DNA from: Monocercomonoides exilis PA203
Taxonomy: Eukaryota > Protista > Preaxostyla
Direction of reading: 5' to 3'
Length of the DNA stretch: 64,000 bases
NCBI GenBank assembly: GCA_001643675.2
Contig: LSRY02000060.1
Location: forward strand, 310,001-374,000
The notes under the pieces are model-generated. The model searched no databases and was not told the origin of the DNA. It saw nothing but the letters and a program-made list of their open reading frames with translations. Each line of letters opens with the position of its first letter. Within the stretch, counting starts at the first letter, position 1. Shown here piece by piece: positions 1-64,000 of the stretch. The position numbers and the translations under genes are program-made.

Positions 1-2368
1 AATTTCTTCAATAATTTCTTTTGATTGATAACCTTCATCTTCCTCGATGCCATTTCTTACAACTTTGTCATAACAGCACAATTGTCCTTTATTTTATGTA
101 GTTTATGTGACACATAGTTCAATGCTTCAAAAAAACAGTCATTTGTTAGAGAATAACAAACTGACAGATGTGGTTGTTCTGAAAGAGTTTGAGATGAAGG
201 ATTTGAAGCGCAAATGATAGGTGAATGTGTGAATGATGAATATTCCGAAGTTGAAGAGGATTGTTGAAATGAGATTGATTGCTTTGGCTCTGAATTCAAC
301 GGTGTGCAAGAAATAGATTTTTCTGCTTCAAAAAAAGAAATTGAAAATTTATTTCGAATGAAATTTTGAAGTCCTGTTGGAGACAACACATACGATAACG
401 ATATAAATTCACCAGTGTTCCCGGTTTATATGTAATTATGGAATATTATTATAAAATTTTCAAAAACATTTTTCCATTCTGTTTCTTTAATAAATGAAAG
501 ATTTTATTCCATATTGCAAACCGAATGCATTCAGCACCTTTGGAAAGACATTTCCCATCTTTGTTCTTTCATTTTCCATTTCTAAATGCAATTTTTGAAT
601 TGGAAAAAGGAGAAGTTCTGTGATCATAATGTTTCTTATTTGATCGAATTTTAATAATTTTTCGAAAAATATCTTTTCTCGGTTTTTTCTTATAAAGTGA
701 CAAATAGAATACAAGCACAGCCATCTCGTTTGAATAAATGTCGGACATTTCCGTTTCAAGGATTTTTTCACAGAAGAAGTGCGGGCATTTTTTGCAAATT
801 CTGTAATAATTGTTTTCTGGTTCTTCAGAAAAGGGATTTCAGAAAACGCGTGTACAACAACCAAATTCAACAAATGATTCATACAGTAAACGAAAAATGG
901 AGCAGCCTATAAATTTTTAATTAGTAACTTTTCCTTATTTTCCATTGGAATTGAAATATTTTCAATTGCTTTTTTTTGAGGACTTAAGCCATCCGAACAA
1001 AAACAGCGAACATGCGCATTGATTAGTTCCAGTTCCCGAATTACTGTCCAAGCTAGTTTTCTGTACTGCTTTGCATTGTTGCAGTTCGGATATGCTTTCC
1101 AAAACACTGATGATGTATTTGGTACCAATGGAGCTATCGTAACAACTATGCACTTCTGATTTCCCACAACACCTGAATCCAACGAAACACAAACGCCCAT
1201 TCCCCTCAGTGGCAGCGTCACGCTTCTGTTTTGCAAACTCACTGTCATCAATAACCTTTCTTTGTATTTTCTTTCTTGTTAGGAATGGGAAAATGTTTGA
1301 CGGAGACAATCCTGGATTCATTTGAGATAAATGAATTAAGGCTGTGATAAAATTATTAAATTCTTTTGAAGACGCTGATAAGAAAGATATGTTGCAATGG
1401 TTTATTATTTTCGTAAATAATGTCTGTAAATTGGTGGATGTGCTCTGAATCAGTGTTCTTTCTTTGCTTTCCCTAATACGATCGATTTTTTGAAGAGCTT
1501 TCTGCTCTTTGAAAGAAAACATAATGCGATTTTCTAATAAAAAACAACGATGATTTCTTATTGCAACGTAACTGCGACGACCACTTGTTCCACATATTTG
1601 ATTTCCCCGAACATTTGGGCATAAATATTGTTTATGATATTCTTTTGTTGGAGAGCCATCAATGTTTGAAGGAAAAAATGACATCCATATTTGATTATTG
1701 ATGACCTCTAAAGATATTCTGGTTAAATATTCATTGTTTTTCTTTGTGTGCTTGTAAACTTTTTTTAAATAATCAAAGCAAAAACATATTAAATATTTAG
1801 TAACATCAAACTTGCTCCTTTTTCATTTGATCCCACTTGCTCCAGTTTTAGAAAACAGCATCCGTGATTGTTCAATTCTTCCTTTTTTTTTGCAAAAGCC
1901 AGTTTCTGATTAAGTGAAACAAAAAATCATGCTTCAATTATCAAAACAAAAGAAGCAAGTTATTAAACGCACAAACTATTTGATTATCCACCAAGGCATT
2001 CTGAAATTCACTTAAAAGATTTTCACATTCAAGCATGTTGGGTGTTGACATAAAAATTTGTCAAAGTCAAAAAAAGATCGACCAGTCTGTGACTTGGGCA
2101 ATTTCCAAAAAACTGATCCGATCAAAACCCATTAAAATGTGCTTTTTTTCTAAAAAAAAAATTATTGATCATTATATATTCAATAATTATTCTTTTGCTT
2201 TTTATCTTGATTTTTTTTTCATTTTGAAATAATAAAGTGTATGAAAAATGAACTGTTAAACTTATGAATTTTTAAAATTAATAAAAACTGTATATTGACT
2301 TCAATCATTTTCAAAGTCAGTCAATAGTATATTTTTTAAAGTCAAAAGTCTGAAGTCACCCAGGGTTA
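1..2368 (-). mobile_element. hAT element A; 5' terminus at 2368, other end outside the window
   Basis: GTCACCCAGGGTTA at 2355-2368 is the reverse complement of TAACCCTGGGTGAC, the terminus also at 11887 and 50983. A GTCA/TGAC subterminal cluster lies at 2295-2358, upstream of the transposase. Confidence 0.75.
57..1684 (-). pseudogene. hAT-superfamily transposase, frameshifted; 3' part runs off the window
   Basis: Consecutive minus-strand ORFs 962-1684, 907-1251, 487-882 and 57-389. They contain an N-terminal CxxxxxxxxCG...HxC Zn-finger-like motif, 'VSLDSG' (first catalytic D), 'FCSDG' (second D), 'NHLLNLVV' (CxxH region) and 'TRW'. Collinear with the transposase at 51633-54200. Confidence 0.75.
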
Positions 2369-2571
2369 TTTTCAAGTTTTGCATCTATTTATTAATTGGA
2401 AATTGATCTTTGCTATGCATTTTCATTCATTATTCTCATATTTATGGGTCATTTTTTAAAAAAAGTTTTTTCACGAGAAACAAAAAGTTATGCGAAAAAT
2501 CGGTCCATTCAAAAGTTTTTAAATAATTTATGCTTTTCAAGCATCACAAAATTAATCTTTAAAAACAGGAA

Positions 2572-3609
2572 TTGCAAAAGGAAGACAGTTTCACATATGT
2601 TCTCTTTTCCTTTTTCAATTGTATCGTCCATATAGCTCCGGAGAGATGCAGCCACGTTTGGCATCTAGCAATTTCTTCGATCAAATTTTCCACTCTTAAA
2701 AGCCAATGTACAACACTGCCCCAAGTGTGTGCTGTTCTGTCCAAAGGAAGCTGCTTCCCTCCTCTGCCGCTGTCTCCGCTGTCTTCGCTCATCTCCTTCT
2801 TTTCTGGCCTGTCGTCAGCCAAGTCGTATCAGGGCGGGCGATCAGCTGCTGCACGCGGGCTGGTCCCCTTTGCTCTCCGGGAAGCACGCACAACACTCCA
2901 AAACTCGTCTTTTACGGCATTTTCTTTGGGGCTGGAGGGAAGAGAAGCGAGAGATGCATACGGAGGAGGAGGAGGAGGAGGTGGTGGTGGTGGTGGAAGA
3001 AGCATTGGAGGAGGAAGAGAAAACAGAGAGAGCAAAGAAGAAGATGGAACCGCTGCTGAGACGGGATCGAAGGGGAAGATGAAACTGAAAAGGAAAAGGG
3101 AGATACGCCACATTGTGGACTCTGTTGTGCTGGGAAGAGGAAGAGTGGTGGGTTGTCTGGAGAAAGTGCTGCAGGATGAGAGGAAAGCGAATGAGAGAGA
3201 GCTGAACGGAGAGGAGTGGATGAAGAGAGAGGCGATGAAGGCAAGAAAGATGGAGGCAGAGGAAGAACACGAAGGCAAAAGGGAACGAAAGAGGAAGAAG
3301 GGAACAGAGGAGAAAGCGAAGGAGAAAACAAAGATTGAAGAAAAGGGCGAAAACAAAACGAAAGTTGAAGAAGAAGAAAACAAAGGAAGAAGAAACGAAT
3401 TGATTGAAGTGTCGAGCGATGAAGAGGATGAGAAAGAGAGAAGCAAAAAAGAAGAGAAAAAAGATGAACATTTGAAAGAGAAAGGAAAAGAGAAAGATGA
3501 ATTTGAGGAAGTTGAATTGAGCGAGGAAGAAGCAATGCTTGTTGAATCGATAAAACAGAACTGGGTTTTATTTAATCAGAATGCATCATTATATGCATCA
3601 TTATTATAA
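2572..3609 (+). CDS. Hypothetical low-complexity Gly/Glu/Lys-rich protein; true start uncertain
   Basis: 345-aa ORF with poly-Gly and an E/K-rich tract; no recognisable domain. Confidence 0.3.
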   Translation: MQKEDSFTYVLFSFFNCIVHIAPERCSHVWHLAISSIKFSTLKSQCTTLPQVCAVLSKGSCFPPLPLSPLSSLISFFSGLSSAKSYQGGRSAAARGLVPFALREARTTLQNSSFTAFSLGLEGREARDAYGGGGGGGGGGGGRSIGGGRENRESKEEDGTAAETGSKGKMKLKRKREIRHIVDSVVLGRGRVVGCLEKVLQDERKANERELNGEEWMKREAMKARKMEAEEEHEGKRERKRKKGTEEKAKEKTKIEEKGENKTKVEEEENKGRRNELIEVSSDEEDEKERSKKEEKKDEHLKEKGKEKDEFEEVELSEEEAMLVESIKQNWVLFNQNASLYASLL

Positions 3610-4399
3610 GATGAATTGTGAATTGATTTTTTCCGAATGAATAAATTCAACTTATTTGAATGAACTGAGTTTTTCTTAAATGAAGTCATGTAATTTTAAA
3701 TGGTTTAGGTGACACTTAAATTAAGTGCGAAACACTTAAATAAAGTTTTTATGAAAATGTGATGAACACTTATTATAATATTTTTATGTTTAATCTTTTT
3801 CATTATCAACAAAAAAATTGAAAAATTTAAAAAAACAAATATTTTTCTGTATTCTAAATCAATATTTAAAAAGTGTCTAAAAATGATTTTATTTAACAAA
3901 AAAGAGAGAGAAATGAATGCAAATATCATTTTGTCATCATTATTCTATTCCATTCCAACTTAAAAGTTCTTCAATCGATCTCTGTGTAATAAAATATCTT
4001 AAACAAAAATTTGTTTCTTTCGATGTTCTCAGAGAATTCAACAACAAACATAGCATATAAATTTTAAGCTCTCAGTCAAGTCGATAGGTTGAAGCTGCTT
4101 TCATCTTTGCCACTTTCTCCGTTGAATGGATATATTACATTTTCATTTAAAGATATTTTTCTCAAAGCTACTCAAATTTCTTCTTCATTGCATTCTTCTC
4201 CGCTCTCCACCATTACTGGTCTGTTGATTTCTTTGTAGGTCCCATTCAAATACCTTCGGATCCTTCGATATTATATCATAAACTATCTCCTTGTATTTTC
4301 TAGCTTCTTTTTTAACCCTTCTTATCGAATGGTTGCAATGATAAATGTAATCAGAACAATTAATAATGTCACAACGAATTAAATGATTTCAATCAATGC

Positions 4400-7188
4400 C
4401 CAAGATGATTTTCCTTCTTTCCCACTATAAGTTATTCTTTCATCTCATTTTGACTCAACCTCGCTTTCGTTCTTCAGAATAAAGGATTCAGTTGAAGCTG
4501 GAGATTCGACACTTCCAAATAAGATTTTCACAGACACTTCTGTTTCCTCAGATGCATTGAAACAATTGTTTCTAGAATGGCTGCATGAATCTCTGTTTTT
4601 CCTGCAAACTCTTCTGTTTGCAGCGGATCCACCTGGAGATTGTGAACCTAGCCATCGAAGGAATCAACCTGGAGGGATAAGCCACAGGGCAGGAGCAAGG
4701 AGCCAGCAAGATCAATCGCAAGGGTGTTGCCTTGCTGATGAGACTTCACTGAAGCCAGCTGCAGAATGAAGAACGGAGAGGCTCTTTCTGAAACAATTCC
4801 AGAAAGATTGCATCCCAAGTTCAATACCCAAAGTGATGAGTTTCCTTTTAAGCCATCTCCGCCTTTCAGACTTCGAATGTTCAGCAGCGCATGGTCTGAA
4901 CAGACGATATTGTTCCTCATGGATGGATAGCTTGTGACATTCGGGCTGTTATTGTCAAACAATCCAAATTGAACGGAGATGCTTCTTCCTGACACAGATA
5001 ACCCTCCTTTTAATGAATTGGCGATTGAGATGGCTTTCATTGCTCCTGAACAATTGGAAAGATCGATCATGAAGCCATTCCACTTGACCAAATCTTTGAA
5101 TAAATTTGTGTTCGATCTGGGCTGTTGTGGGAAAGTTTTTCCATCGAATGCACACGATATCATTCTTGCATTGGATTAGCCAGACAAAGAGGAGATGCTC
5201 CTTTTGTCTGAGGAAGATATACGTTTGTGGCTTGAGCAGTTATCAAATTCCCGCAACATAGACGAAGACGAAGCAGCCAAGCAGCACGGGCCAAGCGAAT
5301 TTCTTGTTATGTTTTGAAATGAAGACAGCTTCAAATGGAATGTCGAAGCATTCAATGTCACTCTCACTGCACACCCATCTACAAACACGATGTTTGAAAC
5401 AGCGAAGAAATTCATCTCAACATCCGTTTCTTGGCATTCAACAGAAACCAACGATTCACTTGAAACGTGAGCATCATTGAATTCCAAATGAATGCCCTGG
5501 ATGTTTGAATGCCCTCCCGAACCATCTGAGGAAAACACAATCACGCTTGATCCGCTCTGAGTTCCTCTCATCTAAATGTTCTGGAGCTGGCAGTCTTTGC
5601 AGTTGCGAAGAATGAGGCCTGATCCCTGAGCGCTGCAATTGGATGCATACACCTGCTGCATGAACAGCTTTGCCAGATCGTGGAAATCCATCAGCACTCC
5701 AGAAATAATATCTGTGAAATTCAGAAATGCACACGAGAAATATTCCCCACGACTTGCTGCCAGGCATGAAGAACTGAGACAGAGGCCAGCAAAAGTGCAG
5801 TCAGACATCGTCAATCTTCCACCGCTCATTTCAACAATCGAGCAATTCAGTTCAATTTCAGATCCTCCATCAGAAGCTTCTTGAGCAAAGATTGCGTCTG
5901 CAATCGACAAGTTGCTATCAGCAAGCGATATAAAGCTGGAATGAGAAGAAGAAAATGCGTTCCCAAACAAAAACGAAAGAAATTCCATTTTCACTCTCGA
6001 CGAGCACGAAACGAGACTACCCATCTTTCTTTCAATGCTGCTGCTCAGCACAACATTCCCCCTGGCGCCTTCCGCATCCAGTGATTTGATTGTCACATCG
6101 CGTGCATTTTCTTCGCTTGATTCCATGGTGTTTTTATTAATGACCTAATTGCTGTAAACAGAAGGAATGATGTGAGTCAGCGCAACATTCAGCGAAATGC
6201 AAGGCCCGCTCATCCCACCGCACTTCCGCGAATCAAATGCGTTGCTGGCTGATGAAGACGCAAATATCGTCTCGCTCTGAGACACAACAACAAGCAGCAG
6301 CAGATCTTGCTCGTCATAATAATTCTGAGCTGTGCATACCCACATCGCAAACTCACAAACAAACGGATGCTTGAAGTTGAGCTGGAAGAGCACAATACTG
6401 ATTTGAGATTTGATATATATGCATCTCACATGCAGCTCTCGTCCTGTGAATGCCTTGTAGTTCATGAAAGTTGTGTGTTCTGAGAGGAAAGGAAAATGAC
6501 CATCGCTCGTGATTGATGAGCAATCCAGGAATATTGCTCCTCCTCTTCCACTTTCTGAGCAGAAACACTCCGAGATAGCAGAAAAACGGCACTCGAAAAA
6601 GCCTCCTTCGCTCAGGCTCATGATCATTCCTCCACCTTTCTCGCTTTGGCTGCTTCCACAGTTCTTGATCAACGTGTTTTGCACAGACACGCTGCAAGGC
6701 TCGCTGCCAGTGCAGCTGATGATGGAGGGCTCAGATGGAGCATTTTGGAGGAGCGAATGGAGTGTGCAGCATTTCAGTTGCACTGTTGGACTGCCACCTT
6801 CATTCAATCTCTGCGACTCGCCTCTCCACTCAGCCTGCGCAAATACTGCCACAATGCTTTTGCACATCGGTTCAATATTGCTCATCATAGCATTTATCAT
6901 GTCAATGCTGCTTTCATGAGATGCCATCAAAATGTGACTTTTGCATTTGATCGATTGGAACGAGCAGAATGATATTTCGCATGTTCCAGACAAGCAGGAG
7001 ACGATGCAACAAGGAATGTCTGCTCGAGAAGCGCAGACAAATAGTAATAGAAAGACGATTGAATTACGTTCATTATTCAATGAAATAATGAAGGCTATTT
7101 TTTTTTGTTTTTTATCTTTTTCAAAAAGAAATATCAATTTCAAAAATTGGCAGGTTTTTTTCCCAGTCTTTGAATGTAATCGAGCCAA
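4400..7188 (-). pseudogene. Cys/Ser-rich right-handed beta-helix (pectin-lyase/Pmp-like) family gene, fragmented
   Basis: Serial minus-strand ORFs 6145-7188, 5572-6126, 5176-5571 and 4648-5163 with 'GGGM..', 'GRGGAIF' and 'CGGMSGPCISL' motifs; interrupted by stops and frameshifts. Confidence 0.6.
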
Positions 7189-8306
7189 TCAAAGTGCAAA
7201 AGCTAGTTGTTTGTGTGTATATTGATTCAATCCAATTTGTCATTCAACATAATATCAATTAACTTTATTGAATCTAAATAATAAAACATCATTCATTTCA
7301 ATATCCACTTTATACTACTTTTTATCCATATTAAACATATGAAAAAACATGTGGATTACATAATTGGAAAGTTCAACAATCGACGGATGAAATGTTGATA
7401 TATTTTTAATCGTTTGTTGGTGCAAACAATTTTTTACGGTTTAATAAATATTTTTTTCCTTTCGATCTTCGAATGAATTTGTCGAAAACAATAAATATCA
7501 TTAAAAAAACAACATTAACAATATACAATTCGCAATAGAGTGAATATCCGAACGCAAGGAGCAGGTTTGCTCCTCAATAATGAGTATTGTTCACGATTTA
7601 TGGGCGGTTTAAGATCTAACTTCGCCAATACTCAAATTCAAAGTTGATCCTAATTGTCCGCAATGAAAATGAAGCAACAACCTGTAACAATAGAACACAG
7701 AGACGGCGATGGAAGAGAATAAGATCAATTTTTGAAACTGGAAAGAGGAAAAATTATTATTGAAGAATTTCCCAGTATCTGAGCATGTTTGACAACATCC
7801 GGAACAGAAGATAGTGCACAGCTGAAAGAGCCGTACAGAGAGCTGCACATATTGAAGAGATAATATCAATAACAGAAGCTGCAAAACAGAGTGAGATAAT
7901 TATTTGAATTAGTAAAGCGTTGTGCCACAAGACAATTTCAGAAACTGAAACCACGAGAAATCGTGAGATATATAAACAAAATGAAGATATGATATTCTAT
8001 AGGTTTTAAAAAAGAATACAACTTCACATTATTTTGTTTATTTATTAGGAATAAGAACAACGTATTGAAGCAAGATATCGATATATTAAGAAAGTGCTTG
8101 ATATCGCAAGAATTTTTAGAGATAGATCCACAAATTGCAGAGAGATTATTTTGGAGAAAGAATTTCCTATCTAATGAAATTTCAAAATAATATTATATAC
8201 ATATACAATATAGAAGAGATATATTCATATAATGCTGTGGAATTCCAATTTAAACAAAACCAACGAGAAACAACAGAATATTGATAGAATTTGAAAGGAA
8301 GAAGAT

Positions 8307-8431
8307 CCGCGCATAGCCGCGAGACAAAGAGAGAAGAGAGAGCCGCGCTTTGCCGCGAGACAGAGAGAGAAGAGAGAGCCGCGCTTTGCCGCGAGACAGA
8401 GAGAGAAGAGAGAGCCGCGCTTTACCGCGAG
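8307..8431. repeat. 36-bp minisatellite, ~3.5 copies (GCCGCGCTTTGCCGCGAGACAGAGAGAGAAGAGAGA)
   Basis: Directly visible tandem units; degenerate relatives at ~8720-8880 and ~9280-9345. Confidence 0.85.
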
Positions 8432-11272
8432 ATCATGATTTGATTAAATGAAAGAGGTGCAGAGAATTGATGCGAGAGAGGGATAAATAGAGTATCTGCT
8501 TGATATGAAAAGAAGATTTATTGTGAAAAGAGCTGTGCAGTTACGCGAGATACCGATAAATACAATGACGAAATATTTATATTTATATAATGCAAGGATA
8601 TTTGTAATAATCGATACATATATTACAGCAATGTTTTAATAAAAGGATAATTTCATCACAGTTACAAGATAATTATTTGAAATGAAGCTGTGCATATTCG
8701 GGAGAGAGTTACAAAGAATCAAACCGAGTTGGATCTTGAGATAATGAGAAAAGAGAGAGAATAGAAAGTCGTGCTTTACCACGAGATTAAGAGAGGAGAG
8801 AGAGACCGCGTTCAATACCAAGACTATGAGAGGAGAGATAGCAGAGAACCGCGCTTCGCAGCGAGATGATAATAGAGATAGAAATCTCTGAAAATCGATT
8901 GGCTTTGCAAAGGAAATATTGACAAGCTGTATTACGAAACAATATTAAAACTGAATAAGTGAAATATCATTAATTTATAATTCGAAATGATACGTTTCAT
9001 TATAAGAGAAATTATCATATAAGGGAAACCGCTAAATATTACTGGACTGAGAAAAAAAAAAAAAAGAAATTTGTGGATTGTCGCGAGATAATAGTGGAGC
9101 AACAAAAAACTGATGATCGAAAGAGTTAATATGAAGAGAGAACCGAGTTTGCTGTGAGAAAAGGAGAGAAAGAAATTGAGAGAAATGGCGATTTGATAAT
9201 ACTATAAGAAACAGTGCATAATTACGAGATATGTGCAGATATAGAAACAGCGAAACTTTTCCAGAAGATTGAAGAAGTGAAATCCGCGAAGAATCTCGAG
9301 GAGAAGATAGAGCATGTGACCGCGGAAGACCGCGAGAGGCGGATACAGAAAAAAAGCTGAATAGTGCAGCTGAAATATATCAAAGAAGACTTCGCATATC
9401 TCAGCAAAAATGCCGATAGACGCACTCAGCCAGACTTAGAAGAAGCGGGACTATGCACTGAGAGTGTAAAAAGTCGCAGAGACATGTCAAACATTAGTAC
9501 CGAGAAGACTAGATATTATTGAAGACACCATTGCTCCGGTTCCCAGCGGAATTATTTGTAAACTATCCTCTTTAAAAAGGAAGAGAAAGATAGAATTGTT
9601 TATTTACGAGATTGAACTAGTCCATTATTGAGAAACATCGGATTGATCTCTAAAGAGATGAGAAATGATGACTAGAATTTTCCCCCATGAAAAATAATTA
9701 GTGTTAGACTGGAGAGGAAAATATATAAGAAGGAAACCTTTTCAAGCATGGAGAGAATACGTTGGAGCGAAGGACATATCAGCAGTAATATTGAGTAACC
9801 CAAATAGTGAAAGAGATACAGGGAGAGCTCTGCGAAGATTTACAATTCTTGAACAAGCAAAGTTCTGGTGATACTGACCCCCTCATTGAAAAAGATGCCA
9901 AGTGAATTATGGCAGAATTTATTGGGAACCAATCGAATACGAATTTTTCAAGTGGAGAGATCAATAAAGCTGAACGAAAAGTATTCGAGTCTATTAACAT
10001 TTTCAGAGAATTTGAGACGAATGAGAAAGATATTGATTCTTCTCCTAAACTCACGTTAGAGATATGCCGAGAAGTGGAAAACAATATTGATCAATGCAGG
10101 AATTAACAATTTTAACAAAATGTGGAAGACACCACATTTAACTCAATAGACACGCAAGCATCACAGAGGAGAGCCCCTATCCTCACAGAAATTTTGTAAC
10201 GTTTGAGCCAGCTGAGCTGGAGAGATTGAGAAGGTAGTGTTCTATATTGAAAGAGAATGCAGCATTAATAGAAGTGCAGATAAAGATAACATTAAGGAAG
10301 ACAATAAAAATCGATATTAACAAACATTCAAACTCACTCATCGATACAGAAGAAACGCTCCAACGTGAGTTGGATTTTTCCAGGATTATTTTAAAAAGAT
10401 GAACACGTGCGGTTGATATTAAAGATGGTGAGCCTGCAAATATGCAGAGAATAAAAGAAGAGTTAGAAGCTATTCAAAAAGAGTATGAAATACACGATCA
10501 TTTGACCGCGCTCTCGATTAGACATAAAGTTATAATACACATATCAAGAAGAAAATGTTGAGATTGGAAAGCGAGAAAGATACACGCAAGAGGGGAGCAA
10601 GGATCAAGAGTGGACAGAAAATTAAAAACATTTTTCTTGTTCAAGATATGAAATGGATCCTGTTGACGATCGACTTTCAAGAACCCCCTCGTGGAGAAGA
10701 AGAAAGGTTGGATATAAGTGGAGGAATGAAGGATATGTGAATCGAGAATGCAAATTCAGAGATGAAATATTGTATCAAATATGTATATATATATATACAT
10801 ATATCAGAAGCTGGGGGAGATGAAGATATGAGAAAAGGGAAGAATTTAAAGAGACAAGACTTCCTGAGCTAAGAAGAGAGAAAGTTGAGAGAAAGAACTC
10901 AATCACAACACAACTTATTCCGATCACTCGAGTGTCGGAGAACATCCCTCATAATTCCCAGCAGCGGAAGCGAACTGACTGGAAGCAGACACACTGCCTC
11001 ACAGAGAAAGAAGGGCACAGACCGGAGGAAGAATGGAGAAAGAAGTCAAGGTTATATAATAAAGAACTCAAGAGGAACGAATTCCCGGTCGAGAACACCT
11101 CGGAAACACCTCAAGAAATAAAGGGAGTAGAGACAATGGCCGCACCTTCATCCGCAGGCTCTCAACACATCCGCCGCACGATGACGTGCTAGGCAGGAGG
11201 GTTTAAGATCATTATATATAAATAAATAAATATAAAATTAAGTAAGAATAAATATTTAAAAAGGGATTTCAA

Positions 11273-11367
11273 AACTCATTATTGAGGAGAAAACCTGCTC
11301 CTTGCGTTCGGATATTCGCTCTATTGCGAATTGATAGAACGCAGTGAGACAGGATTTGATCCGAAAT
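11273..11367. repeat. Internal complementary region (ICR) of DIRS A
   Basis: ACTCATTATTGAGGAG...GCGAATTG is the reverse complement of the left end; ATAGAACGCAGTGAGACAGGATTTG is the reverse complement of the right end. Confidence 0.85.
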
Positions 11368-13315
11368 TATACTAACGCGGATGGAGAGACTCAGAGCGGC
11401 TGGGTGCGTCAGAGAGAAACATATTTGGAGGAATATGACGAGAAAAAGGGCGAGATATAGAAGGATAGAGGAAAAGATCAACCGCCCGAAGATATTAATG
11501 TGCACCTAGAACCTTTTTTGAGAAACATGGAAACAAATAAAAAGTTCAAGCATGATCCTACTCCTTTATAAGATTATTATTGTTTTTACAGAGAAGAATT
11601 GAATATTTAATATGCAGTGTGTGATGATTGGTGTTACTCTGCTGATGCAGCAGAAGAGCGGGAGGCAGAGCGCATCACATGCAGTTTTCTTTTCCACGCC
11701 TCGCGGAAGCGAGAGTGGTTTTTCTTTCTGCTCCGACCAGAATACTCGCCTCACCGGATCCCTGCACTGACTGCAGGAGAAAGCTCCGAGGGGCAATGTC
11801 CCCTGCCCTCTGGTCTTCGTGACCAAGGCAAAAAGGCGAAGAAGGTGGTGAAGTGAAGCGGACAATTCAAAATACACTTATTTTTGTAACCCTGGGTGAC
11901 GTGGTGACTTCTGACGTGACATTTTTTATTATTGACGGACGTAACAAAAAATACCACGTTACAAATCAAAACCATAATATCGATTAATTGTTTTAAAATA
12001 GTTAATGTTAAAAATATAATACATTTTATTTGATTTTTAAATCAGAAAAATACAGAAAAATGTTTTTCTCAAATCTTCCATAATTCATTTTTCACTGCCG
12101 TGTAAGCGGTGAACGGAATTTTGACACGTCACTAACGTCAGTGACTCCTGACTCCACTTCAAGTCAGTTTTTCAAAAAAATCAAAAAATGTGGAAGAAGA
12201 ATAAATAAAACAAATCAAATCAAAGAATTCATATGATTACATTTTTGTCAAAGATGCAACCATAAATTTTTGCTTTTCTTTTCATATTGCAACTATTTTG
12301 ATGGAAGAATAAATCATAACTCCAAAAAATGAAACCCTATAACACCAATTGAAGTTTATCACAATTGCATAAATATTTGAACTGGAATATTTACCAGGTA
12401 GAGACTTATTAAATATTAATCAAGAATTAATGTCTTATTCATTGTTAATCGAAATGAGAAAAGCTTCAAAAACCGTTTTTGAAGATCAAACATCTTTCAA
12501 GAATATGCTGAAACTTTAGAAACATTTTGAATCTCCCACTGGATTATTGATGAAAGTTTATTCTGTAAAAGGATTGCCGCAACTGCTTCTTATTTACAAT
12601 GGATAACCCAAAAATAAACAAGAAAAAATAAGAGCATATATACACAAAAAAATCTGAATGCTATTAATTGTTGAGGTTTGTGATGTTTTAATTGAATTAA
12701 CCTGTTGTTTGTTTTGACGAGCAATTCGAATTCTCATCAATAATAAAATAATTTCTTCTGCTTTTAAAGAACAAGGTTTTCAATTTTTGTGAACTTTTAT
12801 TGCTTCTCGTTTTCTTTAATTTCAAATGGTCAGCAGTTACTCATCATCCGCTTCTCTTGGCTGAAATTGTTTGGAATTCACTGTTAAAGCAAAGTTAATG
12901 AAGAGACCAGATAAATACATAACGACAAGAAGAGGAGGAGATACAGCTCGGAGAAACGAGATAGCAAGATTCTTTCTATTTATTAAAAGAATATTATGCT
13001 CAAACCAGTTATTCACGGTCAATTTTCAAAGAAAAAATGAAAAAAATTAAAGGATGTGTCTTTTTTTAATTGTTTTTGTTTATTCGTTCTATCGAAATGA
13101 AGTGCAGTTAATAATTTTGTTCAAGAATAGAATCTGATTTCTGTTTATTTTTTTCCCCGTGAAATTGTGATAAATGCAATAATTTTCATGAATAAAAATT
13201 TATCTTTCTCCTTTTTTTGGAATTCACATAATAATCAGAAACCACTAACAACATTTCAGTATAAAAATTTCTGTCAAGAAAATCAAACATTTCACCTTTG
13301 CTTGTTTTGACATCT

Positions 13316-14548
13316 TCACATCCATCTTCTTCCATCCTTTCGAATGATCGTCATTTCAATCTCTTTCTTTTCGCTTCTTCCATTTCTTCTTTCTCCTCTT
13401 CTTTCAATCTCGTTGTAATAATTTGAAAGAATTCCAAGCTTTCTCATGTGATCCTGCAATTCAATGTTTGCCTCTGAATTTCCTCCTAAACAGCATAAAC
13501 AACTCCTTCTTTCTGAAAAGCACCAATTTTTACAGTCCTGTTTTATGCTTCTCCTTTTAAATATTCGAGGCATCCGCCGAGAAAGTCTGGACAATTTTTC
13601 TTTGATGCTCGATGCACCTGAACAATGCTGTTGATAAGTTCAACGTATTCTTTATTCCAAAATGTGCATGAGTAAAAAAAATCGAAAATTGTTGTTAACC
13701 ATCTCCTTAATATAAACTCTTCTTTCTCTTCTGTTACTCTTTTTTCTTCTTTTCCTCTCCCCCAATCAATACATCTCATCAACTCTTCCAATTCCCTTCT
13801 TGCCTCTCTCCAAAAGTGCAGCTCATTTTCAATCTCTCTCTCCTTGTTTTTGTTATTGCCCAATCTGTGGATCAAAAACGACTAAGCACATTGATAGGCG
13901 AGTAGTGAAAAATTGTGATGCTTCTGATGATATTTAATGATTTCTTTGATTTTTTTCTAAAAATGGTCTTTTTTCATTTCCTTAAAAAAAGTAAATTATA
14001 TCAATTAAATGAAGAAACGACAATTCAAAATTTATCAATAAACAAATCAAACCGAACACATATTAGAATTGCTCAGAGCCAGCAAAGCCATTTCCACCTC
14101 ATTTAATGTTTTCTCGTTTTCCTCTTTCCTCGATACAGCGTTCTGGTGCCATGGCATACAAATCGATTGTATTTCTGAAGAAGTCATAACTTATAAAAAA
14201 ACAGCATCTACAAAGATTAATCAGCAGTTTTTCGTTCTTTCCTTCTTTCTTATAGTTTTCGTCAATTATCATCCTTTCAAATCTTTTCCTCATATAAATT
14301 TCTGAAAGGCTTGAGTGATTATTCTTTTCAGCTTATTGCAATATCTCAATTGCTCCAACAATAGAAAGATATTCACAATCGATATTATCATTTTTTCGTT
14401 CATCTTTCATATTTTTTCGATGGTTCAGCAGTGAAAATAGAGTAAATATTGAAGATATTCATATCCTTCATTACTTCATTCATTTCTTCGATTTTTTGTT
14501 TCTTCCCTTCCTCAATGCAATCACAAGTTTACAAAATAATTCTGACAT
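13316..14548 (-). pseudogene. Expanded host helical-repeat-like family gene, captured inside the hAT
   Basis: Family motifs 'FERMIIDE..KK..KNEKLL..LC.C', 'ELHFWREARRELEEL.RCIDW' and 'ELINSIVQV.RA'. Intron 13981-14052 (GTTTG...AAG). Frameshifts present; paralog at 49640-50430. Confidence 0.75.
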
Positions 14549-14938
14549 TCAAAAAAAAATAAACAAATGCAATTATCATGACTTTTATGCTAAATTAAAA
14601 TTTCGCACCCATGTATTTTTCTGTGTTGTTCAATTTATATCTTTAAGAAGGGAAATAAAATTAAGCATGCATTGCCATTTTGATTTAAAAAGAGAATTTG
14701 CATATTCTTTCACTAAATAAATCGTGCCATATTATTAACACAAAAAGCGCAAAAGCCATACCTGTGCCTACACAATTCTTTCGTACACATGCATTTTTTC
14801 ACAACTATTAATGCAAAACATAGTTTCATTTTTTGTAAATTTACGTTGTAATGGGATTTTTGTGAAATCCAAAATTCTTTTGAAGACGTAGTTTAACATG
14901 CCATAATTAACAAAATATTTTTTCTCAAAAAGAAAAAT

Positions 14939-14939
<1 letters not shown>

Positions 14940-14988
<49 letters not shown>
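14940..14988. repeat. poly(T) tract, ~49 nt
   Basis: Directly visible, near the right end of the hAT. Confidence 0.9.
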
Positions 14989-14989
<1 letters not shown>

Positions 14990-15268
14990 GAAAACTGGTG
15001 ACGGACGTGACGATATTTTTTCTTCACGTCACCCAGGCTTATATTTTTGTCTAAATGTTTTTGTCTATATTTTCATCTCGCCCTTTTTCCCACGTCATTT
15101 TGGGAGGGCGAAGTTTTCACTTAAACCGCCCATAAATCGTGAACAATACTCATTATTTCGGAGCAAATCCTGTCTCACTGCGTTCTATCAAATAATGCAT
15201 GTTTGTTTTTGCAATCAATTTTATAAACATTTAAGATATATGTTTTTTCAAATATTTTTCGTAACTTA

Positions 15269-15382
15269 AATGAACTCAGTCTATCTTAAATGAACTCAGT
15301 TTATTCAAATAAACCCGATCTATTCGAATAAACAAGAGTTCATTTGAATAAGCCTGGTTTATTTGAATAAAAAAAATCTATT
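15269..15382. repeat. Tandem array of ~6 quasi-palindromic 19-20-bp units (AATRAAC-n3-GTTYATT)
   Basis: Units such as AATGAACTCAGTTTATT, AATAAACAAGAGTTCATT and AATAAGCCTGGTTTATT; related units at ~3640-3690. Confidence 0.7.
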
Positions 15383-18300
15383 CAAAATTTATCTAATGAC
15401 AATGTTTTTGTCCTCTCTGAAACAACCCAATTTCTCCTTCCTCCTAAAATTATCCATTTACATCGATGAATATCTCAGAAATACATTAATAAAACAAAAT
15501 AGCAGCAAACCATCAAGACATACTTGAAATCAGCCTTCAAAGTCACCTCGCGATGCAGCCAAATGTCTCCTCCTCCGAATCTCCACAAATCCACCATTTC
15601 CATTTGCTTCTTCAAAATCCAACAATTTTTGAGGTGAATTTGTCAATAATCAATTTCTGGAGTCTTCCCTCCAAAAAACACTTCAATTTTCCGAGTTTTC
15701 TGCAAAGAAAGTGAGGCGCATGCTTTCCTTTCAATTCTGTCCCTTTCGGCACAAAACAAAAACCATTTTTCAAAAATTCTGCCCACATCCAACACCTGCA
15801 CAACGCCTTTATCCTGCACAGTCTGCAAAAGGAAATTGCTTCGATTCTGATCATTCCACTCAAAAAAAGCAGATGATTCTTGAATTATCTTCATTCGTTT
15901 CCTTTTTGATATCCAATGAAGAGGTTCAAATACTTTCCATTGCTCCATGCGCTTCTTCATTTCAAAGCCTCGGATCAATCAGCTCCTGTTTGCTAATCAA
16001 CCAGAAGTTAAAAATAAATATATAAATTAAAAAATTAAATAGTTGAAGATGAAGAAAAAGAAAGAAAAAAAGAAAGAAAAAAAAAAAAGGATGAAAGAAG
16101 ATTTTTTTCGAGCAGTTTTATTCGCAAATATGTACATATCAGAAGCAAGAACGCAAGGCATAGGAAACTGCAATTAAAGAAACTGGCCAAATGAAAACAT
16201 AAAGCGGTGCTCGAAAATGTAAAAAAAATAATCAGACGCTTGTGTTTTTCGAACAAAAATAAAAAAAATAAAAAACAAATTAAAGGCAAAAAAATAAAAC
16301 ATGATTCTGCAGAACATGAAAATAAATCAGTTCATTCGAATGCCTCAACGGCTTCATCGAAAGTATTTCTTGTCTTCAAGCAACTCGCACCATTTGATAT
16401 TTGAACGGTTTGCCTCCCGCCATCCTGGCAGTTCTGCTCCAGCAAATCTTCCCTGCTTTGCAGCCTTTGTCCGTCAATCCATCTGCATCCTTCGGCATGA
16501 AATCATCTATCACACGCTCCGAGCAGCTGCGCTTCAATCCAACGGATCCTGTGCGAGGGGCCATTGCCCTTCCGTTTTTGGCGCCAATTCAGGTGTCACA
16601 TCCCTCCCTTTTGCATGTTCAACCCAATTCACAGCTGCTGCTCCTTTGCCCCTCTGCCCCTCTGCCCCTCTGCCCGCTTCCATTCTGCTTCCCCTCACGC
16701 TTGAGCATTTTTAAATGTTATGTCGGTTGTTTGCTGCCAACATCAACTTTTTTTTCCTTTCTTTCTATTTTTGCAAATAATTAATCAGATCAAATCTGGC
16801 TAAAAATTTTGATATGGGCGCTTATTTTGATCCTGAAATAAACTGCTCAGATAACATGCATGTTTGCCTCCCAATTGCTGATTTCTCGTGTGGGCAGATG
16901 AGCACCGAAAATGGAAGCGAAAAATCAAATGACATCGAAAACAATTGCAAAACACTTTGGAACAATGGAAGACTCTGATCAACAATTTGACAGACATAGC
17001 AAGGCGCCCCATTTGAATTTCTCTGAACTTGGAAGCAGACATTGTTTTGATTGGCCAATGAACGTTCGTCTCTTGGCTTTTGAAGATGATTACAGCACTT
17101 GTGCAAGCTTGCATGAGCAACGAGAATACAAGTGAGCGATTTGTATGAACACTTCTGATAACTGTTTGCTCCATTTCAATGAAAATTCCTTGAATGAACA
17201 AACAAATTTTGTTTTTGGACTGTCTTTCCTTCAATTAAAAATAGAAAACCAGAAAAATTAAAGAAAGATGCTTTGCCTTTGTTGCAGGGAACAACAATTC
17301 AGCCCCGAATTCTGTTTTTGCAAAAAGGCAATGGTGAAAACAAGGTCTGACTCGAGAAATTCTCCAAAATCCTCTGAATTCATCTCTTCAGCACGCATAA
17401 TCCATTCGCAACAACATCTGCATGCCAGTTCAGACTTGTTTTTGTGTTCTCCACCCTTCCTTCTCTCGCTCATCATCCTCTTTTGCCGTCAAGTTCCGCG
17501 CCCACAGATGCCTCTCTTCTGCTTCAACCTCTATCAATTCCATCGAAATTTCTCATGCTTCCCTCTTCATGCTCCGAATTGCTGCGCTCTAGAGGACACT
17601 CTTTCCGAGCTCTGGTGCTGACGAAGAAGGCGATAAAGCGATGGACAAATCAGGCTAAGAAATCAATGGCTTTCAAACGATCATATTTTCTTTGATTTCT
17701 GTCATTGCGTTTTTTTGTCACATTGTTGCTTGTTTCGGGCTGTGAAAGAGGCATCAAGCGTATTAACGATTCCATCGCATGCGCCTCCCTCGGCATCTCA
17801 TCTAATCGCTGCTTCTTCCAGTGACACTGGAAGTACACTCGGCGATGGGCTTCTTGTTGCTCCTCGATCGCTCTCCAGGTGCAGCGCATCAATCGGCCAG
17901 CACGACACGCCGAATAGTGTTACTGAAGACGAAGAAAGCGAGTTCGTCTCAATCATGCTCATCGTCCTTCCTCTCTCCACAACTTTCATCTTCTTCTCTC
18001 CCAGCACTAGCTGTTTTCTTCTTCGCCTCCGCGCCTCCTGCCGAGTATTGTAGTTATCGACGCCACCTGTTTCATGCTCGCCACTACCACTGCCACGCCC
18101 AGGCATGACCCTGACTCGCTCTTCAAACGAATCTCCTTCGTGGCATTCCCGTAATCCTCTGCTCATGCCGATCTCTCTTCTCCTTTATGCGCTATCTGCC
18201 CCTTCTTTTTGTATTTCCTGAAGAACTCTATTCCAATGAAAGCTTCGCTCCCATTTCATCGGAATCTGAGATGTGCTCCTTCTGGAACAAATCACTTTAT

Positions 18301-19508
18301 TCAAAATGTTTGTACCTTTCATTCAGGTGCACACAACGATCGAAGGGATGGTTGGCCAACCATCGTCACTCGCAAAAGAAAATAGAATGTACACCAAGTC
18401 TGTCGCAGAGAGATGTTTGCTTATCTGGCTCCATATTCAATCCTCCTTGCCTTGCAGATGCTGAGCAATGAAAAAGGAGAAAGTGAATAGCCACAGCTGT
18501 GAATGCTGCTGGAACACTTTGGCAAATCATCTTTCTGGCGCCAGAATTTGTCATTGGACACAAAATGGGATTGCAGTTGAGCTGTCACTGATTATTGCCT
18601 TCTTTCTTTTCTGCTCCCACATGTCCTGATCGTGACGCTTCAAAATCATTCAGAGATGAAGATCCTCCAGCATTTCTTGCCTCATAATCATTGGGTTCGC
18701 ATCACCTTATCTTCGCGCACAATGGAGTTATCTTGTCGGAATATCCCCTCCTTTATGTGTTCATTTCCCATTACAATTCGCCAACTGAAGACGATAAATC
18801 AACTGATAGATGTCACAACAAACAGAAAATGACTTCTTTGCCAGTGCACCAACGATTGAAATTGCAATTTGAAATCAATAGAGAGAATGATGACAAACCA
18901 GAAATGATTATTGCTCTTCCATTCAAGGCTCATTCTGTTAAAACATCATTTTCTTTTCATCTTTGGATTATATTTTTCTTTTGCTATTTATTTTTAAATA
19001 CAAATTTCCACATCCTTTGTATTTCTTCAATACATTATAAAAGTGCATTTGTATCCATTATCTCCGTTGATGCTGCTCGTTTTTAATATTCACATAAACG
19101 TTATTCGCTAAATATTCACATGTCTGCATAAAGGAAGGATATCTCCTTTTTTTGTGTTAAAAGAGCAATGAATAACAGTTTTTTCTGTCTGATTGACAAT
19201 AATTAAATGGACTTGATTTGTGGAACAGTCTTCTCAAGCTGATGATGGAGCTCAAAGAGTGCCGAAACATGTTCCATACTCGATCTTGCTCCAATTTCTG
19301 TGTTTCAACGAGCTTTCAAAAATGATACTTCTTCTCTCATTGAAATCAATGCGGGTGTTATGAACATGGCAAAATGCATATTATTTTACTGTTATTTTTG
19401 TTGTTTGAGACACAAATTTTGTTATGGGTTCAGATTATTTCTTAACGCCCTTTAATTGAAAATTTTTTTGATACTAAAATGGGTGTGTTTATTTTGTTTC
19501 ACATTTGA

Positions 19509-21863
19509 ATGATGTCTTTCATTGATCAAGTGGTGGGTGAAAAGGGTGAAGGAGGAAAGGTGAAGTTTTCTGATGAAGAGTTGTATTTTATTTTGAATGC
19601 TTTTCACGATGCGTGCGCATACTGTGGATCAGGCAAAAACATGGTGATCGTTCTTGGAAGATGTCATATTGGTAAAAGCACTTTAATCAACAAATTAAGA
19701 GGAATGGAAATGGGAGAGGATAGTTATGGTGACCTGGTTGTGAAATCTGATTTGAAAAAAATAACAAAAATTGGAAGTGGAATAATTGCAAAATCTATTT
19801 GGCCAGAAGCGTATGATTTCGATGAAGAAATCACTTTGTTAGATACCGAAGGATTTCTCGGAGCAGAATTGGAAGTCAAGGAAGAAGTTGTTTATTCACT
19901 GATATTACAGTTTTTCGTGAAACGCGCATCAAAAGTTATGGTTGCGTATCTTTCTCAATATGAAAATTACTATAATTTGACAAATGCATGTGATGATATG
20001 GTGTTCATAAACCAGATATGCAAAAACAAGGAGTTTCCCATTTTGTTCGTTGCCAACAAATGCAGTGATTTTTGGGTGCATAAAATGAAAATTCAACAGA
20101 AGGATTCATTAGAAATTACAGAAAAGGTTCAAGGAAGTTTGATTGGAAAATTTAATGAACTTGAAGTTGCAACTGTTGAGAAAGTCAAAAAGAAGTTTCC
20201 TGAAGTCAAAGCAGCACAATCCCTCGAACAAATTATTGGAATTCTTCTGCAAAAAGCGAAAGGAGCAACAGATGTGCAAGGAGAGGAAATCAGGAGAAGC
20301 TTGAATCAACTTCAGACACTTCTTGTGTGGAAGAAGGCCCACGCTAATGGCAGACTAATCTACTATGATCCAACACTCGATGGATCTGAGGAACCGATAA
20401 AGAAAATGATCAAAAATTTGGATAATTACAAAAGCCCTTATGATGTCAATCTTGATCGATACACACCATCTTATTATTGGTTTATGGATTCCGCCTCATC
20501 AATGGCAAAAAAATTGAATTGGCTTGTTCTGGCGATGAGAGGGAGGAAACAGATCCCGAACATTCTTCAAAAGACAATTAATGCATGCCTTGAACTGGCG
20601 AAAAGAATCAAAGATTCATATTCAAAGGTGCATGTCAATGTGAAGGAATTGGAGGATATGCTGAGAAGCATCACATTTGAATTTGAAGAATCAATCGTTG
20701 AACGAATGAAAAATGAAAATGAAACAATTGAACGATGCAACACAGATATTATTGAATATATGAGGAAGATCAATGAACTGGATCAGTCAGAATTGGTGAT
20801 TTTAGACTCAATAGAGTTCTTTGAAGATGATAATTATGCTTCGAATGAGGTTTTCATTGAGAGACCAATCAATGTTCCAAATGCAACCTGCTTGTTTATT
20901 CCAGGAAATGAATACACATTCAACGATGAGGAAGAGCAGAAACTTTGTATTGAAGATGGAATATTGAGAGGTGCTTTCAAAGCACCAAAAGCGTTGAGGC
21001 GCATTGGAAACATTATTGGTGCTGTGATGGGATTGGGTATTCCAACATCATTTTCCAATGAATCGAGTGTCTGTGAAGGAAAAATTGAGATTCGTGCTCC
21101 AATGCGTGACATTCCTTCTAATTATCAGAAGATTCAAGAATATCAGATCAAAGTGAAAGAATGCGAAAACAAAATAAAGGAATGTGAAAGAAACATTGAT
21201 ACGTTCAAAAGAGAATTGGATATGATTCAAAAACGAAACGAAAAAACAGAAGGGGAGAAGAAAGAGAAAGAAAAGGAGAAAAGTGATTTGGAGGAACATA
21301 TAAAGATAATGAAAAATGAGGAAGAGAAATGGATCAGCAGGAGTACAAGATTACAAAACTGTTTAGCTTTTTGCATTGAATGCGACGAACAACACGAGAG
21401 ACATAAAGAATTTTTGACAAGAATGTATCAATTTGCAAAATGCTCAATATCGATAGTGCATGCAGTAAAAGCGAAAAGAGAGAATCTTGAATCGTTATCT
21501 CCATCATCATCTGTGACAACATATTCTTCAGCCACTCCATCATTTCTCAACGCATCTGCCAGTAGAATTGCTGGAATAACATCTTCTTTGATGAAAGGAG
21601 AGGCCAAAGGAGAAGGAAATCAACAGGATTACTTACCTTTGCCTCAGCGTGACGAGAACAAGATGACGCTTGCAAGATTTGCTGTAGCGATGGAGGAAAT
21701 GGAGGCAGTTCCTCAACAACAGACGAACTTTGAACTGAAACGAGATGATGAATACGATCCAGAGCTTGTTTCCAAAGCTGTTAATGAAATTGATATGATT
21801 TGGAAAGACGTGTTTGAATGCAAAGGATTTTTGGAAAAGTTCAAAGAATGCGAAAAAATATAA
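19509..21863 (+). CDS. 784-aa large P-loop GTPase with long helical/coiled-coil C-terminus (TRAFAC class; GBP/dynamin-like or AIG1/MMR_HSR1-like)
   Basis: Intact intronless ORF: G1 'VLGRCHIGKST', G3 'LLDTEG', G4 'VANKC'. Coiled coils flank a short hydrophobic segment 'IGNIIGAVMGLGIP'. Confidence 0.85.
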   Translation: MMSFIDQVVGEKGEGGKVKFSDEELYFILNAFHDACAYCGSGKNMVIVLGRCHIGKSTLINKLRGMEMGEDSYGDLVVKSDLKKITKIGSGIIAKSIWPEAYDFDEEITLLDTEGFLGAELEVKEEVVYSLILQFFVKRASKVMVAYLSQYENYYNLTNACDDMVFINQICKNKEFPILFVANKCSDFWVHKMKIQQKDSLEITEKVQGSLIGKFNELEVATVEKVKKKFPEVKAAQSLEQIIGILLQKAKGATDVQGEEIRRSLNQLQTLLVWKKAHANGRLIYYDPTLDGSEEPIKKMIKNLDNYKSPYDVNLDRYTPSYYWFMDSASSMAKKLNWLVLAMRGRKQIPNILQKTINACLELAKRIKDSYSKVHVNVKELEDMLRSITFEFEESIVERMKNENETIERCNTDIIEYMRKINELDQSELVILDSIEFFEDDNYASNEVFIERPINVPNATCLFIPGNEYTFNDEEEQKLCIEDGILRGAFKAPKALRRIGNIIGAVMGLGIPTSFSNESSVCEGKIEIRAPMRDIPSNYQKIQEYQIKVKECENKIKECERNIDTFKRELDMIQKRNEKTEGEKKEKEKEKSDLEEHIKIMKNEEEKWISRSTRLQNCLAFCIECDEQHERHKEFLTRMYQFAKCSISIVHAVKAKRENLESLSPSSSVTTYSSATPSFLNASASRIAGITSSLMKGEAKGEGNQQDYLPLPQRDENKMTLARFAVAMEEMEAVPQQQTNFELKRDDEYDPELVSKAVNEIDMIWKDVFECKGFLEKFKECEKI

Positions 21864-22449
21864 AAGGAATAGCCATTTTCTATATAACACAATGATTTTC
21901 ATTCTTCTTTTTATTTCTCTTTAAACAAAAAAAAAAAAAAACTAGTGTGATTTTTTTTGATCAAGTTTTACAAATAATATCCAAAAACTTATTAAATTAA
22001 TCAAACAAACTAATCAAAAAGTGAAAAAAAAAGATACTTAAGCTGTTAAACAAAGCTTATAAAAGGGAAAAAATTTTTTAAAGAACTTCAAAAAATGCAA
22101 CAAATTTCTTAAAATTAAATAATTATGCGTAAGATGAAATGAATGTTTAATTTCTTTGTCTTAAAGGCAAAAATCAAGTTTTCCATGCAGCTATGCAGCT
22201 TCACTGATTCAGAAACTGAGATTGTGTTGTACAGGAAACTACAATCAATGGGAACAACTGGTTCAATTTTGTCATTTCTCTTTTTATTCTTTATGTCAAA
22301 TGCAGTTAAAGTTTGCTTCTCAATCCACCATATCTCTTTCTTTTATTTCTACTCAACATTTCTAAATTCTCTTTTCGAAAATGCTGCTAATGTTATCTTC
22401 ATCCACATCCAACGCTTTCCCATCGTTTTTCTCGCAACAAAACACAAAA

Positions 22450-25400
22450 CTTCAAAAATTCCTGCAAACCTCCTCTTGAAACGCATTTTCCTTTTCACAA
22501 AGTTCTGCCAGTTCTTTGTGATCTAGGTGGTGAGCGAAGGAGGAAGAAGAGGAAGAGATAGAAGAATAAGTGTCTTGTGTTAACGAATCCCTTGTCGTTT
22601 TTGAAAAGGAGCCCTTGTTCGCCTTCATGCAAAACAGCACCTAAAAAATCAACTCGGTTGTTGGACATGGCAGAACAAATGTATCCTTGTAGTATTTCGA
22701 TAAGTTTATATTTCTCAGCTGATATTTCTCAAACATGTGGAGGATGAGGATTGGGTACTTAACATTAAGGTAATGTGTTGTGTGATGGAGCATCTGAAGA
22801 GGGAGAAGAATTCAGAGAATAGATTATTATGCGCACCAATGAGTCGACGAATTTTCTCTCGTGAAAGACAAAACTCATTGTGCGGAATAAATTCTACTCA
22901 AAAAGAAGGCACTTCTTTCTCTGGAAATTGCATGAGAGATGAAATGGTGATGAATGGAAGCAAAATTGAAGTGGAAATTCAATCGAAAACCGGAAAGGAG
23001 GAGCATTAAAAACAACGATAAAAGAAGGAGAAGGGATTTTTCTGGATTGAAGTTTTGATGCAGAAGAAATTCAGCTCTCTTTGATATTGTTTTCTGGATG
23101 CTCAGCAACAGTTGGGAAGAACATGTTTGTGACGAGCGAAAATACTGAGAATGTTGTGAATGCGGAGCGTTTTGCATTTGATTTGACAGAGAAAAGCTAT
23201 TTCTAGTTCAAATAAGACAAAACGATGATCTTTTCAACGGCTGAAGAAGAAAAATCCATTGATAAAACAAACTCATTTGCTCTTCCACATCCGTTCCGCT
23301 GTTCTTCAGAGCTTTCTTTTTTTTCTTCCTCTTTTCCTCATAATCATTATCAGGCTACGTTGCGTCTTTTGACAAGCGCTAATTCAGTTTCTGCTCTCAG
23401 CTGAGATTCCTTACCATTTTCCATATCTTCTCGAAGATTCATGAACTTATTGTTTTTTCGACTTTCCTATATCTTCTGTATTTTTCTCTTCTACAAACAC
23501 TGCCATCATATCACAAAAGCAACTAAATAATCTCCCATCAAAAGCTCGGATCTTTTCCACTTTTCTGTATCTCCACAACCTTATCCATGCTTGCTTCCAT
23601 TAACACCCCTGTTGACTCTCTTCCTTTTCTTCCTTTTTTGCTTCCCTTTCATTTGATTCTCTCGTCGTCACTCTCATCTCTCCCTATGGCAACTACATCT
23701 TTCACTAAACAAGCTACTCATTTTTATGCACAAAACTGTTTTCCTTCCGATTTTCTTCAAATCTTCCCCATTTTCTATCTCTTTTGCTTTCGGCAGCATC
23801 AGCAGCAATTAAACAATGGCATGCACAGCTCTTCCCTCCCTTGAAAGTGAGACTCATTCTGAACACTTTATCTTTTCCCTTCTGATCCCACTGCTCTCTC
23901 TCATACTCTCTCTCAGAGTCGTTTGGAAGCGCTTCATCGAAGCTTTCTGAGAAATCTATAAGTTCTTTTTAATTTGTTGTTTTGTGAGCGCTGTATATGA
24001 GCAAGAGTTTAGATTGTGGAATAAGTTGCGGCTTGGGAGAAGAAGAAGAGGAAGGGAATGAAGGAGAAGGAGCAAATGGTTGAGGAATTGATTATTCCCT
24101 CTTTCAAATACGTTTCTGAAAGAAGAAAATTATTCTTGTTGTTGAGGAGCGCGCTCAGTGACTCAGATATGGCAGTTCTTCTCTTCTCATTGGACAATAT
24201 TCCGCTGTGGCTGTTTTGCGCTGCCTTCTGCTGAAGTGGAGAAGCTGCGTGCGTTCTTCCGGCAGTAGGTGAAACATAAAATGGTGGGATCGGTTTGGCA
24301 TAAAATTAGTTCTGAGATAATCGATGGAGTCAGTTGCGAAGGTGAGTACAGGAAAGAACGCAGTCGAGACAAAGTGGTCGAATGTCCTTGTGTGCAAGGA
24401 GAAGACGGACATGAACACCAATCTTCTTCTTCTTCTTTTTCATCTCTTTCGTAACACTCTTCTTTTCTTCATCCTCTTCATCATCATCCTCCTCAATATC
24501 TTCTCCTGTTCTTCTTTATCTCAACAGCTGCATTCAGATTAAGCAAAGCACCAGCAGCTCCCATTTTCGCTATGTCAGTTGCCGTTGGAGACGCCAGGAC
24601 GCCAACAAGATTCGACCCAACACCCCAGCTCAGTAAACGACGCAGCAGCTCCTATTTCGTTACTGTTGGTTCCTTGTTCGCTTCATTATCCTTCTCGTTT
24701 CTCTTCTCCTTCTCCTTCTTCATCCAGCCCTCTTCCTTCAGTAAGCGCCTCGATGATTTCCGACGAGTTGTTCCGCACAATCGCCTGTGGCGAGTACATC
24801 AGCTCGGCCAGCTCGTTAAACAGCGCTTTGTCGAGAGAGCTGGCAAACAGCTTGAACGACTTGCTGGTAAGCGAGAGAAGGATGGAAGAAGCCTTGTCGA
24901 TGTATTCAGCGCAACGCGAGTACAGCAAGCGGAGGATGAGCTGGAGAATCCGGTGGCGCAGGAACACTGAGTGGAACTTGGCACCGTTGGTGATGAACTT
25001 GTTGGTCACACAAAGAGAAGAAGAGACAAGAGGATACAAGCGAAAACTGGATGTGAATATAATTGTGTGTTTGTGAATAATTAAATGTATAAGCGAAAAA
25101 GTGGGTAAAAAGAAGAAAGAAAGAAAAACTTGTGAACAAAATCTCAATAAATATTTTCTGACAAACCCTATGAAACTGATCAATTGCTTTGCAACATCGT
25201 CATTCAGCAAATAACCTTTATTCACTTAGCAAGACAATTGAAAAATCACTGCTATTAGTCCACCATCATAACTATTCATCATTTGAGGGTGAACAAAAAA
25301 TTTAAATAAAGATAAATAGTTGAAAAGCAAAATACAGATAAAAAAAAATAATTGAAACCATTAATCAAATATTTTTTATTTTACAGAAAAATTCAAAATT

Positions 25401-28400
25401 TCCATACAATTCTGGTTCGCCATGTGGGTCATTGCGTTTAGACCCCTCAGCTTGAAGATGTCGTCGAAGCCGCAGACCATTAACTGTTCAACAGGAAACG
25501 CACAGTGCAGCGAAGGTGGAACGTCCATCGACAGAAAAGCGCTACAAACGACACTGGAACACAGTTCAATCACATTCTGCCACTTCACTTTGAACGAACG
25601 CTCTAAGCTGTGCTTGATGGATGGCAGTGTTGGGGAGGGAGAGGAGGAGGAGAAAGAAGAAGAAGAAGAAGATGATGATGATGATGATTTGTTAGTGGAT
25701 GCAATCGGCGAGAAAGTGATTGCGTTTCGATAAGTTGCTGCTGATTATATCTTGGATTTTTGATTTCTGGCTGATAAGCCGAGCAAAGCGTGATTTCAAT
25801 TGACACGGGCTTATTCTTCCTTTTATCCCATTCTATTTTTTCTTTAGCTCCTCTTTCTTTCTGAGCCTTTCTAATATCTCTGCCAAATCCATATTCTTCT
25901 TCCTCCTTTTCATTTTTCTCATTATCGATGCATTTATCTGTCAGATACAACAATCCCTTTTCATCTTTATCACTCACAAACTCATTTGCACTCCTCTTCT
26001 CATCCTTCTTCTACTCCTTCTCCTTCTCCTTTTCACCACCCAGCAGAATCTCCTGGCTAGCCACATGCGCTGCATAGTTCAGAAGGATGCTCTGTGGCTC
26101 AAACACATCCCTCGTGTCTGAAACGCTCCTTCTCGCTAACACACCTGCATTGCCCAATCTGCTCTTCCCGAGAATCGCACGAGGGATGCGCAATAAGAAG
26201 GAGGAAATAGAAGAACAAGGAGAGGAAGAGGAGGAGCTTGGGTGAGTTGTGCCAAGAGATTTCTGTGTGAGTGAAGAGGAGTCTGTGACAGGAGATGAAG
26301 GAGTGAATGGCTTTGGCGGAGTACCAATAAGAACAGAATGGGCAGACAATTGTGCGTGTGGCAAGGGAGAAAAAGGAGCAGCAAATTTCTCAGAGGCTGT
26401 GACGTTTTGAGTGAACAGTGGGAAGATGAGAGTGTGCCGACGAGTGAGTAAAACGTCTGCTGATGTTCATCCATCATCGCTTCCTTCTTCTCTTCCCCAA
26501 TCCCTCTCCTCCTTTCTGTTGTTGACTGCGCTAGCCTTGTGTTGAAAGCGTCAATTTGCGATGTGCAAAACTCGTTTTTCTTCTTCGTCTTCTTCTTCGC
26601 TTTTGGCTCTTCCTGCTTTCTTCCTTTCCTCTGCTCTGCGCTCAATTTGCTTCCGAAATCCGCCTTCTTTGCCTCTTCCATTTTAACATGCAGTGCTTTC
26701 TCTTCGCTTCTTGTCGATGTCATAAAGCGAGCAGATGAATGCAATGTGCCTCGAAGCTCCTTCCCTCTTCCACCGCCATTTCTCATGCGATGCCCATTCA
26801 GTCCATTCAGCGCAGCTTGCGCACCAAATCTATTCGAAGCTCCAAAATATTGCAGGGTGTGTGCTGCAGAAGAGAAGAGAAGTTCAAATGCACGTCCAGC
26901 AATCCTAAAGAAGGCATCTACAGCGATGATGTTGTTGAAGATAGCCTAACCAAATGAGATAATTTTTTGTATGGATTATTCAGTTATTGATTGAAAATCT
27001 TGCTCACATTCGAATGTTGCGGATCTGATCCAATATGAAGAGAGAGGACACGTCAAAGAAGAAGAAGAATGTGATGAAGAAGCAGGAAAAGAAGGAGAAG
27101 AGGAAGAGGACAAAGAGGAAGAGAATGAAGCCTTCTCATGAGACAGTTCAGGAAATGCATCAGAATGCAACGATGGCTGTACTTCTCTTTTCAAATCGCG
27201 TTGCGTTCTTGCATGCCTTCTCTCTCTGCCTGCACAGCTGCCTGAATGCATTCCATTCCTCTTGCAAAAACTGCCTTTGCTGGTGTCTGCACAACTGTCT
27301 GTCTCTTTGAAAATATATTTTGGCTGTCCTGCTCCTTTCTGATCTCTCTCCCAATCGCAGCAATGGTTGGCCTGATGACAACAGGATGCAAATGTTTTCA
27401 ATTGTTCCATTAACTTTTTCTTCCACTGCTCAATGACGTGAAAACTGCTGTATCATCAGAAGAATGAGAAGAATAACAAGTCAACGAAGAAGAAGATGAA
27501 ATATCCGATTAATTGTGATGTGCACAATAAAAATGTGTTGTATCAGAGGAAATGGAAGATAACATTAATAATTCCTCTTCGCTTTCACCTTCTCTCTCCT
27601 TCCTCTTTCTCTCCCCCTTCTTCATCTTATCTCCATCTTTATTTCCATCACTTCCCTTCTCTCTGTACGCACGCCTACTCCAAAACCCCTCTTCCATCAG
27701 CGCTTCTGTCTCTTCGCTCTGTACAACCCACTCCTCACACAGCTTCCTGCTTTCCACATGATACTTCGGTGAGGCCTCTGCTTCCACTTCGTTCAAAAAT
27801 GTCATTCAAACAGACAATACAATACGATCACATTGGCACTCCCCTCCCCTTCTTCTTCAATTTTCCCCTTTCCCAACACTCTTTCGTGCACTGCTGTCAC
27901 AACATCTCTTCTTCTCGCTCTTCTCTGGAATCTTCATTACAATCAGCCTTCCCATTGCCTCCTCTTCATCTCTCTTCCATCTTCCTTATCATCATCTCCT
28001 CGATATGCTCTTTTCGGTTGTTTCATCGCAATCTCCAAAATGCACCTGAACTTCATCAGCTTCTCATAGAGCTAGTCGCCACACGCCTCTCCAACGAAAT
28101 ACACCGCCAGCGCAGACAGAACACATGGCATCACCACATTCGGCATATACATCACATTCACAAAAAAAAAAGAGCAGATAATATTATGTACTTCACAGCC
28201 TCCAGATGCTCTGCTGCCACATGAGCTCAAAAGATCGTGGTGCAATGTAATTGACCAGATGCTGCAGGGTGCAGCGCCTCTCCACATACACGCCCCATCA
28301 GCGACCCTGTAGCAAGCAAAGGTATCATTATACCTGCTGGCACATTTAGTGGCATCGACAGCGGCTGGAATACATGATTCACAACCAGGCACGCGCACGT

Positions 28401-29880
28401 ACTCCGCAGCTCAGTCCCACATGCCTGCAGCCCAACATCAGTCGGTATATCTTCCTGTGGTAGTGCCTTTAGCTGCGCTGTGTCGTCTGTCCCAATGACT
28501 ATCCCTGTAGAGAACACAAACGAAGAAGTCGAAGAAGAGGCAGAAGTGTGCGCAAATGTTTCTATTCGTCGGGCTTCGATAATGACTAAAAAAAAAAGAA
28601 GATGCATAATTTCACAATAAAATCAAAAGAAAATACTAAAAAAAATTATTGAAAATATATTAATTCATGCCTTTGAATGCTTCAGAGCCAACGTTTTGAA
28701 TTGAAACAAATTTATTATGATCGATTCAATTTTCTTTCTTCGCTTCCTCTTTCTATTCGGTTGAGTCACAATCATTAAATCCCAAGACAACTTCCCTGAT
28801 CAACTTCCTTCCTTCATTCTTCCCCCCCTCCTCCTCCTCCTCTCTCTCTCTCATTCACACTTCTCACTCTTCCCAATGAGCTGCAACAAATATCTGCTTG
28901 TGAATACATTCACAAAATGAAAAGAAAGCAGCTGCTTCGAGGCAAGCTGTTACAATACAAAGTGGAGGAACATGCAATCAATGAGGGGAAAAATGTGAGA
29001 AGGAAGAGAGAAGGAAGGATAATGGAAGAGTGATGACAGAAGAGAAACATGCTGAACGTGCTCTGATTCCATGCAGCAGCCTCAAATGAAAAGAATGGAG
29101 GCATCTCATTCGCCAGGCAGTGCAGCTCGAAACTGCAATTGAAGAGATGGGCAAACAACAGAGAAGATGCAGATATCCGGAAAGAAGAAGAGGAGGAGGA
29201 ATTGCAGCAGAAGATGTGCTTGATAGCCATATGTGTGCTACACAAACAGAAACACCAAATTGTCAATACAAAGTTTGCTGTTTGCAACAATTACAAGATC
29301 TTTCAGCAGTAAAATCCAGTTGCAGTTGGGCAGAATGTTGTTTGATATCCGAAAAGGATTCAATAATTGAATGTCTCGTTGTTGGCGTTTCTCCACTCTT
29401 TTGAAACAAAAGCGGAATCAGAAATTGAATATCGTCGCTTTCTATGTTTGCCTGGCGCAGTCTGAGCAACAGGAAAACCTTATAAATAAAACCGATATTT
29501 TGGTAGTCTCATTTTTTTCATTGAATTGTTTCCATTTTTTGTGATAAATATCCTTCCCTTGATATTGCCAGCCACTTTCCTTGCCAAAAAACTGCTCCTC
29601 CTGCCTAACATTCCAAAATGCTACATAATATTGTGCAGATTTTGTCCTTCACAGAATTCCATCCACTTTTTGTCTTCATTCAACAAAACATCAGTAGAAT
29701 TTGTTTTCACATCTTGTTCAAATAAAAATCATATATCTTGCGTAACTTCATTTATTTCCCAATGGCTATACAATAATCTGCTCCATTCTCATCGTATTGC
29801 TCTCCAAAGCGGAGATTTGCTATTTGACAGACAAGAAAAGTTCCTTTTCTTTGAAAAGGAAGCAAACAGAGCAGTTTTCC
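22450..29880 (-). pseudogene. Decayed large multi-exon gene(s), Ser/Glu/Lys-rich, function unknown
   Basis: GC-richer blocks separated by AT-rich intron-like gaps; minus-strand ORF fragments (e.g. 24686-25225, 26136-26786, 28227-28607); many stops. Boundaries approximate. Confidence 0.35.
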
Positions 29881-29914
29881 AATATAATGAAAAAATTGTA
29901 ATATTACAATAAAA

Positions 29915-30377
29915 ATTAAATTATAAAAAGTATTAGCAAACTGGTAAAAAGTTGGAAAAGTGAGTGGTTTTAAAAAAATGAAAGAAACAAAACTCCAGCT
30001 TCAATCAGAACCATATCTTTTTGAATTTTTGAATATTTATTAAAAAAAAAACAAATATCAGAAAAATTTTGATTTTTTGTTTAATAGTTATGTATGTGAT
30101 AAGAGTTAGAAAAATGTTTTTTCTGAATTTTAAAAACTTGTATTCATGGAAAAAACTTCTGTTTTCCGCTTCAAACAATGAAGATGACAGAAGGATCAGA
30201 ATCTCGATGCCACTTTTTTTTTGTTCAAAATGGTTTATTTCATCGATTTAACTTCATATATTACTAAAAAACTGCTTTTTGAAATCTGCAATTTTCGCCC
30301 TTTAGCGCGTAATTTTTTGATCTTTTTGCCCTCGAAAAAAATAAAATATAGGGTCGGATCCTTTTTTTCATTCAAAA
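29915..30377 (+). repeat. Left terminal inverted repeat (includes putative TTAA TSD)
   Basis: Reverse complement of 37939-38401. Confidence 0.95.
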
Positions 30378-30772
30378 TTGACAATGTTGAGAATAGTCGA
30401 ATTTTTGAAATTTGTGATTTAAAAATCGTATACGGACAGGTATCATATAAATTTTCTGAAAATAAATTTTATTTGTTTTTTTAATAGCAATGTTAATGTT
30501 ACTGATGTTTTCATATTTTTCATTTTTTATTTTTTATTTTTAATTATGATACGTTTTTTTGTAATTTTGAAGGATTTGTCATTTCAGAAGAAATTCATTA
30601 TTCAAATAAAAAATATTTCATTCATTTTAAATGATTTCTTGAGAAAACTGTTAAAAATCAAACTGAAAACATCAAGAGAGGAAGTGAGAAAATTGAAAAA
30701 AGAAAAATTCGAAAATAAAAATCGCAAGGAAAAAAAAGTAAAAATTAAAGCAAAAATAGACAAAGAACAAAA

Positions 30773-32667
30773 TCATTCAATCATTTGGTTTATTCTATAA
30801 AAACAAATTGCACCATTCCATCCTTCATTTGCCATTGCTTTCCAATATGCTTCATTGAAATGGGAATTCACCTGAGATATAACTCCATCATTGCACTCCA
30901 GTAGACTAAGCTCCCCAGTCGATTCATCTCTTCCATCAACAACAACTGCTATAAAATGACCAATAGGCATAGGTTTCATCGAATGAAGGACATATCCAAA
31001 GAAATTGTAATCAATCCTCGGAAAGAAAGAAAACTCATGTTTCAGTTGATTTGTTGCATGTGACGTCACCACCATCGATTTCGGAGTGGATCCACTTCCA
31101 TGAAATGTGATAGTTTTGGGCGGTTGCATAACAGGGGAGTTTTCCTTTGAGCTATGATAAATTGCAAGGATTTTTGGGAACCTGTCAATTTGTGTCCAAT
31201 ACAAAAATGAAGTCTTGCACCCACAATAAGCATCAACACACGGTTCCTCAGTTGATAACTGATCGGTTGCAGACAATGACAAATTCAACCCCTTCACAAT
31301 CGATGGATGCATGATGGTGAAATAAAACGAAGGATTTTGGTTATGAACACGAACATGAGAACACTTCGCACACAGTTTGAATGAAGATTGCTTCACTGTG
31401 AAGTCTTTCTTGATATTGCACCCCTCCAAAAATGCATCGTTCAGAATTGCTTCATATGCTGTTGTGATCCCTAATGGATCAGATTTGCTCCCACCATGTT
31501 TTTGCACAAAATTCATAAATGCTGGAGTTCCCCACACTTTGTTTGTCACAGTTCTCCCTCTGATTGCACTGAAAAGTCTTCTGAAAATATACACTCCTCC
31601 ACGTCTTTTTTTGATATCACATTGCACTCCAAACGATGCCAGACATTGACAAATAGAAGCTAAAGCACATGATGATCCAAAATTTATCAACTCCCTCCCA
31701 CAATTCACCAACACCTGAACATATGAACGTGATTCTTTTGGTAAAGGATGAGCTGGAAATAGAAACGAAGGAGGAAATTGAAAAAAGCTACTCATTTGTG
31801 GAACTGTTGAAAGAACAGAATAAGGATTTCCTAATGCTTCCATTGAAGACTGTTGCTTCAAAGCAACAAACAAAAAAATAAACAAATAATTATTGATTTG
31901 CCTGTCAAATTGAATCAGGCAATTTTTGAAAAAAAATAAAAAACCAAACCTCTATTTCCATTTTCATTCCTCCTCCTTTAATATCTGAACATTTTTTATC
32001 TTTGCTCATTTTTAAACATTCATCGCTCTCCGTTTCTTCATCGTCGCTTTCTTCTTTTTCAGACATTTGATCAACCGCTTCATCTTCGTCTGAAGATATT
32101 ACACTGTAACTTGATGAAGAAGATTGCTTCCGAAAAATTGATTGAATTGAATTCTCTTCCTTTTTATCCTTCAAACATTCACCCAAACAGTTGATCTTGT
32201 AATTGAAATCTTGTATCAGTTCTTGCTGAGAAAACCACTCAGTCAGACACAGCAGCATTTTTTCTTGGATATACGGGTTCGATTCATTGAACGGGAGCTT
32301 CAATTTTTGGACAATCTTATGTAATGGTGCTTTTTTATAAACAAATAATAAAAAAATTAAAACATAATAAATATCAAAATAAAATATTATTAATTACAAA
32401 ATACAAAGAAAACAAAGGAAAAACTAAAAGCAAACATCCATAATTTTTCATCAGATTATTCATTAGCGAGTTTCCGGGGATCAATTTGATAAAAAATTCG
32501 AAGAGGACTTTATTTGCATGATCAACTGACATATTTCTGAAAAAGTTCGATAGCATATCCACATCGTTCATTATGCTTTGCTTTCTCATGCTTGTGTGCG
32601 CACGGGAAAATCGAGAACCAGACAACCTCCCACTTGACATTATGAATTTCCTTTTATTGGGTTTCAT
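30773..32667 (-). CDS. Transposon gene A: N-terminal transposase-like helical domain + acidic linker + USP (peptidase C19) domain; 3 exons, ~565 aa, apparently intact
   Basis: Predicted exons 32667-32436, 32329-31950 and 31855(or 31849)-30773 with GTTTG...AG introns join in frame. Cys box 'LINFGSSCALASICQCL'; CxxC 'CAKC'; His box 'YNFFGYVLH...GHFIAVV'; 'CNDG'. Confidence 0.8.
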
Positions 32668-32890
32668 TAGATTTTCACTAAAAATTTCAATTTGAAATAT
32701 TTAATTCACATTTATATTTAAAAAAAATAATAAACTCTCTGGATTTGGAAAAAAATCCAAAATCCTTTCATTCATCGAGAAAAAAATAAATTCAATTTTT
32801 TCTGTTTGAAAATTAAAAACAATGACGATCACAAAATGACAATATTATCATGTGTCTGATTTATGCCGGAAATGATAAATAACGACATAT

Positions 32891-33020
32891 GTACTTTATT
32901 TATTGGAAAAAAACTGTTTTCTGCTCCTTGCACTTTCCCCCCTTTAGCACTTTTTTTTTGATCTTTTTGACTCCTTCGAATTTTGAATTATGGATCTGAT
33001 TCTTTTTTCATTGAAAAACA
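32891..33020 (+). repeat. Degenerate, internally deleted third copy of the TIR
   Basis: 32891-32930 resembles 30135-30172, and 32931-33020 resembles 30290-30377 (CCCTTTAGC..TTTTTTGATCTTTTTG...GG.TC.GAT.CTTTTTTCATT.AAAA). Confidence 0.7.
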
Positions 33021-33322
33021 ATATTATTTATATTTTGAAGAACTTTATATATGAGAATGATATATTTCATAAGACAAGTTCATTTATGTAATGAATTTTT
33101 CAATAAACCTTCAATTTAAGAATTCTTTAATTTTTTCAAATTTTTTTCTGATAAGAAATTTTTAAAAATTTTTTCTATAATTCAAATCACGTTAAAAAAA
33201 TTTTTTAACAATTTTGGAAATAGTCAAATAATGAAAAAATAACAATACATATTTTTTTAAATAAAAAAAATTTTTTTTAGAATAATTGTGATTTTCCATA
33301 AGAAAATATTAATTAGAGAAAA

Positions 33323-36300
33323 ATGTCGTTTTCAAAACGCGAATCGACATTAAATTCTCGATGCAATGTTATGTGGCAAGAAATCAAGCGCATCGGTGGA
33401 GATGACGTGGATTCGTTGCTTGTCTATCTGTTTTACAACTATAGGCAATCATCTTCAGTAATTGATGATTTACTGAAGTCTTTGAATGGTTTGGTTTTAT
33501 ATTTTTTTGAATTGTGTTGAAAATATTATTTTCACTCTCTGTTATTTTTTTCTTTTTGATTTGTTAATTATTTATTTTTTTTTAAAACAGAATATCACAC
33601 AAAGCTACTGGTAGACCTGTCTGTAGTGTACAACAACGCTCCGTTGCACACTCAGACAACAATGCTACAAGCGCTTTCCCGCAACACATCATTATCCGAT
33701 TTACAGGACTATGGATATGATGTCACAGAGGGAAAATTTATTTACGCGAAGCAAACGCTAAAAAAAACCAAGGATTAATCATTACGCCTCAGAAACCTCA
33801 CCTTCCGTCTTGCAAAAGTGGTTTGTATTTATTTTAATTTTTTTTTGAATAATTTTCTCTGTTTATTATAGGCTTAAATGAACAGGAATGGGAAAAGGGC
33901 AATAACTGGATGTTGGCTCATTCAACTGAAGCCTCAACTTCTCTTCAGTCAGCAAAGAAAAAGCAGCGAGCTGAACCAGATTACGCCAGATTTATTGACG
34001 AAGCAGCTTGGGATGAAGAAATTATTACAGAAAATTCTTCTACAAATAAAAAACAATCTTCTTCTTCTTCAACATCATCTCAACTCAATAAAAATTTAAA
34101 AATTATTTCAGAAAAAAATTCTCCTTCTTCAAATTCTTCTTCTTCTCAAGCTGTTGATGCTCCAATCAACACTCCAATAAGGAGAGAAAGGGGTTTTACA
34201 AATAATCTAAATAAAAATACAAATCACAAACGACACTCTTATCCATCATTAATTCCCATTCACAAAATATTCAAATCAAAAACTTCTTCTTCACAAATTT
34301 CAATAACAAAAAAATTAAAGGATGAAATAAATATTTCATCATTTTAAAATGATAATGTGTTTGTAAGTGAGCAATTAGTTGATTATGCCACTTCACCCAC
34401 ATTAATTCCACCTCAAGCATTTCAAAATCTCTTTTCTTCATTTTCAAAAGAGAATGACACTTCAACACTTCAACAACAAAGCATTCAATCTTCAAAAAAT
34501 GAAATATCTATTCAAAATAATTCTTCAAAAAATACTTCAAAAAAGAATGCAAAAGAAAATTCAATAAAAAATCATTCTCATTCTCAATCTTTCTCAAATT
34601 CATTAAATTCTTCAAATAAATCATCACAAACAGCAAAAGGATTGCCTAACTTAGGCAACACATGCTATTTGGCTTCTCTTCTTCAATGCTTATCTTCAAT
34701 CATGACACGCAAACCATCTTTTCTCAAAAAACAAACAGCTATGAAGAACACATCTTCGCGTGTTATTAGTGTTTGTCAACAATTGGCTAAAGATGGAACG
34801 GCAGTGCGTTCGTGTGTCCCATCTCTTATTGACAAATGGGAAGATTTCTGAGACCACGGCAAAAGGCAACAGTGAAATGTTACAGAGGCATTTGACAATC
34901 TTCACCGACTTCTTCAAAAAAATGAGTTGATAAATAAGGACACCTTCAATCCTGTTTTAATCACTCATTTCAAATGCCAAAAATGCCAAAAAATTTCATC
35001 ACGTTTCAACGAAGTTTGTAACAATGTTGTTATTAATTCTTCCTCGACTCATAATGGATTATCTTCTCTCTTTGCAACTGAAGTTTTGGAAGGAAAGAAT
35101 AGTGTCTATTGTGATGCATGCAAGGAAAAATGCTGTGCTGCTCGATGGGAGGAAATGGCTGCATTTCCAGATGTGCTAGCCCTCTGTCACGAATGCACTG
35201 ACTCTGCAAGCTCTGCTCCTTCAAGAACATAACTGATGGAAACAGATCGCGTTAACCAGCGCACTTTCTGCAAAGTGTTTTCAACAGAAAGTCTTCAACA
35301 TCTTCAAAAAGATAATCAAGAAACCATCATATATCATCTCGTTGGGCAAATTCTTTTCAAGCGTTTGGATCTACAGAATGGACATTACATCGCTGTGATC
35401 AAAAGAAAGAGCGTTAACAACTGCATATGGAATATCTGTAACGACGCTGATGTGACAGAATTGAACATCGAAAATTGGACAAAGGCATGGAAGGATCTTT
35501 ATGCTCAAGGTTTCACTCCGTCACTTTCATTCTATATCAAAGAAAAAGCCAAACCAACTTTTTCATCAATTCAATTTGGTGGTTCTTCTTCTTCAGAAAC
35601 ATCAAATTTGAACAATTTAAATCACATATCAACAACAACAGCAGCACTAACTTCGACAACAACAACAGCAACTTCATCATCATCATCATCATCATCATCA
35701 TCGTTTATCACACCACTACATCAAACTTCTTCCATTCCACAACTGTCATCATCAATAACAACTAACTATGGATTGGAAAAACTTAAAGAAAGAAGAAAGA
35801 AAACGGGCATCTTTTCTCCCAACGAGAAAAGAGTGATCTTCAAGCCCAAGACTAAATTGTGGAAAGAGTTTTCAGAAGAAACAAATATTAAAGTTTCTCT
35901 TTCCCATTTCTACAAACTCACCACCAACTTCTCTAAAGCTAAAAGGCGCACAGATCTCTGTGGCATGTGTGAGAAGTTGGACTATTTGGAAAACAAATTG
36001 ATATCATCTCAAAACAAAAATGGACTTTCTTCTGCAGAGTTTCAAACACTCAAACTTCTTCGACAACATCGACTTGTTGCAGAAATGCAACGAAAACATT
36101 ATCAATCAACTGTTAACAATCTCAAAGAGGGAGAAGCAGTCTTCGTCTTCGACTTCAAAGAGAAGTGGAAACTGCCAATCCGAAAGAACCAACTTCAACA
36201 AGAATTCTTTAATTATCAACAGGTTTCTCAATTCACAATCATCTCCCTTCAAAAAATAAACAATCAACTAATTAAAAGAACTTTCAACTTCTTCTCCGAC

Positions 36301-37068
36301 TGCCTTTCAAATGATCACAGATTTGTTATTGAGTGTCTGGAATCTGTGATCAAAAGACACTTCTTCACAGACACTCACACTTTTAAGTTCTTCTGCGATT
36401 CAGGTCCACACAACCGTAATCGCTTCCTTCTTCACTTCATCCTTTCAAAACAATCAAAACTTCTTAAAAAGAAAAATACTCAACTCAATTTCTTCGCTGA
36501 GCATCATGGAAAAAATATCTGTGATAGTGAATTTGGTACGTTAGTGAATGCAATCGACAACAATCTTTCGACTGAACACATTACCACCCTTCATGATTTG
36601 ATCAACTTCTTCGAAAACAATATGAACACTTCGACATCAGCTTCTTCAACTTCACAATCAAACATTTTCTCAACATCATCATCAAACTCTTCACCATCTT
36701 CAACATCTGTCAATAACTTTGAGCATGAGAGGTACTTTGAAGAATATGTACCATCTCAGCAAATTTCATGGCCATCTCTGTCAGTCCCTCACATGAAGGA
36801 CTATTTACACTTTGAGCGCAAAGGCTCATTTGTCTGTGCTTCAGCTGTTGGATATCTTCCTCAACGCTCTCTGGTTGCCCTCGAATCTTCGACAATTAAA
36901 GAAAAGGTTCAACGTTCAAGAAAGTCATTTCACTCTGATATCACATCATCAAACTCTTCTCTTCTTTCTCAATCTTCTCAAGATCTTCTTTCAAGGAGAT
37001 TTGAGCTTCTTCTTGAATCTTCTTCTATTTGTGAATCTCAAAATTGTTCTATTGGTGTCCCCTATTAA
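33323..37068 (+). pseudogene. Transposon gene B: Sola-like DDD transposase with an inserted USP domain; 3 exons, 4 in-frame stops and 1 homopolymer frameshift
   Basis: Exons 33323-33488, 33591-33820 and 33872-37068. Exon 3 is a single frame (ORFs 33910, 34357, 34927, 35236) broken by TAA 34345, TGA 34849, TGA 34873 and TAA 35230. USP: 'GLPNLGNTCYLASLLQCL', 'QQxNVTEAF', CQKC/CDAC, 'GHYIA', 'CNDA'. Transposase: 'RTDLCGMC', 'FDFKE', 'FCDSGPHNRN', 'FFAEHHGKNICDSEFG'. Confidence 0.85.
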
Positions 37069-37075
37069 GAAACTA

Positions 37076-37206
37076 GTTGTTGTGTGTGCTTAGCTGGTCC
37101 TCTATCGGAAGGGTGCTGGACATGACTGTTCGTATTAGATATTGCAGCCTTCGGGCTGCTTTATCCGGACCTGGATACGACGAACAGCCTCCCAGGTGCA
37201 CAACAG
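37076..37206 (+). ncRNA. Candidate structured RNA element downstream of the transposase stop codon
   Basis: GC-rich island with nested helices: 37078-37087/37196-37205; CTGTTCGT 37126-37133/ACGAACAG 37180-37187; GCAGCC-TTCG-GGCTGC 37144-37159; TATCCG/TGGATA 37162-37177. Confidence 0.45.
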
Positions 37207-37938
37207 TTAGAATCCGATTGTTTTCTTGTGCTTTTTGTCCCTATATTGTCCCAATAATTAAATTGGTTATTTTCCCGCTTATATTTGTATTTATCAAGAT
37301 TCATTAATGTAGAGAGGTGTGAGGGAATTCATTGATCTTTGAGTGAGGTTTTTGGAAGGGAGAGTTGTTGAGAGTGTGAAATGTTGTTTTATCATTGTGT
37401 CTGTCTTTTTTCTTTGTTGGATTTGATCTTTTTGAGTCAAAGAGAGAGAAATATCAGAAAGGGGTGAGTGGATGGAAAACAGAGGGAAAATAGACAAGTT
37501 AGTTTTTGAACTTTTTATATAAGAATTCTTTTTTGTTTGGAATTGTCTTTGATACCATGAATTTGTTGAAATAGTGCTATTTCTTCTTATATTTTTCATT
37601 GTTCAAAATTGTTGATATTTAGTTGATATTTGGTGATTGTTTTATGATTATGTGATGGAATTATGTTTTTTGAAAGTTATTGAATTTGATTAGAAAATTT
37701 CTAACTGTTTTCAATTTTTTAAATGATTAATATCATGAAGTTCTTTTTGTTTTTTTATGTCATTTTGATTGGTGGATGATTGTTATTTTTTGACGTATTT
37801 TTTTTAATTTCACTCATTTTTCTACAATTTTCAGAAAAACTCAATAACAAAAAATAAACACATTTTTGTAACGACCACTCATCTAATCATTCAGTAATGC
37901 ATGAAAAATGAAAAAATATGATACATACACAACAACAT

Positions 37939-38401
37939 TTTTGAATGAAAAAAAGGATCCGACCCTATATTTTATTTTTTTCGAGGGCAAAAAGATCAAA
38001 AAATTACGCGCTAAAGGGCGAAAATTGCAGATTTCAAAAAGCAGTTTTTTAGTAATATATGAAGTTAAATCGATGAAATAAACCATTTTGAACAAAAAAA
38101 AAGTGGCATCGAGATTCTGATCCTTCTGTCATCTTCATTGTTTGAAGCGGAAAACAGAAGTTTTTTCCATGAATACAAGTTTTTAAAATTCAGAAAAAAC
38201 ATTTTTCTAACTCTTATCACATACATAACTATTAAACAAAAAATCAAAATTTTTCTGATATTTGTTTTTTTTTTAATAAATATTCAAAAATTCAAAAAGA
38301 TATGGTTCTGATTGAAGCTGGAGTTTTGTTTCTTTCATTTTTTTAAAACCACTCACTTTTCCAACTTTTTACCAGTTTGCTAATACTTTTTATAATTTAA
38401 T
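37939..38401 (-). repeat. Right terminal inverted repeat (includes putative TTAA TSD)
   Basis: Reverse complement of 29915-30377. Confidence 0.95.
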
Positions 38402-38599
38402 GTTTGTAGTAATGCTATTATTTCTCAAATATATTTTTAATTTACGGCTTTATTTAAAAAATATGTCAAAATACATTCAAAATCTTTATATTTCATGTTT
38501 GTTTGTTCAATAGTATCTAATAGTTATACTGTTGGCCTGCATTTATCTTGTGTTACAACTTCAATTTGATAAGATTTTTTTTATTGGGGAATTCTTAAG

Positions 38600-41500
38600 A
38601 TTCTGCTTTCAACCGAACCTATTTTCTGGCGCTGATTGAGTTCACTCTGTTGCTCGTGCGCCAACAAGAAGAATGAAGTATCATTCATTCATTCATCTTC
38701 TTGGCGAGTTGCAGCTATTATTGAAGAAGTGACATATTTTTTATGTGAAAGTGCTTTCACAGCGCTAAGTTACAAACGCAATGAGACGGGGAATTCAATT
38801 GTTTGTTGGCGGAAGACAGCTGCGAAAGAGCAAGAAAGGTAAAAGAATGCTCATGTTTTATGCAGGACAAGGGAGATTTGTTTTGCAGAAACAGAACTGC
38901 AGAGAAAGGAAACGAACGAGAACAAAAGATGGAGGTAAGATAAAGGAATGAGAACCAAGAGAGGTAGAATGGAAAATTAGAAAGGTTATTTTGTTCAATC
39001 TATTTAATTCAATCTTCTTTTTTTTTTTCAATTTTGAACTTAATAATTATAATTTCAAGATCCTTGCATGATTTTTTATTATTTTTTCTCTGATTCAGAT
39101 ACAGATAACATTAAAACATGGCTTATTTTGATGAAGCAGACGCGTCTGTTGAATATGCTAGTCTCAGCATTGCGAGCAGAAAACAGATGGTGCGGCGTTG
39201 GTGTGCGTCCATTTGGTTGGTGATGGGCTGAAACATGGCATGCCGAGAGTTGATAGTCGAAGAACAAAATGCAGGAGTTGATTTGGCCGTTTGAGTGGAA
39301 GATGCAGGAGCATCGGCAGAACCTGGCGCGAATGCGGGAGTTTGATAAGCCACGAAAGACATAGCGGACAGCTGGAGCAGAAGAAGTGGTGTCGCCGACG
39401 CTGCTACTGCTGAAGCCGCGGGGGGAGTTCTATAAGGAATCGGAGCTTTCGTGAGTGACTGCGGTGCATAAGAAGAAAATTGTCTGGGAAGATAACAAAG
39501 TGTTAGTGATGCTGCTTGAGTGCAAGAAGTGTGAGCCTTGTGAAGTTGTGTTAAAGATACGGGAGACATGACGGGAGCTGAACTGAAAGATGGGAGATAA
39601 GAATGTGAAGAGGATGGAGGTGGAGATGAGCAAGAAGATGCTTGCGAGTCAGTAGATGGAAGAGAGAAAGTGGAAGAGAGAGAAGAAAAAGAAGGAGATG
39701 AAGACAATGAGAACTGCAAAAAGATGGAGGATGAGAGAGAAGAACGAAATTTTGTTCAGCGGAGATAACATAGAAGGGAAATTGACGTCGCCAATTGAGA
39801 GAGAAAGAGAAAGAGGAAATAGAGTTGAGCACGAGGGTTCTTTATAGACAGAGAAAGATGGCATTTCCACAAGCAAAGTCGATAGAATGATGCATTTGGA
39901 GTTATTTGATCAAGGCAGAACATCTCTTGTTATTCCTTCCTGCGAAGAATGGCTGCTGTCAGGAAAATTAGTGGAACACAAGGACTACTTGGGTTTTATT
40001 TCGCAATGAAGATAAGCAGAGGTGGGCAATACGAACTCAATGAGAAGGTGCTAAAGAGGAGATGGACTATTTTCTGTGGAGGACGAAGAGAACGAAGAGA
40101 GAAGGAAAAGCGAGCTGAGAGTGCTATATGGCAGCCCGTCAGAAGCATCGAAGTCTGCTTCGAAGAAAAGCAGACGTGCTTGTGATACGTCTTCAGTGAT
40201 TTTATCATTATCATCTTCCTCTTCTCGGAGCAGCAAGACGTTTTTCCGCGATCCAAAGGATGAATCCAAAATGACAACGAAAGGGAAGAAATGCAGCAAA
40301 GATGACATGGTTCTATTCCAAGAAGACGAAGATTATTTCTTTTGGTTTAAGAAAACTACTTCAAACAAAGCTTTGACCTCATCAATTTCTCAATCATCAT
40401 CCTCTGCTTTGTCTATCTCTCATGTTTCTTTATTGATCCCTCCACAATGTTTCAACAAATACGCAAAGGATCCACGAAGCAGCATTCATGCTTCATTGGA
40501 AGGGATGAAGAGGAGGAAAGAGGAGAAGAAGAATACAGATTTTCTCTCGCTGTATTCGTCGCTGACAAGCGAAAGGATGCTGACTCTGAAATCGGAGGGT
40601 GACATTGCGTCTACTGATGACAAGTTGTTTGAGGAGGAAATGAAAGATGTTGATGTGGTGAAAGGAGCAATGAATGAAGGTGAGACTGAAATTTGACGAA
40701 AGATTGAGGCGAATAAAAGAAAGGAAGCTGAGAGAAGAAAGAGAAAGAGAAGCAGAAAGAATGAAAAACTTGCCTTTTAACCAGCAAAATGCAATTAACA
40801 CAACGTTAAATGGACCAAATCAGACTCTTCAGTCAACGCTCCAATCAACTTGATCAGCATCCTTCTCTTCTTCTCCTTCCTCCTCTTCCTTATTTTCATC
40901 ATCTCCTTCTTCGTCATCCACACAAATTTCATCTGATAACAATCAGATTGTCAATGCTTTGCCTTCTTCACCATCATCACTTTCGCCTCCTCTTTCAATA
41001 TGCTCTTTATCTCCTTCTTCCACCAGCACCCCATCTCCCACCAATCAAATGTGGCATCCTGTTCCTTCTTCCTCTCTTCCATCTTCGCTTTCTTCTGCCT
41101 CACAGCGTCCGTTCCCACTTCGTCACTTTGCTTTCCTGAGCCAAAATCGACGGCTAATCCAAACCACATCGAACAAATTGAGTTGGAGAAAGCGATATAG
41201 CCGAAGATGGAGAAGATGCAGAAGAAAGAGGCAGAGAAGGAGACAAAGGAGCCACTGGAGGAAGAGAAAGGAGTTTGTCTTAAATCTGAAAAAGATGAAG
41301 ATTGAAAGAAGTGAATCGAACTTCAAAAGCGAAGCGAACAAGAGGAAGGTGTTGATGAAGGAGCATTTCGAATAGCCTATTGTTGTTTGTGTAATGAAGA
41401 TTCAGTTAATTTGAGATGATCTATCTTTTGATCGGCAGGCAGTTTATTTTGGAAGCTGTGCAGATGTGTTTCCCAATAAAAGCTCATTTTTGACTGTGGA

Positions 41501-44460
41501 AGAAGGAGATGATGACATTTCAGAAAACTTGTTATTTTCAAAAGAACAACAAAAGAAAAAGAAAAAGAACAAGAAGAAAATTATGCTCCAAAAGAACATA
41601 CACATTCGGAGCAAAAGCGAAGTGAAAATGCAAATATGCTTTAAGATGTTTGATTCAAAAACTTATTCTTTTTCTTCTTCTGATCCTTATCAGAAAAACT
41701 TACAATTTGTTAGTTTTCTTTGTATTTCACAAGATAATCGTCAAACACAGCAAAAAAAGCGTGAAAGAAGCTTCTTCTTCTCCTTCTTTAATTTCTTCTG
41801 CTAATAGTGGTGAAGCTGAAGTTTCGCAGCCTTATTTGCCATTTCCAAGCACATCTGCTTCTTCTTCTTCTTCAAAGCCTCACTCACATTCTCATTCCTC
41901 AAAGTCATCTCATTCAAAACCCAGCTCATCAACAACTACCTTATCACCTTCCTCAACAGCTGTACCAACTGCTTCATCATCATCACCTTCTTCTTCAACT
42001 TCTTCTATTTCATCTTCTTCATCAGCATCTCAAAATACATCTGTTATCAAACAATTTTTTCATCCCCTCCAGCTACTTGCACAGACACACAAGAAGCACA
42101 GCGATCACACCCTCAAACCGATCTCTATTGCGCATCCACGCTCAACCCTCTCGCAAAATGCTGCGGAAATTAAAAGACAAAAGAGGAAGCCAGCAGCAAG
42201 TCAGAAGCGAAATTCATCTCTTTCGTCTTCTTCTGCAAAGACTCAACTGACTATTTCAACATTTTCTGCGCATTCATACGCAGTTACATATTCTTCTTCT
42301 TTGTTTTCTTCCTCTTCCTCTTCTTCTGTTTCTCAAGAACCACCTTGTTCGCCCCGCCCCACCTTTCCTTCTTTTCTCCACCACTGAGTCGGCTGTGCTG
42401 AGACTTGCGGGCAGAGAAGCACGATGGAAGACAGCGTGTTGCTGCTGCCCATTGATGGATGAGGCGTAGAGAAGCTTGTGTGCGATGGAGAAGAGGGGAT
42501 TTTGGCTCGCATACTGAAATATCCGCAGGAGCTGAGGTTTGGTGAGAAAGGAATGAAGGCACTGGAAGACAGAGAGGATGAGATCTGGGCAAGGATGATG
42601 AGAGAGAAAGAGAAAAGGAAGAAGGAAAGAATGGAAAAGGAAAAGAGAGGAAGAAAAGAGAAAGAAAAGAAGAAGAGGATGATAAATCCATAAATAAGCT
42701 CAATACAAACATAGAAGCAAGTAATGTTGAGATTAACTTACAAACGTTGCCTTCATCTTCTCTTTCGTAGTCATCATCTTCTTCTTCATATTCTTCAACA
42801 GAAAGTATTAAAGAACAGAATGTGAATGCACACACAACAAATGCAGCTGATGATGCTTTTCTTCAACCTCCTCTGAATATTCCTCCTCCTCCTCCTCTTT
42901 CCACTCAAGCTCAATTCAATGCCTCTGCTCTCTTCTCAACTACTTCTTCCATACTCCCCTATGCACCTCTTCTTCTTCTTCTTTTTCTTCTTCTTATCCT
43001 TCCTCTTCCTCTTCTTCGTATTCCCTTTTTCTGCTTTCTCTTCCCCATCCTCTTATTTTCCCTTCACAACTCGATTCATCTTCATCGTCTCCTTCTCCTT
43101 CTTCCCCTTCTTATCTCTCTTTCTCTCAGAGTTAAGAATGACAGATTTCGAGGAGTGTCATTTCATCTGTTTCTTCCTTAACACGAAAGCCTGAAAGCAT
43201 CGATACGAAAGGCAGAGGAGAGAGATGATTCTTTATGCAGCGCAGAGTGAATTAACAGTTGAGGAGCCACCAAGATGCGCCTGGAAAGATGCCGCCACCT
43301 CCTCATTTGAACGAGGCGATCTTGAGTGCTCTAACAGATCAAGCAGATGAGGTTGCAGCTGGCAGTGAGGGAAAATAAACAAATGGAAAGGCTTTAACTG
43401 GTGAGCTGGAAGCTGTCGGCATGCACACTCCAACAGAGCTGAGCGAGCGAGATGGCAGTGAAGACGAAATGAATCGTGCTGAAGAAGCTTATTGACTGAT
43501 AAAACACAGCGAGATGAGAATGACAACACTGAAACCTCCAAAGGCGAGATTCGTGTCGATGAGATGCTCGATGGAGCAGCTGGAGCCATCGTCGAGCAGG
43601 AGCAGAGGCTGGCAGCACTGAGGACGGAGAGGTTGGTGTCGGAGGGGAAGAGGGAGGAAGCGGGGAGAGCACGAAGAGCAGGGCATGTGAAGTGGAAGGA
43701 ATAAACAGATATGTTGGAGGGGCGAAGGGTTCTTCAACAAGAACAAATGAGGGTGGGGTTGAGGCGGACGAGCTGGTCAGCCGCGGAAAAGAGGAAGGAG
43801 TACACAGCTAGTTATCCGTCGAGGAGGGAGAAGAGGGAAGAGTGGGCTGATCCAGAGGGAGTTTTCTATTGAGCGGCAGATGCAGAGTACAACAGTGGAA
43901 AGGGAGATGCAGGTCTCAAGCAGGTAGCTGCACTGGCAGGCAGAGGTTCAGGTGTCCTGCTCGACGAACATTTAGTAGGCGCGTAAGAATGTGATTAAGG
44001 GGAGGAGTCGACATCGATGTTGGGGTCTGTGGGAGGAGTGGAAGGCGAAGTGGAGGTTGAAAATGAGAGTGGGAGGTGGGGGCCGGCTGTGGTCAGCACG
44101 AATCCGCTGAGCTCATCGATGGCAAACACCACGCAACCCAAGCCATGTGTCTGTGCCTGGACTCGCTAGCCTCCTCTGGACTCGCTGCGATTTTTACACA
44201 TCCCCCGTCTCCGCTCCCCTTCTCCTTACCCCCAATCATACACACACTGCACTCCACCACGCTGCTGCTTCCGGTGCACTCGATCTGAGAAAACATTGCG
44301 ATCGACACTTCGCCCAGTGTTTCGAACTCGCATAGAACAACCCTCCAAAAGCTGATTGTTGTCAGCAAGAAAAACATCCTCTCCACTTTCTTAAATCACC
44401 ATTGCATCCTCATTCAGGGTTGAAACTGAACCAAGCGGGGCTGTTGAAAAATGCAAAGAA
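38600..44460 (+). pseudogene. Decayed large Ser/Glu/Lys-rich low-complexity gene
   Basis: Plus-strand low-complexity ORF fragments (40076-40696, 40959-41375, 41650-42387) with many stops; no domain recognised. Boundaries approximate. Confidence 0.35.
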
Positions 44461-45241
44461 ACTTATTCACATATTTGTCCAGCTTTTAAAGTGATTTGCT
44501 AAGAGAAAGAAATAGCGCAGAGAAGTATATTTAGAAAAATTGTTGAATGGAATGTTCACCAAGCAAATTAGGCAATGCAAAAAAAGAAAAACAGATGATA
44601 AAAAAGATGTGTTCATAATAGTTGTGAGCTTTTTTAGTGAAAAAAGTGAAATTTTTCTTATTTCTTTTAAATTTTTTTTTTTTTTGATTCGAACTTTGCA
44701 ATTTTCAAAAATAACTTTGATCAATCTATTTAAATAACTTCTTTAAAGTATTATTAACTTCCAAGCCAATATCAACTTCTAATTGTTGTATATCTGATAA
44801 ATATCGAGTTTAACTATTATATTTTTCATTTGTGTTTTTGAAAATTGTTAATTTTCAACAAAAGTTTTATGATCTTCAAAATTAATTTTAAAATTTCTTT
44901 TCAATAATGTTATTAAACTGTTTTTTTCTTTAGAAATAGTTTAATAGCGTATTATTATCATGTTATATTAATGATTAAAATAATGTTTTGTTCTGTTCAT
45001 TGAAGTTTCTATATTTTTTGAATAATTTTTTATATTATTTTCTAAATATGGAATAAAAACAATTGGAAACAAATAAATATCAACAAATAAATAATAATAA
45101 TAATATATTGATCTATATTTTCGCATTATTTGACAAAATTATTATCTTATCAACCCCACCCTTAATGAAAATTTTTTATGATCAAACGTCGGAATTTTTT
45201 ATGATATCAAAAAAAATCACCCATATTGCTTTTTTTCCTAT

Positions 45242-46751
45242 ATGTGTTGCATCTGTTTTTTGAAAAAGATTCATAAAAATTCGGTTACGTTTTTCCAGAA
45301 TTACTTAAGACATGTGGTAGATATTACACAATTACTCAAAACAGGAATTTTTATTGCAAAACATGGACGAAATGTGTCACAGATTTATATATTGATTTCT
45401 ACAACACGTTTTAAACATGCAAAAGAGGAGATATGATTGCTCTTGCTTTTTCTTTAACTCCATTTGGTTTGAATCAATTTAGGAATGAGCAATTTGCAAG
45501 CAGCTATTTCTTGGAAATAAAAAACATGAGTTATCGTTCATTGGGAAAAACTCATTCATATGCAAGTGATCTTCGCTTAATTAATGAAGAATCAATTTCT
45601 TCAGGTTCCTTTTGTTTATCAAATTCATGTTCATTTTTCTTTTCTGGAAAGTCAAAAAGATCATCATTATCTATCAACGAAGATAATTTTTCAAGCATTC
45701 CTTCTTTTTCTTCCTTGACAACAGCAAACGGTTCAATTGAATCACTAGATCAAATAGTTGATGAAACAAGTTTTGCAGAAAATCAATCCTTGTCAATTTC
45801 TGATCATTCAGATGAAAGTTTATGTTCATTCACAAGTATTCATTCACAACTTTCATTACGATCTTTTGAAAAAGCGATATCTGCTGCAACGAAGCCTGCA
45901 CCAGCAAGTTTTATCTTTAACGATGTTTCTAAGGAATGTCCAAGGGATCCAACAACAAGAACAGAAAGAAGTGTTTCAACCTTTCAAAAAGAAACTGTAT
46001 TTCTTCATTACTTTCATTGTTGGATGTTCTGGAATCAATTGAGATGGAAAATGCAAAAAATAATAAATAAGATAAGCAATCAACTGAAGAAATTGTTTTT
46101 GAAGAAATCTTTGGATTAACAACAGCAGAACTGGAAGCCGAAGATGACCAATTTACAGATTATTCTCAAGTTTGCAAGAATCAAGACAAAAGCACGGATG
46201 CGTTATCTTTGCTATCTCATTCATCAGGAAGAGATGATGCTTCAAATACAGCAAACCAAACGGATGAAGAAGAAACGTGTGAAAACAGCTTTGTTGAAGA
46301 AGATGAAGAAGCTGATGTGTTAATAGTTGGATCAAATGGAAAAATTACTCAAAAAGCAACTGACATAGTTTCAAAAAACAACGAAATTATGAAAATTTTA
46401 AATTCCAATTTTCCATCTTCTTGGGATTTAAGATTGGTTAACGCTTTTAATTTATTTGTAAATCAGTCTTTGAAAAGATTTGATGAAGAAATCAAAAGCA
46501 ATTGCAAAAGGCTATCCGGAGAGTTCCTTTATCCTATTTGCAGTTGTGACTTGTTTCAAAATCCTCATTTGTTTTATTCTGTTATTGGTACAAAAGGAAC
46601 GTTTGACACTATATTTGCCAAGATTTGCATGTCCCTCATTTCGTTCCCATGCAGCGAAGCATCATGTGAACGTGTTATTTCCCGAATACGAAAAATAACA
46701 GGCGACAAAAGACATTCCATTCATCTGGAGACACTGAATTCTCTTTTTTAA
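45242..46751 (+). pseudogene. hAT transposase C-terminal fragment including the dimerisation motif
   Basis: 'ALAFSLTPFG' and 'FPCSEASCERVISRIRKITGDKRHSI..ETL' (hAT C-terminal dimerisation/catalytic Glu region); frameshifted, N-terminus missing. Confidence 0.75.
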
Positions 46752-47725
46752 TATAGCTTAAGATAAATGAGTCAGAAACTTTTCTTATTAATTAAGAATC
46801 ATATAAAAATCTTAACTTCATTTTTTTGTTCTTTCAATAATGAAATGTCGTTTCAAAGAAAATGACAAACGGATTGTTCACAATCAATGTCTTGATACTG
46901 AAATGAAACACTGAAGCTGTTTTCTTGCCGAGAATGAATAAGTTTCTCACCCACGGCTTTCGTTAATAAGGTTCAATATCAATTCTTAGGAAAACTCTGT
47001 GAGATACTAATTTCTTATTCTCAGCCAATGCATATAAAAAGAAAATGCAACAAGGGAAGATATATTTTGTGACATATTAACTTAAATAAATCAAACTTTA
47101 AGTATTCTTCGATTGGATCTTAAGTTATCATAAAATTGCTGTGTTCATTGCTTCTTTGTGGATTGCATCATTATGGATCAAAGTTAATTATTCTGAAAAT
47201 TGACTGTTTTTCAATATTAATATCCAATGTTTTCCTTATGATAATCACATTTCTTTTGATCAGCATCTTTCTTTTTGAGCGTTATTTCAACGAACAAATT
47301 TTTTCTTTGATAAAGCCATTTACAACAAACAAACAACGACAACCAATTCTCTTTCTCTTTTGAACTTCCACTTTTTTTATTTACGTTCATCTTATCTTCT
47401 CACTCATTCAAATTCAGGTCAATATTCTCTCCTTTCGTTTTTTCATCTTGAATTTGATGTTGCTTCTCCTTTCATAAAAGAACAACTCAATTTTTCCAAT
47501 TTAATCAAAAGAGAACAAGCTTCATTTCAACATGAAGAACTTTTTCTCATCAAAGTTCATGAAACAGCAAACCAATTCAAATGAGTTGCCTTTCATTTTT
47601 CAAAATATTTCATTTTGAAAAATCTTGTATTTTGAAATCACTGGAAAGTTAATCTGAATAATAATGAATGTGAGAATACTGAGAATTATATAATGTCGAA
47701 GTTGAAAACAACACAAAAGATGAAC

Positions 47726-48083
47726 AAGAAAGGAAGAAAGGAAGAAAGGAAGAAAGGAAGAAAGGAAGAAAGGAAGAAAGGAAGAAAGGAAGAAAGGAAG
47801 AAAGGAAGAAAGGAAGAAAGGAAGAAAGGAAGAAAGGAAGAAAGGAAGAAAGGAAGAAAGGAAGAAAGGAAGAAAGGAAGAAAGGAAGAAAGGAAGAAAG
47901 GAAGAAAGGAAGAAAGGAAGAAAGGAAGAAAGGAAGAAAGGAAGAAAGGAAGAAAGGAAGAAAGGAAGAAAGGAAGAAAGGAAGAAAGGAAGAAAGGAAG
48001 AAAGGAAGAAAGGAAGAAAGGAAGAAAGGAAGAAAGGAAGAAAGGAAGAAAGGAAGAAAGGAAGAAAGGAAGAAAGGAAGAAA
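47726..48083. repeat. (AAGAAAGG)n 8-bp microsatellite, ~44 perfect copies
   Basis: Directly visible. Confidence 0.97.
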
Positions 48084-49639
48084 GAAGAAGAAGATGATGA
48101 AAAAGAAAAAGTGAAAAATGAAAGAAACCTGAATGGAGAAGCTGAAATGGATATGACTGATAAAGTGGGAGCGAGAATGACAGCAATTGGAGGAGGAGGA
48201 TTTGAAGATTTGTCTATTTCAGAAAATTGAAGAGGAAGAAAAGAAAAAAGACACAAATGAAACGCAATATGAAAAATAAGATGCATTTTTTATCATGCAG
48301 TTAACGATGTGCCTACGTCATCTGCATTTCTGTTTTCAAAGGAGAAATATGAACAGATAATGATGACTTCAACTATCTCTTAACTCATCTATTCATCTTC
48401 TTCTTCCCCTTCTTCTTTTTCACCTTCTTTTTCACCTTCCTCTTTCTCTTCATCATCATACTCATCATCTTCCTCTTCTTTGCCCTCTTCTTTGCCTTTC
48501 TCTTATGCGGACCACTTACCAGCACCATTGCTCAAGCTGATGCTGAAGATGAAACATGGACTATTTTTCCTCACCATTTTGTTGAACCGACAAGCAAATT
48601 AAAACTTTCTTTTTAACTCCTTTTTTTTTCAAAACTGTCATCTCTCCTTGTGCAACATAAGTCACTTGCATCTATCGAAGAAGGATGAAACTGCTGAGAA
48701 GAGGAAATTCAGAAGAAGGAAAGAGGAGGAGGAAGAAGAAGGGAATGAGAGAGAAGGGGGAGAAGGGGGAGGAGATGGAAATAAGAGGAATCGGAAGATT
48801 AGAAAAAGACGAAAGTGAAGATGGCTTTGATGAAGAAAATAAGAAATGTTCCAAGAAAGAAGATTTAAATAATGATTTTTTCATGAAACAGAAAAAAGCA
48901 ACAGCGAAATCTCACCTGAATTTAGTGTATGTTTGAATGAAAAAAGTGAATTCGCTAGAGAACGTCATCGAAGCACTCATATAAGATCATTGGTGAAACA
49001 AGCGAAAAAGTCCACATTAAAAAAGCTGAGGTTAGCTAACAGTGCTTGTGGAAGAGGAAGTGATGATGATGATAACGATGAAGAAGATGATGAAGGCGAT
49101 GAAGGTGATTATGTGATGAGGAGGAAGAAGATGAAAAAGAAAGCAGTGAACGCTCTGGAGATTAACAGTCATTCAGTTCGTATATTAACGACTTTGTGAC
49201 GAGACAGTTCAACAAGGAGTGGTTTCCTTCACACGTAAACCTTTCATTACAAACAGGTTTTACTCAGACGATGTGATGAATGAACTTTCCACATCTTCTT
49301 CGATGGCTCCGGTTGACATCAGCTTCATAATGGATTGCGGGATTGCGAACGGAAAGCGGCGGAGTGGTTTTGTTTGGGCGGACAGAACTGGCACACAAAA
49401 TTGAGGAGAAAAACAACATAATGATTATTTAGCCTGAATGCATTGATATGAGTGTGAGTATTTCAAGGAGCAAGAAAGCAATGAAAATGAAAACGCTGAA
49501 AAAGATGTAGTTGAAAGAATACAAATTAAATAATTTTGTTTATCTTTCAATTAAAATGCAGCCTTCAAAAACATATAATTATTTCAACATTTTTTTTATG
49601 AATGATTGATTATTCCTTCACAATAAAAAATATATAGAC

Positions 49640-50430
49640 GTATGATATGAGATGCAATTCATTCACAACCACTTCTTCTAAGCTGTTATCATCTCCAAAT
49701 CTGTTGATTAAAAACAGCCTAGCAGAATGATTGGCAAGTCGCGTGAGGTTGTGACGATCCTGATGATATTGGTAAAAATCTTTAATTTCATTTTAATACA
49801 GTTTTTGCTCAATTTCCTTTTTCAAAAAATCGAAAAAATATGCAAGAATATCTAAAAGTGAATTGAAATTCTCATACGAAACACTCACTGTTGGTCAAAG
49901 CTGACAATGCAATTTCCACTTCTTTTTGAATTTCCTCGTTTTCTTCTTTCTTCAAGGCAACTTTCAGAAGACATGGTATAAAGACTGTCAGTATTTCATC
50001 TGAAAAGGTTCCATCATTCAGTTGAGGAAAACATTCACAAAGAACAGTCAAAAGTTTTTCATCTTTTTTCTTTTTGTCTTCATCAATCATCATCTCTTTC
50101 ATTCTTTTTCCCAATAATGATTCTTCAAAAGAACATCATATAAAACATTTCAATTCCTTGCTATTATCCAGGAACTTTAAAAATTCAATTGCATTTCCGT
50201 ACGTAATTTTCTCTTCTTTAATCATATCATCAATTTTTTCTACAGTTCTTCTGTGAAAAATGATTTAAATACTTCTTTATTCATTTCATTAATCATTTCA
50301 TTCATTTCCGTCTTTTTGACTTTCTGTTCATCGCTTGTACTATCTTCAAGCACAGTTAACAATTCTTCAAAAAATTTGAAGAATAATAATCGATTTCTAA
50401 GAATTCAAATTCAATAATAACATCAACCCA
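49640..50430 (-). pseudogene. Second member of the expanded host family (paralog of 13316-14548), truncated
   Basis: 'EMMIDEDKKKKDEKLL..LCEC...IPCLLKVALKKEENEEIQKEVEIALSAL'; intron 49817-49877 at the equivalent position. Confidence 0.7.
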
Positions 50431-50766
50431 TTGAAATTCTAAATGGAAATACTTCTTGAATAGCAAAATGAAAACTGTTGTAAAAAAACAATACCATTGA
50501 AAATCTTTAATATAGTTTTCGAATATGTTCTAATAGCAAACATCTGCAAAAATCAAAGCTTGCATAGTTAATTTATAATCGATCTTAATACCGTGTTTCT
50601 TTGTTTTTGTCTAACAAACAGTGCATTACAAAGAAAAAACAGTTTTTTATTTTCATTTTTTGTAATTATGGATTTCTCAATCTAAAGTTGACTTTTATTC
50701 AAAAGAAAAATATATGTGCATTTAAATTATTATTCCATATAATTCATGTGCATTTGATTTAAATAT

Positions 50767-50861
50767 AAAAATAAAGAGTTTAATAATTATAATAATTATA
50801 ATTAAACTCTTTATTTTTTAGTGACAGACAGCAACATAAATTCGCTTGTCGTGTCACACTA
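50767..50861. repeat. Two adjacent inverted repeats/hairpins
   Basis: AAAAATAAAGAGTTTAAT (50767-50784) / ATTAAACTCTTTATTTTT (50801-50818), then GTGACAGACAGC...GCTTGTCGTGTCAC. Confidence 0.7.
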
Positions 50862-50982
50862 ATCTATATTTTTATTTGTTTATTTTTATTCATTTTTATT
50901 TATTCATTTTTATTCATTTATTTTTTTTTAAATTTTTTTAAACTTCCATTTTCTTTTGTCATCAAACTTTCTTCATTTAACT

Positions 50983-53900
50983 TAACCCTGGGTGACTAAC
51001 TGACTTTTATTTGTTAATTTGTGATATTTGACTGACTCAAAAGAAAAAAATCACACCATTTCATAATGTGATTTTTTGTATTGAATAAATGCATATTAAA
51101 ATAATAACATTTTTCCGTTTCTATTTATTTCATTTTAATAAACTAATTTTGAAAAAAGTTTATAAACATAGATTTTTGACTTACAACTATGGGGAACTGA
51201 CGGCACTGCCGGAGATGGATAATTTCGATCAAAAAAATGTCAATGATGTTAGTGACCGGTGGCGCCTTGGAAGAAAGCACTATAGGTGAAGAATTCATTT
51301 CACTTGAAGAAGGATTGAAAAATATCTTTTCAAATATTTTCATCGTTTGATATTCTTTTTCGAATCACTTTGAAAGTTAAATTTTTTCTGAAGGCAAATG
51401 CTTTCGAAAAAAAGATGGAAGAGTCGAAAAAAGCTCATTGTCAATTAGTAAAACTCGTTAAATGTGGAAACTCAAAATCCGGTCCAGGTTTTGTTTTGTG
51501 TTTGACCAATTTTTAATCATTTTTTGATTTCATTTATTCTGAGTGTTTAAGAATTCAAAAAAAATGACGAATATTTATCAAAAATATCCTTTGAAATTGT
51601 GAATAATAATTTATGGATTTCTCACTTTAAAGTTGACGAACATGGAGATGCAAAGAATGATTGTTACAGGTATTACATGTGCCCAAATTCAAAAGACGGT
51701 TTTCCTTTGTGGTGTATCAGGAAGAAAATCATATCCAAATATCATCAAATATTATTGTCAGTTATTTAAACATCAGCTAATATCAACATTATTAAAGCAG
51801 CGACAACAACTTGTAATTCACAGCGAAATGGAATAATCAAGTTGTGAAAAAGCAACAATTACAAGTTAACTTGAAGATCAATCTGTCAAAATGATTAGCA
51901 AATGCAACGTTTCATTTTCATCAGCATCGTCAGATGAAATGAATACATTTTTATCTTCATTAATGCGAATCAGTCAAGAAAATTCATCTTTATCACAAAC
52001 TTCGATTTTCCCATTTCTTTCAAGAAAAAATGTTTTACAGATGGTTTTGAAAAGCAAAACACCAACAAAGCTTGAAAGAATCAAATCAATAACGAATAAA
52101 AGCGTTTGCGTTTTACTGGACAGTGGATCAGCTGGAAATGTTTCTTCCACTGTTGTTTCTGTTGCTTCTCTAACATCACAGTCATCTCCATTTTTCTGGG
52201 GCCTTTATCCTTGTTGTTATTCAACTGATAAATACTCTTTTATTCAAAAATTTCATCTCAGAATTCCAGTCGTTTGATGTGACAAAAAGAAGTTTTTGTG
52301 CAGACGTGTTTTCTGCACAAAAAAGGCAATAGAAAAATTATCAAACGCTCATTCTGAAGAAAGCACATTTGTCGAACATCATTTTGTTATTAAACCTGTA
52401 CACATCCATTGTTGCAGCCATTTAACTAATCTTGTCATTTGTTTCTGTTTCAGCAAAGTGCCTTTTCTTCTAAAAATCAAAAAGAAAATTTTGCAATTTG
52501 CTCAATTAGCCCATAGTAAATCCGTCAGACTTTTATTGAAAAAAACAGCTCCTTCGTTCATTGTTATAATGTAGTGCAGTTTGTTCAATTTATGTTCCTT
52601 CATTCGAGAAAAGCACCAAATTATTGAGAAAGAAAAACGGATTTCAAAAGAAGACTAAATTGACATCATAAAAGCTGAACTTTTTCTTATTTCTTTGGTT
52701 TTGTTTCATATTCATTTGGAAAGCAATAAAACAAAACTTTGTCACGTTTTCCCGTTTAAACAATGAATTATAGGAATTTACATTGGAATGACAAGGCATC
52801 CATTATTTCCTGAAAAGAAATGGAATAATGCAATTTCTAATTTTCTTATCCATATACATAATTATTTTAATAGGCTCTCGAGGTGAATTCATTTCTTCAT
52901 CGTTTTCTGTGACTCCAATTGGAATGGAATTATGCAGAACATAACAGTTTTCGAATGAATTCATCAACTATTCAAGATTTTTCGATAGATTTTCTTCAGC
53001 TATTCAATCAACAAATAAAGCACCAAAAGATAATAAGATCGTTCACGAACGTCAATTTGAAACTCATTCTTTGGACATTTCTGCTGATTCATTGTAGCGG
53101 TCTCATTATTCAACATTTTTTGCTGTATCTGAACCTTTCGAATTTCCAAAGGATAAATCAATTTTGTGCAGTGAAGCGCAAATTCATGTCATTCAAAATT
53201 TCTGCGAAGACAAATATTCAAAAAAAATGGGGTTCACGAATGTCTTGAATTTATTCTCAAAACGAATAACAAAAGATTTAAACAAAAACGAACGATTATT
53301 TTCTGATGAATTCGAACATTTAATAAATGATTTTTATAATTCCACAGAAATTAAGGATTCTTCTGAATGGATTCATGAAGCCCAAATGTTAGAGACAGAA
53401 TTAGAGAATGAATCGGAAGACGAGTTCGGTTTGCAAGAGGGTGAAGACGAAGCAGTGAACGATTTGTTTGAATTATTTCCCCACAGCAATCATCAACTTT
53501 CGGAAGTTCCACAATTAATATTTTTTTACTTTTCTTTTTATTCATCGTATTCATCTTCGTCTCCATATCACTCTTCTTCTTCGGATTATTTCACAATGAT
53601 TGATGATGCAATTTCAACTGAAACTCGAACAAAAAAAGAACGAAAACAGAACTCAATGGACATGGATGAAGACACAGAATGGCATGCATACATGAATGAA
53701 GATGATCATGATGACTTTTCTGACAGATGCAATTTTGATAATGATAAAAATGATGTGGAAATTCTTTTTTCGACAAAAAAGAAAACAAAAATTGTGAAAT
53801 ATTCGTATATTAAAGAGAGAGAGTCAAATCAGATGATTGAAAGCATGATATTGACGTATTTTCTTTCTCGATTGTCATCAAAATTTTTTTTATACTGCCA

Positions 53901-54296
53901 TGAGACCGTTGGAAATTTTGACAAAAAAATAGAAGAATGTCGCAAAATGTTATTTCAACGAATCATGAAAAGAAGCTCATCAAAAGTTGTTGAGGAAAAT
54001 GCAGAATTATTTTTCAACGCTTTTTTTTCAAATGGAGATCTGCAAACCGTCTATTCTGGGCATTGTCTTGCACAAATAACTTCGCCTTTTAGCGAAGCTT
54101 GCTAAGAAAGAGCCATTTAATAAATAAAAAACATTATTGTAGAAAAGAGATGTTTTTTAAGCATGCATACGTTGGAAACACTTCTACAAGTTTGTTTCTT
54201 TTTTGCAATCAACTTTTTCATGTTTTCATATTCGCAAAATTTGTTTGCTGAAAAGAATGATGAATACAATGTATATTACTCTTTCGATTTATTTTT
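50983..54296 (+). mobile_element. hAT element B, left part; interrupted by DIRS B, right end uncertain
   Basis: TAACCCTGGGTGAC at 50983-50996, a TGAC subterminal cluster, then a decayed transposase. Confidence 0.75.
51633..54200 (+). pseudogene. hAT transposase, decayed, near full length
   Basis: 'CGVSGRKSY', 'VLLDSGS', 'HIHCCSHLTNLVI' (CxxH) and 'PFSEAC*ERAI'; homologous to 57-1684. Confidence 0.8.
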
Positions 54297-54409
54297 AATT
54301 AAAAAGCATTAGCTTCTTAATTCTCGAGAACTAATGAAAATACAACTCCTCTTTCTATTTGGGGATAGAGCTCCGTTTTATGGGCTCAGCCGATCAATAA
54401 TTATAAACA

Positions 54410-55462
54410 ATGAGCGTACTTCAGCCTGGACTCGAGTCGAGTCTGAATTCCTTATCTCAGGATATCAGCGGACCTCCGAGCAGCGTGGGATTTACGCAAT
54501 CCACCTCCAGCATATTTTCCTCATCAGCCGCGACTATTCCAACACAAAATATTGCAATGAGCCTTGAAAACACATCAAGCCGAGAAGATCACAACGTTAC
54601 AAACTTGCTCCATCCACCTTTCCAACAATCTTCAAGCTCTTCTCAGCTCCAAATATTTCCAAGTCCAACAACACTTGAGCAAAACCCAATCCATTCTCCG
54701 CAAACGACGCAGCAGCAGAATATTCTTCAAACGATAGACACTTCGCAAGAAAACCTGATGGAGAAAGACAATTATCAATCGAACTTCAAATACATTTGTT
54801 TCTCGCTTTTCGGAGATAAAACAAAGGATTCAATATTCGAAATGCATTTTCCTGAACAAGCAGGCTCAAATTCCACAATTTACTCGAATTTATCAGCACA
54901 TCCGTTCATTCCAGAGGCTATCCACCCAATTCAAAGAACATCAAATTGGTGCTACGACGCTCTAGAACAAAATGGATTCAAAATCGAAGAAAAATTGATA
55001 TTGGCAATAAAAGCGCTTATAATTGGAAAAGATGTGGTAGATAAGGGATTGGACCCAAGTGCAGTTTTGGCTGATTCTTTCTTAATGATGGTTAAAACAC
55101 TCCAGGAAGCGAGAACACAAAGGATCCAAGCAGTTTATGGGTTCAGAGCCGCAAGGACATTAAAAGAAGAAGATGGAGACCAATTGCTTTCCAAGAGGCA
55201 ACTTGAAACGTTGAAGATCGCTGAGCCGAAACAAAAATTGCTTCCTCGATCGCAGGGATGGATCAGACCGTACACAAATACATTCTCACTTAAAAACCAG
55301 TTTTTTCGGACAAGAAGGATCCCATTTACAAGAAGAAAATTCAGTTCAGTCAGCAGCAGAAGCTCCCAGAGAACCAGCAGAACTTGTAGCTCCAACCAAT
55401 GGGATCCTCGAAGAAAGTTGGAGGAAGAACAAGACTCTTTCTCAAGAACTGGTCCGAAATAG
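54410..55462 (+). CDS. DIRS ORF1 (gag-like)
   Basis: Intact 350-aa ORF immediately after the lITR, with a basic C-terminus overlapping pol. Confidence 0.75.
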   Translation: MSVLQPGLESSLNSLSQDISGPPSSVGFTQSTSSIFSSSAATIPTQNIAMSLENTSSREDHNVTNLLHPPFQQSSSSSQLQIFPSPTTLEQNPIHSPQTTQQQNILQTIDTSQENLMEKDNYQSNFKYICFSLFGDKTKDSIFEMHFPEQAGSNSTIYSNLSAHPFIPEAIHPIQRTSNWCYDALEQNGFKIEEKLILAIKALIIGKDVVDKGLDPSAVLADSFLMMVKTLQEARTQRIQAVYGFRAARTLKEEDGDQLLSKRQLETLKIAEPKQKLLPRSQGWIRPYTNTFSLKNQFFRTRRIPFTRRKFSSVSSRSSQRTSRTCSSNQWDPRRKLEEEQDSFSRTGPK

Positions 55463-57309
55463 GGACCAGGAGAATTATAGAGAAGGGAGCTTGTCCTGTT
55501 TGGAGAAGTGGAGAGGCACGAGACAAGCTGAAAAAGGAAGTCAAAGCAGGAAATGGTTTTATTGGATCCCAGGAGCAGGAGAGGGAGTGCGAGAAGTGGA
55601 TAACGGAAGCACTGGATTGTGGAATATTGAAGAGGATCAAGTTCAAAGATGCAAAATACCTGAGCAAACTGTTTTTCGTAAAGAAGAAGAACGGGAAATG
55701 GTGACAAATATTGGACTGCAGACCTCTGAACAAAACCCTGAATTAAATCAAGTTCAAGCTGGAGGATCACAGAACTGTGGAAAAGTTGATGGAAAAGGGA
55801 GATTTTGCAACCTCATTGGATCTCTCTAAAGCATATTTCTTAATCCCTGTTCGCGAAGATTTCATCCCGTTTTTGGCTTTCAAATTTCATCAAGAAACAA
55901 TAGCGTTTCAATGCCTTCCATTTGGAATGAAGGATGCCCCAAGAATCTTTACGAAGATCATGCGTTCAATTATAAAGCTGGTGAGAATGAAATGGAAAGT
56001 TCGTTGCATCTCTTATCTGGACGATGTCCTCTTTCTTCACAAGGACAAACAGAAGCTGGAGCAAATAACAAAGGAGGTTATGGATTGGTTCTTCAAACTT
56101 GGTCTGATGGTCAACAAGGAGAAAAGCGAACTTCAGGCAAAACAAAGATTCAACTTTCTGGGATGGAAATGGGATTCGATTCAGTCGACAGTGGCTCTGA
56201 ACGAAGAGAGAATTGCCTCCATTGTTCAGAAGTGTCACATGGTACTGATAAACACAATGAAGAGGCGTCCAATCTCAGTCAAAAAATTTGCTTCAATTGT
56301 GGGACAAATAAGCGCTGCCAGATTTGTCCACACAGACGCATCATTACACATGACGAACCTTTATCAATGCCTAATGAAGAATGTTAACATCAATGGATGG
56401 AACGGACTATGTCGACTTCATTATGGAATCATTCCAGAATTGACATTCTGGATAAGCGAAGTCAGGAAGAGAAAACAAAGAACGCTTCAATCCTTTGGCT
56501 CCCCTCAGGTGACGATCACAACAGATGCCTCGCCATGGGCATGCGGAGGAAGTGTAAAGATATCAGGACAACTCAAGAAGATTTTTCACGTCCCTTTGAA
56601 CAGAGTTGCTCAAAACCAAACGTCAAACTTCAGGGAATTACTTGCAGTCAAAATTGCGCTAGCAAGGTTTTCTCAGGATATCGCAAAACTGTCGGAAAGG
56701 AAGGTGTTGATACGCTCGGACAACACATCGGTAGTTTACAACATAAACAGATGGGGAGCAGGAAAGAATCTGCGACCTCTATTGAAAGAGATCAGGAAAC
56801 TTGTGGAGAGTCAGGGAATCCAGGTCAAAGCAGTTCATATTGCAGGAAAAAGAAATGTGGAGGCAGATGCCCTGTCAAGACTCGAGCAGTCGTGAGATTA
56901 CGAAATCAAAAATCAGGCTCTTCAGATGGCATTCAACTACTTCAGGATCAAACCGACTCTTGATGCGTTTGCCAGTGCAAAGAACAGAAAGCTTCAACGG
57001 TGGTGCGGGCCAGGCAGCAGATTATGTCAGGACTGTCTGAGCTATCCGTGGAAGGGCGAGGTGGTTCTTGCCCATCCGCCAATTCCATTGATCCTACAGA
57101 CGATGAGGAAAGCGTTGAAGGAGAGAGCGAAGATGATTCTTCTGATACCGGATTGGACGAATCAGATTTGGAGCCAGACCCTACAACTGTGGAAAAGACA
57201 ATTCATGAAATGGAGATGTTCACGAATGATATTACTTCCAGGGCAGGGTTTGAAGGCGAGAGGAGCAGCGCTTCCTCCGGGAGGTAACCTGGCAATAAGC
57301 TTTCCCTAG
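55399..57309 (+). pseudogene. DIRS reverse transcriptase-RNase H-DNA N6-adenine methyltransferase-like ORF, with in-frame stops
   Basis: 'LFFVKKKNGKW*QILDCRPLN', 'DLSKAYF', 'LPFG', 'YLDD', RNaseH 'TDAS...RELLA...SDN...ADALSR', MTase 'LDAFAS...HPPIPLI'. Stops at 55702, 55744 and 56893. Confidence 0.93.
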
Positions 57310-58898
57310 TCAAGAAGGCGGGTGAACAGTGGTTTGAGCAGGGCCTACGAAAACTTAATGTTCCGGACAGCATGATAATACACATTAAAAACAGTGTTGC
57401 CACGTCAACATGTACAACATACACATTTGGATTCGCACATTAAACAAACGCTTGGATCAAGGGGAATATGGGGGAGTTACCGTCAGATCCTGTGATTTGG
57501 GTGAGGAAGTGCTTGGACACTTTCATATGCTTAGATAATGAGGGTTTTCCTCCTCAGTGCTTAAAGCAAACAAGGTCCGCAGTGTCGCTATTCACTAGAA
57601 GTGCTTTCTCTTTCGATTTAGAAACAATGCCGATAATAAAGACAATCTTTCGCTCAATCATGAGAAAGGAAAAAAAAAGAGCTCCGTAAGAAGAGATATG
57701 GGATCCACAGGTCCTTTTTAATTATCTCCGAACTCTGTAGCCCAACGAGACTTTGAGCGTATACTCTCTGACATTGAAATCTATTACTCTGTGTATGTTA
57801 TTCACTGCGTGCAGGTTTTCAGAACTGGCGAGCATTTCAATGAACGATTCGATAATCTCTGAGAATGCAATTCATCTTTCAGTCCAATTGAAGACAAGAC
57901 TTGCAAGATCGTTCATCACAGTCCCCAAACTGATGGAGATCCTGTCAGATGTTTGTCCAGTGCGTGCTATATTGGAACTTTGGAACCAAATAAAAGTTTT
58001 GCATCCAGGAAGAGACACGTTCATAATAAACACGAGAACCGGATCAAGAATGTCAAAGGATGGAATTCGTAAACTCGCAAAGGAGGCAATGAAGCAGGCA
58101 GGAATCAACCCCTCGTTTTGGCCTTACACTATAAAGCATGCAGCTTTGTCTGCTCTCCTTGCCGCTGGAGTTCCGGAGGTTATGGTAGCACACTTTGCCA
58201 GATTGTCTCCCACAGCTCACACACCAACTAATTCTAACTTCAAAACAAACACTGCTCAAGTGATGGCCCAGGTTCTGACAGAGCACCAACCATTCCCACA
58301 AACGGGGTCTCAAATACAACCTTGGAGTGCACAAATAACTCAAGGATCTTCTTTTGCAAACATCCAAGCTCCAATCCAATCTGCAATAAACGTGTTTCCT
58401 GTTCAACATGATACTGTCCTCTCACCTCAACCACATCCTTCGCAACTGCATCAACAACAACCTCAGACGTTTAATTTTCAGCCCTCCTCTCAGTATTTTC
58501 AAAGCCTGCAACCTTCAAATTCAATTGGATTATCGCTGGCGCAACCACAAACATTCAATTCCCCACAACTATCTTTACAGGCAAATTGTTCCATTCCAAC
58601 ACAACAGCTCCCCTCTCTCACAGAACAGAGTATTGACATGGACATCGAAGAGTCGCAATCATCGCAGACCGTTGGAGAGGAGAAGGATATTAATAAGGAA
58701 AATGAAGAAGTCAAAGAAGTTGAAGATAAACTGCACAATAAGGAAAATATTTGTATAGATCAGGAAGAGGATTCTGAGCGATCATGTTCCCATTCAACTG
58801 TCAAGAAATCAAGAAATATTTGCACACGAACAGAGAGAGTAGTAACAAGAGCCTACGCAATATTAATGGAACAAGAGACACAAAACATGCCCAATTAA
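57300..58898 (+). pseudogene. DIRS tyrosine recombinase, with stops and a Gln/Ser-rich tail
   Basis: 'ACRFSEL', 'CPVRA', 'YTIKHAA'. In-frame stops at ~57440, 57687 and ~57738. The expected catalytic Tyr is not visible ('TNSNF'). Confidence 0.88.
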
Positions 58899-58901
58899 TG
58901 A

Positions 58902-59005
58902 TATCCCAAATAGAAAGAGGAGTTGTATTTTCATTAGTTCTCGAGAATTAAGAAGCTAATGCTTTTTAATTCGTTAGAGAACTAATTAATATACAACCCC
59001 TCTTT
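58902..59005. repeat. ICR of DIRS B
   Basis: First half is the reverse complement of 54297-54367; second half (TTCGTTAGAGAACTAATTAATATACAAC) is the reverse complement of the right end. Confidence 0.92.
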
Positions 59006-62000
59006 TCCCTCCACAAAGCGAAGCTTTTCCCACCCATGGAACTTACAGTTAATAAAACCTTTTCTTGCATTTTGAAGGTCTTCGTGTTTTGTCGTTATAA
59101 AAGAAAGATATAACTCCTCAGTGCAAATTTGCACAGCCTGTTATTGGACGCAAACTTTTTAATTCTTTTTAACTTTTTCATCACATCAGCAAACACCACA
59201 AATTTCACGTCACATTGATCGGCTGAGCCCATAAAACGGAGCTCTATCCCAAATAGAAAGAGGAGTTGTATATTAATTAGTTCTCTAACGAATGAATAAG
59301 AACATAGAACATTCATTCTCTCCTGGCTTTTAAACAATTAAATTGTGAATAGGCAAAAAATCAGAATACCGATTATTATTTAAAAATACACATGAATGTT
59401 TAATTTTTTCACAAAGTATTTTCACATCTTGCTTTTTTGTACTTCGTTCTTTGAAATTTTTATTCATTTCTTCTTTCTTCATTTAGCTAACAGGTCATTG
59501 ATTACAAAAACTTCGTTCGATTGAAAATCTTTTGAAAAAGCAAAAATGAAAATTTATTTTTTTCTATTTCATCATTTTTTCATTGGTTTTTCAAAGGATG
59601 TTGATGTTTTTCAGCTTTGAATAACATTCTTTGAATCTTCGAAACAGTAAAAGAATTGATCCGATCGATTCAATCTCTTCCAATAATTCACTGCATTTCC
59701 GTCAGACTTCCCTTTTCCTTCAACTTCATGCAACTTATCATAAACTGTTTTTTTGATCAGCTTAGGCTTTGAGTTTTCCTTGCAAATGCAGAAAATATAA
59801 GACGATTCGACTGATTTGAGGGATGAGCCTTTCCATTTGTCAAAAAAATTTTCCATTGTTTCTGAAATCTGTACGACAGAAGCATCCTCGGTAGCCTCCT
59901 TCGACACATCTGTTACTAAGATCTATAATAATTGGAAGAGATTAAAGATTGTTCCATTAAGTGCGGCTGCAGTGTCTGTCACGTGCATTCAGCAGTAGCT
60001 GTTGCTATCGCGGGCGCAGAAAACGCTGTGGAGATTTGTTGTGGCGGGGCAGGCGGTGCTGTGTGAGAGTGTTGTATGTGCAAACGATGTGGTGCTTTCA
60101 GCAATGCTATCGGTTCCGCTGGTTGCGCAGCTTCTGTAGCTTACCACATCGAAGGTGATCACGAAGTCGGGGAGCAAGCGGATCTTTGCTGCAGCAGATG
60201 TGAACGAATTTCTGTGGATCTTCGATCAATTTGACCCATCGCCGCAAATATTGCGATCACCACAGTCGAGGCATGGGGAGATGAAGTTGGATAACGAAGT
60301 GATGGGACGAGGAGTTGCGGCATGTGAAGTTGGAGATGTTGTGGGGAAGGAATAGGAAAAAACTGTGTTGAAAATTGAAGATGTGATTCTTTTGTTGGAT
60401 GTGTTAAAGGAGCGCGAAGAGGCAAATGAATGATAAGGGGATGAGATGAAAGGCAGTTCTCCGACAGCACACAAAGAGTTTGTGGAGATATCATAGATAA
60501 CCAGGGGAAGCTGGGAGAAGCGATGGTGCTGCTTGTTGTGGAGGCGGATGAACTAGATTAGCTGGGGTTTGTGAAGATGGAGGTGAAGGTGGGTGCGGAC
60601 AAGTAATATTTTGTGGTGCATGAGGAGTTTTGTTCTTTAAAAGCTAATGACATGCAATAGGAGATTTCAAGAGAAGATAAAATAGGATTTCAAAAGTTAA
60701 CAAATTTGCGACAGAGCAGCCGTTCAACTAACCAGAGCTGTTATTAATGTTTCAGATAGAGTTATCAATATTGATTTTTGGAGCAAAACATAACTTTTGA
60801 GTTAATGCAGAAAATAGGGGTACTAAAATTTTTTCATTGTTTTATAGTTTTTTGTAATAAAAATCTAACTAACATTTATTCATGTGTTGCACATGAGTGA
60901 CACATCAAATTATTAATAATTATGCAGGAAAAATGAAACAAACAATTTTATATTCCAATTTATTTTCTAGTTTTTTTATGTTTTGTTCCATTTATTAATT
61001 TAGATATTAAAAGGAAAAATGAAATAACAATAATCAAATACCAAGAAACAGTACGTAATATCATGATTTTCAATGACGTTTCATTTAAAGACTATTTTTG
61101 TGTCGTGAATAGCAGTGATGCTTCAAAATTATTTTTTTCGTTAATATTTTGGGTTTCTTTTTTCCATGATTTATTCATTGATACAGTCTAAATTTTCTTC
61201 AAACATTAAAAATTGTTATTATTAATCTTATAAATAGCATATGGTTTGATTATTATGAAGAATGAATGATTAGCTTTAAGATTTTTAGGTACCACCATCT
61301 TCTGTTCAAACCTCCTTTTGACTGGGAAAGAAAGTTGTAAAATTCAGATTATAAAAAAGCACATCTTATCGCGTCGGTTGATGGATTCATTGAATGATAT
61401 CAGTCTTCAGAAAAATATAAACTGGTAAGTTTCAATTTTCACGTTTTATTGAATGTGAATCAATGAGGCAAGCAGGAAAAGTCCCTGAATGTGAGGCGTT
61501 AATTGTAAAGAAATGATTGTCTCAGATGAGCACGATTCTGAAGATATTAAAGAATAAAAAGAAACAATAGATAATAAAAGTGAATAGAGGTTAAAATATG
61601 ATTTTTGAGCAATTGTGAAACAGATCAATGGAATTGAAAATGAAATCAAATGAAGAGAAAACTGAAACCAATACTCGACTGAGATGAATTTAGTTGTTTC
61701 AAAACACAGTTTTATTGAAAGGAAGTTTGGCATTTGCAAGAGAAGACATCATTTAATTTGACATTGTTGAATATATACAAATATTTCAAATTATAAAAAA
61801 TTTTTTTAATAATTCAAAAATATAAATATAATTGTTCAAATTGAGTTTTTCATAGTGAATACATAATTTTGACATTTATCTTTAATTACCAGTTTTGTCT
61901 CATTTTCGAATTTTTTCTCAATTATATATTTAATATAACAAATATAAGAATGTTATTATATTATTCCAAAAGAAATCCTTTCAATCCATTAAAGACTTTT

Positions 62001-63720
62001 ATTTCCAAATTGAATATGTTGCATTGAAAATTCTTGATTTGGTAAAAATGAAAATAATCAATTACAAAAGAATATATATATATATTTATATTATTTCTTT
62101 TGTTGTTTTTTCAATCTATCATTCAAGTTATTCAATAATCTTTCTTTCTTCTTTTCTCAGTTGTTTCCTTTGATCGTTTCTTGAATTCCACTTTCAACAA
62201 AAATTTCATATCCAAATATTATCTTCTTTTTATTCAATAAAAAATCTTATCAATTCTTTCAATCCTATTTTCATTCCTATTCTCCTCTCTAAACACGCTC
62301 TTTATTCTCTTTCTCTTTTTCATTTATTCTTTTTTCAATCTTCTGATTCTTTTTTTATTAATGCAAATTTCCTTCGGTTGTATAATTTCTCTGTTTCCTT
62401 CTTTATTTATCTCTTGATCTCTGATGCCAACGCAGAATGTGAAGAAATTCAATCAGATGAAGTGAATGAAGAAGAAGAAGAAGAAATAGTGTGAAATGTC
62501 AATGATGTATTAAATGAAGATGTTGAGTATGGTGTGTGAATTAAATGAAAAGATTGGCTGTTGAAAATTGTTAGAATGAGATCCAATGAATGCCAACGGA
62601 GAAATTCATTGATATGGGTGATTATTTTAAAAATCATAACTTTTTTCGGGGTGTTATTTTTTCAAATGTTGTTTGAAATAGGGAAGACCTTTTGTGATCA
62701 AATGCAATAATTGTTACAATCGTTTCACAAACATATGTGTTATCTGAAATAAAGATGAATATGTCTTGAATATGCCTGTGCACTTTTCAGTATTCATTGA
62801 TTAATGTCATAGTGAATTTTTCGAACCGAAAATTTTGAATGAAAAAATATGATTTCAAAAATAACTACACAAATTCTCATTTTTAGGCAATAATCTTTTG
62901 CTTCTATATTCTGCTGGGTTGAAACTTCCAAATCCTTCACACAATTCACTTGAACAAATTCTTCATACCATCTCTAAATGAGAAACACATATGATCCCTT
63001 TTATGTTCTATCTCTTCAGCTTTCAATATGCTTTTCTCACAGAAATGTTTCTTTCTTCAAAAATAATCCACGCCAAAGCCAAATGAGTTCATCTACAAAA
63101 TATCTTGAATTTCTTCGATTTGTCATTTTCTTTGAGCATTTTTCTTCCGAAATTTTTATTAATCTCCTGCACCCTCAGTGACTGAATGAATCATAGAAAT
63201 AATAAATTCTTCAAAAAAACTTCGAACCTCAAACAAATTTATTTTGAGAATTATATCAATGCTTTGTTTCAAAAGGAACGGATTACTCAACAAAAATTCA
63301 TAATCACTTCCTTTTTCAAGTGTTTTTATATTGATTCTTCAATTTCACATCCAAATCTCTTTTTTTTGCTAAGTCTCTATTTGAATTCGCTTTTCTCATT
63401 CGAAGTTTATTCTGGATAAAAAAAATATTCCACTCAGAACTTGTTTTCTTCAATTTCCGCATGCTGCTTAGAAAGAAAAACATACACATTTATTATGTTA
63501 GACAACAATATACAAACCGAACAACTATCATTCAATGTGAACGTGAAACTGAAATTAAATCATTTTTAAAATTTGTGTTATTATTATGGTTCATGATCTT
63601 TTCTTAAATAGATAAATGATGAAAGTAAAAAAATCATTATTGAGGACAGCTGAATAAATTTATTGAAATGAACATTATGTCGAATTGTCTTCAAAATAAA
63701 GAGTAAAATGATTATTTAAC

Positions 63721-63785
63721 ACTGACGAGAAAAAAATCTGCTGACTGACGTTGCCATCAATTTTTCAATCCGTCACCCAAGCTAA
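63721..63785 (-). mobile_element. hAT-family terminus (variant TIR) with TGAC subterminal motifs
   Basis: GTCACCCAAGCTAA at 63772-63785 resembles GTCACCCAGGCTTA at 15028-15041; several TGAC/TGACG motifs lie just inside. Confidence 0.55.
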
Positions 63786-64000
63786 TTAAAAAACAAAACA
63801 TCTCAAATATAACAATAAAATCTTTTATTTATCTAAAATCAGTGAAATGGAAAAAATAACAAAAAAATGAAGTGTTTTGAATCAAAAAATAACCAAAACC
63901 ATAAAAAAGTTCAGTTTATTAACAATGATATAACTCAAAACACTCATTACAAAAAGCTCGTTTAAATATGAGCAAGTCTTTGATCTGAAAAATCAAACGA

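Follow-up and report, generated by a model that had tools for sequence, protein, structure and literature searches.

The block at 29915-38401 in the genome of Monocercomonoides exilis, a gut protist without a mitochondrion, carries two divergent genes with USP/C19 protease domains between the arms of an inverted repeat, and it raises the question of what kind of element it belongs to. Coordinates are positions in the window, i.e., the whole 64,000-nt stretch that was analysed (LSRY02000060.1, 310,001 to 374,000, forward strand). A sequence-only reading had taken the block for a complete 8.5-kb long-TIR transposon with TTAA flanks and for a candidate new transposon system. It is almost certainly the centre of a giant cargo-carrying cut-and-paste Sola2 transposon at 21953-45222, whose intact copies are bounded by terminal inverted repeats (TIRs) of ~28 bp and 4-bp AT-rich target-site duplications (TSDs). 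The full explanation, i.e., a giant Sola2 element with a USP that protects its transposase, is favoured with moderate confidence.

The inverted repeat was perfect, 463/463 between the left arm (29915-30377, + strand) and the right arm (37939-38401, - strand), with the length that had been noted. It is not a TIR, since six other copies share sequence past it, on one side or both, over 0.8 to >6 kb, and the true element ends lie 7-8 kb further out. The TTAA tetramers (29916-29919 and 38397-38400) fall within the repeat, one arm of L006, a sister copy, reads TTAC there, and the edge of the repeat differs among copies by 6 bp to 1.25 kb. The TTAA flanks therefore had to be abandoned. The true TSDs are ATTT, ATAT, and AATT, which does not fit the TTAA elements, i.e., Sola3, Kolobok, and piggyBac, nor does the internal position of the repeats fit the Sola3/long-TIR class. 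Arm identity was 96-100% within a copy vs 75-99% between copies, and the 463-bp repeats are internal structures homogenised arm-to-arm inside each copy.

It could be supposed that the 8.5-kb unit, with 463-bp TIRs and TTAA TSDs, is a Sola3, Kolobok or piggyBac-like transposon that was perhaps once mobile alone and is now nested. The perfect repeat with TTAA near each outer edge would suit this, as would a motif in the repeat that is also found at the true left end and the core of L004, which is inverted relative to the ends. However, the flanks past the repeat are common to all seven copies with both genes (A+B copies), and where gene A is absent, the internal repeats are unrelated and measure 180-1413 bp. 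Together with the moving edge, the Sola2 transposase, and a repeat without the GGG terminus, this largely refutes the nested unit, which is very improbable.

The shared motif is the 14-nt AAAAAGATCAAAAA at 30314-30327 (- strand), which occurs again at 37989-38002 in the right arm and at +25 of most left ends, and is a candidate transposase-binding site. It is also found at 32955-32968 in a partial third copy of the repeat (32817-33016, + strand), which lies between the start codons of genes A and B. Transposase binding at the motif inside the internal repeats, including the copy between the two promoters, might serve autoregulation, a suggestion made tentatively from the motif positions. The interval 37050-37260 was also evaluated as structured RNA, with z = -1.16 and no Rfam matches.

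The family size was 15-23 kb, and the A+B-type element of the window is ~21-23 kb. The terminal TIR starts with GGGTGA, and the right TIR of the window (45195-45222) was identical in 28/28 positions to the left TIRs of L001, L002, L008, L009, and L010. The termini read GGG...CCC, compatible with the rule 5'-GRG ... CYC-3' that Bao et al. (2009) reportedly gave for Sola2. TIRs and TSDs were both paired in L002 (19,122 bp, ATTT), L004 (20,850 bp, ATAT), and L011, a member of a second family (15,140 bp, 22-bp TIRs, AATT). All copies with paired TSDs are without gene A, because the right ends of the A+B copies lie beyond the DNA examined. The target sites were AWWT in 8/10 distinct insertions of the window element's family and ANNT in 10/10; an AWWT preference is a hallmark of Sola1 (PMC3845634), but it is common to some Sola2 elements.

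A search for copies and empty sites, as suggested earlier, returned sister copies and the uninterrupted L002 site, as bounded by the outer TIRs. This empty paralogous site is located in the window itself (50984-51816) and showed 87% identity over 838 bp to the joined flanks of L002. The left ends of five A+B copies sit in five different flanks. Identity to the sister copies is patchy and the assembly is a long-read, polished one, so that segmental duplications or assembly chimeras might be proposed in place of transposition products. This is extremely improbable, because copies set in different flanks lose their similarity at the TIR, the TSDs come in pairs, and an uninterrupted site is present. 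In addition, variants peculiar to one copy recur in both of its arms, at a divergence of 20-25% from the other copies, a pattern that polishing would not produce.

The window copy itself is dead, i.e., its left TIR is lost and gene B has four stops. Its left subterminal remnant (21953-22377, + strand) showed 72-80% identity to positions 188-611 of the L009 and L001 left ends; the first ~187 bp, including the left TIR, are missing, and no left TIR was found within the window. The right terminal region (44627-45222, - strand) showed ~67-75% identity to the right ends of L001-L004 and ends in the ~28-bp TIR. It is followed by the target-site tetramer ATAT (45223-45226, + strand), whose partner is gone together with the left end.

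Gene B (33323-37068, + strand; exons 33323-33488, 33591-33820, and 33872-37068) encodes a Sola2 transposase with a USP insert. It is a pseudogene in the window copy, with in-frame stops at 34345, 34849, 34873, and 35230, the last three within the USP domain, and, near 33760, what is probably a -1 slip in a homopolymer. The DDD core seen in the sequence-only reading was confirmed. The catalytic region (35842-36630, + strand) has a CxxC-H motif and an RNase H fold with D36151, D36397, and D36523, and its model (pLDDT 92.6) matched DDE/D transposases. Searches of the window core against Pfam and PDB assigned no family, and DUF7869 was recognized in 5/50 relatives. The core match P0106 (E 2.5e-18) is the same sequence as Sola2_PPa-1 (PMC3627910 supplement 3), in which all nine invariant transposase columns are present. 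The invariant motifs read D, CxxC, H, D-FKE, D, HGK, and D. The motifs match the Sola2 references, of which one named member stands in the transposase tree, on a long branch. By transposase similarity, 4-bp AT-rich TSDs, and short TIRs, all read from sequence, the element is classified as Sola2. No transposase relatives were found in viral and metagenome contigs, and none of 36 metagenome matches to the TIR pattern extends or encodes a relative.

The USP/C19 domain of gene B (34636-35544, + strand; Cys 34663, His 35383, Asp 35443) lies between two Ser/Thr/Asn-rich linkers. At ~600 aa, the USP insert separates the N-terminal helical region from the zinc/RNase H core, so that the motif-to-motif distance is 659 aa vs 52-63 aa in ten relatives. 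The Cys-box piece scored 30 bits against Pfam UCH PF00443, above the curated gathering cut-off of 23.9. In the second family (L011), whose core is 43% identical and which has no DNA similarity, a USP is found at the equivalent place (27 bits against the same cut-off). P0022, the nearest outside relative, and the other 148 best matches have no USP. Because these relatives transpose or persist without it, the USP is dispensable for Sola2 chemistry. P0022, P0023, and P0040, of the same clade, contain long stretches of low complexity inserted upstream of the core. An insert of P0029 looked OTU-like by eye, with no confirmation in Pfam or PDB.

Gene A (30773-32641, - strand; NCBI model MONOS_18286) encodes the second USP and has no transposase core. 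Its three predicted coding exons, i.e., about 32641-32436, about 32333-31950, and 31855-30773, were searched individually. The USP/C19 domain (30776-31735, - strand; Cys 31669, His 30958, Asp 30889) scored 27.5 bits against Pfam UCH, matched USPs in PDB, and fell in Atlas UCH clusters (0.95). The AlphaFold model of this domain had a pLDDT of 35, and the single-sequence PDB search of gene A was uninformative. The profile built from both USP domains matched only USP-fold chains in PDB (best USP21, E 1e-7), and the sequence profile and language-model features likewise point to USP. Thus, the claim of two divergent genes with USP/C19 domains and a Cys-His-Asp triad stood, and profile searches, which might have removed both domains from C19, assigned them to it. 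The domains carry a Cys box with the oxyanion Asn, a His box, Asp/Asn, and zinc-finger ribbons. The Gln box is altered in gene B (QQNV vs the usual QQDA) and lacking in gene A. A search for USP relatives outside M. exilis, by a method that needs shared words and similar length, found none.

The triad was invariant in 11/11 copies of gene B and 7/7 copies of gene A, i.e., across 18 USP domains. The dN/dS of gene B was 0.21 in the USP, 0.06 in the core, and 0.37-0.48 in the linkers, and that of the gene A USP was 0.18-0.24 between subfamilies, at dS >1. An open USP+DDD exon was present in 4/10 other copies, and contigs LSRY02000004.1 and LSRY02000008.1 carry open copies. Copies lacking the USP were sought, and every transposase copy examined has one in gene B; gene A was found in at least five independent insertions of one subfamily only, and not in every copy. 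What remains of the earlier reading is therefore a family of DNA transposons with USP/C19 domains as a stable component, without the 8.5-kb long-TIR/TTAA element. A one-off capture is ruled out by the multiple copies, the dN/dS, and the second family.

The USP is probably an active protease. The USPs might instead be passengers that a permissive loop tolerates, or have a non-catalytic role, such as ubiquitin binding or folding. The low-complexity inserts of P0022, P0023, and P0040 would suit this, an insert in an essential ORF necessarily stays in frame, and the Gln box is altered. However, the USP is more constrained than its linkers and keeps its triad, it is retained in two families 43% identical, and the free-standing gene A is equally constrained at dS >1. 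The passenger reading is unlikely.

In the proposed mechanism, the DDD transposase would bind the ends, excise the whole 15-23 kb unit, and insert it at ANNT (mostly AWWT). The excision break would be repaired from homologous templates, because the host has no non-homologous end joining (PMC6759080), and such repair could produce the mosaic structure of the copies, the exchange of cargo, the one core that is flipped, and the perfect internal repeats. The most likely main job of the USP, at about an even chance, would be to remove ubiquitin chains that mark the transposase fused to it for proteasomal degradation. This would raise the steady level of the transposase or its lifetime on DNA. Gene A may do likewise in trans, perhaps with another substrate. 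Transposon VTD-class deubiquitinases (DUBs) are active and prefer K48/K63 chains, and an equal, shielding role was proposed by the authors (PMC9741609).

The USPs could also have their targets in chromatin or among repair proteins. Held on the element's DNA by the N-terminal part of the transposase, they would deubiquitinate histones (H2A/H2B) or repair factors such as PCNA at the ends, which would relax silencing or direct the repair of the excision break, and gene A would be a dedicated anti-silencing factor. The USP is located in the DNA-binding half of the transposase, the conserved end motif lies between the promoters of genes A and B, and Bao et al. suggested that the OTU, Ulp1, and C19 domains of transposons serve a function related to repair (PMC2836005). 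Gene A exon 2 also matched the Sola2 N-terminal profile, but weakly (7.4 bits, with 3 of about 500 shuffles higher), and exon 1 was not significant. This action on chromatin or repair is possible, at rather less than an even chance. A more specific form is a two-protein ubiquitin-editing module, in which gene A, as a transposase-derived coreless USP, would be guided to element DNA by the end motif (which occurs at the left end and in the three internal repeats, of which one lies in the shared promoter) and would erase host ubiquitin marks. Such a module is doubtful. If true, it would be sequence-specific anti-silencing via deubiquitination, which is undescribed for cut-and-paste transposons in the literature searched.

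The M. exilis family can be set beside several known systems. Pack-MULE and Pack-type elements carry host gene fragments between conserved ends, and the long inverted repeats of Galileo expand and are kept uniform through gene conversion. Unlike these, the cargo-laden M. exilis elements are autonomous, and their long repeats are internal rather than terminal. The Sola2 elements DFa-1/2/3 of Dictyostelium fasciculatum and PPa-1/4/5 of Polysphondylium pallidum are alike in transposase motifs, short TIRs (12-22 bp), 4-bp AT-rich TSDs (ATAT, AAAT, ATTT), large size (10-15 kb), the presence of an accessory gene, and internal parts that vary (PMC3627910). They carry a Fanzor gene as separate cargo, whereas in M. 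exilis the USP is in the transposase, with a second USP gene in one subfamily, and the 15-23 kb elements have internal inverted repeats around central genes.

Trichomonas vaginalis XP_001314237.1, from another metamonad, combines a USP/C19 domain and a DDE transposase in one polypeptide (transposase_11 + peptidase C19; PMC2836005). By the description there, on which the comparison is based, its transposase is IS4/IS5-like and not Sola2, and the available text describes no second USP gene or giant architecture. The different transposase family makes an independent capture of C19 likely. Helitron2/Helentron elements also bear deubiquitinases, i.e., Pfam UCH in two Helitron2 subgroups (PMC11417382) and VTD and OTU (PMC9741609). 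Some have two DUB domains, and the VTDs are active on K48/K63/K11 chains (PMC9741609). Unlike the M. exilis elements, they are rolling-circle elements with RepHel and have no TIR, TSD, or DDD transposase. In Ginger1 and Mutator, a ubiquitin/SUMO protease is fused to a cut-and-paste transposase, but the protease is of the OTU or Ulp1 class and is appended at the C-terminus (PMC2836005), whereas the USP is nested internally in M. exilis. The element is not a new transposon system, because its transposase is similar to Sola2 proteins already in the literature, and transposon cargo of the USP/C19 class had been described before (PMC2836005, PMC11417382). The USP class in Sola2 and its capture into the middle of the transposase are a variant on known transposon-borne USP cargo.

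Many unrelated transposons captured ubiquitin/SUMO proteases, and their use in transposition is still guesswork. With both USPs retained by selection, the M. exilis family is a testable case of ubiquitin removal by jumping genes. It offers intact copies, a protease within the transposase that a single Cys substitution would inactivate, Sola2 relatives without a USP as controls, and subfamilies with and without the second USP.

The cargo elements also suggest how a genome without end joining gets reshaped, and at 15-23 kb they may make up some of the sequence annotated as unclassified repeat, which is 35% of the M. exilis genome (PMC8767320). The cargo arms vary among subfamilies and appear decayed. 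The left arm of the window element (22378-29914) is decayed host-like cargo inside the element; 23619-29914 showed 81-97% identity to L009, only 7 of the arm's 33 indels were multiples of three, and three tested ORFs gave no Pfam matches above cut-off. The right arm (38402-44626), also decayed host-like cargo, is patchily common to L005, L006, L008, L009, and L010, with indels that mostly break frame. The arms of L011 contain receptor-like pieces, as judged by eye.

Two USP genes were recognized in the giant Sola2 transposon of the window, i.e., gene A (minus strand, 30773-32641) and gene B (plus strand, 33323-37068), which encodes a transposase with an inserted USP. The sequence-only reading had described two USP/C19 domains with a Cys-His-Asp triad, and Pfam, a PDB profile search and Atlas agreed, with the catalytic residues at the places proposed. 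The Pfam UCH (PF00443) cut-off was exceeded by gene A and by the Cys-box piece of gene B, a nine-copy profile hit USP-fold chains exclusively in PDB, and the Atlas feature search placed both domains in UCH clusters at 0.95. Every close homologue of gene A and gene B belonged to Monocercomonoides exilis, assembly GCA_001643675.2. For the gene B USP (residues 20-335 of protein P0007), the best Atlas feature matches were compact Nucleocytoviricota USPs, tied with eukaryotic ones. These matches are a lead on its donor, not evidence of transfer.

Gene B exons 1-2 matched the N-terminal region of Sola2 relatives without USP, and the stretch between that region and the CxxC motif was 659 aa in gene B versus 52-63 aa in ten relatives. 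As read from these alignments, the USP sits inside the transposase. In the assembly sequence, window gene B has four stops, three of them within the USP, and a homopolymer slip probably also breaks its exon 2. Window gene models were compared exon by exon, with in-frame stops treated as X for local alignments; whole-length spliced queries were database proteins only. A single open frame of 1048-1134 codons with USP and DDD was found at four sister loci of the family (L001, L006, L008, and L009). In a second M. exilis family (L011), the core was 43% identical and DNA similarity was absent, and a USP occupied the same position; this element is 15,140 bp long, with 22-bp TIRs starting GGG and an AATT TSD. 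Because the three USPs are just 21-24% identical to each other, their association with the transposase is old. No USP was found in transposase relatives outside M. exilis, including the nearest one, P0022. In the Sola2 relative P0029, which comes from the assembly of a sequencing run, an OTU-like insert was seen by eye (DGxC, WG, HY) upstream of the core at residues 288-450, without confirmation in Pfam or PDB. If it is truly OTU, a different DUB class would lie at the same transposase site. The GC-richer segment 3' of the gene B stop (37050-37260) is conserved across copies; it folded no better than shuffles and had no Rfam match.

Mean dN/dS of gene B was 0.21 in the USP, 0.06 in the core and 0.37-0.48 in the linkers, and that of gene A was 0.18-0.24 at dS >1; all values are averaged from pairwise Nei-Gojobori comparisons of copies that are related and in part recombined, and do not count as independent tests. 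The Cys, His, and Asp of the USP triads were unchanged in all copies compared. By these measures, the USP is kept by selection.

Gene A was 100% identical to MONOS_18286 over the part searched. Its family comprises at least 12 database proteins, eight of which form one 90% cluster, on eight contigs. Like gene B, gene A comprises three exons. Its exon 2 weakly matched the N-terminal profile of Sola2 (a higher score was reached by 3 of about 500 shuffles), and exon 1 gave no significant match to that profile. Gene A may therefore be a derivative, without the core, of a USP-transposase gene; the evidence for this is only suggestive. The Gln box is missing from gene A, which may thus differ in activity or substrate.

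The transposase core search returned 739 relatives. One of them, P0106 (E 2.5e-18), is identical in reading to Sola2_PPa-1 of PMC3627910 supplement 3, and both published Sola2 proteins contain all 9 invariant alignment columns of the core. Published Sola2 elements have 4-bp AT-rich TSDs and short TIRs and are 10-15 kb long (PMC3627910). The group was decided by the protein, not by the TSD, because AWWT is a hallmark of Sola1 as well (PMC3845634). The DDD residues lie where they had first been placed, and the predicted core structure (pLDDT 92.6) matches IstA, Mos1, Hermes, and integrases.

Copies were sought elsewhere in the genome, and ten sister loci (L001-L010) were retrieved via their proteins; gene B is present in all ten, accompanied by gene A in six (L005-L010) and alone in four (L001-L004). 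A TIR of approximately 28 bp, starting GGGTGA, formed the sharp boundary of short segments common to otherwise different loci. Complete elements were found at L002 (19,122 bp, ATTT at both flanks) and L004 (20,850 bp, ATAT at both flanks), the latter with its central gene inverted relative to the element ends. With the element removed, the L002 flanks matched window 50984-51816 unbroken (87% over 838 bp), which is the empty paralogous site of this insertion, at the true ends. The left ends of L005, L006, L008, L009, and L010 had five different flanks, so elements with both genes have moved at least five times; their right ends lie outside the retrieved DNA, and paired TSDs are known from L002, L004, and L011. 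L008 and L010 were 97% identical over 15 kb. The window copy ends on the right at 45222, followed by ATAT, and its left subterminal region starts at 21953, with the first 187 bases including the TIR missing.

The genes are flanked by an inverted repeat with 463 of 463 bases paired in the window (29915-30377 and 37939-38401), which had been taken for the TIRs. The repeat is genuine and perfect, but it is not the element end, as similarity passes beyond it in six of six loci (L005-L010); that of L009 covers window 23619-43555, well past it on both sides. Its outer edge varied across copies from a few bases up to 1.25 kb (L005), and the supposed TTAA flanks merely lie inside it. Arm-to-arm gene conversion is suggested, because arm identity is 96-100% within single copies versus 75-99% between copies. 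The copies lacking gene A had internal repeats of their own, 180 to 1413 bp long and unrelated to this one. A second inverted repeat, perfect and 320 bp long, lies outside the 15-kb L011 element (L011:1299-1618 and 19568-19887), and transposons of this genome seem often to be surrounded by long perfect inverted repeats of this kind. In L007, an 8.3-kb insertion (1356-9663, gene B on +) separates the left inner repeat from gene A and contains pieces resembling L001, L002, and L004 arms; this copy is truncated on the right, and another left end occurs at 18871.

The motif AAAAAGATCAAAAA lies at +25 in eight of the nine examined left ends; each of the 20 inner-repeat copies also contains it, including a third partial copy between both start codons. 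Its 15 invariant columns form the longest such run (runner-up 7) within a core in which 46% of columns are invariant. Three occurrences in the window compare with 0.03 expected, these three being homologous to each other, and as a bare repeat-to-end match the motif was borderline, equalled by one unrelated AT-rich locus. The simplest reading would be a candidate transposase-binding site. A TIR-like start, GGGTGATTATTTT, with ATAT directly 5', was seen at 62616-62640, and a short end resembling it precedes the left TIR of L008 by approximately 110 bp; these ends possibly belong to a related Sola2 or MITE family.

DDE/D transposases work by cut-and-paste chemistry. In M. exilis, non-homologous end joining is absent and homologous recombination is present (PMC6759080). 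Excision breaks would be repaired by homology, with conversion, mosaics, cargo exchange, and inversions as results. The USP is presumed to be catalytically active, and its most likely role, about an even call, would be to shield the transposase from proteasomal degradation. For Helitron VTD domains, which are active on K48/K63 chains, a protective role was likewise proposed (PMC9741609). Less probably, the USP would instead act at the element on histones or on repair factors. The sequence-only reading did not know USP/C19 as standard cargo; however, USP is already known as transposon cargo, from a Trichomonas transposase-C19 fusion cited in PMC2836005 and from UCH in Helitron2 subgroups (PMC11417382). 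Within a literature collection with few subscription journals and no Repbase, no article was found that treats USP in Sola elements or Sola2 of M. exilis.

Other elements were observed nearby. A 784-aa intronless ORF with a GTPase domain (PF01926) occupies 19509-21863, followed by an A14 run (~21927-21940) at the very point of truncation on the element's left side; the left TIR may have been removed by this ORF, as a retrocopy or some other insertion. Just beyond the right end, a broken hAT-type transposase (45433-46751) showed a weak hAT dimerisation domain match. A retrotransposon of the DIRS type lies at 54297-59300. It has ORFs for a tyrosine recombinase, a reverse transcriptase and RNase H; its terminal repeats are inverted, and a complementary region lies internally. 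At 7526-15191, inverted repeats split in the same way (7526-7626, 11270-11370, and 15107-15191) probably mark a decayed DIRS that was disrupted by a further insertion.
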